Assembly: GCF_023055435.1 (NCBI RefSeq)
Contig: NW_025963957.1
Coordinates: 2,046,001 to 2,110,000 of the forward strand
DNA from: Haliotis rufescens
Lineage: Eukaryota
DNA: 64,000 bases
Direction: 5' to 3'
A program made the position numbers and the translations under genes. Under the pieces are notes generated by a model. It made no database searches. It had not been told where the DNA came from and saw only the letters and a program-made list of their open reading frames with translations. Positions 1 through 64,000 of this stretch are shown here, one piece after another. Numbering within the stretch: the first letter of the stretch is position 1; every line of letters begins with the position of its first letter.

Positions 1-77
1 CGAGGGGACAGCTTAATATGGAAGGGTAGCTCGAAGTGACGATGAAACGGGTGATGACTAGTATCATCTGTACCTAC

Positions 78-977
78 CCGGTGGAGTTCATCTTGTTGTG
101 GAGGTAGCATCCCTGCACCAGCAGCATGTACTCCATTGCGTCGGGGTCATTTTCCAGGGCACTGAACACACGGTCACTGGAACAACCACGTTAACATCAG
201 TGTCAGCCTTCTCATACACTATGGTGTATAGACAACAGTAGAACTTACAGTGTGAACACACGGTCACTGGAACAACGTATCTTTGCAATTTCCCAACATG
301 GCATCTTGAAATATTGAAATACGGGGATCTTACCCGACCCTTACAGATATGACAAGCGATGATATTTACAACTTGACTGTGCCGCCTGACTGCCTGGACT
401 AATTTAACAGCATAAATTAAAATACTAAAGCATATTTTGGAAATAGTATGAAGACAATTTGCCAAAACGAAGAGAAGAAAGAATTATGATATATGTATAC
501 ATATGCATTTTAATAAAAACAACAACACCAGACCATGTGTTTAAATAAAATACATACACAGGGTACTTGTAGGACTTGTCGAAGCACAGCTTTTCCTTGG
601 TAGGCCATTCGTACTGGGGGACGCCATTCCTGTCAAAGTAACAGATTGGCTGTTTGGTCTTGGCGGAGAGGGCGCTGAAGATGCTGGAACCGTCACGGAC
701 GCGGGCACCAAACAAGGACGACTTTCTGGATTTCAGAAGGCTAGCGAATCGGCTGGAGGTTGATCCTCCCAGAGAACGCCCTCCGACAGGGGGTCGATTC
801 CACGCCAAGGTGACGGCGGTGAGGGACATGAGAACGCATAATGTCACAAGAACTCTCTGGAAGAAATGAGAGACAGGGATTTTCATAAAATTAGAAAACC
901 TAGTTGTTAATTATTATTTTTTGTTTCGTTTTATGATTTGGAATATGTCAAAACTATTGATATACGATTACAGCTGA

Positions 978-1017
<40 letters not shown>

Positions 1018-1391
1018 GTTGCTGCTCCTACTACTACAACTACGAGCAGTACTGCTGCTATCACTCCTACTCATTCTGNNNNNNNNNNNNNNNNNNNNNN
1101 NNNNNNNNNNNNNNNNNNNNNNNNNNNNNNNNNNNNNNNNNNNNNNNNNNNNNNNNNNNNNNNNNNNNNNNNNNNNNNNNNNNNNNNNNNNNNNNNNNNN
1201 NNNNNNNNNNNTGACGTTTCTACTACAACCACTGCTACTTCCAATATTTTAGGCAACAGCTGCAAACGATGTTTACAATTCAACTACAAGATAATATTAG
1301 ATAGAATATCTGTTAAAATACTGAGACCTTAATAAACTGCTTTGCAAGACATTACAATCGTACACAGTTTGCAAAATATTCTACTTACCAT
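78..1391 (-). CDS. Gene B copy 1 (partial; exons 1-3 of 5, remainder lies left of the window): secreted Spaetzle-like cystine-knot protein
   Basis: Exons on - strand: 1389-1391 (ATG then GTAAGT), 558-856 (RVLVTLCVLMSLTAVTLA|WNRPP...KLCFDKSYKYPV), 78-176 (DRVFSALENDPDAMEYMLLVQGCYLHNKMNSTG). All introns GT-AG, frame preserved, near-identical to complete copies B2 and B3. Confidence 0.85.
1079..1211. other. Assembly gap (N run) in B1 intron 1, flanked by (CTA)n
   Basis: N run. Other gaps at 7986-8153 and 18132-18282 lie at equivalent positions of the two units. Confidence 0.99.
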
Positions 1392-1449
1392 ATTTACAAA
1401 CAAAGGACCAATCTATGTTAAAATAGTTACTGTAGCTGTGTACAGCGAT

Positions 1450-1685
1450 GGCTGACTTGCGGGGAGCTTAAGCTCGCTTTTATTCCCTCTCGATTCGGAA
1501 GGAGGAGCATATTTCAGCCAATCAAAAGTGGCGTTTTTGATTGAATGCCTTTGACGTCACGCGGCAACACTTCTTACTGAAAACAATGGCGGCAGTGGAT
1601 GACGTATCTACAACTGTCACGTGAAAAGAGGGCAGGGTACGAGTCGAGAGTATATAAGGAGACACTGGCCCAGTCTGAGCCAGCG
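1450..1685. promoter_or_regulatory. Bidirectional promoter between B1 (-) and A1 (+)
   Basis: - strand TATA-like AATAAAAG 1477-1484 with Inr-like TCAGCC ~31 nt downstream; AGCCAATCA 1516-1524; CRE palindrome TGACGTCA 1552-1559; YY1-like ATGGCGGC ~1586-1593; half-CRE TGACGTA 1600-1606; E-box GTCACGTG 1616-1623; + strand TATATAAG 1651-1658. Motifs are seen directly; function is inferred. Confidence 0.7.
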
Positions 1686-1728
1686 ACTGTGAACACCTCA
1701 AGAACTGAGCTTCACACATCATCCTACC

Positions 1729-3965
1729 ATGGGAAAGGTATATATCTATATCTGATTTATTTCTTAGTAACGGCTTATACCTTGAAACATATTTTAGACT
1801 CAACTTATTGCGAGCATCCATCTTTGTGTAAATTTGCTGGCGCCGAATATTGTCAGCTTTATTATATTCTTAATGTGTGAGACTGTTAAGGTAAAGATAT
1901 CATTTTATCATTTTAGAAACAAGTGGCGCTATCCCTTTTCACTGTATATATAAATATATAAATATATGATTATAAGAAGTACTCTTTGCGTTTCAGTTTA
2001 TATACAACATCGCGGCGTTAGTCGGCCTCGTCGCCATGACGACGGCCCTCCCCCCTCTCCCCACTCCCGCCTGCTATTCCCAGCAACTTCTGTCGGACCA
2101 GAGCTTTGACCTCAGCTTTGTCTGCAACGACGGAAGACAATATCCCGAGTAAGTACATTTAGCTAGTTAGGAAACAATGGACAGGGCAGGTTGTTTACTG
2201 TTTGCTGTACGAATTTTCACAAATATATAAAATCAAATTATATTTACGTAAAGTCGAACTGTCTGATATATTCACACATCATTACACATCATGTACCTTT
2301 AAGTCGAATCACCGACATGCGTTTATGTTATAAGAGTTTTTGCACCGTTAAGTCGAAATGTTTATATAACATGTACCTCTAAGTGGCATTACCGACATGC
2401 GTTGATGTACCGTTAAGTCGAACTGTCTGACATTTCACTTGGTCTCCAGACAGGAGATCGAGGAGGCTCTGTACTACGCCGACGACCACTGGCGTATCTA
2501 CCTCAACCTGACATCCACCTGCTTCCAGGACCAGGACACCTACTTCATGAACAAACAGTAAGTAGCGCATTACAACGACCAGATAACGTTTGAGATAAAA
2601 ACAAACTACTTATCATGAGCATGTGTTTATGAATCAATATTTAAAAAATGATGGTACGAGATGTTCGCGAAATATTGAGCTTATCCTGCCCTATCGGTGC
2701 CACCCCTCACAAACACATGCAAAGGCAACTCAGTTGTTCAAACCTGAGAGCATATGGTACAATATCGTTAATCCGGACACGTCGCTTCCAATGAAATCGT
2801 CCGGTTAATGTATGTCCGGAAGAACGATATATGAGTTGGAAGTAATGTGATTCTGGTTGTAAGAAGTCATTAACAAAACTTGAGCCCGGAAAACGGGCTT
2901 CCGAAATAACAGGTGTTCACTATCTACTTTCAATGACTACATCTTTTATCATGTGGCGTGAAATATTGAGCCTATTTAGAAAGGGAGCACATACAAATAT
3001 TGTAGAATAATGTTCATTCCTCTATTCAGAGAAATGCTTCATGTAAACAAAATAACGTTACAGTATATCTTTTTATGTATATTTGAGGCCATGACTGATA
3101 TCAGTGAATTGCTGCAATTTGTGAATAAAACCATTATTTACATATATTCGTGAAACGTTATTATTGACCTTGACCTTGCAGCTCTGAGCCCAACTACTAC
3201 AAGTTGAAGAGCGTGTGCAACACCACTCGTACCATGGTGCACACCATCTATGCCATGGACGGTCAAGTCTGCCACGTTGTCCGCCCTATGTCCCAGAAAG
3301 TCTTCTACGCCACATGCGGGTAGGTACACGGCTATGTTTTTTAGATCGTTCATATTTGTTACAAAATTCATACACTAAAGTATACAGACGCTACGACATT
3401 AAACAAATAATTGTCGGAGTAGTTTATATATTTTTAACTTTCCAAGGGAACTCAAAGGTAACAAAAAAACCTGCCTTTATTGTGCCCATGCATTATTTAT
3501 ATATAAATAAAATACTAATGTCAGAGGTTATTAACACGGCAATAATATCAAGCTACACGTCGACACTTTAAGACTTCTAAAAATTATTTTTTAACCTCTC
3601 CGCTACTACTTGCATTACTAAATATGTCCTATTTGTTTTACAGAGGAGAATGTAACCTTGGTTACGACGGCGTGACCGGCTACCACTGCATTCAACGCGG
3701 CATCACCTACCGCAACTTCCTCGGTTACTGCCGTCTCCCCGACTCCGCAACCTTCCCAGAATCTTCCCCCATCTACGCTCTTGACCCCTCCGTCGACAAC
3801 TTCTACGACCCCCGTGTTGCCCCACCCACCCACCGCATGCAGCACAACCTCCTCAAGAGCGGGGGCCACTACAAACCCAAGGGCTACTTCACGGAGTTGA
3901 GCGTTACCCTCCCAAGCTACTGCGGCTGCAGGGGATATTTCTGCCCCCACGACAGGATTCTTTAG
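1729..3965 (+). CDS. Gene A copy 1: secreted Spaetzle-like cystine-knot protein, 242 aa
   Basis: Exons 1729-1737, 1997-2148, 2450-2557, 3182-3319, 3644-3965 (729 nt, GT-AG, phases 0,2,2,2). Protein: MGKFIYNIAALVGLVAMTTA|LPPLPTPACYSQQLLSDQSFDLSFVCNDGRQYPEQEIEEALYYADDHWRIYLNLTSTCFQDQDTYFMNKHSEPNYYKLKSVCNTTRTMVHTIYAMDGQVCHVVRPMSQKVFYATCGGECNLGYDGVTGYHCIQRGITYRNFLGYC...LSVTLPSYCGCRGYFCPHDRIL*. Hydrophobic signal peptide, CGGxC and CxC knot motifs, AATAAA at 4391-4396. Gene model is strong; the family label comes from motif recognition only. Confidence 0.88.
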
Positions 3966-5940
3966 ATGATGGCTACGTTCATTAAGGGCCTAATACAATA
4001 TGAACAGGGACCAATCCAAAACATTTTTTTCTACAAGCATTTCATTTAAGTAAGTTAAGACCATTTTGAAAATAACCAAAACGCCTTTTGAATTTTAAAA
4101 CTCTTTCAAGTAAAGCGGAATTGCAGGGGTCCTTTGCATACAGGTGATCCTTTTTCAAATCATGCTTCTGTCATTCTAATATTCATATTTTCCGCACTTT
4201 TATACCACAATGTAATCTCGGTCTGAAGTTAGCAAATATGTTAATTGTAAATATTTTGCGAATTCCATGTAAATATGTACTATAGGATGTTGTGAATATG
4301 TATTTATATGTTCCATCTTTGTACAGTATAAACTGACATCATCATTGCTTGTGCGCGCATGTATAATATGTACAGATATTAATATGTGAAAATAAAAGCA
4401 ACATGAAAATATGAATTGTTTCTGTTTTGATGATAATTACTTATTTTGGCCAATGAAAACAGAGCAATTATAGATGGTGACTCGCATTGTTCATATGCAA
4501 ATCTACAACTGAAATACACCAATGATCATATAATAGGTCCAATATAATAGTGCTTTGAGATTTACATGTTTCTTGTTTTCGTTCTGAAACATATGTGCTC
4601 GTGAACAATCAAACCTGTGGTCGACAGTGTGAAAACCTCTTCACATCGCTTGTCTACAAGGTCATGACTAAACCAAGACCATCCCTTGCTGGACACCGTG
4701 TCCATCCAGTTCACACTTTACTGAGTGAACGCCGCTTTGAACATTATTTCAGTCATAAGACAACGCATCAGCTTGATATTGCAGCCCCAAAGTAGCAGGT
4801 AAATGACTTTTACCACTTTAAGGAAACCATCGTCGAACCAACGACCAGAGGCAACAAAGTGGCGAAACCGATCGAAGTGGGATTGGAACAGGATATTTCC
4901 ATGTACATATATACACTTTGGCAATACAAGGGATATTACCACTGTTTTAATATTTGTTACAAGAGCTTCTGACATAGTCTTCAAAGAAGACAGTACGGCG
5001 GTGATCAAAACGTCATAAATGTCATTCGTGTCGAGAATGTGCCGGTAAATGCTTCTATAAAAATACAGCCATTTTTTAATAAATATATGTTGATTGAGAC
5101 GACTATAATGACTCATCTTGACGGAAGTAAAGGCATCACCTCAAAACAGCTCATATATTATGTGATCTAAAACGGTAACCTATAGTTTGGGGGACATTTT
5201 GTACGGATTAGAGAGACACACACAATGATCCAAAACAAACCGAAATATCTGCCCCAGGTGATAAACTCTCACATTGACTGATATGAATACCGTCATCAAT
5301 TATAACACATAGAAAATGATAATTTTCTGACATGTTTGACATTTTTAGGTTGTTTGATTAATCAGATGTATATATTACATCGTTGTCACGTTTTCAGGAT
5401 CCACAGACAGTGCCCCACATTGGATGTCGTCATATATGGAGCGGTACAGTACACAAAGGTAGGGAACAATGAATCGCAGGGAACAATAGATGCCAAACGT
5501 GTCAGATGAGAACTGGTAGGCAAAAACCAATCTGAAATAGTATTTGATGTATAATTATTGGCACACTCACATTTCATTCAAGATGAAAACACTTTTCTTT
5601 TTGTTTGGGGAGGCAATGTATTCAATGGTCATTGCTCGAAGATGTTCTGAAATTGTCATTGATGATGGCTATGTTTTAGCTGTATGGGATATTTTGTGGC
5701 GGAAACTAACGAAGATATTGTTATTGAATGTTCAATGTTCAATGTGATTTTGCCAATGATGATGAGTATTATTCACAGTTATATTACCATTGTTGAAGTC
5801 CATTGTTGGAGGTGTCCTGATACTATCTGCGATGATGGGTCTGTTTAAACTGTGTCGTGTATTTTGGGGCGGAACTAACAATGCTCGACTCGATGCCCAT
5901 CGCCTGCTGTTCATGTTCAATGTTACTAATAGCAAAAATG

Positions 5941-6207
5941 TTTTGTTTGTTTGTTGTTTATCGCCGCACTCAGCATCATTCCAGCTATATGACGGCGGTC
6001 TGTAAATAATCGAGTCTGGACAAGACAATCCAGTGATTAATTTCATGAGCATCGATCCACGCAATTGGGATCGATGACATGCATCAACCAAGACAGCGAG
6101 CCTGACCACCCGATCCCGTTAGTCGCCTTTTACGACAAGCATAGTCACCTTTTTACGGCAAGCATGGGTTGCTGTAGACTTATTCTGCCCAGGAATCTTC
6201 ACGGGTC
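5941..6207 (-). mobile_element. SINE-like element, family 1 (no tRNA head; begins CCCGTGAAGATC, ends ...GCGGCGTTAAA(CAAA)n)
   Basis: Absent at the equivalent site of unit 2 (~16383). Related copies at 9073-9336(-), 24573-24805(+), 27930-28217(-), 34128-34330(-), 37780-38040(+), 50876-51130(+), 53998-54220(+). Confidence 0.8.
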
Positions 6208-6592
6208 AGGAAAAATTGACATTGAGACATTGTCTTCGTGTAATTAGAGTAAGTATGTTTAACTGGACTGAACATTTTCAGATGGGTATTGCTAGAATGC
6301 CATTTCGCCCAGGCATATACTCCAGGTTACGTTGAGCGCACTATCGATATATCGCTATACACTGTGATATCCTATAGGAATTGACAGTCAAGCATATTTA
6401 CAAACACATTCGTGTGCTTTGAAATGAACTGTGTCATTATATGTTCTCCAATGTCAACTAATTCACGATGTTTACATCATATTACCACACTCTTTGAAAT
6501 GTTAAACGTTTTGGATTTGGGGGACTTAAAGTGTGTTTTTTCGGTGCAAGGTTGTAAGGTGTATTATGTACAATATCGATGTTATTGGAGAA

Positions 6593-6868
6593 CGGGGGCA
6601 TGGGTGGCCCAGTCGTCTAAGGCGATTCGCTGTGCAGAGTTGCGTCCCTTAGGCACGCCAGAAACCTATGATTGTGGGTTCGAATCCCGGTTCGGCCCGA
6701 TTATGATTCTAGGTTTGTCAGCACCATACCCGTGCTCGTGGGTTTCACCGAAGTGGTAAACGTCTGAGACCTGCATCACTTCGCGCTTTCCTCCCACATT
6801 AATCTGACACGCTATGATATAACTGTAATACTGTTAAAAGCGGTGTTAAACCAGACTTACTCACTCAC
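6593..6868 (+). mobile_element. tRNA-derived SINE, family 4 (Leu-like head; V-domain-like core as in molluscan RUDI-type SINEs)
   Basis: A-box-like GTGGCCCAGTCGTCTAAGGCG, B-box GGTTCGAATCCC, core GTGGGTTTC...TTTCCTCCCACA, tail GCGGTGTTAAA plus CACT repeats. Unit-2 copy at 16764-17037. Family name is from recall, not a search. Confidence 0.75.
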
Positions 6869-7239
6869 CATTGGAGAACGACAACCTTATACACACAGGC
6901 TACCAGGGATTACCTCTTTGTGTCATCGAATAACCATAGTATTGTCCAGGTATTATGTCAGGATCATTCTTTAAATGTATGTTTTCAGTCAGTTAAATCA
7001 AAACGAGTGAATGGCGTTAACACCACTGCGTGAAGATCAGGGTTAGATGTGGTCTTCCGGGGCCCATGCTTGTCGTAAGAGTTACAGGATCAGATCAGGC
7101 TAGTTGACTTGATTGATGCATGTCATTTATCCCATTTGCGTTAATCGATGTTCATGATCTATACTCCATACAACACATGGACAAACAAACAGTTTTGGAG
7201 GAGAGCCCAAGTGACGCAGGTCTGGACGTGAACCATCAT

Positions 7240-7496
7240 GAGGTGAGGTGAGGTGAAATGGGGTTTAACGTCGCGTCCAAGATTATTGCACTTATATAGC
7301 GACGTGCATGCACTTGTGTGTGTGTGGCTGCTTGTACTAGTTCGGACTGATGCCGATTTATAGTGCTAGCACACTGAGATACCATGCCGCAGTTTAACAT
7401 GGATACCCCACTCAGACACAGTATACTGACTCCGAGCCGACCAGTCCTTGTTTTAGCCCCTTAATGCCGAGCGCCAGACAGGGTAACAACAAGTAC
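7240..7496 (-). mobile_element. 5'-truncated family 2 SINE, unit 1 only
   Basis: Matches the 3' part of 21994-22353. Unit 2 has different sequence at this position (~17433-17628). Confidence 0.75.
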
Positions 7497-7656
7497 TGAT
7501 GATGGAGCAATGCACCTACGTTACTAACGCCTTGCAAACAGAGATGTCATTGGCACAAGCAGCTCTCACTGATAAAGAGATATAGCACAAGAAACAGAAG
7601 AATGTTGTGTTGTTTTTAGCTGGTTAAACCATGAAGTTATAATGTGAGGTGATATA

Positions 7657-7930
7657 AGTGAGTGAGTGAGTTGGGTTTAACGCCGCTTTTAACAGTATTT
7701 CAGTTATATCGCGGCGTGTCAGCTTAATGTGGGAGGAAAGCCCAAAATGATGCAGGTCTCAGACGTTTACCACTTCGGTGAAACCCACGAGCACGGGTAT
7801 GGTGCTGACAAACCTAGACACATCATTGGGGCGAACCGGGATTCGAACCCACAATCATAGGTTTCTGGCGTGCCCAAGGGACGCAACTCTGCACAGAGAA
7901 TCGCGGCGCCTTAGACGACTGGGCCACCCG
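7657..7930 (-). mobile_element. Family 4 SINE, inverted relative to 6593-6868
   Basis: Reverse complement of the 6593-6868 element. Unit-2 copy at 17797-18075. Confidence 0.78.
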
Positions 7931-8783
7931 TTGAGGTGATATAAGGTGAAATTGGGTTAGACTTTGCATTCAAGATTATTGCACTNNNNNNNNNNNNNNN
8001 NNNNNNNNNNNNNNNNNNNNNNNNNNNNNNNNNNNNNNNNNNNNNNNNNNNNNNNNNNNNNNNNNNNNNNNNNNNNNNNNNNNNNNNNNNNNNNNNNNNN
8101 NNNNNNNNNNNNNNNNNNNNNNNNNNNNNNNNNNNNNNNNNNNNNNNNNNNNNTGTTTGTGCCCCGATCGCTATCATGTGTCGTTTCTTTCGCAAGTAAT
8201 GATCCAACAAACTCGCGTCAGGGTGACATCGAAGGTGAAAGGCAAACAACAAGTGTTTTTTCAGTTTGTTTTATTATGCAGAAATCATTCTTTGGAAAAT
8301 CATAAAAGAACGCATACACGTATTATTCAGTGAGATTTTGTTTTTCACTGTGTTGGCACCAGAAAATGGTAACAGGTATTGCGAACTCCACAATTAAATG
8401 TACACGTTATATACAATATAAACAAACTATTTACATGTGCGCGCATGATATATTTACAAATGAAAATAGAAAATGGTAAAACAGATATTCTCTCACATTC
8501 TTCACAATCATAATCATTAAAAGTATTTTTGCAAGGTCGAAATATGCATTTCATATAAAAAAGTTATTTTCGAAGGTCAGAATAATTGTACATGTTATAT
8601 GCAAAAAAAAACAGTCAAAAAATAATTGATACAAATAAAATAAACCAAATCGACATTTTCCGGCCTGTTCAACTATGTTCGTAACATTTACGTATGCGTA
8701 AATGTTGTATTTGGCATGATGTTGAGTCCGACTATTACACATGCGTAAAAGTACGACTTCGCAGAAGGAGTGTAAACCATGGT

Positions 8784-11088
8784 TTACACAAACTGATACT
8801 TGAGACATTCGTATTTCTTACAGCTGCATCCGGTGGGGATGGTGACGCGGGTTCTGCGGCACTGCTTGATCTCGCCGGGACAGAAGACGTAGATATCACG
8901 TTCAACCATGCCGTCGGGGACGCAGTAGTGGTGTTTCACCTCCGTGGTGTCCATGACGCAGTGACCTCTAGAGAAAAGAAAAGGGATAACAAAATATGAT
9001 AAAATAATACTTTCAACGGAGAACTTTGCTTGTCTCGAACAGCTCCAATAACAAGCCTCAAATGTCTTCTAATGGTTTGATTTGTTGTTTTACGCCGCAC
9101 TCAGCAATATTCCAGCTATATGACGGCGGTCTGTATATAAATCGAGACTGGACCAGACAATCCAGTGATTTACAGCATGAGCATCGATACACGCAATCTG
9201 GGTCGATGACATGCATCAACCAAGTCAGCGAGCCCGACCACCCGATCCCGTTAGTTGCCTTTTACGACAAGCTCAGTCACCTTTTACGACAAGCATGGGT
9301 TGCTGAAGACCTATTCTACCCCGGATCTTCACGGGTTTGTATTCTAATAGCGTCGCAAAAACTATAAAGGCCATTTTGACATTCTGAAAAGTGTGTTATA
9401 GAATCAAACCCAAACAATGTAAAGATGTATAGCGCCTATATTGTTTAAGATCTGTTTTTCATTGAACTTTTGTTTTAAATATTCTAAAAAGAATCCCGAC
9501 CACTCTGAATTTGAAGGAAAACATTTATTACAAATACTGGTATATGAAAGCTGGATATGTTTGGTCAAGTTGACGAATGTGTGACGTACCCGCATTGAGC
9601 GACTTCAACTCCCTGGGCTTCAGGCATGATGACGTAGCAGACCTCTCGGCGCCCGTTCGCGGTGTTGGTCCACCAGATTCTCTCCAGGAGCTCGGTATTC
9701 TCGGAACACAGATCCTTGTATCGGTAGGCGGGGTAGTGGCTGGAATATACCACAAACATGGTTCAAACAGCTGCAGCATTATCATAATAGTATTGCGTTC
9801 TTGAATAAATAGCTGTGTGGATGGAGTTTGACGACGTGCTTCGGCAAAAGTCGACCCATATCACGGCGGTTTCTCGGAGTCCGCGGACGTTTAATCACTG
9901 GGCCACTCTATCGCCCTTTATACAAATGAATCAGATGGAACATGACAGATGACATCACAAATTCTGATTTCTCACCATTTAAAGTGATAATCATACGTCA
10001 TACCATAGTGAACAGGGCAGGAGACTTTATAACGAAGGTACTTTAGATGGATTTATGTAACAATGACCACCTTTGGTGAGTGAGTGTGTAAGTTTGGTTT
10101 AACGCCGCTTTGAACAGTATTTCAGATAAATTGCGAGGGGACAGCTTAATATGGGAGGGTAGCTCGAAGTGACGATGAAAGCTCCGATCACGGGTGATAA
10201 CTAGTAGCTAGGGTGGATCATCTGTACCTACCCGGTGGAGTTCATCTTGTTGTGGAGGTAGCATCCCTGCACCAGCAGCATGTACTCCATTGCGTCGGGG
10301 TCCTGTTCCAGGGCGCTGAACACACGGTCACTGGAACAACCAATAAAGCTCTTTGCAATTTCACCACATGGCATCTTAAACACGGGGGACCTAATGGACC
10401 CTTACAGATGTGACAAGCGATGGCATTTAAAACTTGGCTATGCTGTGTGACTGCCGGAACTAACTTTAGAGCATAAATGAAAATACTAAAGTATATTTTG
10501 GAAATAAGTATGACGAAAATTTGCCAAAACGACCAGAGCGTGTCTTTGAAAAGACTACATACACAGGGTATTTGTAGGACTTGTCGAAGCACAGCTTTTC
10601 CTTGGTAGGCCATTCGTACTGGGGGACGCCATTCTTGTCAAAATAGCAGATTGGCTGTTTGGTCTTGGCGGAGAGGGCGCTGAAGATGCTGGAACCGTCA
10701 CGGACGCGGGCACCAAACAAGGAAGACTTTCTGGATTTCAGAAGGCTAGCGAATCGGCTGGAGGTTGAGCCTCCCAAAGAACGCCCTCCGACAGGGGGTC
10801 GATTCCACGCCAAGGTGACGGCGGTGAGGGACATGAGAACGCATAATGTCACAAGAACTCTCTGGAAGAAATGAGAGACAGGGATTTTCATGAAATTGGT
10901 AAAACTGTATGTTAATTCTTATTTTTGTTTTATTTTAGGATTTGGAATATGTCAAAACTATTGCCGCTACTGCTGTTGACACACAACGTCGGGCTTTCCT
11001 CCCACATTAAGCTGACACGCCGTGGTATAACTTGAATACTGTTAAAAGCGGCGTTGAACCCAACTCACTCACTCACTCACTACTACTT

Positions 11089-11142
<54 letters not shown>

Positions 11143-11494
11143 GAAAAGCCATATTCACTCACTTTCTACTACCATACCATACTTCCTGCTCCTGCTACTA
11201 ATACTACAAATACTACGACTCGTATTATTAACTCTTTTCTCTCATATTTTAAAACCCCTAATTAATGATGTTGAATATTTTCATGCAAATTCAACAAGAA
11301 AGTATTTAATAACAATTCAGCATTTCAACCACTAATACGCAGTCAAGAACATATACTGCTTCTACTACTACTGCTACTTCTACCACTTCAACCAATATTT
11401 TTTTCACAACTGTAAAATAATGTTAAAAATGAACTCATTTAAATACTCAGCAAAAAACTGCCTTTAAAGACATCAGCATCGTACATACTTACAT

Positions 11495-11566
<72 letters not shown>

Positions 11567-11786
11567 GACGACGACGACGACGACGACTACGACGACTACG
11601 ACTACTAAAGTTTCTACTACAGCTACTACTAATACCAGTATTTTACACTGCCTGCTGCGAACGATGTTTACAATTCAGCTACAAGATAATATTAGATAGA
11701 ACATCTGTTAAAATACTGAGGCCTTAATAAACTGCTTTTCAAGACATTACAATCGTACACAGTTTGCAAAATATTCTACTTACCAT
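8784..11786 (-). CDS. Gene B copy 2: secreted Spaetzle-like cystine-knot protein, 244 aa
   Basis: Exons 11784-11786 (ATG), 10563-10861, 10232-10330, 9590-9739, 8784-8967 (735 nt, phases 0,2,2,2). Protein: MRVLVTLCVLMSLTAVTLA|WNRPP...QPICYFDKNGVPQYEWPTKEKLCFDKSYKYPVDRVFSALEQDPDAMEYMLLVQGCYLHNKMNSTGHYPAYRYKDLCSENTELLERIWWTNTANGRREVCYVIMPEAQGVEVAQCGGHCVMDTTEVKHHYCVPDGMVERDIYVFCPGEIKQCRRTRVTIPTGCSCKKYECLKYQFV*. Candidate - strand AATAAA at 8270-8275. Confidence 0.88.
9073..9336 (-). mobile_element. Family 1 SINE-like insertion in B2 intron 4
   Basis: Absent from B3 intron 4 (~19215); TTCTAAT occurs near both ends. Confidence 0.8.
11080..11141 (+). repeat. (CTA)n microsatellite in B intron 1; further CTA/CGA tracts at 977-1060, 11496-11607, 21096-21180
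   Basis: Direct trinucleotide repeats; source of the poly-Leu ORFs in the track. Confidence 0.95.
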
Positions 11787-11844
11787 ATTTACAAACAAAG
11801 GACCTGTCTATATTAAAATAGTTACTGTAGCTGTGTACAGCGAT

Positions 11845-12100
11845 GGCTGACTTGCTGGGAGCTGAAGCTCGCTTTTATTCCCTCTCGATTCGGAAGGAGG
11901 AGCATATTTCAGCCAATCAGAAGTGGCGTTTTTGATTGAATGCCTTTGACGTCACGCGGCAACACTTCTTCCTGAAAACAATGGCGGCAGTGGATGACGT
12001 ACCTACGTCAAACACTTTGATTGACAACTGTCACGTGACAAGAGGGCAGGGAACGAGTCGAGAGTATATAAGGTGACACTGGCCCAGTCTAAGCCAGCGA
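11845..12100. promoter_or_regulatory. Bidirectional promoter between B2 (-) and A2 (+)
   Basis: TATA-like (-) 11872-11879; CCAAT 11911-11919; TGACGTCA 11947-11954; inverted half-CRE pair TGACGTA-CC-TACGTCA 11995-12010; GTCACGTGAC 12030-12039; TATATAAG 12065-12072. Confidence 0.7.
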
Positions 12101-12142
12101 CTGTGAACACCTCAAGAACTGAGCTTCACACATCATACTACC

Positions 12143-14489
12143 ATGGGAAAGGTATATATCTATATCTGATTTATTTCTTAGTAATGGCTTATACCTTGAA
12201 ACATATTTTAAACTCAACTTATTGCGAGCATCCATCTTTGTGTAAATTTGCTGGCGCCGAATATTGTCAGCTTTACTATATTCTTAATGTGTGAGACTGT
12301 TAAGGTAAAGATATCATTTTATCATTTTAGAAACAAGTGGCGCTATCCCTTTTCACTGTATATATAAATATATAAATATTTGATTATAAGAAGTACTCTT
12401 TGCGTTTCAGTTTATATACAACATCGCGGCGTTAGTCGGCCTCGTCGCCATGGCGACGGCCCTCCCCCCTCTCCCCACTCCCGCCTGCTATTCCCAGCAA
12501 CTTCTGTCGGACCAGAGCTTTGACCTCAGCTTTGTCTGCAACGACGGAAGACAATATCCCGAGTAAGTACATTTAGCTAGTTAGGAAACAATGGACAGGG
12601 CAGGTTGTTTACTGTTTGCTGTACGAATTTAATAAATATATAAAATCAAATTATATTTACGTAAAGTCGAACTGTCTGATATATTCACACATCATTACAC
12701 ATCATGTACCTTTAAGTCGAATCACCGACATGCGTTGATGTTATAAGAGTTTTTGCACCGTTAAGTCGAAATGTCGATATATGTTCAGTTTGTATGACAT
12801 AACATGTACCTTTGAGTCGAATGTACATGTTATAAGAGTTAGTGTACCGTTAAGTCGAACTGTCTGACATTTTCACTTTGGACTATATAACATGTACCTC
12901 TAAGTGGCATTACCGACATGCGTTGATGTACCGTTAAGTCGAACTGTCTGACATTTCACTTTGTCTCCAGACAGGAGATCGAGGAGGCTCTGTACTACGC
13001 CGACGACCACTGGCGTATCTACCTCAACCTGACATCCACCTGCTTCCAGGACCAGGACACCTACTTCATGAACAAACAGTAAGTAGCGCATTACAACGAC
13101 CAGATAACGTTTGAGATAAAAACAAACTACTTATCATGAGCATGTGTTTATGAATCAATATTTTAAAAATGATGGTACGAGATGTTCGCGAAATATTGAG
13201 CTTATCCTGCCCTATCGGTGCCACCCCTCACAAACACATGCAAAGGCAACTCAATTGTTCAAACCTGAGAGCATATGGTACAATATCGTTAATCCGGACA
13301 CGTCGCTTCCAATGAAATCGTCCGGTTAATGTATGTCCGGAATAACGATATATGAGTTGGAAGTAATGTCACTCTGGTTGTAAGAAGTCATTAACAAAAC
13401 TTGAGCCCGGAAAACGGGCTTCCGAAATAACAGGTGTTCACTATCTACTTTCGATGACTACATCTTTTTATCATGTGGCGTGAAATATTGAGCCTATTTA
13501 GAAAGGGAGCACATACAAATATTGTAGAATAATGTTCATTCCTCTATTCAGAGAAATGCTTCATGTAAACAAAATAACGTTACAGTATATCTTTTTATGT
13601 ATATTTGAGGCCATGACTTATATCAGTGAATTGCTGCAATTTGTGAATAATACCACTATTTACATATATTCGTGAAACGTTATTATTGACCTTGACCTTG
13701 CAGCTCTGAGCCCAACTACTACAAGTTGAAGAGCGTGTGCAACACCACTCGTACCATGGTGCACACCATCTATGCCATGGACGGTCAAGTCTGCCACGTT
13801 GTCCGCCCTATGTCCCAGAAAGTCTTCTTCGCCACATGCGGGTAGGTACACGGCTATGTTTTTTAGATCGTTCATATTTGTTACAAAATTCATACACTAA
13901 AGTATACAGACGCTACGACATTAAACAAATAATTGTCGGAGGAGTTTATATATTTTTAACTTTCCAAGGGAACTCAAAGGTAACAAAAAAACCTGCCTTT
14001 ATTGTGCCCATGCATTATTTATATATAAATAAAATACTAATGTCAGAGGTTATTAACACGGCAATAATAACAAGCTACATGTCGTCACTTTAAGACTTCT
14101 AAAAAATATTTTTTAACCTCTCCGCTACTACTTGCATTACTAAATATGTCCTATTTGTTTTTTACAGAGGAGAATGTAACCTTGGTTACGACGGCGTGAC
14201 CGGCTACCACTGCATTCAACGCGGCATCACCTACCGCAACTTCCTCGGTTACTGCCATCTCCCCGACCCCGCAACCTTCCCAGAATCTTCCCCCATCTAC
14301 GCTCTTGACCCCTCCGTCGACAACTTCTACGACCCCCGTGTTGCCCCACCCACCCACCGCATGCAGCACAACCTCCTCAAGAGCGGGGGCCACTACAAAC
14401 CAAAGGGCTACTTCACGGAGTTGAGCGTTACCCTCCCCAGCTACTGCGGCTGCAGGGGATATTTCTGCCCCCACGACAGGATTCTTTAG
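12143..14489 (+). CDS. Gene A copy 2: secreted Spaetzle-like cystine-knot protein, 242 aa
   Basis: Exons 12143-12151, 12411-12562, 12971-13078, 13704-13841, 14168-14489; intact frame. Visible differences from A1: MTTA/MATA, VFYAT/VFFAT, CRLPDS/CHLPDP. AATAAA 14915-14920. Confidence 0.88.
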
Positions 14490-17400
14490 ATGATGACTAC
14501 GTTCATTTGGGGCCTAATACAATATGAACAGGGACCAATCCAAAACATTTTTTTCTACAAGCATTTCATTTAAGTAAGTTAAGACCATTATGAAAAGAAC
14601 CAAAACGCCTTTTGAATTTTAAAACTCTTTCAAGTAAAGCGGAATTGCAGGAGTCCTTTGCATACAGGTGATCCTTTTTCAAATCATGCTTCTGTCATTC
14701 TAATATTCATATTTTCCGCACTTTTATACCACAATGTAATCTCGGTCTGAAGTTAGCAAATATGTTAATTGTAAATATTTTGCGAATTCCATGTAAATAT
14801 TTACAATAGGATGTTGTGAATATGTATTTATATATTCCATCTTTGTACAGTATAAACTGACATCATCATTGCTTGTGCGCGCATGTATAATATGTACAGA
14901 TATTAATATGTGAAAATAAAAGCAACATGAAAATATGAATTGTTTCTGTTTTGATGATTATTGCTTATTTAGGCCAATGGAAACAGCGCTATTATAGATG
15001 GTGACTCGCATTGTTCATATGCAAATCCACAACTGAAATACACCAATGATCAATCAAACCTGTGGTCGACAGTGTGAAAACCTCTTCACATCGCTTGTCT
15101 ACAAGGTCATGACTAAACCAAGACCATCCCTTGCTGAACACCGTGTCCATCCAGTTCACACTTTACTGAGTGAACGCCGCTTTGAACATTATTTCAGTCA
15201 TAAGACAACGCAACAGCTTGATATTGCAGCCCCAAAGTAGCAGGTAAATGACTTTTACCACTTTAAGGAAACCATCGTCGAACCAACGACCAGTGGCAAC
15301 AAAGTGGCGAAACCGATCGAAGTGGGATTGGAACAGGATATTTCCATGTACATATATACACTTTGGCAATACAAGGGATAATACCACTGTTTTAATATTT
15401 GTTACAAGAGCTTCTGGCAAAGTCTTCAAAGAGGACAGTACGGCGGTGATCAAAACGTCATGAATGTCATTCGTGTCGAGAATGTGCCGGTAAATGCTTC
15501 TATAAAAATACAGCCATTTGTAATAAATATATTTTGATTGAGACGACTATAATGTCTCATCTTGACGGAAGTAAAGGCATCACCTCAAAACAGCTCATAT
15601 ATTATGTGATCTAAAACGGTAACCTATAGTTTGGGGGACATTTTGTACGGATTAGAGAGACACACACAATGATCCAAAACAAACCGAAATATCTGCCCCA
15701 GGTGATAAACTCTCACATTGACTGATATGAATACCGTCATCAATTATAACACATAGAAAATGATAACTTTCTGACATGTTTGACATTTTAAGGTTGTTTG
15801 ATTAATCAGATGTATATATTACATCGTTGTCACGTTTTCAGGATCCACAGCCAGTGCCCCACATTGGATGTCGTCATATATGGAGCGGTACAGTACACAA
15901 AGGTAGGGAACAATGAATCGCAGGGAACAATAGATGCCAAACGTGTCAGATGAGAACTGGTAGGCAAAAAACAATCTGAAATAGTATTTGATGTATAATT
16001 ATTGGCACACTCACACTTCGTTCAAGATGAAAACACTTTTCTTTTTGTTTGGGGAGGCAATGTATTCAATGGTCATTGCTCGAAGATGTTCTGAAATTGT
16101 CATTGATGATGGCTATGTTTTAGCTGTGTGGGATATTTTGTGGCGGAAACTAACGAAGATATTGTTATTGAATGTTCAATGTTCAATGTGATTTTGCCAA
16201 TGATGATGAGTATTATTCACAGTTATATTACCATTGTTGAAGTCCATTGTTGGAGGTGTCCTGATACTATCTGCGATGATGGGTCTGTTTAAACTGTGTC
16301 GTGTATTTTGGGGCGGAACTAACAATGCTCGACACGATGCCCATCGCCTGCTGCTCATGTTCAATGTTACTAATAGCAAAAATGTGACATTGAGACATTG
16401 TCTTCGTGTAATTAGAGTAAGAACGTTTAACTGGACTGAACATTTCCAGATGGGTATTGCTAGAATGCCGTTTCGCCCAGGCATATACTCCAGGTTACGT
16501 TGAAAGCACTATCGATATATCGCTATACACTGTGATATCCTAGTATAAGATATGACAATCAAGCATATTTACACACACATTCGTGTGCTTTGAAATGAAC
16601 TGTGTCATTCTATGTTCTCCAATGTCAACTGATTCACGATGTTTACATCATATTACAAGACACTTTGAAATGTTGAACGTTTTGGATTTTTGGGACTTAA
16701 AGTGTGTGTTTCGGTACAAGGTTGTAAGGTGTATTATGTACAATATCGATGTTATTGGAGAACGGGGGCATGGGTGGCCCAGTCGTCTAAGGCGATTCGC
16801 TGTGCAGAGTTGCGTCCCTTAGGCACGCCAGAAACCTATGATTGTGGGTTCGACTCCCGTTCGGCCCGATTATGATTCTAGGTTTGTCAGCACCATACCG
16901 GTGCTCGTTGGTTTCACCGAAGTGGTAAACGTCTGAGACCTGCATCACTTCGGGCTTTCCTCCCACATTAAGCTGACACGCTATGATATAACTGTAATAC
17001 TGTTAAAAGCGGTGTTAAACCAGACTTACTCACTCACCATTGGAGAACGACAACCTTATACACACAGGCTACCAGGGATTACCTCTTTGTGTCATCGAAT
17101 AACCATAGTATTGTCCAGGTATTATGTCAGGATCATTCTTTAACTGTGTGTTTTCAGTCAATTAAATCAAAACGAGTGAATGGCGTTAACACCACTGCGT
17201 GAAGATCAGGGTTAGACTTGGTCTTCAGGGGCCCATGCTTGTCGTAAGAGTAACAGGATCAGATCGGGCTAGTTGACTTGATTGATGCATGTCATTTATC
17301 CCATTTGCGTTAATCGATGTTCATGATCTATACTCGATTATCTAAAGACCGTATTGCGTAACAACACATGGACAAACAAACAGTTTTGGAGGAGAGCCCA

Positions 17401-18932
17401 AGTGACGCAGGTCTGGACGTGAACCATCATGAGCATGATGATGACAGTACTAGCAGGTGCCACAAGTAGGGGTTGATTTGGCTAATTGTACATCTACCAA
17501 GAGTTGACAAATTGACTCTATTAGAGTCTCAAATAGGCTGGCTTCAAGGGTATATGTTAACATCCAAATGCTAGATACGCTACGCGGGTGGTCAATCCGA
17601 TGACCAACTGCTGTTGGCCGTGATCAGCTGATGATGGAGCAATGCACCTACGTTACTAACGCCTTGCAAACTTGCAAACAGAGATGTCATTGGCACCAGC
17701 AGCTCTCACTGATAAAGAGATATAGCACAAGAAGCAGAAGAATGTTGTGTTGTTTTTAGCTGGTAAAACCATGAAGTTATCATGTGAGGTGATATAAGTG
17801 AGTGAGTGAGTGAGTTGGGGTTAACGCCGCTTTTAACAGTATTCCAGTTATATCGCGGCGTGTCAGTATGTAATGTGGGAAGAAAGCCCAAAGTGATGCA
17901 GGTCTCAGACGTTTACAACTTCGGTGAAACCCACGAGCACGGGTATGGTGCTGACAAACCTAGAAACATAATTGGGGCGAACCGGGATTCGAACCCACAA
18001 TCATAGGTTTCTGGCGTGCCCAAGGGACGCAACTCTGCACAGCGAATCGCGGCGCCTTAGACGACTGGGCCACCCGTTGAGGTGATATAAGGTAGAATTG
18101 AGTTAAACTTTGCATTCAAGATTATTGCAATNNNNNNNNNNNNNNNNNNNNNNNNNNNNNNNNNNNNNNNNNNNNNNNNNNNNNNNNNNNNNNNNNNNNN
18201 NNNNNNNNNNNNNNNNNNNNNNNNNNNNNNNNNNNNNNNNNNNNNNNNNNNNNNNNNNNNNNNNNNNNNNNNNNNNNNNNNNTTGTACTGGTATTTGTTT
18301 GTTCCCCGTTCGCTATCATGAGTCGTGTTTTTCGCAAGTAATGATCCAACAAACTCGCGTCAGGGTGACATCGAAGGTGAAAGGCAAACAACAAGTGTTA
18401 TTTCAGTTTGTTTTATTATGCAGAAATCATTCTTTGGAAAATCATAGCAGAAAGCATACACGTATTATTCAGTGAGATTTTGTTTTTCACTGTGTTGGCA
18501 CCAGAACATGGTAACAGGTATCTCGCGAACTCCACAATTAAATGTACACGTGATATACACTATAAACAAACTATTTACATGTGCGCGCATGATATATTTA
18601 CAAATGATAATAGAAAATGGTAAAACAGATATTCTCTCACATTCTTCACAATCATAATCATTAAAAGTATTTTTGCAAGGTCGAAATATGCGTTTCATAA
18701 AAAAAAGTTATTTTCGAAGGTCAGAATAATTGCACTTGTTATATGCAAAAAAAACAGTCACAAATTAATTGATACAAATAAAAGAAACCAAATCGACAGG
18801 ACATTTTCCGGCCTGTTCAACTATGTTCGAAACATTTACGTATGCGTAAATGTTTGTATTTGGCATGGCGTTGAGTCCCACTATTACACATGCGTAAAAG
18901 TACGACTTCGCAGAAGGAGTGTAAACCATGGT

Positions 18933-21093
18933 TTACACAAACTGATACTTGAGACATTCGTATTTCTTACAGCTGCATCCGGTGGGGATGGTGACGCGAG
19001 TTCTGCGGCACTGCTTGATCTCGCCGGGACAGAAGACGTAGATATCACGTTCAACCATGCCGTCGGGGACGCAGTAGTGGTGTTTCACCTCCGTGGTGTC
19101 CATGACGCAGTGACCTCTGGAGAAAAGAAAAGGGATAAAAAAAAATATGAAAAATAATACTTTCAACGGAGAACTTTGCTTGTCTCAAACAGCTCCAATA
19201 ACAAGCCTCAAATAAATTCTAATACCGCCGCAAAAACTATGAAGGCCATTTTGACATTCTGAATAGTGCGTTATAGAATCAAACCCAAACAATGTAACGA
19301 TGTATATTGCCTATATTGTTTTTTTATTATTCCCTAAATATAAATAAGAAAATAAGAACTGTGTTTATTGAACTTTTGTTTTAAATATTCTAAAAAAATC
19401 CCGACCACTCTAAATCACAAATACTGGTATATGAAAGCTGGACATGTTTGGTCAAGCTAATTGTGTGACGTACCCGCATTGAGCGACTTCAACTCCCTGG
19501 GCTTCAGGCATGATGACGTAGCAGACCTCTCGGCGCCCGTTCTTGGTGTTGGTCCACCAGATTCTCTCCAGGAGCTCGGTGTTCTCGGAACACAGATCCT
19601 TGTATCGGTAGGCGGGGTAGTGGCTGGAATATACCACAAGCATGGTTCAAACAGCTGCAGCATTATCATGATAGTATTGCGTTCTCGAATAAATAGCTGT
19701 GTGGCTGGAGTTTGACGACGTGCTTCGGCAAAAGTCGACCCATATCACGGCGGTTTCTCGGAGTCCGCGGATGTTTAATCACTGCGCCACTCTATCGCCC
19801 TTTATACAAATGAATCAGATGGAACATGACAGATGACATCACAAATTCTGATTTCTCACCATTCAAAGTGATAATCATACGTCATGCCACAGTGAAGAAG
19901 GCAAGAGACTTTATAACGAAGGTACTTTAGATGGATTTATGTAACAATGACCACCTTTGGTGAGTGATTGTGTGAGTTTAACGCCGCTTTGAACAGTATT
20001 TCAGATATAGTGCGAGGGGACAGCTTAATATGGGAGGGTGGCTCGAAGTGACGATGAAAGCCCCGATCACGGGTGATAACTAGTAGCTAGGGTGTATCAT
20101 CTGTACCTACCCGGTGGAGTTCATCTTGTTGTGGAGGTAGCATCCCTGCACCAGCAGCATGTACTCCATTGCGTCGGGGTCCTGTTCCAGGGCGCTGAAC
20201 ACACGGTCACTGGAACAACCACGTTAACATTACTGTCAGCCTTCTCATACACTATGGTGTACAGACAACAGTAGAACTTACAGTGTGAACACACGGTCAC
20301 TGGAACAACCAATAAAGCTCTTTGCAATTTCACCACATGGCATCTTAAACACGGGGGACCTAATGGACCCTTACAGATGTGACAAGCGATGGCATTTAAA
20401 ACTTGGCTATGCTGTGTGATCGCCTGAACTAACTTTAGAGCATAAATGAAAATACTAAAGCATATTTTGGAAATAAGTATGACGAAAATTTGCCAAAACG
20501 ACCAGAGCGTGTCTTTGAAAAGATTACATACACAGGGTATTTGTAGGACTTGTCGAAGCACAGCTTTTCCTTAGTTGGCCATTCGTACTGGGGGACGCCA
20601 TTCTTGTCAAAGTAGCAGATTGGCTGTTTGGTCTTGGCGGAGAGGGCGCTGAAAATGCTGGAACCGTCACGGACGCGGGCACCAAACAAGGAAGATTTTC
20701 TGGATTTCAGGAGGCTAGCGAATCGGCTGGAGGTTGAGCCTCCCAGAGAACGCCCTCCGACAGGCGGTCGATTCCACGCCAAGGTGACGGCGGTGAGGGA
20801 CACGAGAACGCATAATGTCACAAGAACTCTCTGGAAGAAATGAGAGAAAAGGATTTTCATGAAATTGGTAAAACTGTATGTTAATTCTTATTTTTGTTTT
20901 ATTTTAGGATTTGGAATATGTCAAAACTATTGCCGCTACTGCTGTTGACACACAACTGCTTCTACTACTACTGCTACTTCTACCACTTCAACCAATATTT
21001 TTTCATAACTGTAAAATAATGTTAAATATAAACTCATTTAAATACTCAGCAAAAAACTGCCTTTAAAGACATCAGCATCGTACATACTTACAT

Positions 21094-21138
<45 letters not shown>

Positions 21139-21361
21139 GACGACGACGACGACGACGACGACTACGACGACTACGACTACTAAAGTTTCTACTACAGCTA
21201 CTACTAATACCAATATTTTACACTGCCTGCTGCGAACGATGTTTACAATTCAGCTACAAGATAATATTAGATAGAATATCTGTTAAAATACTGAGATCTT
21301 AATAAACTGCTTTGCAAGACATTACAATCGTACACAGTTTACAAAATATTCTACTTACCAT
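18933..21361 (-). CDS. Gene B copy 3: secreted Spaetzle-like cystine-knot protein, 244 aa (250 aa if the candidate micro-exon is included)
   Basis: Exons 21359-21361, 20532-20830, 20111-20209, 19474-19623, 18933-19116; intact frame. Differences from B2 include VLMSL/VLVSL and TNTANG/TNTKNG. Confidence 0.88.
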
Positions 21362-21419
21362 ATTTACAAACAAAGGACCTGTCTATATTAAAATAGTTAC
21401 TGTAGCTGTGTACAGCGAT

Positions 21420-21547
21420 GGCTGACTTGCTGGGAGCTGAAGCTCGCTTTTATTCCCTCTCACCTCGGAAGGAGGAGCATATTTCAGCCAATCAGAAGTG
21501 ACGTTTTGCTTGAGTGCCTCTGACGTCACACGGCTACACTTCTTCCT
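21420..21547 (-). promoter_or_regulatory. B3 promoter (B-proximal half of the bidirectional promoter only)
   Basis: TATA-like 21447-21454, CCAAT 21486-21494, extra TGACG 21499-21503, TGACGTCA 21521-21528. Similarity to the other units stops at ~21547; no E-box, A-side TATA or gene A follows. Confidence 0.6.
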
Positions 21548-21993
21548 TTGCATTACCTCATTGCTTGACAGTTACCCTGTTAATCAATCAAACTCGGTGA
21601 AATTTACAATTATATTTGACGCAAGCGATTAACAATAAGCAAGAACATTGTCCTTCGGACAAAGTCGGCAGAAGACAAATGTCATTCAATGCTAATTCCG
21701 TTAATCTTGTCGAGGGTTTCTGAGGTCGTCATAGGTATGACGCTGATGTGTACAAATACGCGTTTCAATTTAAATATGTCCTATCCAAACACTAGATATA
21801 TTTGAATTTGTTTATTATTTGAAACATAAGTATTACAAATTTTAAAAAACAACAACTCCTCTTTGCTTCATATGTACGACTTGGTCTCTTTCAATGATAA
21901 ACTGTGACATTTTCTTTACATGTGCTACATGGGCAGCATGTGTATAAAGAGTTTGTTTGTATGTACTCACTATATTTCATGTCATAAACACCA

Positions 21994-22353
21994 GACCGCC
22001 TCCGTGGTCTAGTGGTAGAGCGTCCACCCGGAGAGCGGAAGGTCCGGGGTTCGATCCCCGACCGCGTCATACCAAAAGACGTTAAAAGATAGTACTTGTT
22101 GTTACCCTGTCTGGCGCTCGGCATTAAGGGGCTAAAACAAGGACTGGTCGGCTCGAGTCAGTATACTGTGTCTGAGTGGGGTATTCATGTTAAAACTGCG
22201 GCATGGTATCACAGTGAGCTAGCACTATAAATCGGCTTCAGTCCGGACTAGTACAAGCAGCCACACACAAACACACACACGTACATGCACGTCGCTATAT
22301 AAGTGCAATAACCTTGGACGCGACGTTAAAACCTCATTTCACCTCACCTCACC
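21994..22353 (+). mobile_element. Full-length tRNA-derived SINE, family 2 (Meta/MESC-like core)
   Basis: A box GTGGTCTAGTGG, B box GGTTCGATCCC, core GTCATACCAAAAGAC...CCCTGTCTGGCGCTCGGCATTAAGGG, (CACCT)n tail, 12-bp TSD TCATAAACACCA (21982-21993 / 22354-22365). Confidence 0.9.
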
Positions 22354-22472
22354 TCATAAACACCATAAGTAGGTAATAATTTTCAAATCAGATTAATTCA
22401 GATATTGTTGCAAGTGCTGAAACAACACATATACATATTGTGTAAATCAAAGAACAAACTCATAATAATGTA

Positions 22473-22647
22473 CAATAAACTACGTTTATAACGAACACGC
22501 TTATAACGAACTGACGGATATAACGAACTTATTTTTTAGTCCCGGCCATTTGTTGTATATATGCTGTATGTATGATTATAACGAACTACGGTTATTACGA
22601 ACTAAAATTAGTGGTCCCCTTGAGTTCGTTATAACCGTAGTTTACTG
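22473..22647. mobile_element. MITE of Tc1/mariner-pogo type
   Basis: ~24-bp TIRs (CA(A/G)TAAACTACG(T/G)TTATAACGAAC), TA on both sides, internal repeats of TATAACGAAC. Confidence 0.8.
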
Positions 22648-23867
22648 TAACAATATTCGCTCCCTTTACGTTTAACAAAAACTAACATCGACATATTTGT
22701 ATGCATTACTATGTTTTGATAGTCGCTTAAAGGACCAACAATTAAATATGCATGTCCATTGAACTTTGTTTTGGTCAAGGCTGAAGACAAATTATGTTTT
22801 CTCAGCATTTTGGGAACAGATTTGTTTTCCATCCCCATCTCCGCCACCATCCCATATTTTCAAATATCAGGCTTCTGAGACTTTCTATCCGGGTGTACTG
22901 GTCACTTCCTGGACAAGACGTACAGGTCACATACGTCAAACTGACCACTGACGACATAGGTCATGACAATGTCTGACTGGTCAGAAACGACGGTCAGGGT
23001 AGATGCATTATGCATCCATTACGGTTGACAACTGACAAAGTGGTTTAGTTCTGACAGGTCACTTATTGTAACACGAGTCAGGCATTCTGATGAATGACAA
23101 TCGCCATCCCCTAGTATCATCACTGTTCGATGTGATACCGTCGGAGTCACACACTCGACTCTGCTTTTGACACTGATTTCTTATGAATATGGAAAGGGTT
23201 GTGTCGCTTTAATTTATATATGCATTATATAATAATTTTGTTTTCTTTTATTAATTTATCCATTAATTAAACTTTCGCTGGTTTTTGTTGTGAGTATTTT
23301 GAGGTTCTTGAAAGAAAACATCTCTTCCAGCAATAGTATTACTCATTTATGAATAGTGACAAAGAGGTATTGTTCGTAATAATTCTTTTACTTGTACATA
23401 AATCAACACTTTACATTATTTTATTAGTTTGCTTGGTTGTTTTTTAAAAAAAGTATTTTGAGAAAATTATAATTTTACTTTGAATAACAGTTGTTCTCAT
23501 TTATGCACATACACAAATTATTTGCGAGACTGTTGTTGTATTCATTTGGTCATTAAGTACGTTGTACCCGCTTCATACAACACGTATAGGTTGGTGGGGA
23601 CTAGTTATAACAAGGGAGATACTTGTTATAAAACAAAACCTTAAATAATAGTCATACTGATTCATATCAACAACAGTCTGCAACAGAGGCTGTACCTTCC
23701 GTAATAACTCTTTCAAGAGGACATACCAACTTATCATAGAAGTGCATATGTACATGTACATGTGGTTGTTTGTTTTATACACTTGGGCATAATTTCATTT
23801 TTTCCCATTTTTCATTCACGTCTTTTATTGCAAATTAAGTGAGTGGCGGGTGCTACCGGCAGAGAGA

Positions 23868-24040
23868 GTGAGTGAGTGAGTGAGTGAGTGAGTGAGTGAG
23901 TGAGTGAGTGAGTGAGTGAGGTTTTACGCCGCGTTTAGTAATATTCCAGCGACAAACGACAGGGGACACCAGAAATGGGCTTCACACATGTACTCATATA
24001 GGGAAACGAATCCAGGTCCCTCGGGTCGACGAGTTACCGG
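23868..24040 (-). mobile_element. Degenerate family 3 SINE with expanded (GAGT)n tail
   Basis: Similar to 52785-52950; (GAGT)n at 23868-23920. Confidence 0.7.
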
Positions 24041-25977
24041 TAGATCATGACATCCTTACCCCTTTGAGCGATCACCTGGGCCCCCTTGCACCAAGTGATC
24101 TTAGCGATACGACTATTGTAAGCCCATGTTAAAGTATGGGAGTTACGATCATCTTAGCGCTAAGATCGGGCCTAGGTGTCATCACTGACTTCAAGTGATC
24201 GGTTCATATAATTTTTATGATTGTTGTGCCTTTTAGAATCTGTTTCGGCAGATACGCTAGACTAATTATTCTCTGGCGTTCACGTTTCATATTTTGATTA
24301 TCAATGGTTTAATGATACATGTGGCCTCTCCTCATGTAACAAAATATAGCCTAACATTCATACACACATACGTTCTCGCAAACGCTCTTGTAAGAGTACA
24401 TATATAACATTTATAAGTTATTAAATGACCTGTTATTTCATACATTTTGTCATTTATTCCATTATCGTAGTAATTGTTTCGTTTGTTTCTTATTTAGGAC
24501 GTATGTATGTGTATATATCTTCTGATATAAGAGCCTTGCTCAGTCAATTCAAAGAAAAAGCCGTGGCGATGCGGGTTAGGATAAATCTTCAGCAACCCGT
24601 AAAAGGCAACCCGCTGCCGTAAAAGGCGACTATGCTTGTTGTAGGAGGCGACTAACGGGATCGGGTGGTCAGGCTCGCTGACTTGGTCGATGCATGTCAT
24701 TGTATCCCAGTTGCATGAATCGATGCTCATGATATCAATCACTGGATTCTCAGGTCCGTTCACCTGGGATATTGCTGAGTCTGGTGTTAAACAACCAACA
24801 AACAAAAAATGAAAGAAAAATAACATCAACATATTGTGCCAGAAAATTATATACACAGAGTTGAACGTATGGGTTAACATACACATATATTCCTATAAAT
24901 GGAATCATGGTCAACAAGTACACTCTTTATTGCATTTGGCAAAAACACGTGCATACATTAATAACACGTAAATGTCAATCGTAGATCCCTATTCTAAAAG
25001 TGATAACTGACGTCACATCCCCGCATTGATATAGCTCCATTTACATGTGCATCCTTTTCCCTCTTAGAATAGAGCTTGTCATGATTTACGCAAGCTAAAT
25101 CGGTATATAACGTTTGAGCAAAAACTACATGATTTATGAGAAATACAAATGATTGCAATAAAATGTCTCAGAGAACCGCTTTCATTTCTCCTTAGTCATT
25201 GTCAGCGGTTTCGGAAAAAAACCACAACGACATATACTTGAACTGGGTGTGCCGATGTTGATTTAAAATGGAATCTTCCCACTCCTCTCCAATCTTTGCG
25301 TACATTTGTGAATGAAATAAAGACAAGGAACGTCTTAATCAGTTAACAACCCCCCCCCCCCCCCCCCTTGTCCTTACGTCACCTCTTCGTGTCAGAAGTT
25401 GTGTAAAACGAAATATCACTAGGTGACATTGCAAAATAACGAATGAATAATTAATGTCTCAAAAAGGTGTCTTTGCATGTATAATATGTCTTTAGGCTTA
25501 AAAATTGAGTGTTTTCTTTGACGGAAATGCAATGAAATGTTTAGATTCGTTAAAATTTGAATAAATGGGTGCAGTTGCCAGGTGTAGGAAAATGGTTTGC
25601 AGATTGAAAATTAATGCTTTTTGTACTTCATTTATTATTGAGATGAAACTTTCCGCCTTCCGAAATCGAGAGGATTCGTCATTGATGTAAACACGTACAT
25701 ACATTTATATGTGAGATAGTCAGTCACGAATATACCCAATGACACCTGTACATCTGAAAACACATGTTTTGGACACTGTAAGAAAAAATAAATGTCTCCA
25801 TGATCAAAAAACCCATCTGGACTGCAATAACGTCAAAAACAAATTTATGACGTCATCATATTCGAGGACACCTAAACGTTAATTAATCTAACTGATTCCT
25901 CATAATATCAATCACAGGTTTGTCAAATTAAGATTCGTTTATTTACAGACGTATTTATTTACTGAAGATTTGCGCTT

Positions 25978-26017
<40 letters not shown>
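25978..26017 (+). repeat. (CAA)n microsatellite
   Basis: Direct trinucleotide repeat. Confidence 0.95.
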
Positions 26018-26018
<1 letters not shown>

Positions 26019-26663
26019 AAGAAAAGGCCCAACATATTTATCAAGAAAAGTATTCATACACCGTGACATTTCGAGAAAAGTTCCGCGACTGGTTTTCCCA
26101 CAAATCATCACTCTGGCTTCCTCGTGAAGTGCATATAATCAACAATTCTCGAGATATGTCATATTATCTACTTAACGTATGGTAATATACTTCATCTAGG
26201 TTTAATAATCACAAGTATATTGTGACATGTATGTAAATAAAAGCGATATGACCAATTAAACAATCATGAGAACTACATTTATGTGCTAAACGCAGTGTCC
26301 ATTGTACGATTCCGATTATATCACAAGCATATGTTTATGAGTCACTATCAGATAGTCATGAAACCAGGTGTTCGCGATAAGGTGGGCGTCATCGTCCCCA
26401 TCAGTGGCACCCGTCACAAACACATGCAAACACAAGTCAATTCTTCACTTGAAGAAAAATGGGAACAGAGGGCTTTGCATCAAACATCATTTCGGGCACT
26501 GTTGTGTAACATTTGGACATGCCCTCCACATGTCCAGCATAAAACCGTTTGAAAGTTTTACTAAGGCCTTCAATGTTGTCACCCTCATCAAACACCTTTC
26601 GAACAAGAATCGTATGACGCTCTTTAAAATCTTCGTAAGAGGAGCATGGTTGTCCTTGTTAGA

Positions 26664-27008
26664 GGTGTGAAATTTGGTTTAACGTCGCGTCCAAGATTAT
26701 TGCACTTATATAGCGACGTACATGCACGTGTATGTGTGTGGCTGCTTGTACTAGTCCGGACTGATGCCGATTTATAGTGCTAGCACACTGAGATATCATG
26801 CCGCAGTTTAACATGGACACCCCACTCAGACACAGTATATTGACTCCGAGCCGACCAGTCCTTGTTTTAGCCCCTTAATGCCGAGCGCCAGACAGGGTAA
26901 CAACAAGTACCATCTTTTAACGTCTTTTGGTATGACGCGGTCGGGGATCGAACCCCGGACCTTCCGCTCTCCGGGCAGACGCTCTACCACTAGACCACGG
27001 AGGCGGTC
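26664..27008 (-). mobile_element. Full-length family 2 SINE
   Basis: Reverse complement of 21994-22353; CTTGTTAGA repeated at 26655-26663 and 27011-27019. Confidence 0.88.
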
Positions 27009-28669
27009 ATCTTGTTAGAACCAAAGCAATAGTAATCATTACTTCAGAATAAAGTCACCATCAGAATTGTTTTCGACTGAGATGAATTTAATAAGTTCTT
27101 TTCAGCCTGAGAAAAGATTGGACAGGCCTAAATTAGGAATGAAAAATGTTCACAAATGCTGCCGGGATCAAACGCCTGTCAGTCAGAGGGGCATGCTAAG
27201 ATAGCGAGAGTTATGTCCCTTTAACTCCCAAATCACATTTCAGTTATCAAGAGTTCTTTAACAAGGCATCAATGAAAATTACAATAATATATCTAATACC
27301 ACTACGACTACTACCATTTATCGACTGCATAAGCGGAAGATTACTTCGATTTTGAGGGCCCGATCACAGTGCATGGCATTATTCCCCCTGTGTGTACTTA
27401 ACTTGTAGTCTCAACTCCCTGGGAACTGTATGATCCCCAAAACCAATCTGCCTTGCGGGGATGGACATTTACTTGAGTAATGTACTTATTATTTTATGAT
27501 CTGAGATATATCACACCTGTTATCTTTTACACTGATTAATCAAACCAAAATAGCATTTTTGTTAATACTTTTGCAGAACTTCTGCCAGTTTCAAATATAC
27601 TTCTACTTGTGCTTTTACCACAATCACAGGTTTCAGGGGGTGTACAAGGGACGTAACTCTGCACAGCGAATTGCGGCGTCTTAGACGACTGGGCCACCCG
27701 TGCACACTATAAACAGTGCAAACAACAAAGTGTAAAATTGCCAACGTCTAAGGAATGACGGTCAAAGAATTCATGGATAATTTTTACTGACCTCAAGCTT
27801 TCAATATACAGGGAATGACGCTTTAAAGTTCAGTTATATTAGCGTGTCAACTTTATGTTGGCTAAACACACAAAAGCAGGTTGAAGACGTTTATAGCATC
27901 TGTGAAAGTCACACGCATGTTTTGTTAGTTTAGCAATATTCCAGCTCTTTGACGACTTTCTGTAAATAATCGAGTCTGGACCAGACACTCCCGTGACTGA
28001 CATCATGAGCATCGATCCACGCAATTGGGATACGATGACATGCATCAACCAAGTCAGCGAGCCTGACCACCCGATCCCGTTAGTTCCCTCTTACAAGAAT
28101 AGGCGCCTTTTACGACAAGCATGGGCTGCTGTTCAAGGACCTATTCTACCCCGGATCTTCACGGGGGAGACAAGCGTGGGTTGCTGAAAACCTATTCTAC
28201 CCCGGGTGTTCACGGGTAGCAGGGTATAGTGCTGACAGACTGATGAGTATCGGGACGAATCTTGGAGCCTTACAAAAATAAACAAATAACTTGTAAAAAT
28301 CACATAATTAAATAGCTATTAGCCTTTAATGACAGAGATATATTAACCTGAATATGCACAAAATAAGGAACATAGTCTAATTATTAAAGCTAGTATGTCT
28401 AAATTTAACAGGGTTACTCTATAACTGAATATTTTCTAACATGTTTACCAAGTGCGTAACTATGTGCACAGCTAAGGCTAGAAGAGTTACCTCCCATAGG
28501 TTTATAAATCTTGTCACCAGCTCGGCACCGTTTTACAAACCGACCATAGTGTTACGACGCTCGTTATACATATTTCAAGTTTTCAATATACAAAAAAAAA
28601 AGATGTGGGTGTAACGCTGCTTGAAAGTTAATTTCAGTTATATTAGCGTGTCAGCTTTGTGTTGGTTGT

Positions 28670-29525
28670 AAAGTCACAAGCACGTGTATGTTTATAGTAT
28701 CTGTGAAAGCCACAAGCAGGGGTGTGTCTATAGTATCTGTGAAAGCCACAAGCAGGGGTATGTTTATAGTATCTGTGAAAGTCACAAGCAGGGGTATGTT
28801 TATAGTATCTGTGAAAGTCACAAGCAGGGGTATGTTTATAGTATCTGTGAAAGTCACAAGCAGGGGTATATTTATAGTGTCTGTGAAAGCCTCAAGCATG
28901 GTATGTTAATAGTATCTGTGAAAGTCACAAGCAGGGATATGTCTATAGTATCTGTGAAAGACACAAGCAGGGGTATGTTTATAGTATCTGTGAAAGTCAC
29001 AAGCAGGGGTATGTTTATAGTATCTGTGAAAGTCACAAGCAGGGGTATGTTTATAGTATCTGTGAAAGTCACAAGCAGGGGTATGTTTATAGTATCTGTG
29101 AAAGTCACAAGCAGGGGTATGTCTATAGTATCTGTGAAAGTCACAAGCAGGGGTATGTCTATAGTATCTGTGAAAGTCACAAGCAGGGGTATGTTTATAG
29201 TATCTGTGAAAGTCACAAGCAGGGGTATGTCTATAGTATCTGTGAAAGTCACAAGCACGGGTATATTTAAAGTATCCGTGAAAGCCTAAAGCATGGTATG
29301 TTTATAGCATCTGTAAAAACCACAATCAGGATATGTTTATAGTGTATGTGGAAGTCACAAGCACGGGTATATTTATAGTATCTGTGAAAGTCACAAGCAG
29401 GGGTATATTTATAGTGTCTGTGAAAGCCTCAAGCATGGTATGTTTATAGTATCTGTAAAAACCACAAGCATGGTATGTTTATAGTATTTGTGAAAGCCAC
29501 AAGCACGAGTCTGTTTATAGTATCT
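28670..29525 (+). repeat. 36-bp minisatellite (GTATCTGTGAAAGTCACAAGCAGGGGTATGTTTATA)n, ~23 copies
   Basis: Direct tandem repeats; a shorter related array lies at ~31400-31630. Confidence 0.95.
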
Positions 29526-29685
29526 TTATAAGTGAATATTAACGAACATGCTTACTAATTCATAACGATGTGCTTTGATGCAATATTATGTATATATTTT
29601 GTACATATCATCTATGTACATGCTAAATATATACATGTATGGAAGCCTATTAGTGCCATATTCTAAAAAAGTAAATATCATCATC

Positions 29686-30585
29686 GAAGATGATACCGCT
29701 CACATCGTCGTAGATGATACCGCTCGAATCGTCGTAGATGATACCGCTCACATCGTCGTGGGTGATACCGCTCACATCGTCGTAGATGATACCGCTCACA
29801 TCGTCGAAGATGATACCGCTCACATCGTCGTGGGTGATACCGCTCACATCGTCGTAGATGATACCGCTCACATCGTCGTAGATGATACCGCTCACATCGT
29901 CGTAGATGATACCGCTCACATCGTCGTGGATGATACCGCTCACATCGTCGTAGATGATACCGCTCACATCGTCGTAGATGATACCGCTCACATCGTCGTG
30001 GATGATACCGCTCACATCGTCGTGGATGATACCGCTCACATCGTCGTAGATGATACCGCTCACATCGTCGTAGATGATACCGCTCACATCGTCGTGGGTG
30101 ATACCGCTCACATCGTCGTAGATGATACCGCTCACATCGTCGTAGATGATACCGCTCACATCGTCGTAGATGATACCGCTCACATCGCCGTAGATGATAC
30201 CGCTCACATCGTCGTAGATGATACCGCTCACATCGTCGTGGATGATACCGCTCACATCGTCGTAGATGATACCGCTCACATCGTCGTAGATGATACCGCT
30301 CACATCGTCGTGGATGATACCGCTCACATCGTCGTGGATGATACCGCTCACATCGTCGTAGATGATACCGCTCACATCGTCGTAGATGATACCGCTCACA
30401 TCGTCGTAGATGACACCGCTCACATCGTCGTGGGTGATGCCGCTCACATCGTCGAAGATGATACCGCTCACATCGTCGTAGATGATACCGCTCACATCGT
30501 CGTGGATGATACCGCTCACATCGTCGTAGATGATACCGCTCACATCGCCGTAGATGATACCGCTCACATCGTCGTAGATGATACA
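29686..30585 (+). repeat. 24-bp minisatellite (GATGATACCGCTCACATCGTCGTA)n, ~37 copies
   Basis: Direct tandem repeats with few variants. Confidence 0.97.
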
Positions 30586-32039
30586 TTCATCTACGTATAT
30601 CATATTATAATCTTCGTAGAATAAGATATCATCAACTATCGAACAATATATCACTATGTGAGTAACCATACTCACGATAATAATATCATATACGCAGATG
30701 AAAGTGTATGCATTTCTTATGTATTTATTGTTGAATAAAATATATAGTGATAGGAAAAATGAAATATGAAAGACAATGCAAATACGTTTTGTTTCTTCTC
30801 TTAATGAGGAAGTAAATATGCCCGTCCCTCAGCCATGTTTATGAACACGGCACTAGCGACTAATGTCCGATTATATCGAGACGCAATAGTTTATGAACAG
30901 TTTAAATCATATTGAGGTAAAGAGTTTTTCTTTTCTTTCACACATATTTATGTTAGGCCATGTATGATGTGGATTCATAAACTCATGTTCATGGTATAGT
31001 AGGAATCGTAAATCGACTCTGCTTATGCAGATATCCTATTGAATATGGAAAGGTTATATTGTCGCTTTACTTATTGGATGCGTTGTCTTGGCAAGCGATG
31101 GATGCGCCAGTACAATCCCACTACAAACAATCAGGTTCGGAGGAGTTATCTCCCATTATTTTTGGAATCGCATCACCATCTGAATGCACGAAATGAAGTT
31201 TTTTGTTCGCGACAGATACAGGCATATGTACTGCAAAACTAAATACCTTAAAAAGACATCAAGCTTTAGACACACAGCAAGGAAACGATGATAGTGTAAC
31301 GCCGCTTTAAAGTATATATTAGTTATATTTGCGTGTCAGGCTGTTAGCTATATGTTGGAGTAGACACGAACGCAGGTTGTAGACGTTTGTAGCCTTAGTG
31401 AAAGCCACATGCATGGGTATGTTTATAGTATCTGCGAAAGTCACAAGTAGGGTATGTTTATAGTATCTGTGAAAGACACAAACATCGGTATGTTTATAGT
31501 ATCTGTGAAAGACACAACATCGGTATGTTTATAGTATCTGTGAAAGACACAAACATCGGTATGTTTATAGTATCTGTGAAAGCCACAAGCATCGGTATGC
31601 TTTATTATTAAATATGAAAGCCACAAGCACTGGTATAGTGCTGACACAAATGACGAGGATCGGGACGAATCTTGGATCCTTACAAGGCTAAGGGACAAAA
31701 CACTGTAGGACGAATCCAACGTAGAACACCTTCTGAGCGGCGTCCCCGTTTTCGAAAGATAAATATGATACATAATCATCTGTACATGTGCACCATGATG
31801 ACATTCCCGGTACGACTGTTTTGTTTGTCTGCTGTTTAAAGGGAGCACATCAAGTAATGCTGTTTGTTTGTTGTTTAACGCCGCACTCAGAAATATTCAA
31901 GCTGTAAATAATCGAGTCTGGACCAGACAATCCAGTGATTGGCAACGATCAACGACGTCGGGGTCGACACGGGGTCAACCAAGTCTAGCCTAAAAACCCG
32001 ATCCAGTACGTCTCCTCCTACGACCAGATAGCAGGAATC

Positions 32040-32312
32040 CAGACACTGCCGGGTACACAGACACTGCCGGGTACACAGACACTGCCGGGTAAACAGACAC
32101 TGCCGGGTACACAGACACTGCCGGGCAAACAGACACTGCCGGGCAAACAGACACTGCCGGGTACACAGACACTGCCGGGTAAACAGACACTGCCGGGTAC
32201 ACAGACACTGCCGGGTAAACAGACACTGCCGGGTAAACAGACACTGCCGGGTAAACAGACACCGCCGGGTACACAGACACTGCCGGGTACACAGACACTG
32301 CCGGGTAAACAG
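32040..32312 (+). repeat. 18-bp minisatellite (CAGACACTGCCGGGTA(C/A)A)n, ~15 copies
   Basis: Direct tandem repeats. Confidence 0.95.
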
Positions 32313-34541
32313 AGAGCCTCGGTTCCCCATGCGGAAGGGTCGACTTGCATGGGCACAGTGTGGTCAGGCTTTGTTTAGATGATTGTGTGTGATCGTACCC
32401 CGACTGCGTGGATCGTTCCTCGTGATTTCGGGCACCGGCTTGCCTGGGTTTGACTCGATTATTTACAGGCCGCGACATATAGCTCGGATATTACTGACTG
32501 GGGTGTTAAAAACACTCACTGAAATATATGCGTTAGTAAATGCACCAATGGTGTGTTCCTGTGGTAAACTGTCTACAAGTAGAAAATACAACATATTAAC
32601 AACATACATAATTATACGACAGAACCAGGAAACGGGGACACAATCAGTTGAATATATTTTATTTCTAAAATATATATATTTCGTATGTATCAAATACTTC
32701 CAGTGAAAGAGCTGTACAAATGCATACAATCAACCCGGCTCACTATAGGACAATGGACGGACATAGTTGTAAACAACCATTCACAACCTGATTCAATTTA
32801 TCACATAAGTGACTCATTAATAAATAGGAAAATAAATGCCGGATGCCTCTATGGACTCGCGATTCTGTTGACATTTGATTATTTATTTTAAAACACCATC
32901 CTGAAGTGCATGACATAACTGAACGACAGTGTTCTTGGAATCGTTAAAATGTAGGTCCACTACGTTTTCGTCAATCGGTATTTGGGTCCTAGAAATGGAA
33001 CGTGTTCAAAACAATGACATCTTTAGCACAGTTCTTACAATAAAATCCTTTCACTACAATATTCATTTAGTTCCAAATGATTGAGTTATATAATAAATGC
33101 TTCTACAATGATGTCAAGTGTCCTAATTTCAGTATAATTCATACGTTTTTTTCATATTATCTTTTAATTTGACTAATTTTAATATTATTAAATAACCCAT
33201 AACATACCATGTTTGTACAATATCGTTTCTTACAAGTTCAGGGCAATCTTGCAGTTCCGATTTAAAAACATAATGCCTGTTACAGATTTTGCTTGGAAGC
33301 TATGATTTCCTCGAATTCAATTATCTATCGTGAATATGGTTTTACGCCGCTTTTATCAATATTCCAGCAACATCACGAAATGGATTTCACACAGAGTACC
33401 CATCTGGAGAATCGAACAGGGGTTGGGACGTGACGAGCAAACGCTTGAACCACTCGGTTACCCCAACGCCCCACAATATATCGGGTTTAGGAGTTCCAGG
33501 TAATGAGGGGTCCCGTTATGAGAAAGGCACAGGGTTCCGATATTTTCACTGAAGCAAACCAGCTTGCAGTGAATAGGACGCACGTCCACGTGTCCGTTTG
33601 TCGACATCTAATGTCGCCCTGTAATGAGGAAGAAGGAGAAGATGGCTCATCCATCAACGTGTACAAATGCCCAGTGAAGTTATATGCTACTGCCATGGCA
33701 CCATGTTAAACGTCTTCGTGTCAACGTGAAACTAATACTATATATCCATTTTCTAACATTAAGCGAATACGTAAACAAGAATAGAATGGAAGTGGCATGA
33801 TGATTCACGCTCAATAAAGAATCAAATGTCTTAAGACATTTTTAATTTTTTAAACTTTTCCAGTGTTAATGTGTTTAGATCCTGATATAGACTTGCACCC
33901 AGTCATGAAACATGTGGATTTGAAACGTACGAGACAATTACAGCTTTTGTTCATCTTGATATACGTGGTTCAAGAAACCTTGATGTGAAGTTGGTGACAT
34001 TGCACCACCGTCATGTGATGCTTCTCAACATTTGATAGGGATATTCCTAGTGTCTATTTGGGGACTGAATGTGTCTGATTGTTTGAGAGATCCAACGAAT
34101 TGAGGTATTACTTTTGCTGCTTAATTTCGTTTTGTTTGCCCCCAGCAATATTCCAGCTTTATGACGGCGGTATGTAAATGATCGAGTCTGGACCAGACAA
34201 TCCAGTGATTTAGGAACATCGACCCACGCATTTGGGATACGATGACATGCATCAAGTCACCGATCCTGACCACCCAATTCATTGATCAGTCTCCTCTTAC
34301 GACATGCATATGTTGCTAGGGAACGGGTAAGATTCACTTCCAGTTAAACCATAAGTAAAGACTTAAAAAGTAGCTGCTGTACTGCAGTTTGATTATAGTA
34401 TGATTATATAAACATCCCTTTCAATTGTTGAGTAGGATAATACCTCTACTTCCTTAAAACCCGAACAAAAATTATTCCAAAACACTTAATCCTTCTTCTG
34501 TCGTCATTGGTCATTAATCGTTGTACAAGATCATAGTATAA

Positions 34542-36302
34542 TCATGAATTCCGTGAAATTAACCCATCCTCCGCCTTCGCATTTACAGCAACGAAGGGCA
34601 GCTTCGTGTCCATCATTCCCCGTCCGCCATACTCCCCCTTCCTCGCCATGTCACTCATGTAAGTCTTTTCCCGCGTCAGAGTCTGTTCCTGCCTCAACGA
34701 CAGACGAACAGGATCATGGGACCGTCTGGGCGGCAACACGACCTCATAACTGTCTGCTGGTGATTCCCTTGGAAGGCTAACCGTCACTTTCCTTGAATTT
34801 GGTTTACTTGAGGTGTCGGAATCCCATGAAATGTCTCTGACAGAGTATTGTGAATCTGACTCTCGCTCGTTCAACTCAACCGAGGAGTCTTCCACGCACA
34901 AAGAAGCGGTCCTAAAATCCCGAGCATTCTTCCTCCACGGGTCGTCCTCTTTACTTTCGTCGTTTTCGGAATCGTTGGTGAAGTCGGACATACTAGGCAG
35001 TCTAATCACACCTTCACTGACAACGTCTTTGGATTTGGCTTTTGAGGATTTAGTGGTTTTGAGTTCTGACTGTGTTGACCCTGCACGTTTGTTGGGAAGT
35101 CGATACTGAAATTTAGCAAAACGTTCCCCTTGCCGTGAGTGTGAGTAGGCTGGGGCAGGGGAACAACTGTTTCTCATCGAGTCCGTTTCATCCTCATCCC
35201 TGGAACACCCCGTAATGAGCAAACGTTTATGAGCGGACGAGATGGGATGAGTCTGTTTACTGTGTGTAACATGGGTAAACTCGTCTGCGTTCGGTGCCAT
35301 CGTCAAGAAACGATGTAGACGAAACTCTCGCGTGGTTTTGAAGGAAGAACGGTTAGCACTTTCAGAAGATCTCGTTACATCATCTACATCTCGTTTTGGT
35401 CTCTGAACACGTTTCTTTATCACTGGAGTGGTTGGATTGATGGATGTGAAAGGTACACTGGTAACCTCTCTCCTGAACGGTAACATAGGAGGAAAATTTA
35501 CATCCTTCATCGTATCGCCAGAGTCCCTCAGGGCGATTTTAGAAGGCGACGTGGTTGGATATCCACTCTGAACACGGCGTTCAATCTTCTTTGGACTCTG
35601 AACAGGAGGTTCTGCCTCTTTTGTTTGTAGAAATCGAATGACTTGTTTAATGTTTAGCTTATCTGGGTCGTTGTCGTTGATGGGAGTTGTACTTCTCGGT
35701 AGCTGGTTCACATTTAACTTATATTTCTTATTTTTCTTATTGTCCTTCCCAAACCCGTCTCTATGTTTCTGAATCTCCATCTCCCCTGGTGTCAAGGTAA
35801 CCGATCTCCAGAAACCATTCTGGGACATGAAGTACCGCCCGTCCAGCGCCTTACAGGGGGACGGCTTTGGGAGAACCTTAACAGTCTTCGGAACATCTAT
35901 GGTGGACAAACTATCACTTGAGCCCGGAGATTCAGAAGGTTCAGGAGTTCTAATCACAATTCGATTATTCACGGTATTCACACTTTCTGTCGTTACTAAC
36001 GTGTCTTTAACACGGGAATTATACTCCGATCGTGCGCGCTGGGGAGGAGCAGTGATCGCAGGTGAGGGATGTTCTCTAGGCTTTCGTTCTGAGGACACAC
36101 GACGAGGTTTGGCGTCATACCTCCGGCCATGTGTTCTCGTGACGGCCAGGGTGGGGAATCCCCTAGCTTGACCATACACTCGAGCGCTGTCAACGTGTAG
36201 AGTAGCGGACTGGGATGCATTGTTGCTGGAAAAGGGCATCAGCTGCAGAACGGTCGGTTGCCAGTTGTCAGTCATCAAAATGGCGGCACTCATCTTGTCC
36301 AT
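34542..36302 (-). CDS. Hypothetical protein, 586 aa, Ser/Pro/Arg/Lys-rich and probably largely disordered; coding region in one exon
   Basis: 1761-nt non-repetitive ORF, more GC-rich than its flanks, in-frame upstream TGA. Candidate 5' intron: acceptor TTTGCAG ending at 36524, donor GTGAGT at 37114. No domain recognised; start codon uncertain. Confidence 0.8.
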   Translation of the reverse strand: MDKMSAAILMTDNWQPTVLQLMPFSSNNASQSATLHVDSARVYGQARGFPTLAVTRTHGRRYDAKPRRVSSERKPREHPSPAITAPPQRARSEYNSRVKDTLVTTESVNTVNNRIVIRTPEPSESPGSSDSLSTIDVPKTVKVLPKPSPCKALDGRYFMSQNGFWRSVTLTPGEMEIQKHRDGFGKDNKKNKKYKLNVNQLPRSTTPINDNDPDKLNIKQVIRFLQTKEAEPPVQSPKKIERRVQSGYPTTSPSKIALRDSGDTMKDVNFPPMLPFRREVTSVPFTSINPTTPVIKKRVQRPKRDVDDVTRSSESANRSSFKTTREFRLHRFLTMAPNADEFTHVTHSKQTHPISSAHKRLLITGCSRDEDETDSMRNSCSPAPAYSHSRQGERFAKFQYRLPNKRAGSTQSELKTTKSSKAKSKDVVSEGVIRLPSMSDFTNDSENDESKEDDPWRKNARDFRTASLCVEDSSVELNERESDSQYSVRDISWDSDTSSKPNSRKVTVSLPRESPADSYEVVLPPRRSHDPVRLSLRQEQTLTREKTYMSDMARKGEYGGRGMMDTKLPFVAVNAKAEDGLISRNS

Positions 36303-37779
36303 GGAGCCTCTATGAAGCTTTGCTACAAAGGGATGGCGAGTAAAGACGTGTCAATATTCACGTTAAGCATCCATGGTTTATCTACAGACGTTCCGACGCA
36401 GCCAATGTCTATTTTCGTTTGTACATGACAACACTTGTGATCATTTCTCCACAACTTCTTGCTTCCAGATCCAGTCATCGTGGCATCCCCAGACAGCTCC
36501 ATGGGTGGCGGTCATCGTGGTTTCTGCAAACAGAAGCGTAGAAACGTATATGTTAGTTTGTAGAAATAGTCCGAGGAGGTTGCATTGCCAATGGCAACCT
36601 TAACGGAAATATATTAAAATTATATTTGTATTTCGTATTTACTCTATTCATTCTATTATACTAAAATGATATACAATTCTAAAGCAGAAAATATCATTAA
36701 TGGTTAGATTTAATAACATAACAGAATAAACTGATTATAAATAACGCCTTCGATAAGATTAAAATCCTTGCTCTGTCAGCATGTTACTCATGGAAACGCT
36801 ATTCGACGTGATATTACCGAAATGCTGTCAAGAACGGCGTTACCCCCAACACGATTTATTGAATGCGTTCATTATAATATGCCTGTGTATACACCCCCCC
36901 CCCATGCCATGATCATGAAGAATACCAATCCATCAATACCACTAATGTACGTCAAGCATAGAACATCTATCAACAATTTACAGACATCAAATTCTGACCT
37001 GACATGGCAGCCACGCACGGTGACCTGGGAGAAGCCACAAAGTGAACTGAAGTCATTCTAACCGTGGATACTCCAAACAGCTTATAGTAAGTAGAGTCAA
37101 CAAGGGTTACTCACCATCGCGAGTAATAATACACCCAGTGTTCTAAACAAGCTCATCTCCTTTCCCACTCAACTCATTTCCCTTTTAGAGTTGTCCAAGC
37201 CATGATAGATCATTGAAACGACTAATTACAAATACAACACGGGCCTTCCATATTGTTTGTCATGTGTTATCAGTTTACCCAGCTCTTGAACCTTCGGATG
37301 GAATCTGTGTTGAAACAAGGCAATGCGATCATGAGGGCCATCGATCAGGGCAAATACCTGTGTCGATGTGACTCGCTGTTCTTTTGTCCCGTAATGTTCT
37401 TTGAGAACAAAGTCGCTGATGAGAGCTGTCGGTCGAGGTCGGGGAGAAATACCGGGACGTTATTGAATACCTGTCGTCCACACTACAGGATAATGACATA
37501 CAAATCCACGGGGGGCAGGGAAAGTAGGTCTGTCTCTGTAGATGTCTGTCCCATGATCTCAGTAGGCTTGGTCGGAAATGAACGAAGGACCGAAATGCCA
37601 GTCATGTTTGTGACAGGGACAATTAACGCATGACATAATTTCTTGACATGAATTACTTTGCCGAGGAGGCCAAGTTCATGGTCATTTTGGGCGAGATTTG
37701 GGCAAATACTTCTTTGGAGAGAATATATTCTCGACTGACTATTACATTTCATTTTTCAATATCCTTTGGTTGTCTGTAT

Positions 37780-38040
37780 ACCCGTGAAGATCCGGGATAG
37801 AATAGGTCTTCAGCAACCAATGTTTGCAATAAAAGACGACTATGCTTGTAAGCGGCGACTAACGGGATCGGGTGGTCAGGCTCGCTGACTTGGTTGATGC
37901 ATGTCATCGTATCCCAATTGTATGGACCGATGCTCATGATGTCAAGCACTGGATTGTCTGGTCCAGACTCCATTATTTACAGACAGCCGTCATATAGCTG
38001 GAATATTGCTGAGTGCGGCGTTAAACAAACAAACAAACAA
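37780..38040 (+). mobile_element. Full-length family 1 SINE-like element
   Basis: CCCGTGAAGATCCGGG... through GCGGCGTTAAA(CAAA)n. Confidence 0.82.
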
Positions 38041-39356
38041 AATGATATTTTCACAGACACGCCTGTCATACATTCTCTTAATTCAATCCATCTCACGAGG
38101 TGGTTCGTCACAAGTACACACATTGAAGAAAGCAGAATTTCCATTAGTTATATACTGTGTATGGCAGAGTATGGCAGAGTATAGATAACATAAGAGCCGT
38201 CGAACTGTCAACTGAGGTGTCGTGTTTTTAGTTCTTGTTTGTGAATCGGCAGGCCGCAATATTTTGAAAAATAACATTCTAACAACACGACAATTTGAAA
38301 TACAGGATTTCATTTTACAGTAAAGAATTACCAATAAATCTGTTTAAAAAGGCTATGGTTTTTTTCTTGTCACGTGTTTATCCCCTTGAGTGACAAGTAA
38401 AGAGTTGATAATTGTGAAAATGTGAATTTTCTTAGGTCACAAGATGACAAAATCACGGTATTTAAAAGAAAGCACAAATAATTCTACGAATACGTATTTT
38501 CTTTCTGATCTCTGAAAACCATGAAAACCATAGCGTCGACGAGAAAGACTGAAAGTAGTCGGGTATAACAATGTATTTTCACTCGAGTGAAATATCAATT
38601 TATTTTTACTTTCACACCAACGGAAAAGCACCAATCTCCCCCTCGCATTCTCACTGTACTAATTATATGATATTTTAAATGAAATTGATAAACAAACAAA
38701 ACAATTCATGACGCTTGGAGAAGTGTATTAGGCGTCATGTCAGTCACAACTTGTTTGGTTGTAGGCCACTGAGTGCAGTGGGGAGCTGTGACTGGTGGCA
38801 GCGATAGCACACAGGTATCGAACGGGCTATCTATCGCCACGAGAAGCTTGATACATGTATGACTGACATTAACGAAAGAGCAGTGTAGCCAGCACACCCA
38901 TGTCTGTACGTTATTACTGCTGTAACCACTGCTTGACGAATACCCGCCTATCACACAACGCCTGGCAGATCAACCTACCCACATTGGTGAGCACACCTAC
39001 CTACTCTTATCGTCCACATTTGACGCTCGGACACCCATGTTTGCCAGATATGGTGATAGCAGCAAATCCATTCACAATTTCAATGAAACCATTACGTATG
39101 AATAGGATCTATTTGGCCAAGTCAGTCGCTGAGACAGACACCCACCTGTGCGTGTTATTGAACAGCGTGGTACGCCTTATTGAAAAAAAGGTTCATTTTA
39201 ACGTTTGGAAATCTTCAACAAGTACCCTAGGATTGATACGGGCTTACTGTTAAGTATTTGAATTTTAGCACATGAGTTTTCGTTTTCGTCACCTGCTGTT
39301 ATTAAGGGTTATATTGGTTTATCCTTAATCAACGTAAACATCAGTACTATATCTTG

Positions 39357-39693
39357 AGGCTCGGTAGGCCCAGTCGTCTAAGGTGTAGCTACTCGCTGAG
39401 CAGAGTTGCAGAGACCTATGATCGTGGGTTCGAATCCCTTACTCGTCTCGATTGTGTTTCCATGTCTGTCAGTACCATACCAGTGATTTTGAGTTTCATC
39501 AAAGTGGTAAACGTCTAACTTCATCATTAAGTCAGGTTTTCCTCACACATCAGTCTGACACGTCGTGATATAACTGAAGCACTGTTCAAGGTTCACTGTT
39601 TAAACCAAACTCTCTCTCACTTACAACACTTGGACGCCGTGATATAACTGGAATAATGTTAAAAGCGGCGTTAAACGTAACTCACTCACTCAC
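39357..39693 (+). mobile_element. Diverged family 4 SINE with duplicated tail
   Basis: GGCCCAGTCGTCTAAGG, GGTTCGAATCCC, and the tail twice (39560-39620, 39633-39693). Confidence 0.65.
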
Positions 39694-41049
39694 TACAACA
39701 CTTGGACATGTGATTATTTGAGCGTTTATTGAATATAAGGACGCTAAAAATAGCCGTCCAATCAAATTACATTCAAGAGCGAGGGAAATAATGTGTTGAG
39801 TTCCTTGGTTCAGGGTTTATATATTACTACAGTAGATCCATTGGATCTTCGAGGATTACACACTGATATATATAACGTCTAAGAATATGGGTTCATAGTC
39901 CCTTATATACACGGTCAGTGAGTGTTTGAGTGAGCAATCTTGAACACTATTTGAGTAACAGTTCAACATAGGAGGAAAATAGTTTTCAAGTTGACCACTT
40001 TCGTGAAACCCAAGAGCACGGGTATGCTGCTAAAAATCAAGAATCATAAGCATGACGAATGTGCGTTTTGAACCCCCGTCCATTCTGACATGTCTTGGAC
40101 GACTGAATCACATGTGATAATGATTGAAATCTATGCTCTTATTTTTAAACTTACAACAATATATATATATTGATGAGCACACAAATATAAGCATTTGTAA
40201 AGACTACATCATTACAGAGACGAATATCGCTTATATCGACATCGGTAATCCCGGAAGAACCCTTATCATAAAATTACTCCTCGATTCAGTTGCTATATAT
40301 TTCGATCTCCAATGTCAAAGCACTAAGCTGGATACATTGACCTCAAGATAACGCTAGATGGTATCATTATTAATACGCACAATAACATTAAATATAAGAT
40401 GGCTTCGTGATAAATCGCAAAGAACAATGAAGAACGAAGCGTGGTTTATTTCACGATAAAACATTGTTCTATCATGACGTCATTTCTGGAGATTCGAACA
40501 TGCGCTCTCAACTTGATGACGTCGTAAAGAGGACGACGTTATGTTTGAGGGGGAAGTTTCGATTGAGTTGTTCACCATAGATGTAGATATGACAATTGGT
40601 ATTGGGAGAAAAGGTGCAGATAATGGACGTGAAAATTGTACATAAAATGGAGTTGTCCGGCATTGCCGGCGTCGGATTGTATTCGGGGAGTCATCATTAT
40701 TTTAAATATGGTAATATGTTGCAAAAGCTTATACAATTTATTGACATCATAAAAAGGGTGTACCAGATGTTGATAACTCATGGGTTTATTCTCCCTGCAA
40801 TGTTTTATTGTACGTTAAATAACTCCCACTCCGTTTATTTCTTATAAAGAAATTCACTGTAAAAAGCCTTTACGTTGAAAACAAAACTCGAAGGTACCAC
40901 CCAGAACAGTAAAATAGTACCATTAAATAAATCCCTCTCCAACACTATTCAGGCCATGGCAACACTATTCAGACAGGCATTTGGACTCCCTGACCCATCA
41001 AGGCTTATTTCTCATGTTGGCCTGTAGGGTCCGCTCGGATGGTGATATG

Positions 41050-42960
41050 AAGGGGGTGACAATTCCCCACTATAAGTCCCTACTTAGACACCGGACACAC
41101 AACAATGCGGGTCAAGTAGATATGAAAGTTCAGTAAAGTTAAGGACCATGTGTTTTATAGATCCTAAACCATCGACTTAGTTCTGGTTCTTCGATCCAAT
41201 AAAAAGAAGTTCTATTGCTCCAAGTCGATATCTCTCCGTCAAGATTTATCAAACCTTCAAAGGGGATCACGTGAGATGGATTTTCTAATTTCTAAGCATT
41301 CGAAGCAGCACACCTGCCTTCTGTATCTGGCAGGCGAACTACGTTGTGGATAGGTCACATTCTTCCGTCTCAGTGGCGTCTTTTAATAAGACTATATTTC
41401 CAGGGATTTATCTACTGGTCTAAACGAATTGTCAATGGCAGACGAAATGAGCAAAAAGATATTTTGTACAAAATTGGGACTTTCGTTAGTTAATAGTCCT
41501 TATTTCTTAAATTCAGGATTTTAAAATAGGCCATTCAACGCAAACTTTCAAATCTAAACACTAAAACCTCTTCTTGTTCATTGATCCTGTTGTCAGAGAA
41601 ATGCAAGTCACCTCGGACTACTTTGATTGGCTCATTTTTCAACTTCCAAAGTTCGCGAAAGTTTCACCTGACGGAGGATTTTGGAGATCTTGGCGGGGCA
41701 AGGTATCGAATCGAAGTGAAAGATCTGAATGAATGAGAATGAGTGTTTTTCGAAACTCGCAAAACCTGCAGGGTATATGGAATAACATCTTCGTAAATAA
41801 TCATAAGATCAATACCTTAAGTCCTAAAGCACAGTTTCAATAACGCTAAAATCAATATATCAAGCATCAAATTAGAACTTTTGTTGAAATAACAGGTTGT
41901 TATAAACATTCAGGCTAATTTCTTTCAATCTCGATTATCTTCCTCTTGGGCGTATAAAGCAAAATAGGAGTCAAAATTATATGAATGAATCACTTAAAAT
42001 CAGTGGTGAAACAAGGTGTTTTCCAAAAGGGTAAGCATGTTCGGCCCTACCGGTAGCACCCGCCAGACACAGAGTCTGTCTATATGTTATACGACGGTGG
42101 CCTGCAACAATCCAGGTTGGACCAGACAGGCAAGTGATTGACAAAGCAATAGCACTTACATTATAAGCCTTGTTAATTCGAATTCCGGTGTATCGATATG
42201 TCATTTTGGACGAAGTAACTGTAGTCTAATAGTTACACTCGCTTGTCTCGAAGCAAGGATAAGACGACATGCAGCCAACGGATCCCAGGACTTCGAATTA
42301 ACGAGGTTTCTTTGTATATTCAATATTCGTCGACCTATATGTAGACTTTTATTACAACATGTGATAAGAAAGTCCGAGAAAAAGAAAGTATACTTGAAAA
42401 TTGGACTTGACCAAGTATTACATATGTTACGAAAACGTTCCAAGGCTGACAACGATCCCCGATACACTGCAAACTTAAGGTTAAAAAGCGACAAAACCAT
42501 TTCATTATTCAAGAAATCTCTGACAAAAGCAGAGTCAATTGTAAGACTCTGATACCCGTATCAACAACATCAAATACGACAACTCCGATACCCGTATCGA
42601 ATACATCACCATCGAGTAACCATTTCGTGGTTGTTTCATTTTTATCTACAATCGAACATAACTGTATACTGTCTTTTGCCCGCCAGTTAATGTCGCTGAA
42701 ATCACGAACATAACTTCAAGTAAGTTGATAATTCTCCCGTAAAAATAAAGCATACAAAGAGAATACGTCCGTGGAGGCTTTCAGGAGTATGTATGGATCA
42801 ATCGACTTTACATTATTAAGCAACAATCTCACGTCGCCATAACGTCTGACAAAGCTAGTAGGACTAATACCCAGGAGCAGGATGTCAAGATAGACTAGTG
42901 TGGAGAGACATACGAGAATGGGCCACTTATTAAAAAACATACATACCAGACATACAATGC
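41050..42960. mobile_element. Highly decayed retroelement-like sequence (possibly Penelope-like)
   Basis: Broken, coding-like frames plus a copy of the recurring GGCGGGTG...CACCT motif at ~42000-42065. No intact RT motif could be read; class and boundaries are tentative. Confidence 0.25.
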
Positions 42961-43216
42961 GCCTGAGTCACTACAACAAGAACAGATAAAAAACCCACAG
43001 TAATCGATATCTGCGCAAAGCTATTGTACAAACAATCCGCTTCCTTGTGTGTGGCTTATTTTACGGTATATGTAGTAATACATTATTATGAAACTACTCG
43101 AGCAAATCTCTTGCCTGCCAAACCAACGGAATACTATGTGTAGGTTGCTAGACGTTACTGACTGGGAATACCCTATAACTAGAGAGCTTTATGTTGTTTT
43201 GCTGAAGTAGGAAAAT

Positions 43217-43383
43217 CACCTCCATGGTCTAGTGGATAGAGCGTCTGCCCTGAGAGCGGAATGGTGTCAGACCAAAAGACGTTAAAAGATGGTACTTGTT
43301 GTTACTCTGCCTGTTGCTAAGGGGATAAAAAGGACAAGCTGGCTTGTAGTCGGTGGGCTAACAATATGAAACAAACACACACA

Positions 43384-43447
<64 letters not shown>

Positions 43448-43520
43448 TACACGTACGTGCTTGCACGTTGCTATATGATTGAAAAAATCTTGAACGCGAT
43501 GTCAACCCATTTCACCCCAC
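43217..43520 (+). mobile_element. Internally deleted family 2 SINE with (CA)n expansion (43374-43445)
   Basis: CTCCATGGTCTAGTGG...CCAAAAGACGTTAAAAGATGGTACTTG and the family 2 tail. Confidence 0.7.
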
Positions 43521-46500
43521 TCTTAAGTATATAGCACAACTCAAATTTCATGAGGCTGCACCCCGAAACGAAATATTTGCTCATAATTATTCACATATAA
43601 TAACTAGAGCAGATGTCTCATCAATGTTTTTACTTCTCGCCATGTAAATCTTGTTTTTACTACATTATCAACAAGAATATTGTTGAAACATTCGATAACA
43701 CGCACAGCGCCACTCCTTATGCAACACGACAAGCGAACAAAATCACTTCCAGTAGGACATTAATGAATCACGATTTGCCTGAACGTGACGAATTCAAAGA
43801 AAATGCAGCTCCCTCAATTACCCTCTGAACGCTGTAAGTCGGGCCTTCGGTTCATACAAACAATCTAATCGCTGCGGGGATTCGATCTATCGAACAAGGT
43901 TGCAATAGTGAAATGCGGAATGCAATAAAAATCAATAGACCCGTATTGCACGTATTGGAGACATGCGTTTTGTACCGCCACCCAATTACACTTGCATGGA
44001 ACAGAGTTGGAAATATTCAGAAATTTAGATTATATTTTGATAAATTACCAAAGTTTTAAGTTTGATACGATCGTAGATATGAAGATCAACGACTTGACGC
44101 AAGTTTGAATGTGTGGATAGTCTGTGGGGACAACGGGCGGTAAAGCGCCGAGTATAAACTAGAAGTGAGTAAGTGAGTGGTTTTACGCCGCTTTTAGTAA
44201 TATGAGATCAAAATCAAGGTGGGGGACTCCAGAAATAGGCTTCATACATAGTAGAGCTAATGCAAACCACTAGGCTACCTCACCGACCTTAAAACCAATA
44301 GGTGATAAAGCGTTCGCCCATGACGGTTTTTCGAAAAAAGTAACTTCTCCAGACAATATACTGCAAAAAAACAACATAACTTTGCCTAAGGTTTTACTAT
44401 AACCAAAATTGTTTAGTTGTTGCAGTGAACAAAATGAGTTGGTCAGTACTTCAGTACTTACAGGAAGTGTAGAGGAGTACGTCATATCAATCTACTAGAA
44501 ATGTCTCGCGGGGTGAAATATCACCTCTTACAAGCACAGGCAGTTCTTTTCCCCTTTCAGGGTCAAATGTCAACCATATCTTTCCGTGAACTAATAAAAG
44601 GGTCACTTATATCACAGGGCGATAAGCACTGGTAACTGGGTATCTGAGACACCGCGTTACCAGGCTGGACTGGGCGATCGAGTGGGTTGGCTGTGTTAAG
44701 TGGGCCCAAATGCATGTATAATTCAAATAATATAGACTCATGTTTTGGCCCAATTTGTCCAAAACTAAACAACATATTTAAATATGCACTGTAAGTAACA
44801 GCGTCTATCGGTTTCTGGTTGAATATTGTTATCTGTAAATAGTCTACATATCTCTGATAATTTTCTTTAAAATTACGAAAAAGACTTTTTCAAATAACAA
44901 TCCCCTAAAAAGTATAACTTCGTCAATACATGTAGTTAAATGTATTAATCATCTGTTTAAATAAGTATTCTTGACGATTAGTTACACACGTGATACAATT
45001 TCATGGTCTGGAATAAACTGATTGGTCGCGTAGGCTACTAGAAACACGTATAAATGTTTTGCTGTTTGTTGGCTAAACGTTTATAGCCCCTATAAAGAGG
45101 ACAACCATTCTGATATAAACATACATCCTCGATATAACAGTATTTGATTAAGTCATATGTTCACTGTAGTCTATAGCAATGAGAAAGATACATGAATAAA
45201 ATATGGCCATTGCTAAGCGCAGGTTAAATATTGATAGAAGATTATTTGTCTATTTGTGTAAGTACGATATCTGTTTTATCACACCAACATAAACAGCCTT
45301 GTGAGAGTTAAGGTTTTTATCACCGAGATTACGAACACGAAGGATAACAACGATGTAATATCATAGCGATAAAGCATTCATCCTTTGCAGGATATTTATT
45401 TCTGATGAAACCGCCTCCGAAATAAAACACTGCAGTTTAATACAGTCTGTTGTAATTGGTCTCTCTGGGCGTTGATAAACCACTACATCACATCGTAATC
45501 TATTCTACGTATATCCAGTGGCAACTGAGATTAAATATATATCTGTCGACATGACAGGACAAGATTGTTGGGTACACAGATTGTCAAAGGTAGACACAAC
45601 AAATCGGAATTCAATGTCTTTTTAGCAGGCATGTTTAAAAGGACCACTAAATAGTCAATACTCTCCGGGCGGTCTCTCGTCTAGAAAGCACTATAATCAT
45701 GGACCCAGTGTTCCCTGCCCCGTTTGGGACCTATGATACCGTGTACATCAAAACACAAAGACATGTTTAACGTCTCACAGTTCATTCATTCTGGCAGCCT
45801 GATTTGTACACCATTGACACAAATTGACGAACGGCGGATAACATGTGAATAAGATTATAAATAGTCGTGATAAAAGGGAACGATAACTAATTAAACAATT
45901 GTCTCCGAAAAGCAGATCACCTATACCAGTTACGCTCATGCATTAAAATTTGGGTATCACTCTACCTAAATAAAAGCGACAAAACCCTTTCCATAATCAA
46001 AACATATCTCTCATAAAAGCAGAGATTATTGTACGATGTAGGTTATTTCACCAAAGAAAGTGCATGGAAAATAGACGGTTTATGCATGACTAAAACAAAA
46101 CAGTGAGTGGTACCTGTTAAATATACGCAGGGCTGATTCTCACATATCCAGGGGGTGGAAAACCAGCACCTTGTCTGACAGCACGCTTTACACACCACAC
46201 GTAACGGATGAGCTTTCCCTGCTAGCCCAGGGTGGGGCAAGTCACTACTCATACGCATGAAACCTAACGCCTGTCACCGAGCCTCGAAGTCTCAGCCATA
46301 CAAAGAATTGGCTATTCACTGACAGACAAAATTCAAACAAGATTGAAGTATTGATTTGCCACGTCTTTCAAGACTAGGGTAATTATGAAGTCACCTTTTC
46401 CCTTTTTTTGTGTTGTTCAGTTCAGTCATTGTGTTACTAAGGTTCAAATAAGATCCATGTAAAGTTGATTTCTAAAAATGCTGTTTGTGGGGGCACAAGT

Positions 46501-47774
46501 TCAAAGGGTTCGGTGCAATCAACTTGAGTACTCAACGTGGCAACCACTCTACTCTGAAGCCTCGTATATCTAGTAGTTTCACGAATAGCTTCTTCAAGAT
46601 TTGTTTCTTCATGATAAAAGTCTTAGTAACTAAAATACATGTTTGCACGTGTGTACAGGCTTCAGCGCAACGTTGTGATTAAAGTTTAATATCACATATA
46701 TTGTAAATCATAGCCACAATGGAGTTCATTGTCTCGTACGTAGTCAATTTGAAGTTTAATCACTCAAATCTGTTTTGGGATATCTAAAGATCGATTTGGT
46801 GAAAAAGCAATAATCATATTAAACACAGAAAACACATTTTTTTATATAATCTGTGGTCACTTGACGAAGAAACATGACTCTCATGGTGAGTGAGAGAATT
46901 TTGTTCAACGCCGCAGTCAACACTATTCAAGCTGTATCGCTACGGGCTGTAAAAAATCGAGTCAACCGATGGATGATATTTTGAACAACGTCCTACGCCG
47001 TCGGGGCATGATGACGCCTGAGTCGCCGAGCCTGACCACCTGATCTATAGTCGCTTCTTTGGTCAAGCATATAATTGCTACCTGGGGACTACTTATATCC
47101 CGAAATTCAAACCGAGTTGGTCCAATTATAAACCATTACTTAATACATCTACATCAAGTATGCATAACTCTGTCGACTTTTAGAAAACAATACAGCCATG
47201 ATCATAATGAGAAATAAAAACAAGGAAAGCCATATTGACTCTGTTTCCATCAGTGACAAAGTATTTTATCTCGGTCACGTGAACTAACAAAATCTCAACA
47301 TTCTGACATGGGGGTAAGATAATAAGTGATGTCTGATGCAATTCCCTATTTTGACTTGTACCATATGTTCAGTGTTTCTTCATGTGAATAACCGACTTGC
47401 CTTTGCATGTGTTTGTGACGATTGCCACCGGTGGAGCAGGATACGCTCATCCCTGGTCTCATTACGTTTTGAAAGTGATTCATGAACATATAGTTATCAT
47501 ACAGTCGGAACCGCATAATGGTTTAAAAAAGGGTTTTGTCGCTTTTATTTGAAGAATACTCGATTCTGACTGGTTATGCAGGATATTCAGTTCCCGGCCC
47601 TGGTCAATCACGTAACAACACTATTAAACTGCTGGGTAAAAGAAAGTATACACCCATGTTTGACGGTGGCTAAAAGAGAAACAAACAAGAAACGGTTATT
47701 CGTGGGTTGTGTATTTCATACGGGTATCATAGTTGTGTTTTGGACTTTTAAGTCGACTATGTTCAGCCGAATAA

Positions 47775-48129
47775 GACCGCCTCCGTGGCCTAGTGGTAGA
47801 GCGTCCGCCCGGAGAGCGGAAGGTCCGGGGTTCGATCCCCGGCCGCGTCATACCAAAAGACGTTAAAAGATGGTACTTGTTGTTACCCTGTCTGGCCCTC
47901 GACATTAAGGGGCTAAAACAAGGACTGGTCGGCTCTGAGTCAGTATACTGTGTCTGAGTGGGGTATTCATGTTAAACTGCGGCATGGTATCTCAGTGAGC
48001 TAGCACTATAAATCGGCATCATTCCGGACTAGTACAAGCAGCCACACACACACACACGTGCATGCACGTCGCTATATAAGTGCAATAATCTTGGACGCGA
48101 CGTTAAACCCAATTTCACCTCACCTCACC
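47775..48129 (+). mobile_element. Full-length family 2 SINE
   Basis: A and B boxes, (CACCT)n tail, 12-bp TSD TCAGCCGAATAA (47763-47774 / 48130-48141). Confidence 0.9.
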
Positions 48130-50875
48130 TCAGCCGAATAACGTTTTGATAACGTTTGTATGTTTTAAGTTAAATCCATTTTTCAAGTGTATCCTTTCTT
48201 TTGCCCGGCAGTTTACTTTCAATGATGACTATAACGATATACTTTGTACACACAGTAGGATACATATCTTAACAGTAAGGTCGCGACACGATACAAGGTA
48301 CTCAACCTTTGTGATGCAAGAATATATACTCCATCATCCAGGGAAATGAATGAAGCCCAACCAAAACATATTTAGTAGATCTAAATTATTAATGAAAAGT
48401 TGGCTGAAACCTTTTGTACATACCGACAGTAATTAACATTTTACAATTACCTTTAATTAAAAAACAATATAACCCTAAAATACACTTGCACTGTTTTGCA
48501 TAAATATTATGAATCGTTACATCCCTAGCGCCATTAAGGGTGTATCATGAGGAAGTGATTTCAGTTAAATGCCACATTGATCAGCATTTCAGTTTGTCAA
48601 GGTGTGTCAGCTTAATCAGTGAGAAACACCTGAAGTAGTGCAGGTCTTGGATGTTTACCACTCTCGTGAAACCCACGAGCATGTGTGTGGAATGCTGACA
48701 AATCAGTCATCTTAATCAGAGCGAATCTGGGATTCGAACCAACGATTATAGGATTCTGAGACGTGAAAGACGCATCTCTGACAGCGAATCGCGACGACTC
48801 AAACACCTAACGGTTGACGCTAAATCTAGATTAACTACCTGTTGACCGAATGTAGAAATTTCTTCCCACTGCTAACGCATAACCCACAAAATGGTAATTA
48901 CTTTTACATCGAAAAGTGTGTAATCATGAACCAAAATAAATGACAAATAGCAAATATAATATTTTTTCATGATTTGCAGCAGGAAGAGGCGTTATTTGTT
49001 TCTCATCCAATATCGGCGAATCGTTGATCTCGTACGCACAATCCCCATTGATGTCAAGAGTTTGACAGAGAGGCCGGAGAAGCCAAGACGTGGACTGTGT
49101 GATCACTTAACTCTCTAATGTAGGGTTGACGACAGGTCACCAAATGTCCGTCTCTTAATCAATGAAAATGGTATTTCGGGTTGGGATCTGTTTATTATTA
49201 CATTACCTTTCACGTGCTCCAACATTATTTTATCATAAAAACAATATACATTTATGATGGACACAATATAGGAATTGTCATGAAAATGAAATAGGCTATA
49301 TATGGAACTGCTCCTGTCAATGTAACGAATGCAAATTTCATGAGGGAGAGTGTGAGACGAAACTATACCATTGTTAACGGACTACTGTAACGATACTTTA
49401 TGTGTCGGTGAAAGGTAGATATTCAGTTTGCAAGTACAGTCTCATTAACTAGCTCAGTAACATACATCTTTAGGTACAATGACAAATATGTTCCTCAAAA
49501 CGTACAGTTTTGTACTGTTCAATACCACAATTATTTTAGATCCATATTCCTGAGGATGTGAACAGACATGACTATTCTTAATGAAATGTTTACAATGTGA
49601 TTGCTTTATGTAAAGCTATGTATTTTACGCTGCAAAATATAATCTAAAGTTGTTATATAGTTGTTTATTTTGGGTGTGGTTCCGTTCACCCAATGCACTT
49701 ACCTTATCGAATAGTATTATCACCTAGCTGTATCCAATACGACACCTTGAGTCACAGATCATTGTTCAAAACAGCCAATTAATGAAGTATCGTGATGTGT
49801 TTTCACGCCGTTCGACAAAAATACGAGGACAGGTCATACAGTTTGGAAACATCATTGCAAAACGTCATGTATTGACAATAATGCCGGGAATAGTACACTC
49901 ATATCGAGTGACAGACATTCAGGTTCGTCAAAGCTGCAAACTCGCAATTAATGCATGTGTGGCAGGTGACAACGGACACCCGGAGCGCCAAAGTAAGTGT
50001 AACAGGTGCTTATTATTTATTAACACCTTGCTGGTATATGTCTCCCCTGACATCTATATTCTCATCTATTAGCAGGTGGTGATAACGAGAACATTGATTC
50101 ATCAGAACATGTCCACAGCCCCTCTGGGTAAGCAATACAATGGATATTAAAACTTTAGGACTGAATCAGCAACGAGTCACAGAAGTATCAAAGCCTATCT
50201 ATCGACAAGGAGATCATGCACAGATACGGCATTGTTCATGGGAGTACGGTACACCCTTCAAAAGGCCCAGGCGTACCTTTATTAAACTTAGAGTGCCTAC
50301 CAGAATACTTTTGATCCATTTTCAAACTTTGTGAATGTCATTGTACCCAGAGCTTGTAATATGTACTTTATCCGCTAGCATTTCCTTGAGACAGATAATA
50401 CCCTTTTCAATTGCATGTATAGGGCTTGAACTAGTAACTGCGTTTTTATAATACCAGTCAATTTGTGCGAAAGTACATTCACCACATGAATCATCTGTCC
50501 ACGGGATGAATTCGTTGTGTTTGTATCTTGTTTAAAGACGCATGCAGCTATATGACGACGGTCTGTAAATAATCGAATCTGGACCAGACAATCCAGTGAC
50601 TGACATCATGGGCATCGATCTAAGCATTAATCTGACCATCCTGTCTTGTTATTCGGTTCATCAAGCATTTGTTGCTGGAGACTAATTCTTTCCCGGACCT
50701 TGTCGCCCTGATATAACTGGGTAGCAACATACCCGTGGCAGTGGGATTACGCCAGGTGCTTGAGCCTGCATCACCTTGTGCACTCTTCCCACACTGAGCT
50801 GATACAGACATACTGTTCAACGCGGCATCAAATACAAGTCACCAACACATACCCATCAATTGTCCATGAGTTGAG

Positions 50876-51340
50876 GACCCATGGAGATCCGGGATAGAAT
50901 AGGTCTTCAGCAACCTTGCCGTAAAAGGTTACTATGCTTGTCATTAGAGACGACTAACGGGATCGGGTGGTCAGATTCGCTGACTTGGTTGATGCATGTC
51001 ATCGATCCCAATTGTGTGGATCGATGCTCATGATGTCAAGCACTGGATTGTCTGGTCCAGACTCCATTATCTACAGACAGCCGTCATATAGCTGGAATAT
51101 TGCTGAGTGCGGCGTTAAACAAACAAACAAACAAAATGATATTTTCTCAGACACGCCTGTCATACATTCATTCTTTTAATTCAATCCATCTCACGAAGCG
51201 GTTAGTCACAAGTACACACATTGTAAAACGCAGAATTTCCTTAAGTTAGATAATGGTCCAGACTCCATTATTTACAGACCGCCGTCATATAGCGGGAATA
51301 TTGCTAAGTGCGGCGTAAAACAACAAACCAACCCACCAAC
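50876..51340 (+). mobile_element. Composite family 1 element: SINE, ~120 bp shared flank, second tail
   Basis: 51130-51250 matches 38040-38150; the tail recurs at 51255-51340. Confidence 0.75.
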
Positions 51341-51809
51341 CATGAGTTTAGACGACTTAACTTCTACAATATAGCAAACACACATTTCCTACATTTTCTA
51401 ACAAAAGAAAGAGGACTAACTCGCAACTCGAACGTACTGACCATTTTGCAAAATATATTTACTCGGGGGAGATAATTAATCGTTACTTCTTGGCAGCTCC
51501 TAAGTTATTATCCTCTTATAATCTATCAATATATACTCTTTTCTCGGCTCGGGCCATTGGTTGTTAAATTGATAAACGCTGGCAAATATTGGGTGTGCCT
51601 CGTGTCGTTCCCCTTGGTGATGTAATGCGCCCTATGAACAAGGGTCGATTTTTTTCTTTAGCCTTGTGTGCCCATAGTGTATGGCATTGCTATGTCACTA
51701 TGGAGCTACGTGTGGTGTTGTGACGTGTGTACATGTTGTACAGACATGTATATCAACTCAGATCTCGTCGATACCCCGTAGACATGGAACATTGATAAAA
51801 ACAATACCT

Positions 51810-51868
51810 GAAGTGTGAGAAGTTTAACGTGGCGTTCAAGATTATTGCATTTATATAGCGATGTGCTT

Positions 51869-51911
<43 letters not shown>

Positions 51912-52172
51912 TGTAAAGGCCGTTATAACGCAGGTTTAATAGTGCCAACCCACTGAGATACCATGCCGCAGTGTAACATGGATGCCCCACTCAGACACAG
52001 TTAACTGACACCGAGCCGACCAGTCCTTGTTTTAGACCCTCCATTCTAATCGCCAGGCAGGGTAACAACAAGTACCATCTTATAATGTCTTTTGGTATGA
52101 CGCGGTCGGGCATAGAACCACTGCCCTTCCGCTCTAAAGGCAGACACTCTATCCACTACACCTCGGAGGCGA
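51810..52172 (-). mobile_element. Diverged family 2 SINE with (TG)n
   Basis: Collinear with the family 2 copies; ends just before the Tc1 left TIR. Confidence 0.75.
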
Positions 52173-52456
52173 TCAGAATCACAACATAATATACTGAACA
52201 GCATTGAAAACGCACCACCATGAAAGTGGATGTATTTTTATCCGGGCTTAAGTCATATGAAAATATATAAGTGAATGAGTAATAAACGACGTTCTGGACG
52301 AAGCATGAAGAAGAACAGCTCGTCAAAACACATTCCTAAAGTTTTTGAGAGCGACATCGCCAATACGTAACAAATTGCGTGCACATCATGGAAAACGTCT
52401 TTTGTTTCACGGGAAGCATGCAGAATAGGGCTTTTAAAAGCCACATCACTTGTTGC

Positions 52457-53562
52457 ATGCTTCAAGTTGGTACGTCAAGTAGAGTCGTTGCACAACGGTT
52501 TCAATGCCATCATTCAACAGTCCTCAGGCTAATGAGCAGATACCAGCATACAAGAACCACCAGAGATCGACCACGTCCGGGTCAACTACACCACGTCCGG
52601 ATCGCCATATTGTTCGTCGGCATCTTCGTGATCGTACACTTTCGGCTACCAGGACTGGAGCAACCGTACAAGGCCGAGGGGGTTTGATCAGCACTGACAC
52701 CGTTCGTCGACGTCTCCGCTCAGCAGGGCTACGTGCTCGACGTCCATATGTTGGACCCATACTCACTGATCGTCATCGAAATGAGTGAGTGAGTGAGTAT
52801 GGTTTTACGCCGCTTTTAGCAATATTCCAGCAATATCACGGCGGGGGACACCAGAAATGGGCTTCACACATTGTACCCATGTCGGGAATCGAACCCGGGT
52901 CTTCGGCGTGACGAGCGAACGCTTTAACCACTAGGCTACCCGACCGCCCCTCATCGAAATGAACGTCTGCGTTGGGGCAAAAGGCATCGTCATTGGAGAT
53001 TGCGGCATTGGCATGGTGTGCTGTTCTCTGATGAGTCCCGTTTTCATTTACAGAATGCTGACGGTCGACTGCGAGTGTGGCGTCGACGTGGGGAACGTTA
53101 CCACAATGACTGCGTTGTACAGACAGATCGAAGAGGGGAGGGGGGGGGGGGGGGGGGGGGGGGGGGAGAGTGTCATGGTGTGGGGCGGCATCAGTCATAA
53201 CTATCGAACAGAGCTCCATGTTTGTCGTGGAAGAGTTAATGCCCTTTACTACAGGAATAACATAATGGCAAATCACGTCATCCCATTCTTTCATCAGCAC
53301 CAGGATATGCACACCTTCCAGCAAGATAATGCAAGAGCGCACACAGCACGTGTTTCAACACAGTAATTGCCAATTGAACATCTATGGGATTACCTGGGTC
53401 AACGCCTCTCACGTCGTCCGCAAGTACAGAACCTGAGAGAACTTGAAGATACACTACGTCAAGAGTGGAATGCCCCAGAACACTATTCGCAGACTTATTC
53501 GATCAATGAGAAGACGTTGCATGGCCTCTGTTGCTGCCAATAGCGGACATACCAGATATTGA
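52457..53562 (+). pseudogene. Tc1 transposase pseudogene
   Basis: Fragments: HTH region (VAQRFQCHHSTVLRL...DRPRPG; TVRRRLRSAGLRARRP), WHGVLFSDESRF, VMVWGGIS, FQQDNARAHTA, PIEHLWD. Frameshifts, SINE insertion, poly-G, and a deletion before PIEHLW. Confidence 0.92.
52785..52950 (-). mobile_element. Short tRNA-derived SINE, family 3 (tRNA-Asp-like head), nested in the Tc1 transposase
   Basis: GGTAGCCTAGTGG...GTCACGCCGAAGACCCGGGTTCGATTCCC, tail GCGGCGTAAAA plus (CTCA)n, 12-bp TSD TCATCGAAATGA (52773-52784 / 52951-52962). Confidence 0.92.
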
Positions 53563-55839
53563 CTTTTCATTTTAACCCTATGTGTCTTCCTTACACTGAT
53601 GACGTAAATGTAAATACTGTGTGGTATTCCTGTTTCCTTTGTCGTCTTTCTTAATAATCCGTCTATGTCTGTTCTAATTAAAATCGGTCTTTGCTCAAGT
53701 TGTTTTTGTAATATTTCAAGATTTATTGCTGGGGCGTTTTCAATGCTGTTCAGTATATGAAAGCAATTTATACGACATTTTAAAAAAATGGATTTAAGAA
53801 CGTCATTCCTTATTTACTGAGAAGAAATTCGGCATTATATTTCAAGAAACACTGATGCTTTATTTTACATAGTAAACACGAATACAGTATGATTCAGTTC
53901 TGACTGGTTGGAACGAACCAAACAACATCATGCAATGAAATGTGGTAAGTGCAGCATCATCAACTTCTGTGCTAATAACTTCGTATGTTCATTCCAATGC
54001 CCAGCCTTGCCGTAAAGGGCGACTATGCTTTTCACAAGAGGCGACTAACGGGATCGGGTGGTCAGACTTGCTGACTTGGTTGATGCATGTCGACGTATCC
54101 CAATTGCGTGGATCGATGCTCATGATGTCAATCACTGGATTGTCTGGTCCAGACTCGATTATTGACAGACCGCCGTCATACAGCTATAATTTTGCTGAGT
54201 TAAACAACACACCGACCAACCAAATCCAATGCCGACTAGATAGGGAAACAATGTTGATTCCACACCACCCAGCGAGTTAGGAGTGACAATATTGACCAAA
54301 CAATGCACTCAACGCTATATAACAAACATAACACGTTTCAATTGAACAATTGACCTGTCTTTGCATGTGTTTGTGACCGGTGCCTTCGTTGGGGCGGGAT
54401 ATAGTCGGGATCATACAATGGATTCTTCTTTAAGAAGAGATTTCGTATAATCATGGAAATGTTTTTTGTTGCTTTTATATGTATTGCAAAACATCGTTAC
54501 CGTATTTTGTCTGTACGTATTTTGTCTGATAATCTTACCACCGTGGATACAAGAATATGCCAGGCGGTGTTTCTGAGACGAATCCATTATTCAATTCTAT
54601 ATGGGGTAGTACAAAGTCCTGAATACATGACACTTTTTATGGACAGCAGATTCTGTTGTTCTTTGTCACAACGTTTCAGAGCTACTTCTTGCTCCTTCAT
54701 CATGTAAATGCTTGTACTTTTGTAAAGTCATACTGGAAAAAATATGGTCTTTGTTTATGTCTGTGTATTATTTACCCTAGTTACCTTAGTGCCATCGGAC
54801 AAGGTACTCAATAGACGCACGATACAATATTGGAGGTAACATAGGATCTCAGCTCAATAAAAGAATCAGTGGCCCTGGTTCTGTAACCTTCTTCGAACAT
54901 CAATATGAAAAGACAAGAAATTCAATACTCATTCTCGTCGTCTTGCCCAAACAAAACGTGCAGTGCAATCAGCAACATGGGATTACAAGGTCGCAGCCCC
55001 TGCCTTACATTCAAAATGACAACCTTGCAAAACACGATTAAAGTATTACGAACAATACGATTACACGCACGTGTAATCCTGTGCTGAGCTCAGTGGCCCT
55101 GTTGTCCTCTACCTGTGCGCGGAGCAAGTGCTGGCTGAGACTCGAGTGTAGGGCTGTTAAATCAAGAGCTGGTAGGAGATCAATACCCGCCAAATTTACG
55201 ACTTAAGGTGTGACGAGTCAGAGAAGGGTATAAATCTACTTGGCGTCACAGAGGGCAGGAGAACAGTTTGTGTGTCACATAAAGAAAGTGGGTGGAAGGG
55301 TGGGTGGGTGAGTGGGTGTGTGAGTGAGTGAGTGAGTGAGTGAGTGAGTGAGTGGGTGGACGAGTGAGTGGGGTTTTGGGTGAGCGGATGGACGATTGAG
55401 TGATCGACAGAGGAACAAGCGGGCTTTTTGGGTGGATACAGTGAATACTCGTAAACTCGAAGTCCTCGGGGTCAAAGAAAGTACATTAAGTTATCCATAG
55501 TTCGAAATAAGCAGAGTACAGATAATGGCTCACAGTGCCGATAAGGGATCATAACCTGTCATTTATCCTCTCTTCGATGATTGCTCAGTCTGTCGCTGGA
55601 GCAAATAAGAAGACTTCAACAGCGATCTATGTTGAAAGCCTTATGTGTGATATAACATATATCACATTAGGTTAACTGTTGAACGTTGAAATACGCTGTG
55701 TTGTATCCGATATAATTCTACTGCTATTACGTGGGAGACATGTTGGGTTAGGCCGGATGTTGGGTTAGGCTGAATGCGACTCCCTTAAAAGCCTGCAATG
55801 CATAACTTGTCCAGGTATTGGTTCGTCGATCATATATGC

Positions 55840-56500
55840 ATATAACGCCCTAAAGGATGTGACGCCCTGAAGGGTGTAACGCCCTGAAGGATGTAACGCC
55901 CTGAAGGATGTAACGCCCTAAAGGATGTAACGCCCTGAAGGGTATAACGCCCTGAAGGAAGTAACGCCCCAAAGGACGTAACGCCCTGAAGGGTGTAACG
56001 CCCTGAAGGATGTAACGCCCTGAAGGATGTAACGCCCTGAAGGATGTAACGCCCTAAAGGATGTAACGCCCTGAAGGATGTAAGGCCCTGAAGGATGTAA
56101 CACCCCAAAGGATGTAACGCTGTGAAGGATGTAACGCTGTGAAGGATGTAACGCCCCAAAAGATGTAACGCCCTGAAGGATGTAACGCCCCAAAGGATGT
56201 AACGCCCTGAAGGATGTAACGCCCTGAGGGATGTAACGCCCTAAAGGATGTAACGACCTGAATGATGTAGCGCCCCAAAGGATGTAACGCCCTGAAGGAT
56301 GCAACGCCCCAAAGGATGTAACGCCCTAAAGGATGCAACGCCCCAAAGAATGTAACGCCCTAAAGGATGTAACGCCCCAAAAGATGTAAAGCCCAAAAGG
56401 ATGTAACGCCCAAAAAGATGTAACGCCCTGAAGGATGTAACGCCCCAAAGAATGCAACGCCCTGAAGGATGTAACGCCCTAAAGGATGTAATGCCATAAA
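55840..56500 (+). repeat. 17-bp minisatellite (CCCTGAAGGATGTAACG)n, ~39 copies
   Basis: Direct tandem repeats; the 17-aa periodicity of overlapping ORFs equals three units. Confidence 0.95.
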
Positions 56501-58523
56501 AGATTGGTTTGCATGTTGCTGTTTGATGTTAAATGCGGTTTAATATAATGCTTCGATATATTTCCCGTGTGGTTGATGTTTCAGCATGTTACCATGCTTG
56601 AAATATAATGTTCGTGTGGTTTAACATAATGTTTAAAATACTTTGTCCGCATGGGTTACAATAATGCTTTAGGGGTTGTTTATACACAAACCGTTTTTAT
56701 ATATGCCAGAGAAAAATAATTAAACCATTGTTTTCTTTAACATTTTTAACATATAAACGTACTTGAAATTATGTATTCATTTAACATTTGCAAAATGAAA
56801 GATCTTGTATTACTGTAAATCGGCATATTTTGACCAAAGGCAAGGATCATTCGTAAACAATGCGGTGCAAAACAATATTATTATATTAGGTACAATTGTA
56901 CTAGAAAGGTATGTCAACAGCAATGTTCGTCATATTAAGCACAATACATTACTGACTACGCTGTAAGCCAGATGTGCTATTACTAGAGTATTTCTACAGA
57001 ATTACAATGCCAGCAAGCCAGAAGCTTTGTATCCTGTACAATTGTTGAGAAAGTGAAAGGCAAGTATGTGCCATTTGATCCCCGAGAAGGCCTGGCAAGG
57101 GCTATTTATCTCGATAATGTCGCTGTCATGTTATGCGGGATCTTGTACAATGCATCCAGGTCTGACGTTTGTCACCTTGCCACCTTGCCACCTTGCCACC
57201 TTGCCACATGGCATGTAGGTAGATTGGGGTAGAGCTGTACCAATTGGAATCATGTCTACTCACAGTAATGACGTACGGAGGGTAGAAGACAGACGGACAT
57301 GCACAGACGGACATGCACAGACGGACATTTAATCAAACACGTATAAAACGTCAACGCCAGAGAATAACAAGCCTCGAATATTTGCTCAAACAGATCCATT
57401 GGGAGCAAAAGGCACAATAGCGGTGAACATTATATAAATGATCACTGAGGGTCAGCGATGACACCAGGTTTTCGCAAAAAGGGTAAACATGTTCTGCCCT
57501 ATCGATACCAGAAAGGTCATCTGCCAATACTACTAAAAATGATATGACGGATATACCAATGTGCATGCTGAGATATATCTATGTATTATGGGTTTCCGTA
57601 CATACATATACATTATCTGAAAGTAAGCCAAAATTCTATAGTTCATGACTATGAGTAGATTCCATGAGCTTTGGTTAATAATATGCTTAACACGATGAAT
57701 TAACTGATATAACTGAAGTGTGGTTCCGTTGAAATACTAGCCTTCTCGTGACAATCAGTAGCTGAAATATCCTGAAATAACAACAGGCTGCAACTTTAAC
57801 AGATTATATGCAAATCTGTGTACTTCGAGTTACGTCTATAACAAACCATATGAAAGATAACAATTTATCTGACTGCATCCGTTTTAATCACAACTGTTTA
57901 ATTCATGTGCCATCAAGAAATATTTAGTACAACGGCACGCATCTATTCACATCGAAATACGGTGCCTGAAATTAGACAATGGTCCCCTAAAATTGCATCG
58001 TATCATGTATCATATCACGACAGTAATATCGAGATTGGCATGATATAAGTGTATTATCACAGCCCTACCCCTAGGTCAGTATAACAAGGGACCCATGACC
58101 TACAGCTCTGGTATGTTATCGTTATATTCCACAACAATGCTGTACATTGTGCCCAGGATATCAACTGTCAGTGAGGGTGCTATTGTTATCAGCACAGCTA
58201 GCGCCGTGACCAGCGAACACTAAAGGAGATAGCCGGCAATACTGAACAAACATTGGTTTTGATATAATATCCTACAATGTCACAGAATTACACGTAATCG
58301 CGATACATATGTAGGAGGTATTGTGATAGAATCTGTCTTGTCAACATGGAAAAGAAAATCATCAAATATATGTAATATATATAAATCACCGTTTAGTTGA
58401 TGTAGGTTTATGTAAAGGTTGAAATATATTCTTAATATCAATAAATCGTTGATGAATCCTTCATAATTTGATGTATCTTCCGGTCCACACAGCTGCTGAG
58501 TTTCATATTGGACGAATGCAAGG

Positions 58524-58691
58524 AGTGAGTGAGTTGGTATTATTTTACGCCGCTTTTAGCAATATTCCAGCAATATCACGGCGGGGGACACCAGAAATGT
58601 GCTTCACACATTGAACCCATGTTGGGGAATCGAACCCGGGTCTTTGGTGTGACGAGCGAACGCTTTAACCAGTAGGCTACCCAACCGCCCC
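58524..58691 (-). mobile_element. Family 3 SINE
   Basis: Close match to 52785-52950. More copies at 33335-33472(-), 44165-44290(-), 61628-61793(+), 62965-63055(-). Confidence 0.85.
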
Positions 58692-60399
58692 GCAATGCAA
58701 GTATTCCGCAAGTGCATATGCGCTGTACAATATGCAACCGCAGCAATTAAATGATGCACATTATATACTAAACTCTGCATCTTTGCTGCCATAATATATT
58801 AATGAATTCTAACCATGCATTAAACATGCTCCAGATAAGCTGCGTGTCTGCGTAAAATCCGTATTGATGATAATTACCAAATTAATTTTGAGTTGCTTGT
58901 GGCCATAAATCCGCATAAATGATTTTAAAAAACCCCAAAACAAATAGCTCTACAACGCTGCATAATTAACCAATGGCCCTTTCAGCTTGCGTGCCTGTAT
59001 TCCCTTATAGATCCTTTTTTACTGGTCGAATGCAGGTATCACATTCATGGACTACACTGCAGCGAAAAATGCACAAAGACGTCTTGCTGAGCGTAACATA
59101 TATCGTGTTATGAGCTTATGTCATATGTTACACACTGAGGGCAGCAGATGAACAGATACAAATTAGAAGTCTTCTGAAACAGCATTTCAAGCAGAATTGC
59201 TTGGAATATATCGTTGGTTTAAATACCCAAATAGACCGACCCAAGGAAGCCAAAATATATTGAATACCGAGATGAAAATATCAATACCCAATGTGAATGT
59301 TTATATGTGCGTATTTATTCAATGAGCCCAAACAGTACCTGGATCACTGCATGCATGGTACATAACAACAGAGTGCCCGTGTAATCCAATCTACGTTAAG
59401 TACTTCTCTCCTGGGTTCCTTTAAACGTTAGTGTTATCGTCTTTACATTCTATCCACAGTTGCCATGTATAGATCCTGACAATACAGAGTACTGTTGCAT
59501 ACTAATATATGAGACACTGTGTACAGAAGAAAATCCCCTTACTCCTGACTTACATATAGCGATGAGCCGTTGTCAAACACACAATGGGCATACGCAGGAT
59601 GTAAATCCTTGTTTATATTTATAGGCATAATTAGTGTCACAACCAAAATTTAGAACTGCACTTAAATTATTCACAACAATGTTTCCTATTTACATTGGTT
59701 AAGGACGCAGCAAGAGCCTCCTCGGTGAACTTAAACGTCACATAAAGAGCTGGAAATGTGTATGTGAAGTTGCCATGGCAGACAGGCCCATACACCTGAC
59801 CTTGCCATCTCGTATTCAGTGTATGAAAACAAAATAGTTTCATAGTCTTAAGTAAACAATGACTGGCATATAGCACCGTCTTAGTTACTACCTTCTGTAA
59901 CAAATCATACCAAACGAGCGTGAAAACGATCCACATAAACCCTTACTTTTTTGCACTGTATTCATGAAGCGAACACAACTGAGAGGGCCACCATTAGGTA
60001 TTCTAGCAGAGGCTGTGGCCTTCGGTTACAACAAAAAATAAATCGTTCATTCCCTTGCCATATGTTCTGAAAATAATACATCGCCATAATTTTATAACGC
60101 ATGCTTGTAAGATATATGTTTTGTTTTACAATTGCACTAAATATAAAATGTCAACGCCAGAGAATATTGGTCTTGATTATCTGCCCAAACAGATTCCATT
60201 GGTCGCAAAAGTCAAAATGGCAGTGAAAATTATATGAAAAAATCATTGAAAATCAGTGATGACACCAGGTGTTTGCGAAGAGGGTGAGCATGTCCTGCAC
60301 CACCGGCAGCACCCGCCACTCATACAATGTGCATAACAAAGTAAGTGTGTTTTGTTGCCTGGCTCCTCCTTTGAGGGGAAACAATTTTATGTCTTTAAC

Positions 60400-61160
60400 A
60401 CCTGACGGAAGTAAAGTTTGCCGCAAACAAAAATGCCAGCTCCTAGAAGGAGTACTAAATGGTCGATCCTTAAATCAATCACAAATTCTACTTACCTTGT
60501 TACACGTCCCTTGGATCTGACCCATAACACCTCCTCAGTTCGGGTAGTAATTATAACTAGTAAAACCACCTGCCTATACGCACTGTGTATCATGTCACAA
60601 TACCACCACGGAGAAATGAAATACAATCCTATTTCATTGCAGGTTTGTACATATGATTAAGGAACGAGTGAGATACCTTGCCAGAAATACCTAACGACCC
60701 CCTAATCTTGTCTTTATCAAAGCGTGTCAACAATCGGGACCTCCCGTCCAACTCCACAAGTCTACTTGTACGACTCATGGCAAACGCCTTCATAAATGAA
60801 ATGACTGCTCACAGAACAACACACATATACCCTGACCGACTACTCTTCCTTGACTTGGATAGCCAAGGCTATAGACGCATACCATGTGTAAAGAATATGG
60901 ATACAAAGTGTAAATGGACGTATTCACGGAGTAGCTATAGTGGCAATACAGCACAGAAACGACCTTTCGTGTTAGAAATGAATAGGGCAAAGAGACCAAC
61001 CTTGCCTTACTCAAGTAGAAATTTCACTTTCGTTACTCCCATAATACCCGGTGAACTTTAAATAGGCAATAAACCTACCTGTTAATATACTTGTGATTCG
61101 TAGGTCTTATAAAAGACATTAAGAGTACTAAAGAGTATTCTAACATCACCGCATATGGCA
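60400..61160 (-). mobile_element. Decayed LINE 3' fragment (CR1/L2-group-like, tentative)
   Basis: Interrupted - strand frames loosely resembling a post-RT C-terminal region; no intact diagnostic motif. Confidence 0.3.
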
Positions 61161-62427
61161 TCACAACGATTTCTTAAAGGGGGGTTCAAATCTTGAAATG
61201 GTACAATACTGTATTTCCAAAGACTTATTGGTATTCATTATCAGGTCCGAATAAACCTTTCTATCCCAGTCTGAATGGCGTTCGACAGTGTTGACCTGAC
61301 TTTGTGTATCTGGACTCTTAATCGCGAAACGACGGAAAATAGGCATGACTTTTTTTGAGCAGCGATGTCTAGGACTATATTTATTCACTGGATGTTACCA
61401 TCCAACACACTGTATTGTGTAAACAAATCCGCATTTCTTGCAAGGTGGTACTTATGTTTTGGTCGACAGCATAGCTATGTCAATTAAAGCCCTGTATGGA
61501 TTCCGGGATAGAAACGATCCCCAGTAGCCAATGCTTGTCGTAGAAGTATCCACAGAGAATGGGTGGTTTCAATGTGTAACCCGTGTTATATTGCACCGAT
61601 GGCTTGGGTCGTTCCTTTTGCTATGCGATGGGATGGCTTTGTGGTTAAAGCGTTCGCTGGTCATGCCGAAGGTCCAGGTTCGATTCCCCACATTGGTACA
61701 ATGTGTGAAGCCCATTTTCTGGTGTCCCCCGTCGTGATATATATTAATCGATATTCCTGAAAAATGCTAAAAGCGGCGTCAAACCACACTCACTTTTGCT
61801 ATCGACCCGAACCACTGGTTTGTCCGGCCACACTTGGGTATTAAGTGTTTGCCGTGATATGTCGCGAATACTGCACACTACATCGTAAAACAACATTCAA
61901 TCAATGCCATGTCATCTACACTGCCACTGTACGGTTTGAGGTATCACAAGTCGTGTCTAATCACTTTGATATTGAATATGTGTCAACAATGACATAGCCT
62001 AATCAAGCGTGTAGGGCATGCAGGATTTATCCATTAGGTTCCATAAACCTCCTACTCCCAGCTGTCGTAATTAAATGTTTTGTAAACACAATGTGTGCTC
62101 TGAGCATGTATACCGGATGATGTTTAAACTAATGACCACTCAACCTGCGTGTGCTAAATGATATATCCACACACGTATAACATGTATATGTGTTAAAAGG
62201 CTTATCAGCAGGTCTTATCGTTTCTGGTCAATAAAATCTTTACCGTTATATTGGCACACCATTCAATGTTTATGTGCTTTGGCTGTAGCTCCTTGGTACG
62301 TATATGCCATATTTTCTCGGTTGAAGTATACGTACTCCGCCATCACACTACACTGAGTAAGTAGCTCTCTGCTTAATGGTATGCCTTACTTGACTAACGC
62401 CCCTTGTGGATTCCATGTCAGAGTGAG

Positions 62428-62592
62428 TGGCGGTCGGGTAGCCCAGTGATTAAAGCGTTCGCTCGTCACGCCGATGATCCGGGTTCGATTCCCGACATGG
62501 GTACAATGTGTGAAGCCCATTTCTTGTGTCCACCGCCATGGTATTACTGAAATATTGCTAAAAGCGGTGTAAAATCATACTCTCTCACTCAC
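62428..62592 (+). mobile_element. Family 3 SINE
   Basis: A and B boxes; CATGTCAGAGT repeated at 62414-62424 and 62594-62604. Confidence 0.85.
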
Positions 62593-64000
62593 ACATGTCA
62601 GAGTAGGTCCCAGCAACTAAATGGATCGGGTGGTCAGGCATGGTGACTTAGTTTATTGCGTGTCATCGTATCCTTATAACGTTGAACGTTGCACATAATA
62701 CCAATCACTGATTTATCTGGTCGGGATTATATTCTTTTAAGTCAGCCGTCCTACCTGGCATGGACTATTGCTGAGTACGACGGTTAAAAAAACGAGCAAA
62801 TAGACGGGCTTGATTTGCCTGTTTGGTTAACTTCCTGAAGGGACATTTCAAGCAATAATAGACTTATACATTGCTTGATGTATAGAGTGGTAGGGTCTTG
62901 TTGGTTTTCAGCCCGAAAAAGCTGCATCTAATCCTGTCCATCAAGAGGGCCTTTCAGAGTGAACGAGTGAGTATGGTTTACCCATGTCGGTTATCGAACC
63001 CGGGTCTTCGGCGTGACGAGCGAACGCTTTAACCACTAGGCTACCCGACCACCCCAGGGCCTTTCGGAATGCATGGTTCCATCCTTGCATTTCATTTTCC
63101 TATGAAAGGATTATCTCATCAGGATTATCATCTCAAGATCTGAACAGTAAAATCAGACTTTCTGGACCCCCGCATCACTTCAATTATATGGTAATTAGGT
63201 CTAAAGTTGTTGTTGCTCCGATTACGCATCGACACATAGAACATCAGTAAAATTATTTTTCATTGAGTGCATACCAATTATGAATCGAATCGGTTTTAAG
63301 GTTGTATTTTGAAAATAATGTTTGTTAAAAAGTTAGTTTGTCAACCAATCGACACACATGGATTTGAAATCCATGTAATCGGATTGACAACATGAAGTCA
63401 TTCATATCTGTTAAGCCTCAGGATTTGTTCAGTTCACCGATTCTTCAAACAGTTACCTAACACGAATGTTTAGTGATGACGACCAGTATCTAAGTGCTGA
63501 AGCATTAGATCATTATCGATATCGTAGCGTTAGATCATGTATCGATATCTCAGCGTTGGATAAATTATCGATATCGCATCGCGTACACTGTACGTCAAAA
63601 AAGGACAATTTTCCGTATGAAAATAAAATGTAAAATTGTAGTCTATCACATTATTACGGCATTAAACAGTAACAGTAATGTTAATGTCTTTAACATACCA
63701 TTGATCCCATACCATATACATACCATTGATTCAAGTTACAACTTTTGATGTATGGAAAATCTTAAAGCGATCTTACTATCGCGATACATTTCGTATCGTG
63801 ACAAAATGTATCCTACAGCCCTATACAAAATCCTTCATTACAATTCCATGTAATGGTGTTAACAAAACGTGCTCGGCGTACTCAATAATGTACTCATTAA
63901 CGTCAATTTGAACTATTCAGCTGAATTCGTGCTGAAAAGAAAAGCTGCTTGAAGTTATCCGTCACAACTAACCACAAGTTAATGCGGATAAATCTATCAC

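Follow-up and report, generated by a model that had tools for sequence, protein, structure and literature searches.

Coagulogen, a horseshoe-crab clotting protein that polymerises after cleavage at two Arg sites, is classed among the NGF/Spaetzle-type cystine knots. The genes of IL-17A and IL-17F are linked paralogues, and their products are secreted knot cytokines that dimerise, both with themselves and with each other; bursicon and GPA2/GPB5 are also knot heterodimers. Human IL-17 has the ring spacing C-x4-C, while the combination of C-x3-C with C-x-C is the 8-membered ring of TGF-beta, DAN and glycoprotein-hormone knots, as against the larger ring of NGF and Spaetzle. The three-disulfide knot is retained in full in invertebrate IL-17s, which include complete-knot types and have expanded in molluscs, to more than 10 in some of them (PMC11087794).

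The locus described here lies in a 64,000-nucleotide stretch of Haliotis rufescens DNA (the window, to which all positions refer) and is probably best read as the seam of a four-unit tandem array, at which two ancient, mollusc-restricted cystine-knot paralogues, A and B, stand with their own promoters back to back. Gene A (8784-11786, minus strand) encodes 244 aa and gene B (12143-14489, plus strand) 242 aa, each in five exons, and all eight introns of the models rebuilt from the window are GT-AG. In A, exon 1 (11786-11784) is the ATG alone, followed by GTAAGT, and this ATG-only exon is present in 4/4 A copies of the array; exon 2 (10861-10563) carries the signal peptide, a disordered stretch peculiar to A that contains three SSxF..basic repeats, the first two conserved Cys and YP; exon 3 (10330-10232) carries the helical N-subdomain; exon 4 (9739-9590) encodes the first half of the knot and ends in TGC GG; and exon 5 (8967-8784) encodes the second half, GHC...CSC...C, with the stop at 8784-8786. 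An alternative in-frame ATG at 10891, within intron 1 of A, would lead to the same mature protein. In B, exon 1 (12143-12151) encodes MGK, exon 2 (12411-12562) the signal peptide, first two conserved Cys and YP, exon 3 (12971-13078) the helical N-subdomain, exon 4 (13704-13841) the first half of the knot, again ending in TGC GG, and exon 5 (14168-14489) the second half with CGC...C, a B-specific Pro-rich loop of ~46 aa and the stop.

A and B share the intron phases 0,2,2,2. In each gene the second intron falls directly after YP and the fourth interrupts the first Gly codon of CGGxC; the third, of phase 2, lies at positions no more than 1 aligned residue apart in the two genes. The joined translations are the same, with no letter differing, as the Haliotis rufescens RefSeq proteins XP_046365412.2 (A) and XP_046365416.2 (B), both named "uncharacterized protein". 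A first-pass annotation had described two divergent five-exon genes with matched introns and ATGs ~340-360 bp apart, and both statements hold, the ATG-to-ATG spacer measuring 356 bp (11787-12142). Each sequence motif that it had claimed was also found in A and in B, namely C-x5/6-YP-x3-(I/V)-x2-AL, VC-x-V-x2-P-x2-Q-x-V, CGGxC and P-x2-CxC-x4-C. The two proteins are 25% identical across 120 aa (BLASTP, pairwise E 8e-10) and have 12 Cys columns in common in the alignment; after the signal peptide, A has 13 Cys (odd, with an extra Cys220) and Haliotis B has 12 (even).

The array (contig C179:2,024,090-2,067,547) consists of four units in the order B A B A B A B A and contains three head-to-head junctions of one type, of which the A/B pair is one. 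The previous unit enters the window as a full copy of B, B0 (1729-3965, plus strand), with exons 99-100% identical to those of B, and as the 5' part of A0 (78-1391, minus strand; ATG 1389-1391, exon 2 558-856, exon 3 78-176), the remainder of which lies to the left. The last gene, A2 (18933-21361, minus strand), is a full copy with no B beyond it, and array homology stops past it at 21547. Identity among the array copies is 97-100% in exons, apart from one B exon 2 copy at 90%, 90-97% in the promoter halves and 75-90% in the introns of the older units; the last exon of A encodes the same amino-acid sequence in 4/4 copies. No family exons were found outside the array in the 1.33-Gb genome, bar one weak candidate match on contig C446 (E 1.1e-4, containing stops). 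That the family content of the whole genome is this one array is new here. The first-pass annotation had missed the array and treated one of its three identical-type junctions as a single pair.

Homology of the right-end copy is lost after the window-equivalent of 11973 and that of the left-end copy sets in at 11979. What was amplified is therefore a convergent cassette (B> <A), and the 356-bp spacer is a seam produced by its duplication, built from each gene's own upstream flank. The A-side half (11787-11973) recurs upstream of the unpaired A2 (21362-21547), the B-side half (11979-12142) recurs upstream of the unpaired leftmost B, and the junction between the halves (11974-11978), CTTCTTCCT GAAAA CAATGGCGG, is identical in 3/3 head-to-head spacers. 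Spacer lengths in the array are 588, 337 and 356 bp, one unit carries a 227-bp insertion at a distance of ~30 bp from the seam, and the outermost gene at either end of the array, which has no partner, keeps only its own spacer half with its exons intact. The first-pass annotation had inferred a shared promoter; an ancestral, conserved bidirectional promoter acting as one integrated regulatory region is not supported, given the broken array ends, the differing lengths and the half-only end copies. A first tandem duplication would have fused the upstream flank of A (~187 bp) to that of B (~164 bp), giving the 356-bp spacer, and, since the spacer is two such flanks joined, each gene most likely relies on a short proximal promoter of its own, the two now lying back to back.

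Transcription start sites and promoter use at this spacer are putative. The A side contains a CCAAT (11913), the CRE TGACGTCA (11947) and, on the minus strand, a TATA-like run (11809-11818); on the B side are a half CRE (11995), the E-box CACGTG (12032) and TATATAAGG (12065). A start of A near the TATA-like run would leave a very short leader ahead of the ATG-only exon.

The family to which A and B belong is small, unnamed and confined to molluscs (gastropods and bivalves). Searched with a family profile, 1.84 billion representatives yielded 14 matches, 12 of them molluscan or unlabelled family members, and a further search added members from caenogastropods; as recovered so far, caenogastropods have given B-type sequences only and bivalves A-like sequences only. 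Sequence searches with the A/B family returned no Pfam match over cut-off and no PDB match. In the tree, Haliotis A falls with Patella and Gigantopelta and Haliotis B with Lottia and the caenogastropods, and a topology that forces A and B together is rejected (AU test p 1.6e-33), indicating that the A/B split predates crown gastropods. This supports the earlier view of A and B as old paralogues. Across Haliotis species A is 89-99% identical. At the centre of the ring Haliotis has Gly and several relatives have Thr (CGTNC, CRTNC, CNTHC); the family ring is therefore not a strict CxGxC.

An AlphaFold (AF2) model from 27 sequences has pLDDT above 90 across most of residues 90-235 and contains long paired strands at 192-212 and 220-235, where pLDDT is mostly ~90 or higher. 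In a structural search run without Foldseek, most of the 44 listed matches with Z of at least 2 were cystine-knot proteins, as were all of the top 25. The Z-scores, all below 6 and therefore middling by the tool's own scale, were 5.8 for coagulogen, the best whole-model match (rmsd 4.5, 127 aa aligned), 5.3 for IL-17A (5.0-5.6 for IL-17A/F as a group, ~105 aa aligned), 4.8 for SOST, 4.6 for gremlin, 4.5 for noggin and 4.4 for NGF. Foldseek gave probabilities of 0.98-0.99 for IL-17A and SOST, and the clusters nearest to A and to B in language-model space were those of Spaetzle/NGF/Noggin/IL-17. The fold call comes from the near-exclusive enrichment of knot proteins rather than from any single strong match. 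With CGGxC and CxC present and aligned in both proteins, these results support A and B as predicted secreted members of the cystine-knot cytokine/growth-factor superfamily, outside every described family; the secreted character and, as a prediction, the knot fold proposed for them at first pass are supported. Two long beta-hairpins joined by a three-disulfide knot, with a C-x(n)-C ... C-x-C ring, characterise that superfamily. The N-terminal part had been read as a prodomain; the region from ~residue 90, with the YP motif, two helices, Cys92 and Cys124, is confidently modelled as packed on the knot, and neither sequence has a basic cleavage site before the knot, which argues against that reading.

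The first-pass annotation had made A and B candidate subunits of a heterodimeric ligand, with a shared promoter for matched expression; that they form an obligate heterodimer, served by a bidirectional promoter to that end, we regard as unlikely. The two are old paralogues, still adjacent and co-amplified 4:4, and the IL-17A/F heterodimer (PDB 5n92) is among the structural matches. Complex prediction for A 70-244 with B 26-242 gave a weak score of 0.51, compared to 0.00 for the best of three controls, with at least 66% contact agreement among runs and partner pLDDT of at least 57; the mark of the method was reached by 51/78 solved complexes and 2/108 mismatched pairs, and passes at or below 0.60 took in 5 of the 78 solved complexes and all 4 mismatches that passed. 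The method is blind to which family member binds, so that A:B is inseparable from A:A or B:B. The 4:4 ratio follows from duplication of a two-gene unit, which makes the 1:1 copy number a trivial product, and the spacer, as a seam without an ancestral shared promoter, varies in length among units, tolerates an insertion close to the seam and is dispensed with by half at the two intact end genes. Cysteine parity is unfavourable to a covalent heterodimer, as the even count of Haliotis B leaves no spare Cys, and the recovery of only one type each from caenogastropods and bivalves also speaks against obligate pairing. In a related form, A and B would pair as the chains of a cystine-knot cytokine or hormone that is specific to molluscs and of an undescribed family, amplified in abalones as a cassette for 1:1 dose, with the seam secondarily a working bidirectional promoter, and this we consider unlikely.

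It is decidedly unlikely that A and B are abundant secreted proteins with no signalling role, whether as part of a clot or of mucus in the manner of coagulogen or as a ligand trap of the DAN/noggin kind, amplified for bulk. Four near-identical copies of each gene would fit such a role, as would the match to a clotting protein across both the helical part and the knot, with sclerostin, gremlin and noggin close behind. The Pfam Sclerostin profile (PF05463) gave a weak signal at A exon 5 (E 0.01) that did not pass, at 16 bits against a cut-off of 27, and touched 2/27 family members at E 0.03 or weaker; Pfam DAN (PF03045) and Cys_knot (PF00007) gave zero matches. The conservation of A among Haliotis species and its invariant last exon argue against the bulk role, and no proteomic or expression report turned up for any accession.

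Very divergent IL-17 family members are a very doubtful identity for A and B. Structural matches to IL-17A/F are more numerous than any others and close to the best, aligned over ~105 of 110 residues, and complete-knot, mollusc-expanded IL-17s are on record (PMC11087794). Against this, Pfam IL17 (PF06083) matched 52 loci elsewhere in the genome, zero in the array and 0/27 family members, and coagulogen, sclerostin, noggin and NGF all lie less than 1 Z from IL-17. The ring spacing in A and B is C-x3-C, not the C-x4-C of human IL-17. Least probable of all is that A and B, called Spaetzle-like at first pass, are true Spaetzle-family Toll ligands, pro-proteins activated by cleavage. Coagulogen as top structural match and language-model clusters in which 12-43% of members carry Pfam Spaetzle do point that way, but Pfam Spaetzle (PF16077) left A and B unmatched and found 1/27 family members at E 0.15, its HMM run over the six-frame whole genome gave nothing in the array and nothing above cut-off anywhere, Spaetzle knots reached Z of only 2.8 (3e07, rank 25, with 24 other knot proteins higher) and 2.3 (7b1c), the C-x3-C plus C-x-C ring is the 8-membered one and not the larger ring of NGF and Spaetzle, and the N-subdomain, with no basic site between it and the knot, is modelled as packed on it.

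Returning to A and B as mollusc-restricted knot paralogues at a duplication seam, we infer their function entirely. By analogy with their structural neighbours they would be extracellular, disulfide-stabilised and probably dimeric ligands, and amplification of the cassette may raise the dose of A and B in a fixed 1:1 ratio.

Compared to known systems, A and B share the cystine-knot cytokine superfamily with Spaetzle and the neurotrophins, and Spaetzle/NGF clusters are among their language-model neighbours; they differ from Spaetzle in its low structural score, unmatched HMM and ring size and in having no evident activation cleavage site. Coagulogen (Tachypleus, PDB 1aoc) is, like A and B, secreted and rich in disulfides, with a helical segment before the knot, and its match spans model residues 80-236 and chain residues 1-175. 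However, identity is 12%, Pfam Coagulin is unmatched, the two Arg cleavage sites have no evident counterpart in A or B, and coagulogen is a chelicerate protein whereas the A/B family is mollusc-only. DAN, sclerostin and gremlin, together with noggin, have the C-x-G-x-C plus C-x-C ring motif of Haliotis A and B; SOST is 24% identical to the model over 83 aa and noggin aligns over 120 aa, including the N-terminal part, but the A/B family falls below the Pfam cut-offs for the DAN type and its middle Gly is variable. IL-17A/F resemble the A/B model over nearly the whole IL-17 chain; the A/B family differs by its 12-13 Cys, its full C-x3-C/C-x-C ring and its additional helical N-subdomain. The IL-17A/F heterodimer is the closest precedent for the idea that A and B pair.

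Genes A and B were rebuilt from the window sequence, with A on the minus strand (exons 11786-11784, 10861-10563, 10330-10232, 9739-9590, and 8967-8784; 244 aa), B on the plus strand (exons 12143-12151, 12411-12562, 12971-13078, 13704-13841, and 14168-14489; 242 aa), and 356 bp (11787-12142) between the two start codons. All eight introns are GT-AG, with phases 0,2,2,2 in each gene; in both, intron 2 falls after the YP motif and intron 4 interrupts the codon for the first Gly in CGGxC. The first-pass annotation had described two five-exon genes, and the rebuilt models agree with it, with every listed motif found. A local comparison of the joined exons matched the A translation letter for letter to RefSeq protein P0013 (XP_046365412.2, LOC124141439) and the B translation to P0018 (XP_046365416.2, LOC124141442), each named "uncharacterized protein," and it is this agreement between sequence and RefSeq models that supports the predicted splice junctions. 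Exon 1 of A consists of the ATG alone; all four annotated Haliotis species have models that use this exon, and each of the four A copies in the H. rufescens genome preserves it intact. The H. cracherodii A-gene model P0011 begins instead at an in-frame ATG within intron 1 (window 10891), and either start codon produces an identical signal peptide core and mature protein. Intron 1 of A also carries long (CTA)n / (CGA)n trinucleotide microsatellites (11063-11142 and 11482-11600) whose lengths vary among the array copies. SINE-like interspersed repeats with 80-95% identity are found in introns 3 and 4 of A (9060-9340 and 10060-10200) and, with the same range of identity, elsewhere in the window at 21993-22356, 26667-27008, and 47774-48132.

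The first AlphaFold run of A used a Haliotis-only alignment and was unusable (pLDDT 36). In the model built from a 27-sequence family alignment, most of residues 90-235 exceed pLDDT 90, and two helices (101-109 and 112-131) lead into long beta-hairpins. A Foldseek search with this model returned IL-17A, sclerostin, and coagulogen (E about 1e-2, probability 0.9-0.99), and a Foldseek-independent search of 48,161 chains listed 44 matches at Z 2 or more, of which the top 25 were all cystine-knot proteins, as were most of the 44. Coagulogen matched at Z 5.8 over 127 residues, covering both the helices and the knot, and the list also held IL-17A (5.3), sclerostin (4.8, at 24% identity), gremlin (4.6), IL-25 (4.5), noggin (4.5), NGF (4.4), VWF CTCK (4.0), PTTH (3.5), norrin (3.4-3.5), VEGF (3.4), and PDGF (3.3); when the Foldseek list was rescored, many of its IL-17A/F chains reached Z 5.0-5.6, with alignments of about 105 residues. 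Since Z values under 8 are middling by the search tool's own scale, we base the fold call on near-exclusive enrichment for a single superfamily together with the matching cysteine motifs. The language-model neighbours of both A and B fall in Spaetzle/NGF/Noggin/IL-17 clusters (0.90-0.92), which we treat as a lead only. From the predicted model, in which the cystine-knot fold originally proposed is recovered, we assign A and B, at the level of fold, to the cystine-knot cytokine/growth-factor superfamily and to no described family.

Assignment to the Spaetzle family, as the pair was first labelled, found no backing in any test: Spaetzle ranked 25th among the structural matches at Z 2.8, and a Spaetzle HMM run over the whole genome gave nothing in the array and nothing above cut-off anywhere. 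The IL-17 HMM, also run over the whole genome, found 52 loci elsewhere and none in the array. Judged by these profile matches, H. rufescens has a large IL-17 expansion that is distinct from the A/B array; at least 52 six-frame Pfam IL17 matches were recorded, many of them densely clustered (C57:34.09-34.64 Mb, C512:0.78-1.0 Mb, C192, and C451).

Pfam searches returned only sub-threshold Sclerostin (E 0.01) and SAA (E 0.13) matches for the eight exon translations, no significant match for full-length P0013 and P0018, and nothing significant or consistent for the 27 family members, and sequence-profile searches of all PDB sequences gave no match even at E 10. A combined A+B profile searched against 1.84 billion representative proteins gave 14 matches, 12 of them true family clusters. 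All family matches bearing a source name were from molluscs (Haliotis A and B, Lottia gigantea, Gigantopelta aegis, Patella caerulea, Pomacea canaliculata, Mytilus species, and Solemya velum, the last with two genes), a few more being unlabelled metagenome or Logan sequences, and a word-indexed search added members from Littorina, Nucella, and Batillaria. None of the family members found carries a functional name, a literature search by twelve accession or locus names returned no paper mentioning any, and nothing relevant was found in the literature on abalone Spaetzle. Two candidate sources of relatives were ruled out: Achatina CRASP (PMC4596865) is all-alpha with five disulfides, and the limpet mucus proteome (PMC7333891) offered only large CTCK-containing mucin-like proteins.

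Twelve aligned cysteines are common to the family. A 13th (Cys220 of A, in the last loop) is present in the A-type proteins and the bivalve members, and the B-type last loop lacks an equivalent of Cys220 and has instead a Pro-rich insertion, which in Haliotis measures 46 aa. Haliotis B copies mostly carry 12 cysteines, and B-types outside Haliotis have a different 13th cysteine, two residues ahead of the one aligned to Cys145 of A. The A/B family is a compact, strongly conserved, mollusc-only cystine-knot branch that no domain library recognises, and defined extracellular signalling ligands are scarce in molluscs.

In the AlphaFold model, the part of the proposed prodomain that starts at about residue 90 of A, with its YP motif, both helices, Cys92, and Cys124, packs against the knot as a confidently predicted subdomain; confidence is low around Cys73, the first of the conserved cysteines. 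Because the subdomain is packed in this way and the sequence has no basic cleavage site between it and the knot, it more likely belongs to the mature protein (compare coagulogen and noggin), and the earlier label of "prodomain" probably does not suit this part of A. The disordered N-terminal stretch (A residues about 20-70; window 10700-10805) is limited to A-types. In Haliotis A, it contains three repeats of about 12 aa each with the pattern SSxF(A/G/S)..(K/R), namely SSRFASLLKSRK, SSLFGARVRD, and SSIFSALSAKTK, and an FFSSL-like motif is also found in the Gigantopelta sequence and in one unlabelled A-type sequence. This stretch may be a processed propeptide or a source of small peptides.

The maximum-likelihood tree placed Haliotis A with Gigantopelta, Patella, and one unlabelled sequence (support 99/96) and Haliotis B with Lottia and the caenogastropods (85/88). 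Solemya-2 was sister to the B clade (96/90), and Solemya-1 and Mytilus fell outside both clades. Forcing an all-Haliotis clade, a grouping chosen after the tree had been seen and in a tree with long branches, cost 70.6 log-likelihood units (AU p 1.6e-33). The presence of patellogastropods and vetigastropods in both clades indicates that the A/B duplication is older than crown gastropods, which bears out the description of the two genes as old paralogues and means that the two subtypes have coexisted since before the gastropod radiation.

Further copies lie in the window, namely the 5′ part of A0 (78-1391), B0 (1729-3965), and A2 (18933-21361), and self-comparison of the window resolved array units of about 10 kb with 94-98% identity. 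A profile search of the whole 1.33-Gb assembly found family exons essentially confined to C179:2,024,090-2,065,682, the sole match off this contig being weak and unverified (contig C446; E 1.1e-4, five stops). The array reads B A B A B A B A in strict alternation, with four B genes on the plus strand and four A genes on the minus strand, a count that fits the RefSeq protein set of H. rufescens, with its four A and four B entries. Exons are 97-100% identical across the four copies of each gene, except for one copy of B exon 2 at 90%; in the older units, introns show 75-90% identity where they can be aligned at all, and the promoter halves are 90-97% identical, those of the unpaired end genes included. 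On sequence identity of exons and promoter halves, either constraint acts on each of the eight genes together with its short proximal promoter, or conversion has homogenised them. Constraint on all eight copies would make it very likely that the proteins matter in abalones, which are farmed and partly endangered, with possible roles in immunity, wound response, growth, or reproduction.

Upstream of A2, the rightmost A, homology to the spacer extends from the A ATG to window-equivalent 11973, beyond which the sequence is unrelated; on the upstream side of the leftmost B, the sequence is unrelated as far as 11979, where homology begins and continues to the B ATG. The two breakpoints converge within five bases (CTTCTTCCT GAAAA CAATGGCGG), and each of the three head-to-head spacers carries the identical junction string. 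Together, these observations indicate a tandem array whose unit runs from 11979 through B (rightward) and A (leftward) to 11973, and hence an ancestral Haliotis locus consisting of a convergent B> <A pair. The first duplication would have made the head-to-head spacer once, with later duplications copying it. The spacer is made up of A's own 187-bp flank, with a CCAAT element (11913), a CRE (11947), and a TATA-like run (11809), and B's own 164-bp flank, with a half CRE (11995), an E-box (12032), and TATATAAGG (12065). The three spacers measure 588, 337, and 356 bp. The 588-bp spacer, in the second array unit, holds a 227-bp AT-rich insertion (L002:9318-9544, equal to C179:2,035,318-2,035,544) about 30 bp to the B side of the seam, and the alignments flanking this insertion overlap by 6 bp, which hints at a target-site duplication. 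The array-end breakpoints at 11973 and 11979 thus identify as a duplication seam what had been taken for an ancestral shared promoter. When a convergent gene pair is duplicated in tandem, layouts arise that merely resemble "bidirectional promoters," and the origin of this seam is a caution against inferring co-regulation from gene layout alone.

Elsewhere in the window, a 24-bp minisatellite of about 38 copies occupies 29679-30584, with further stretches at 28670-29525 and 31398-31636 and adjoining 36-bp arrays. Its minus strand is an open frame of IIYDDVS(A/G) repeats, and the same repeat peptide forms the N-terminus of the H. cracherodii A-gene model P0009 (359 aa), probably an annotation artefact that fuses the minisatellite to the last A gene. 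The longest ORF of the window (34542-36302, minus strand, 586 aa uninterrupted) gave no Pfam match, nor did the other long ORFs outside the genes; this longest frame may represent a single-exon gene or derive from an element.

Most likely, the locus is a tandem array in which a convergent two-gene cassette is repeated in four units, its genes coding for two subtypes of a cystine-knot cytokine-like family that is an orphan and confined to molluscs; the A and B proteins are probably secreted dimeric ligands. This reading keeps the cystine-knot fold and the old linked paralogues of the original interpretation and gives up Spaetzle membership and the ancestral shared promoter. That A and B are the two chains of a heterodimer, as also proposed, seems rather unlikely. 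The 1:1 copy ratio arises because a two-gene unit was duplicated, and the shared promoter is the seam of that duplication. By cysteine parity, the 13-Cys A could form a covalent homodimer, and the 12-Cys Haliotis B has no spare cysteine for a covalent heterodimer. Caenogastropods gave only B-type and bivalves only A-like forms, a soft absence in a library clustered at 50% identity. Complex prediction of A 70-244 with B 26-242 scored 0.51 against 0.00 for the best of three controls ("weak support"), with runs sharing at least 66% of contacts and partner pLDDT of at least 57. In the benchmark, 51 of the 78 solved complexes reached the mark, and so did 2 of the 108 mismatched pairs; only 5 of those 78 complexes reached it with a score of 0.60 or under, a range that took in all four mismatches that passed. 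However, the test is blind to which family member binds, and A:A or B:B would probably score alike. In favour of pairing, the paralogues A and B are still adjacent and co-amplified, and dimerisation is usual among knot cytokines; the linked paralogues IL-17A and IL-17F heterodimerise, as do bursicon and GPA2/GPB5.
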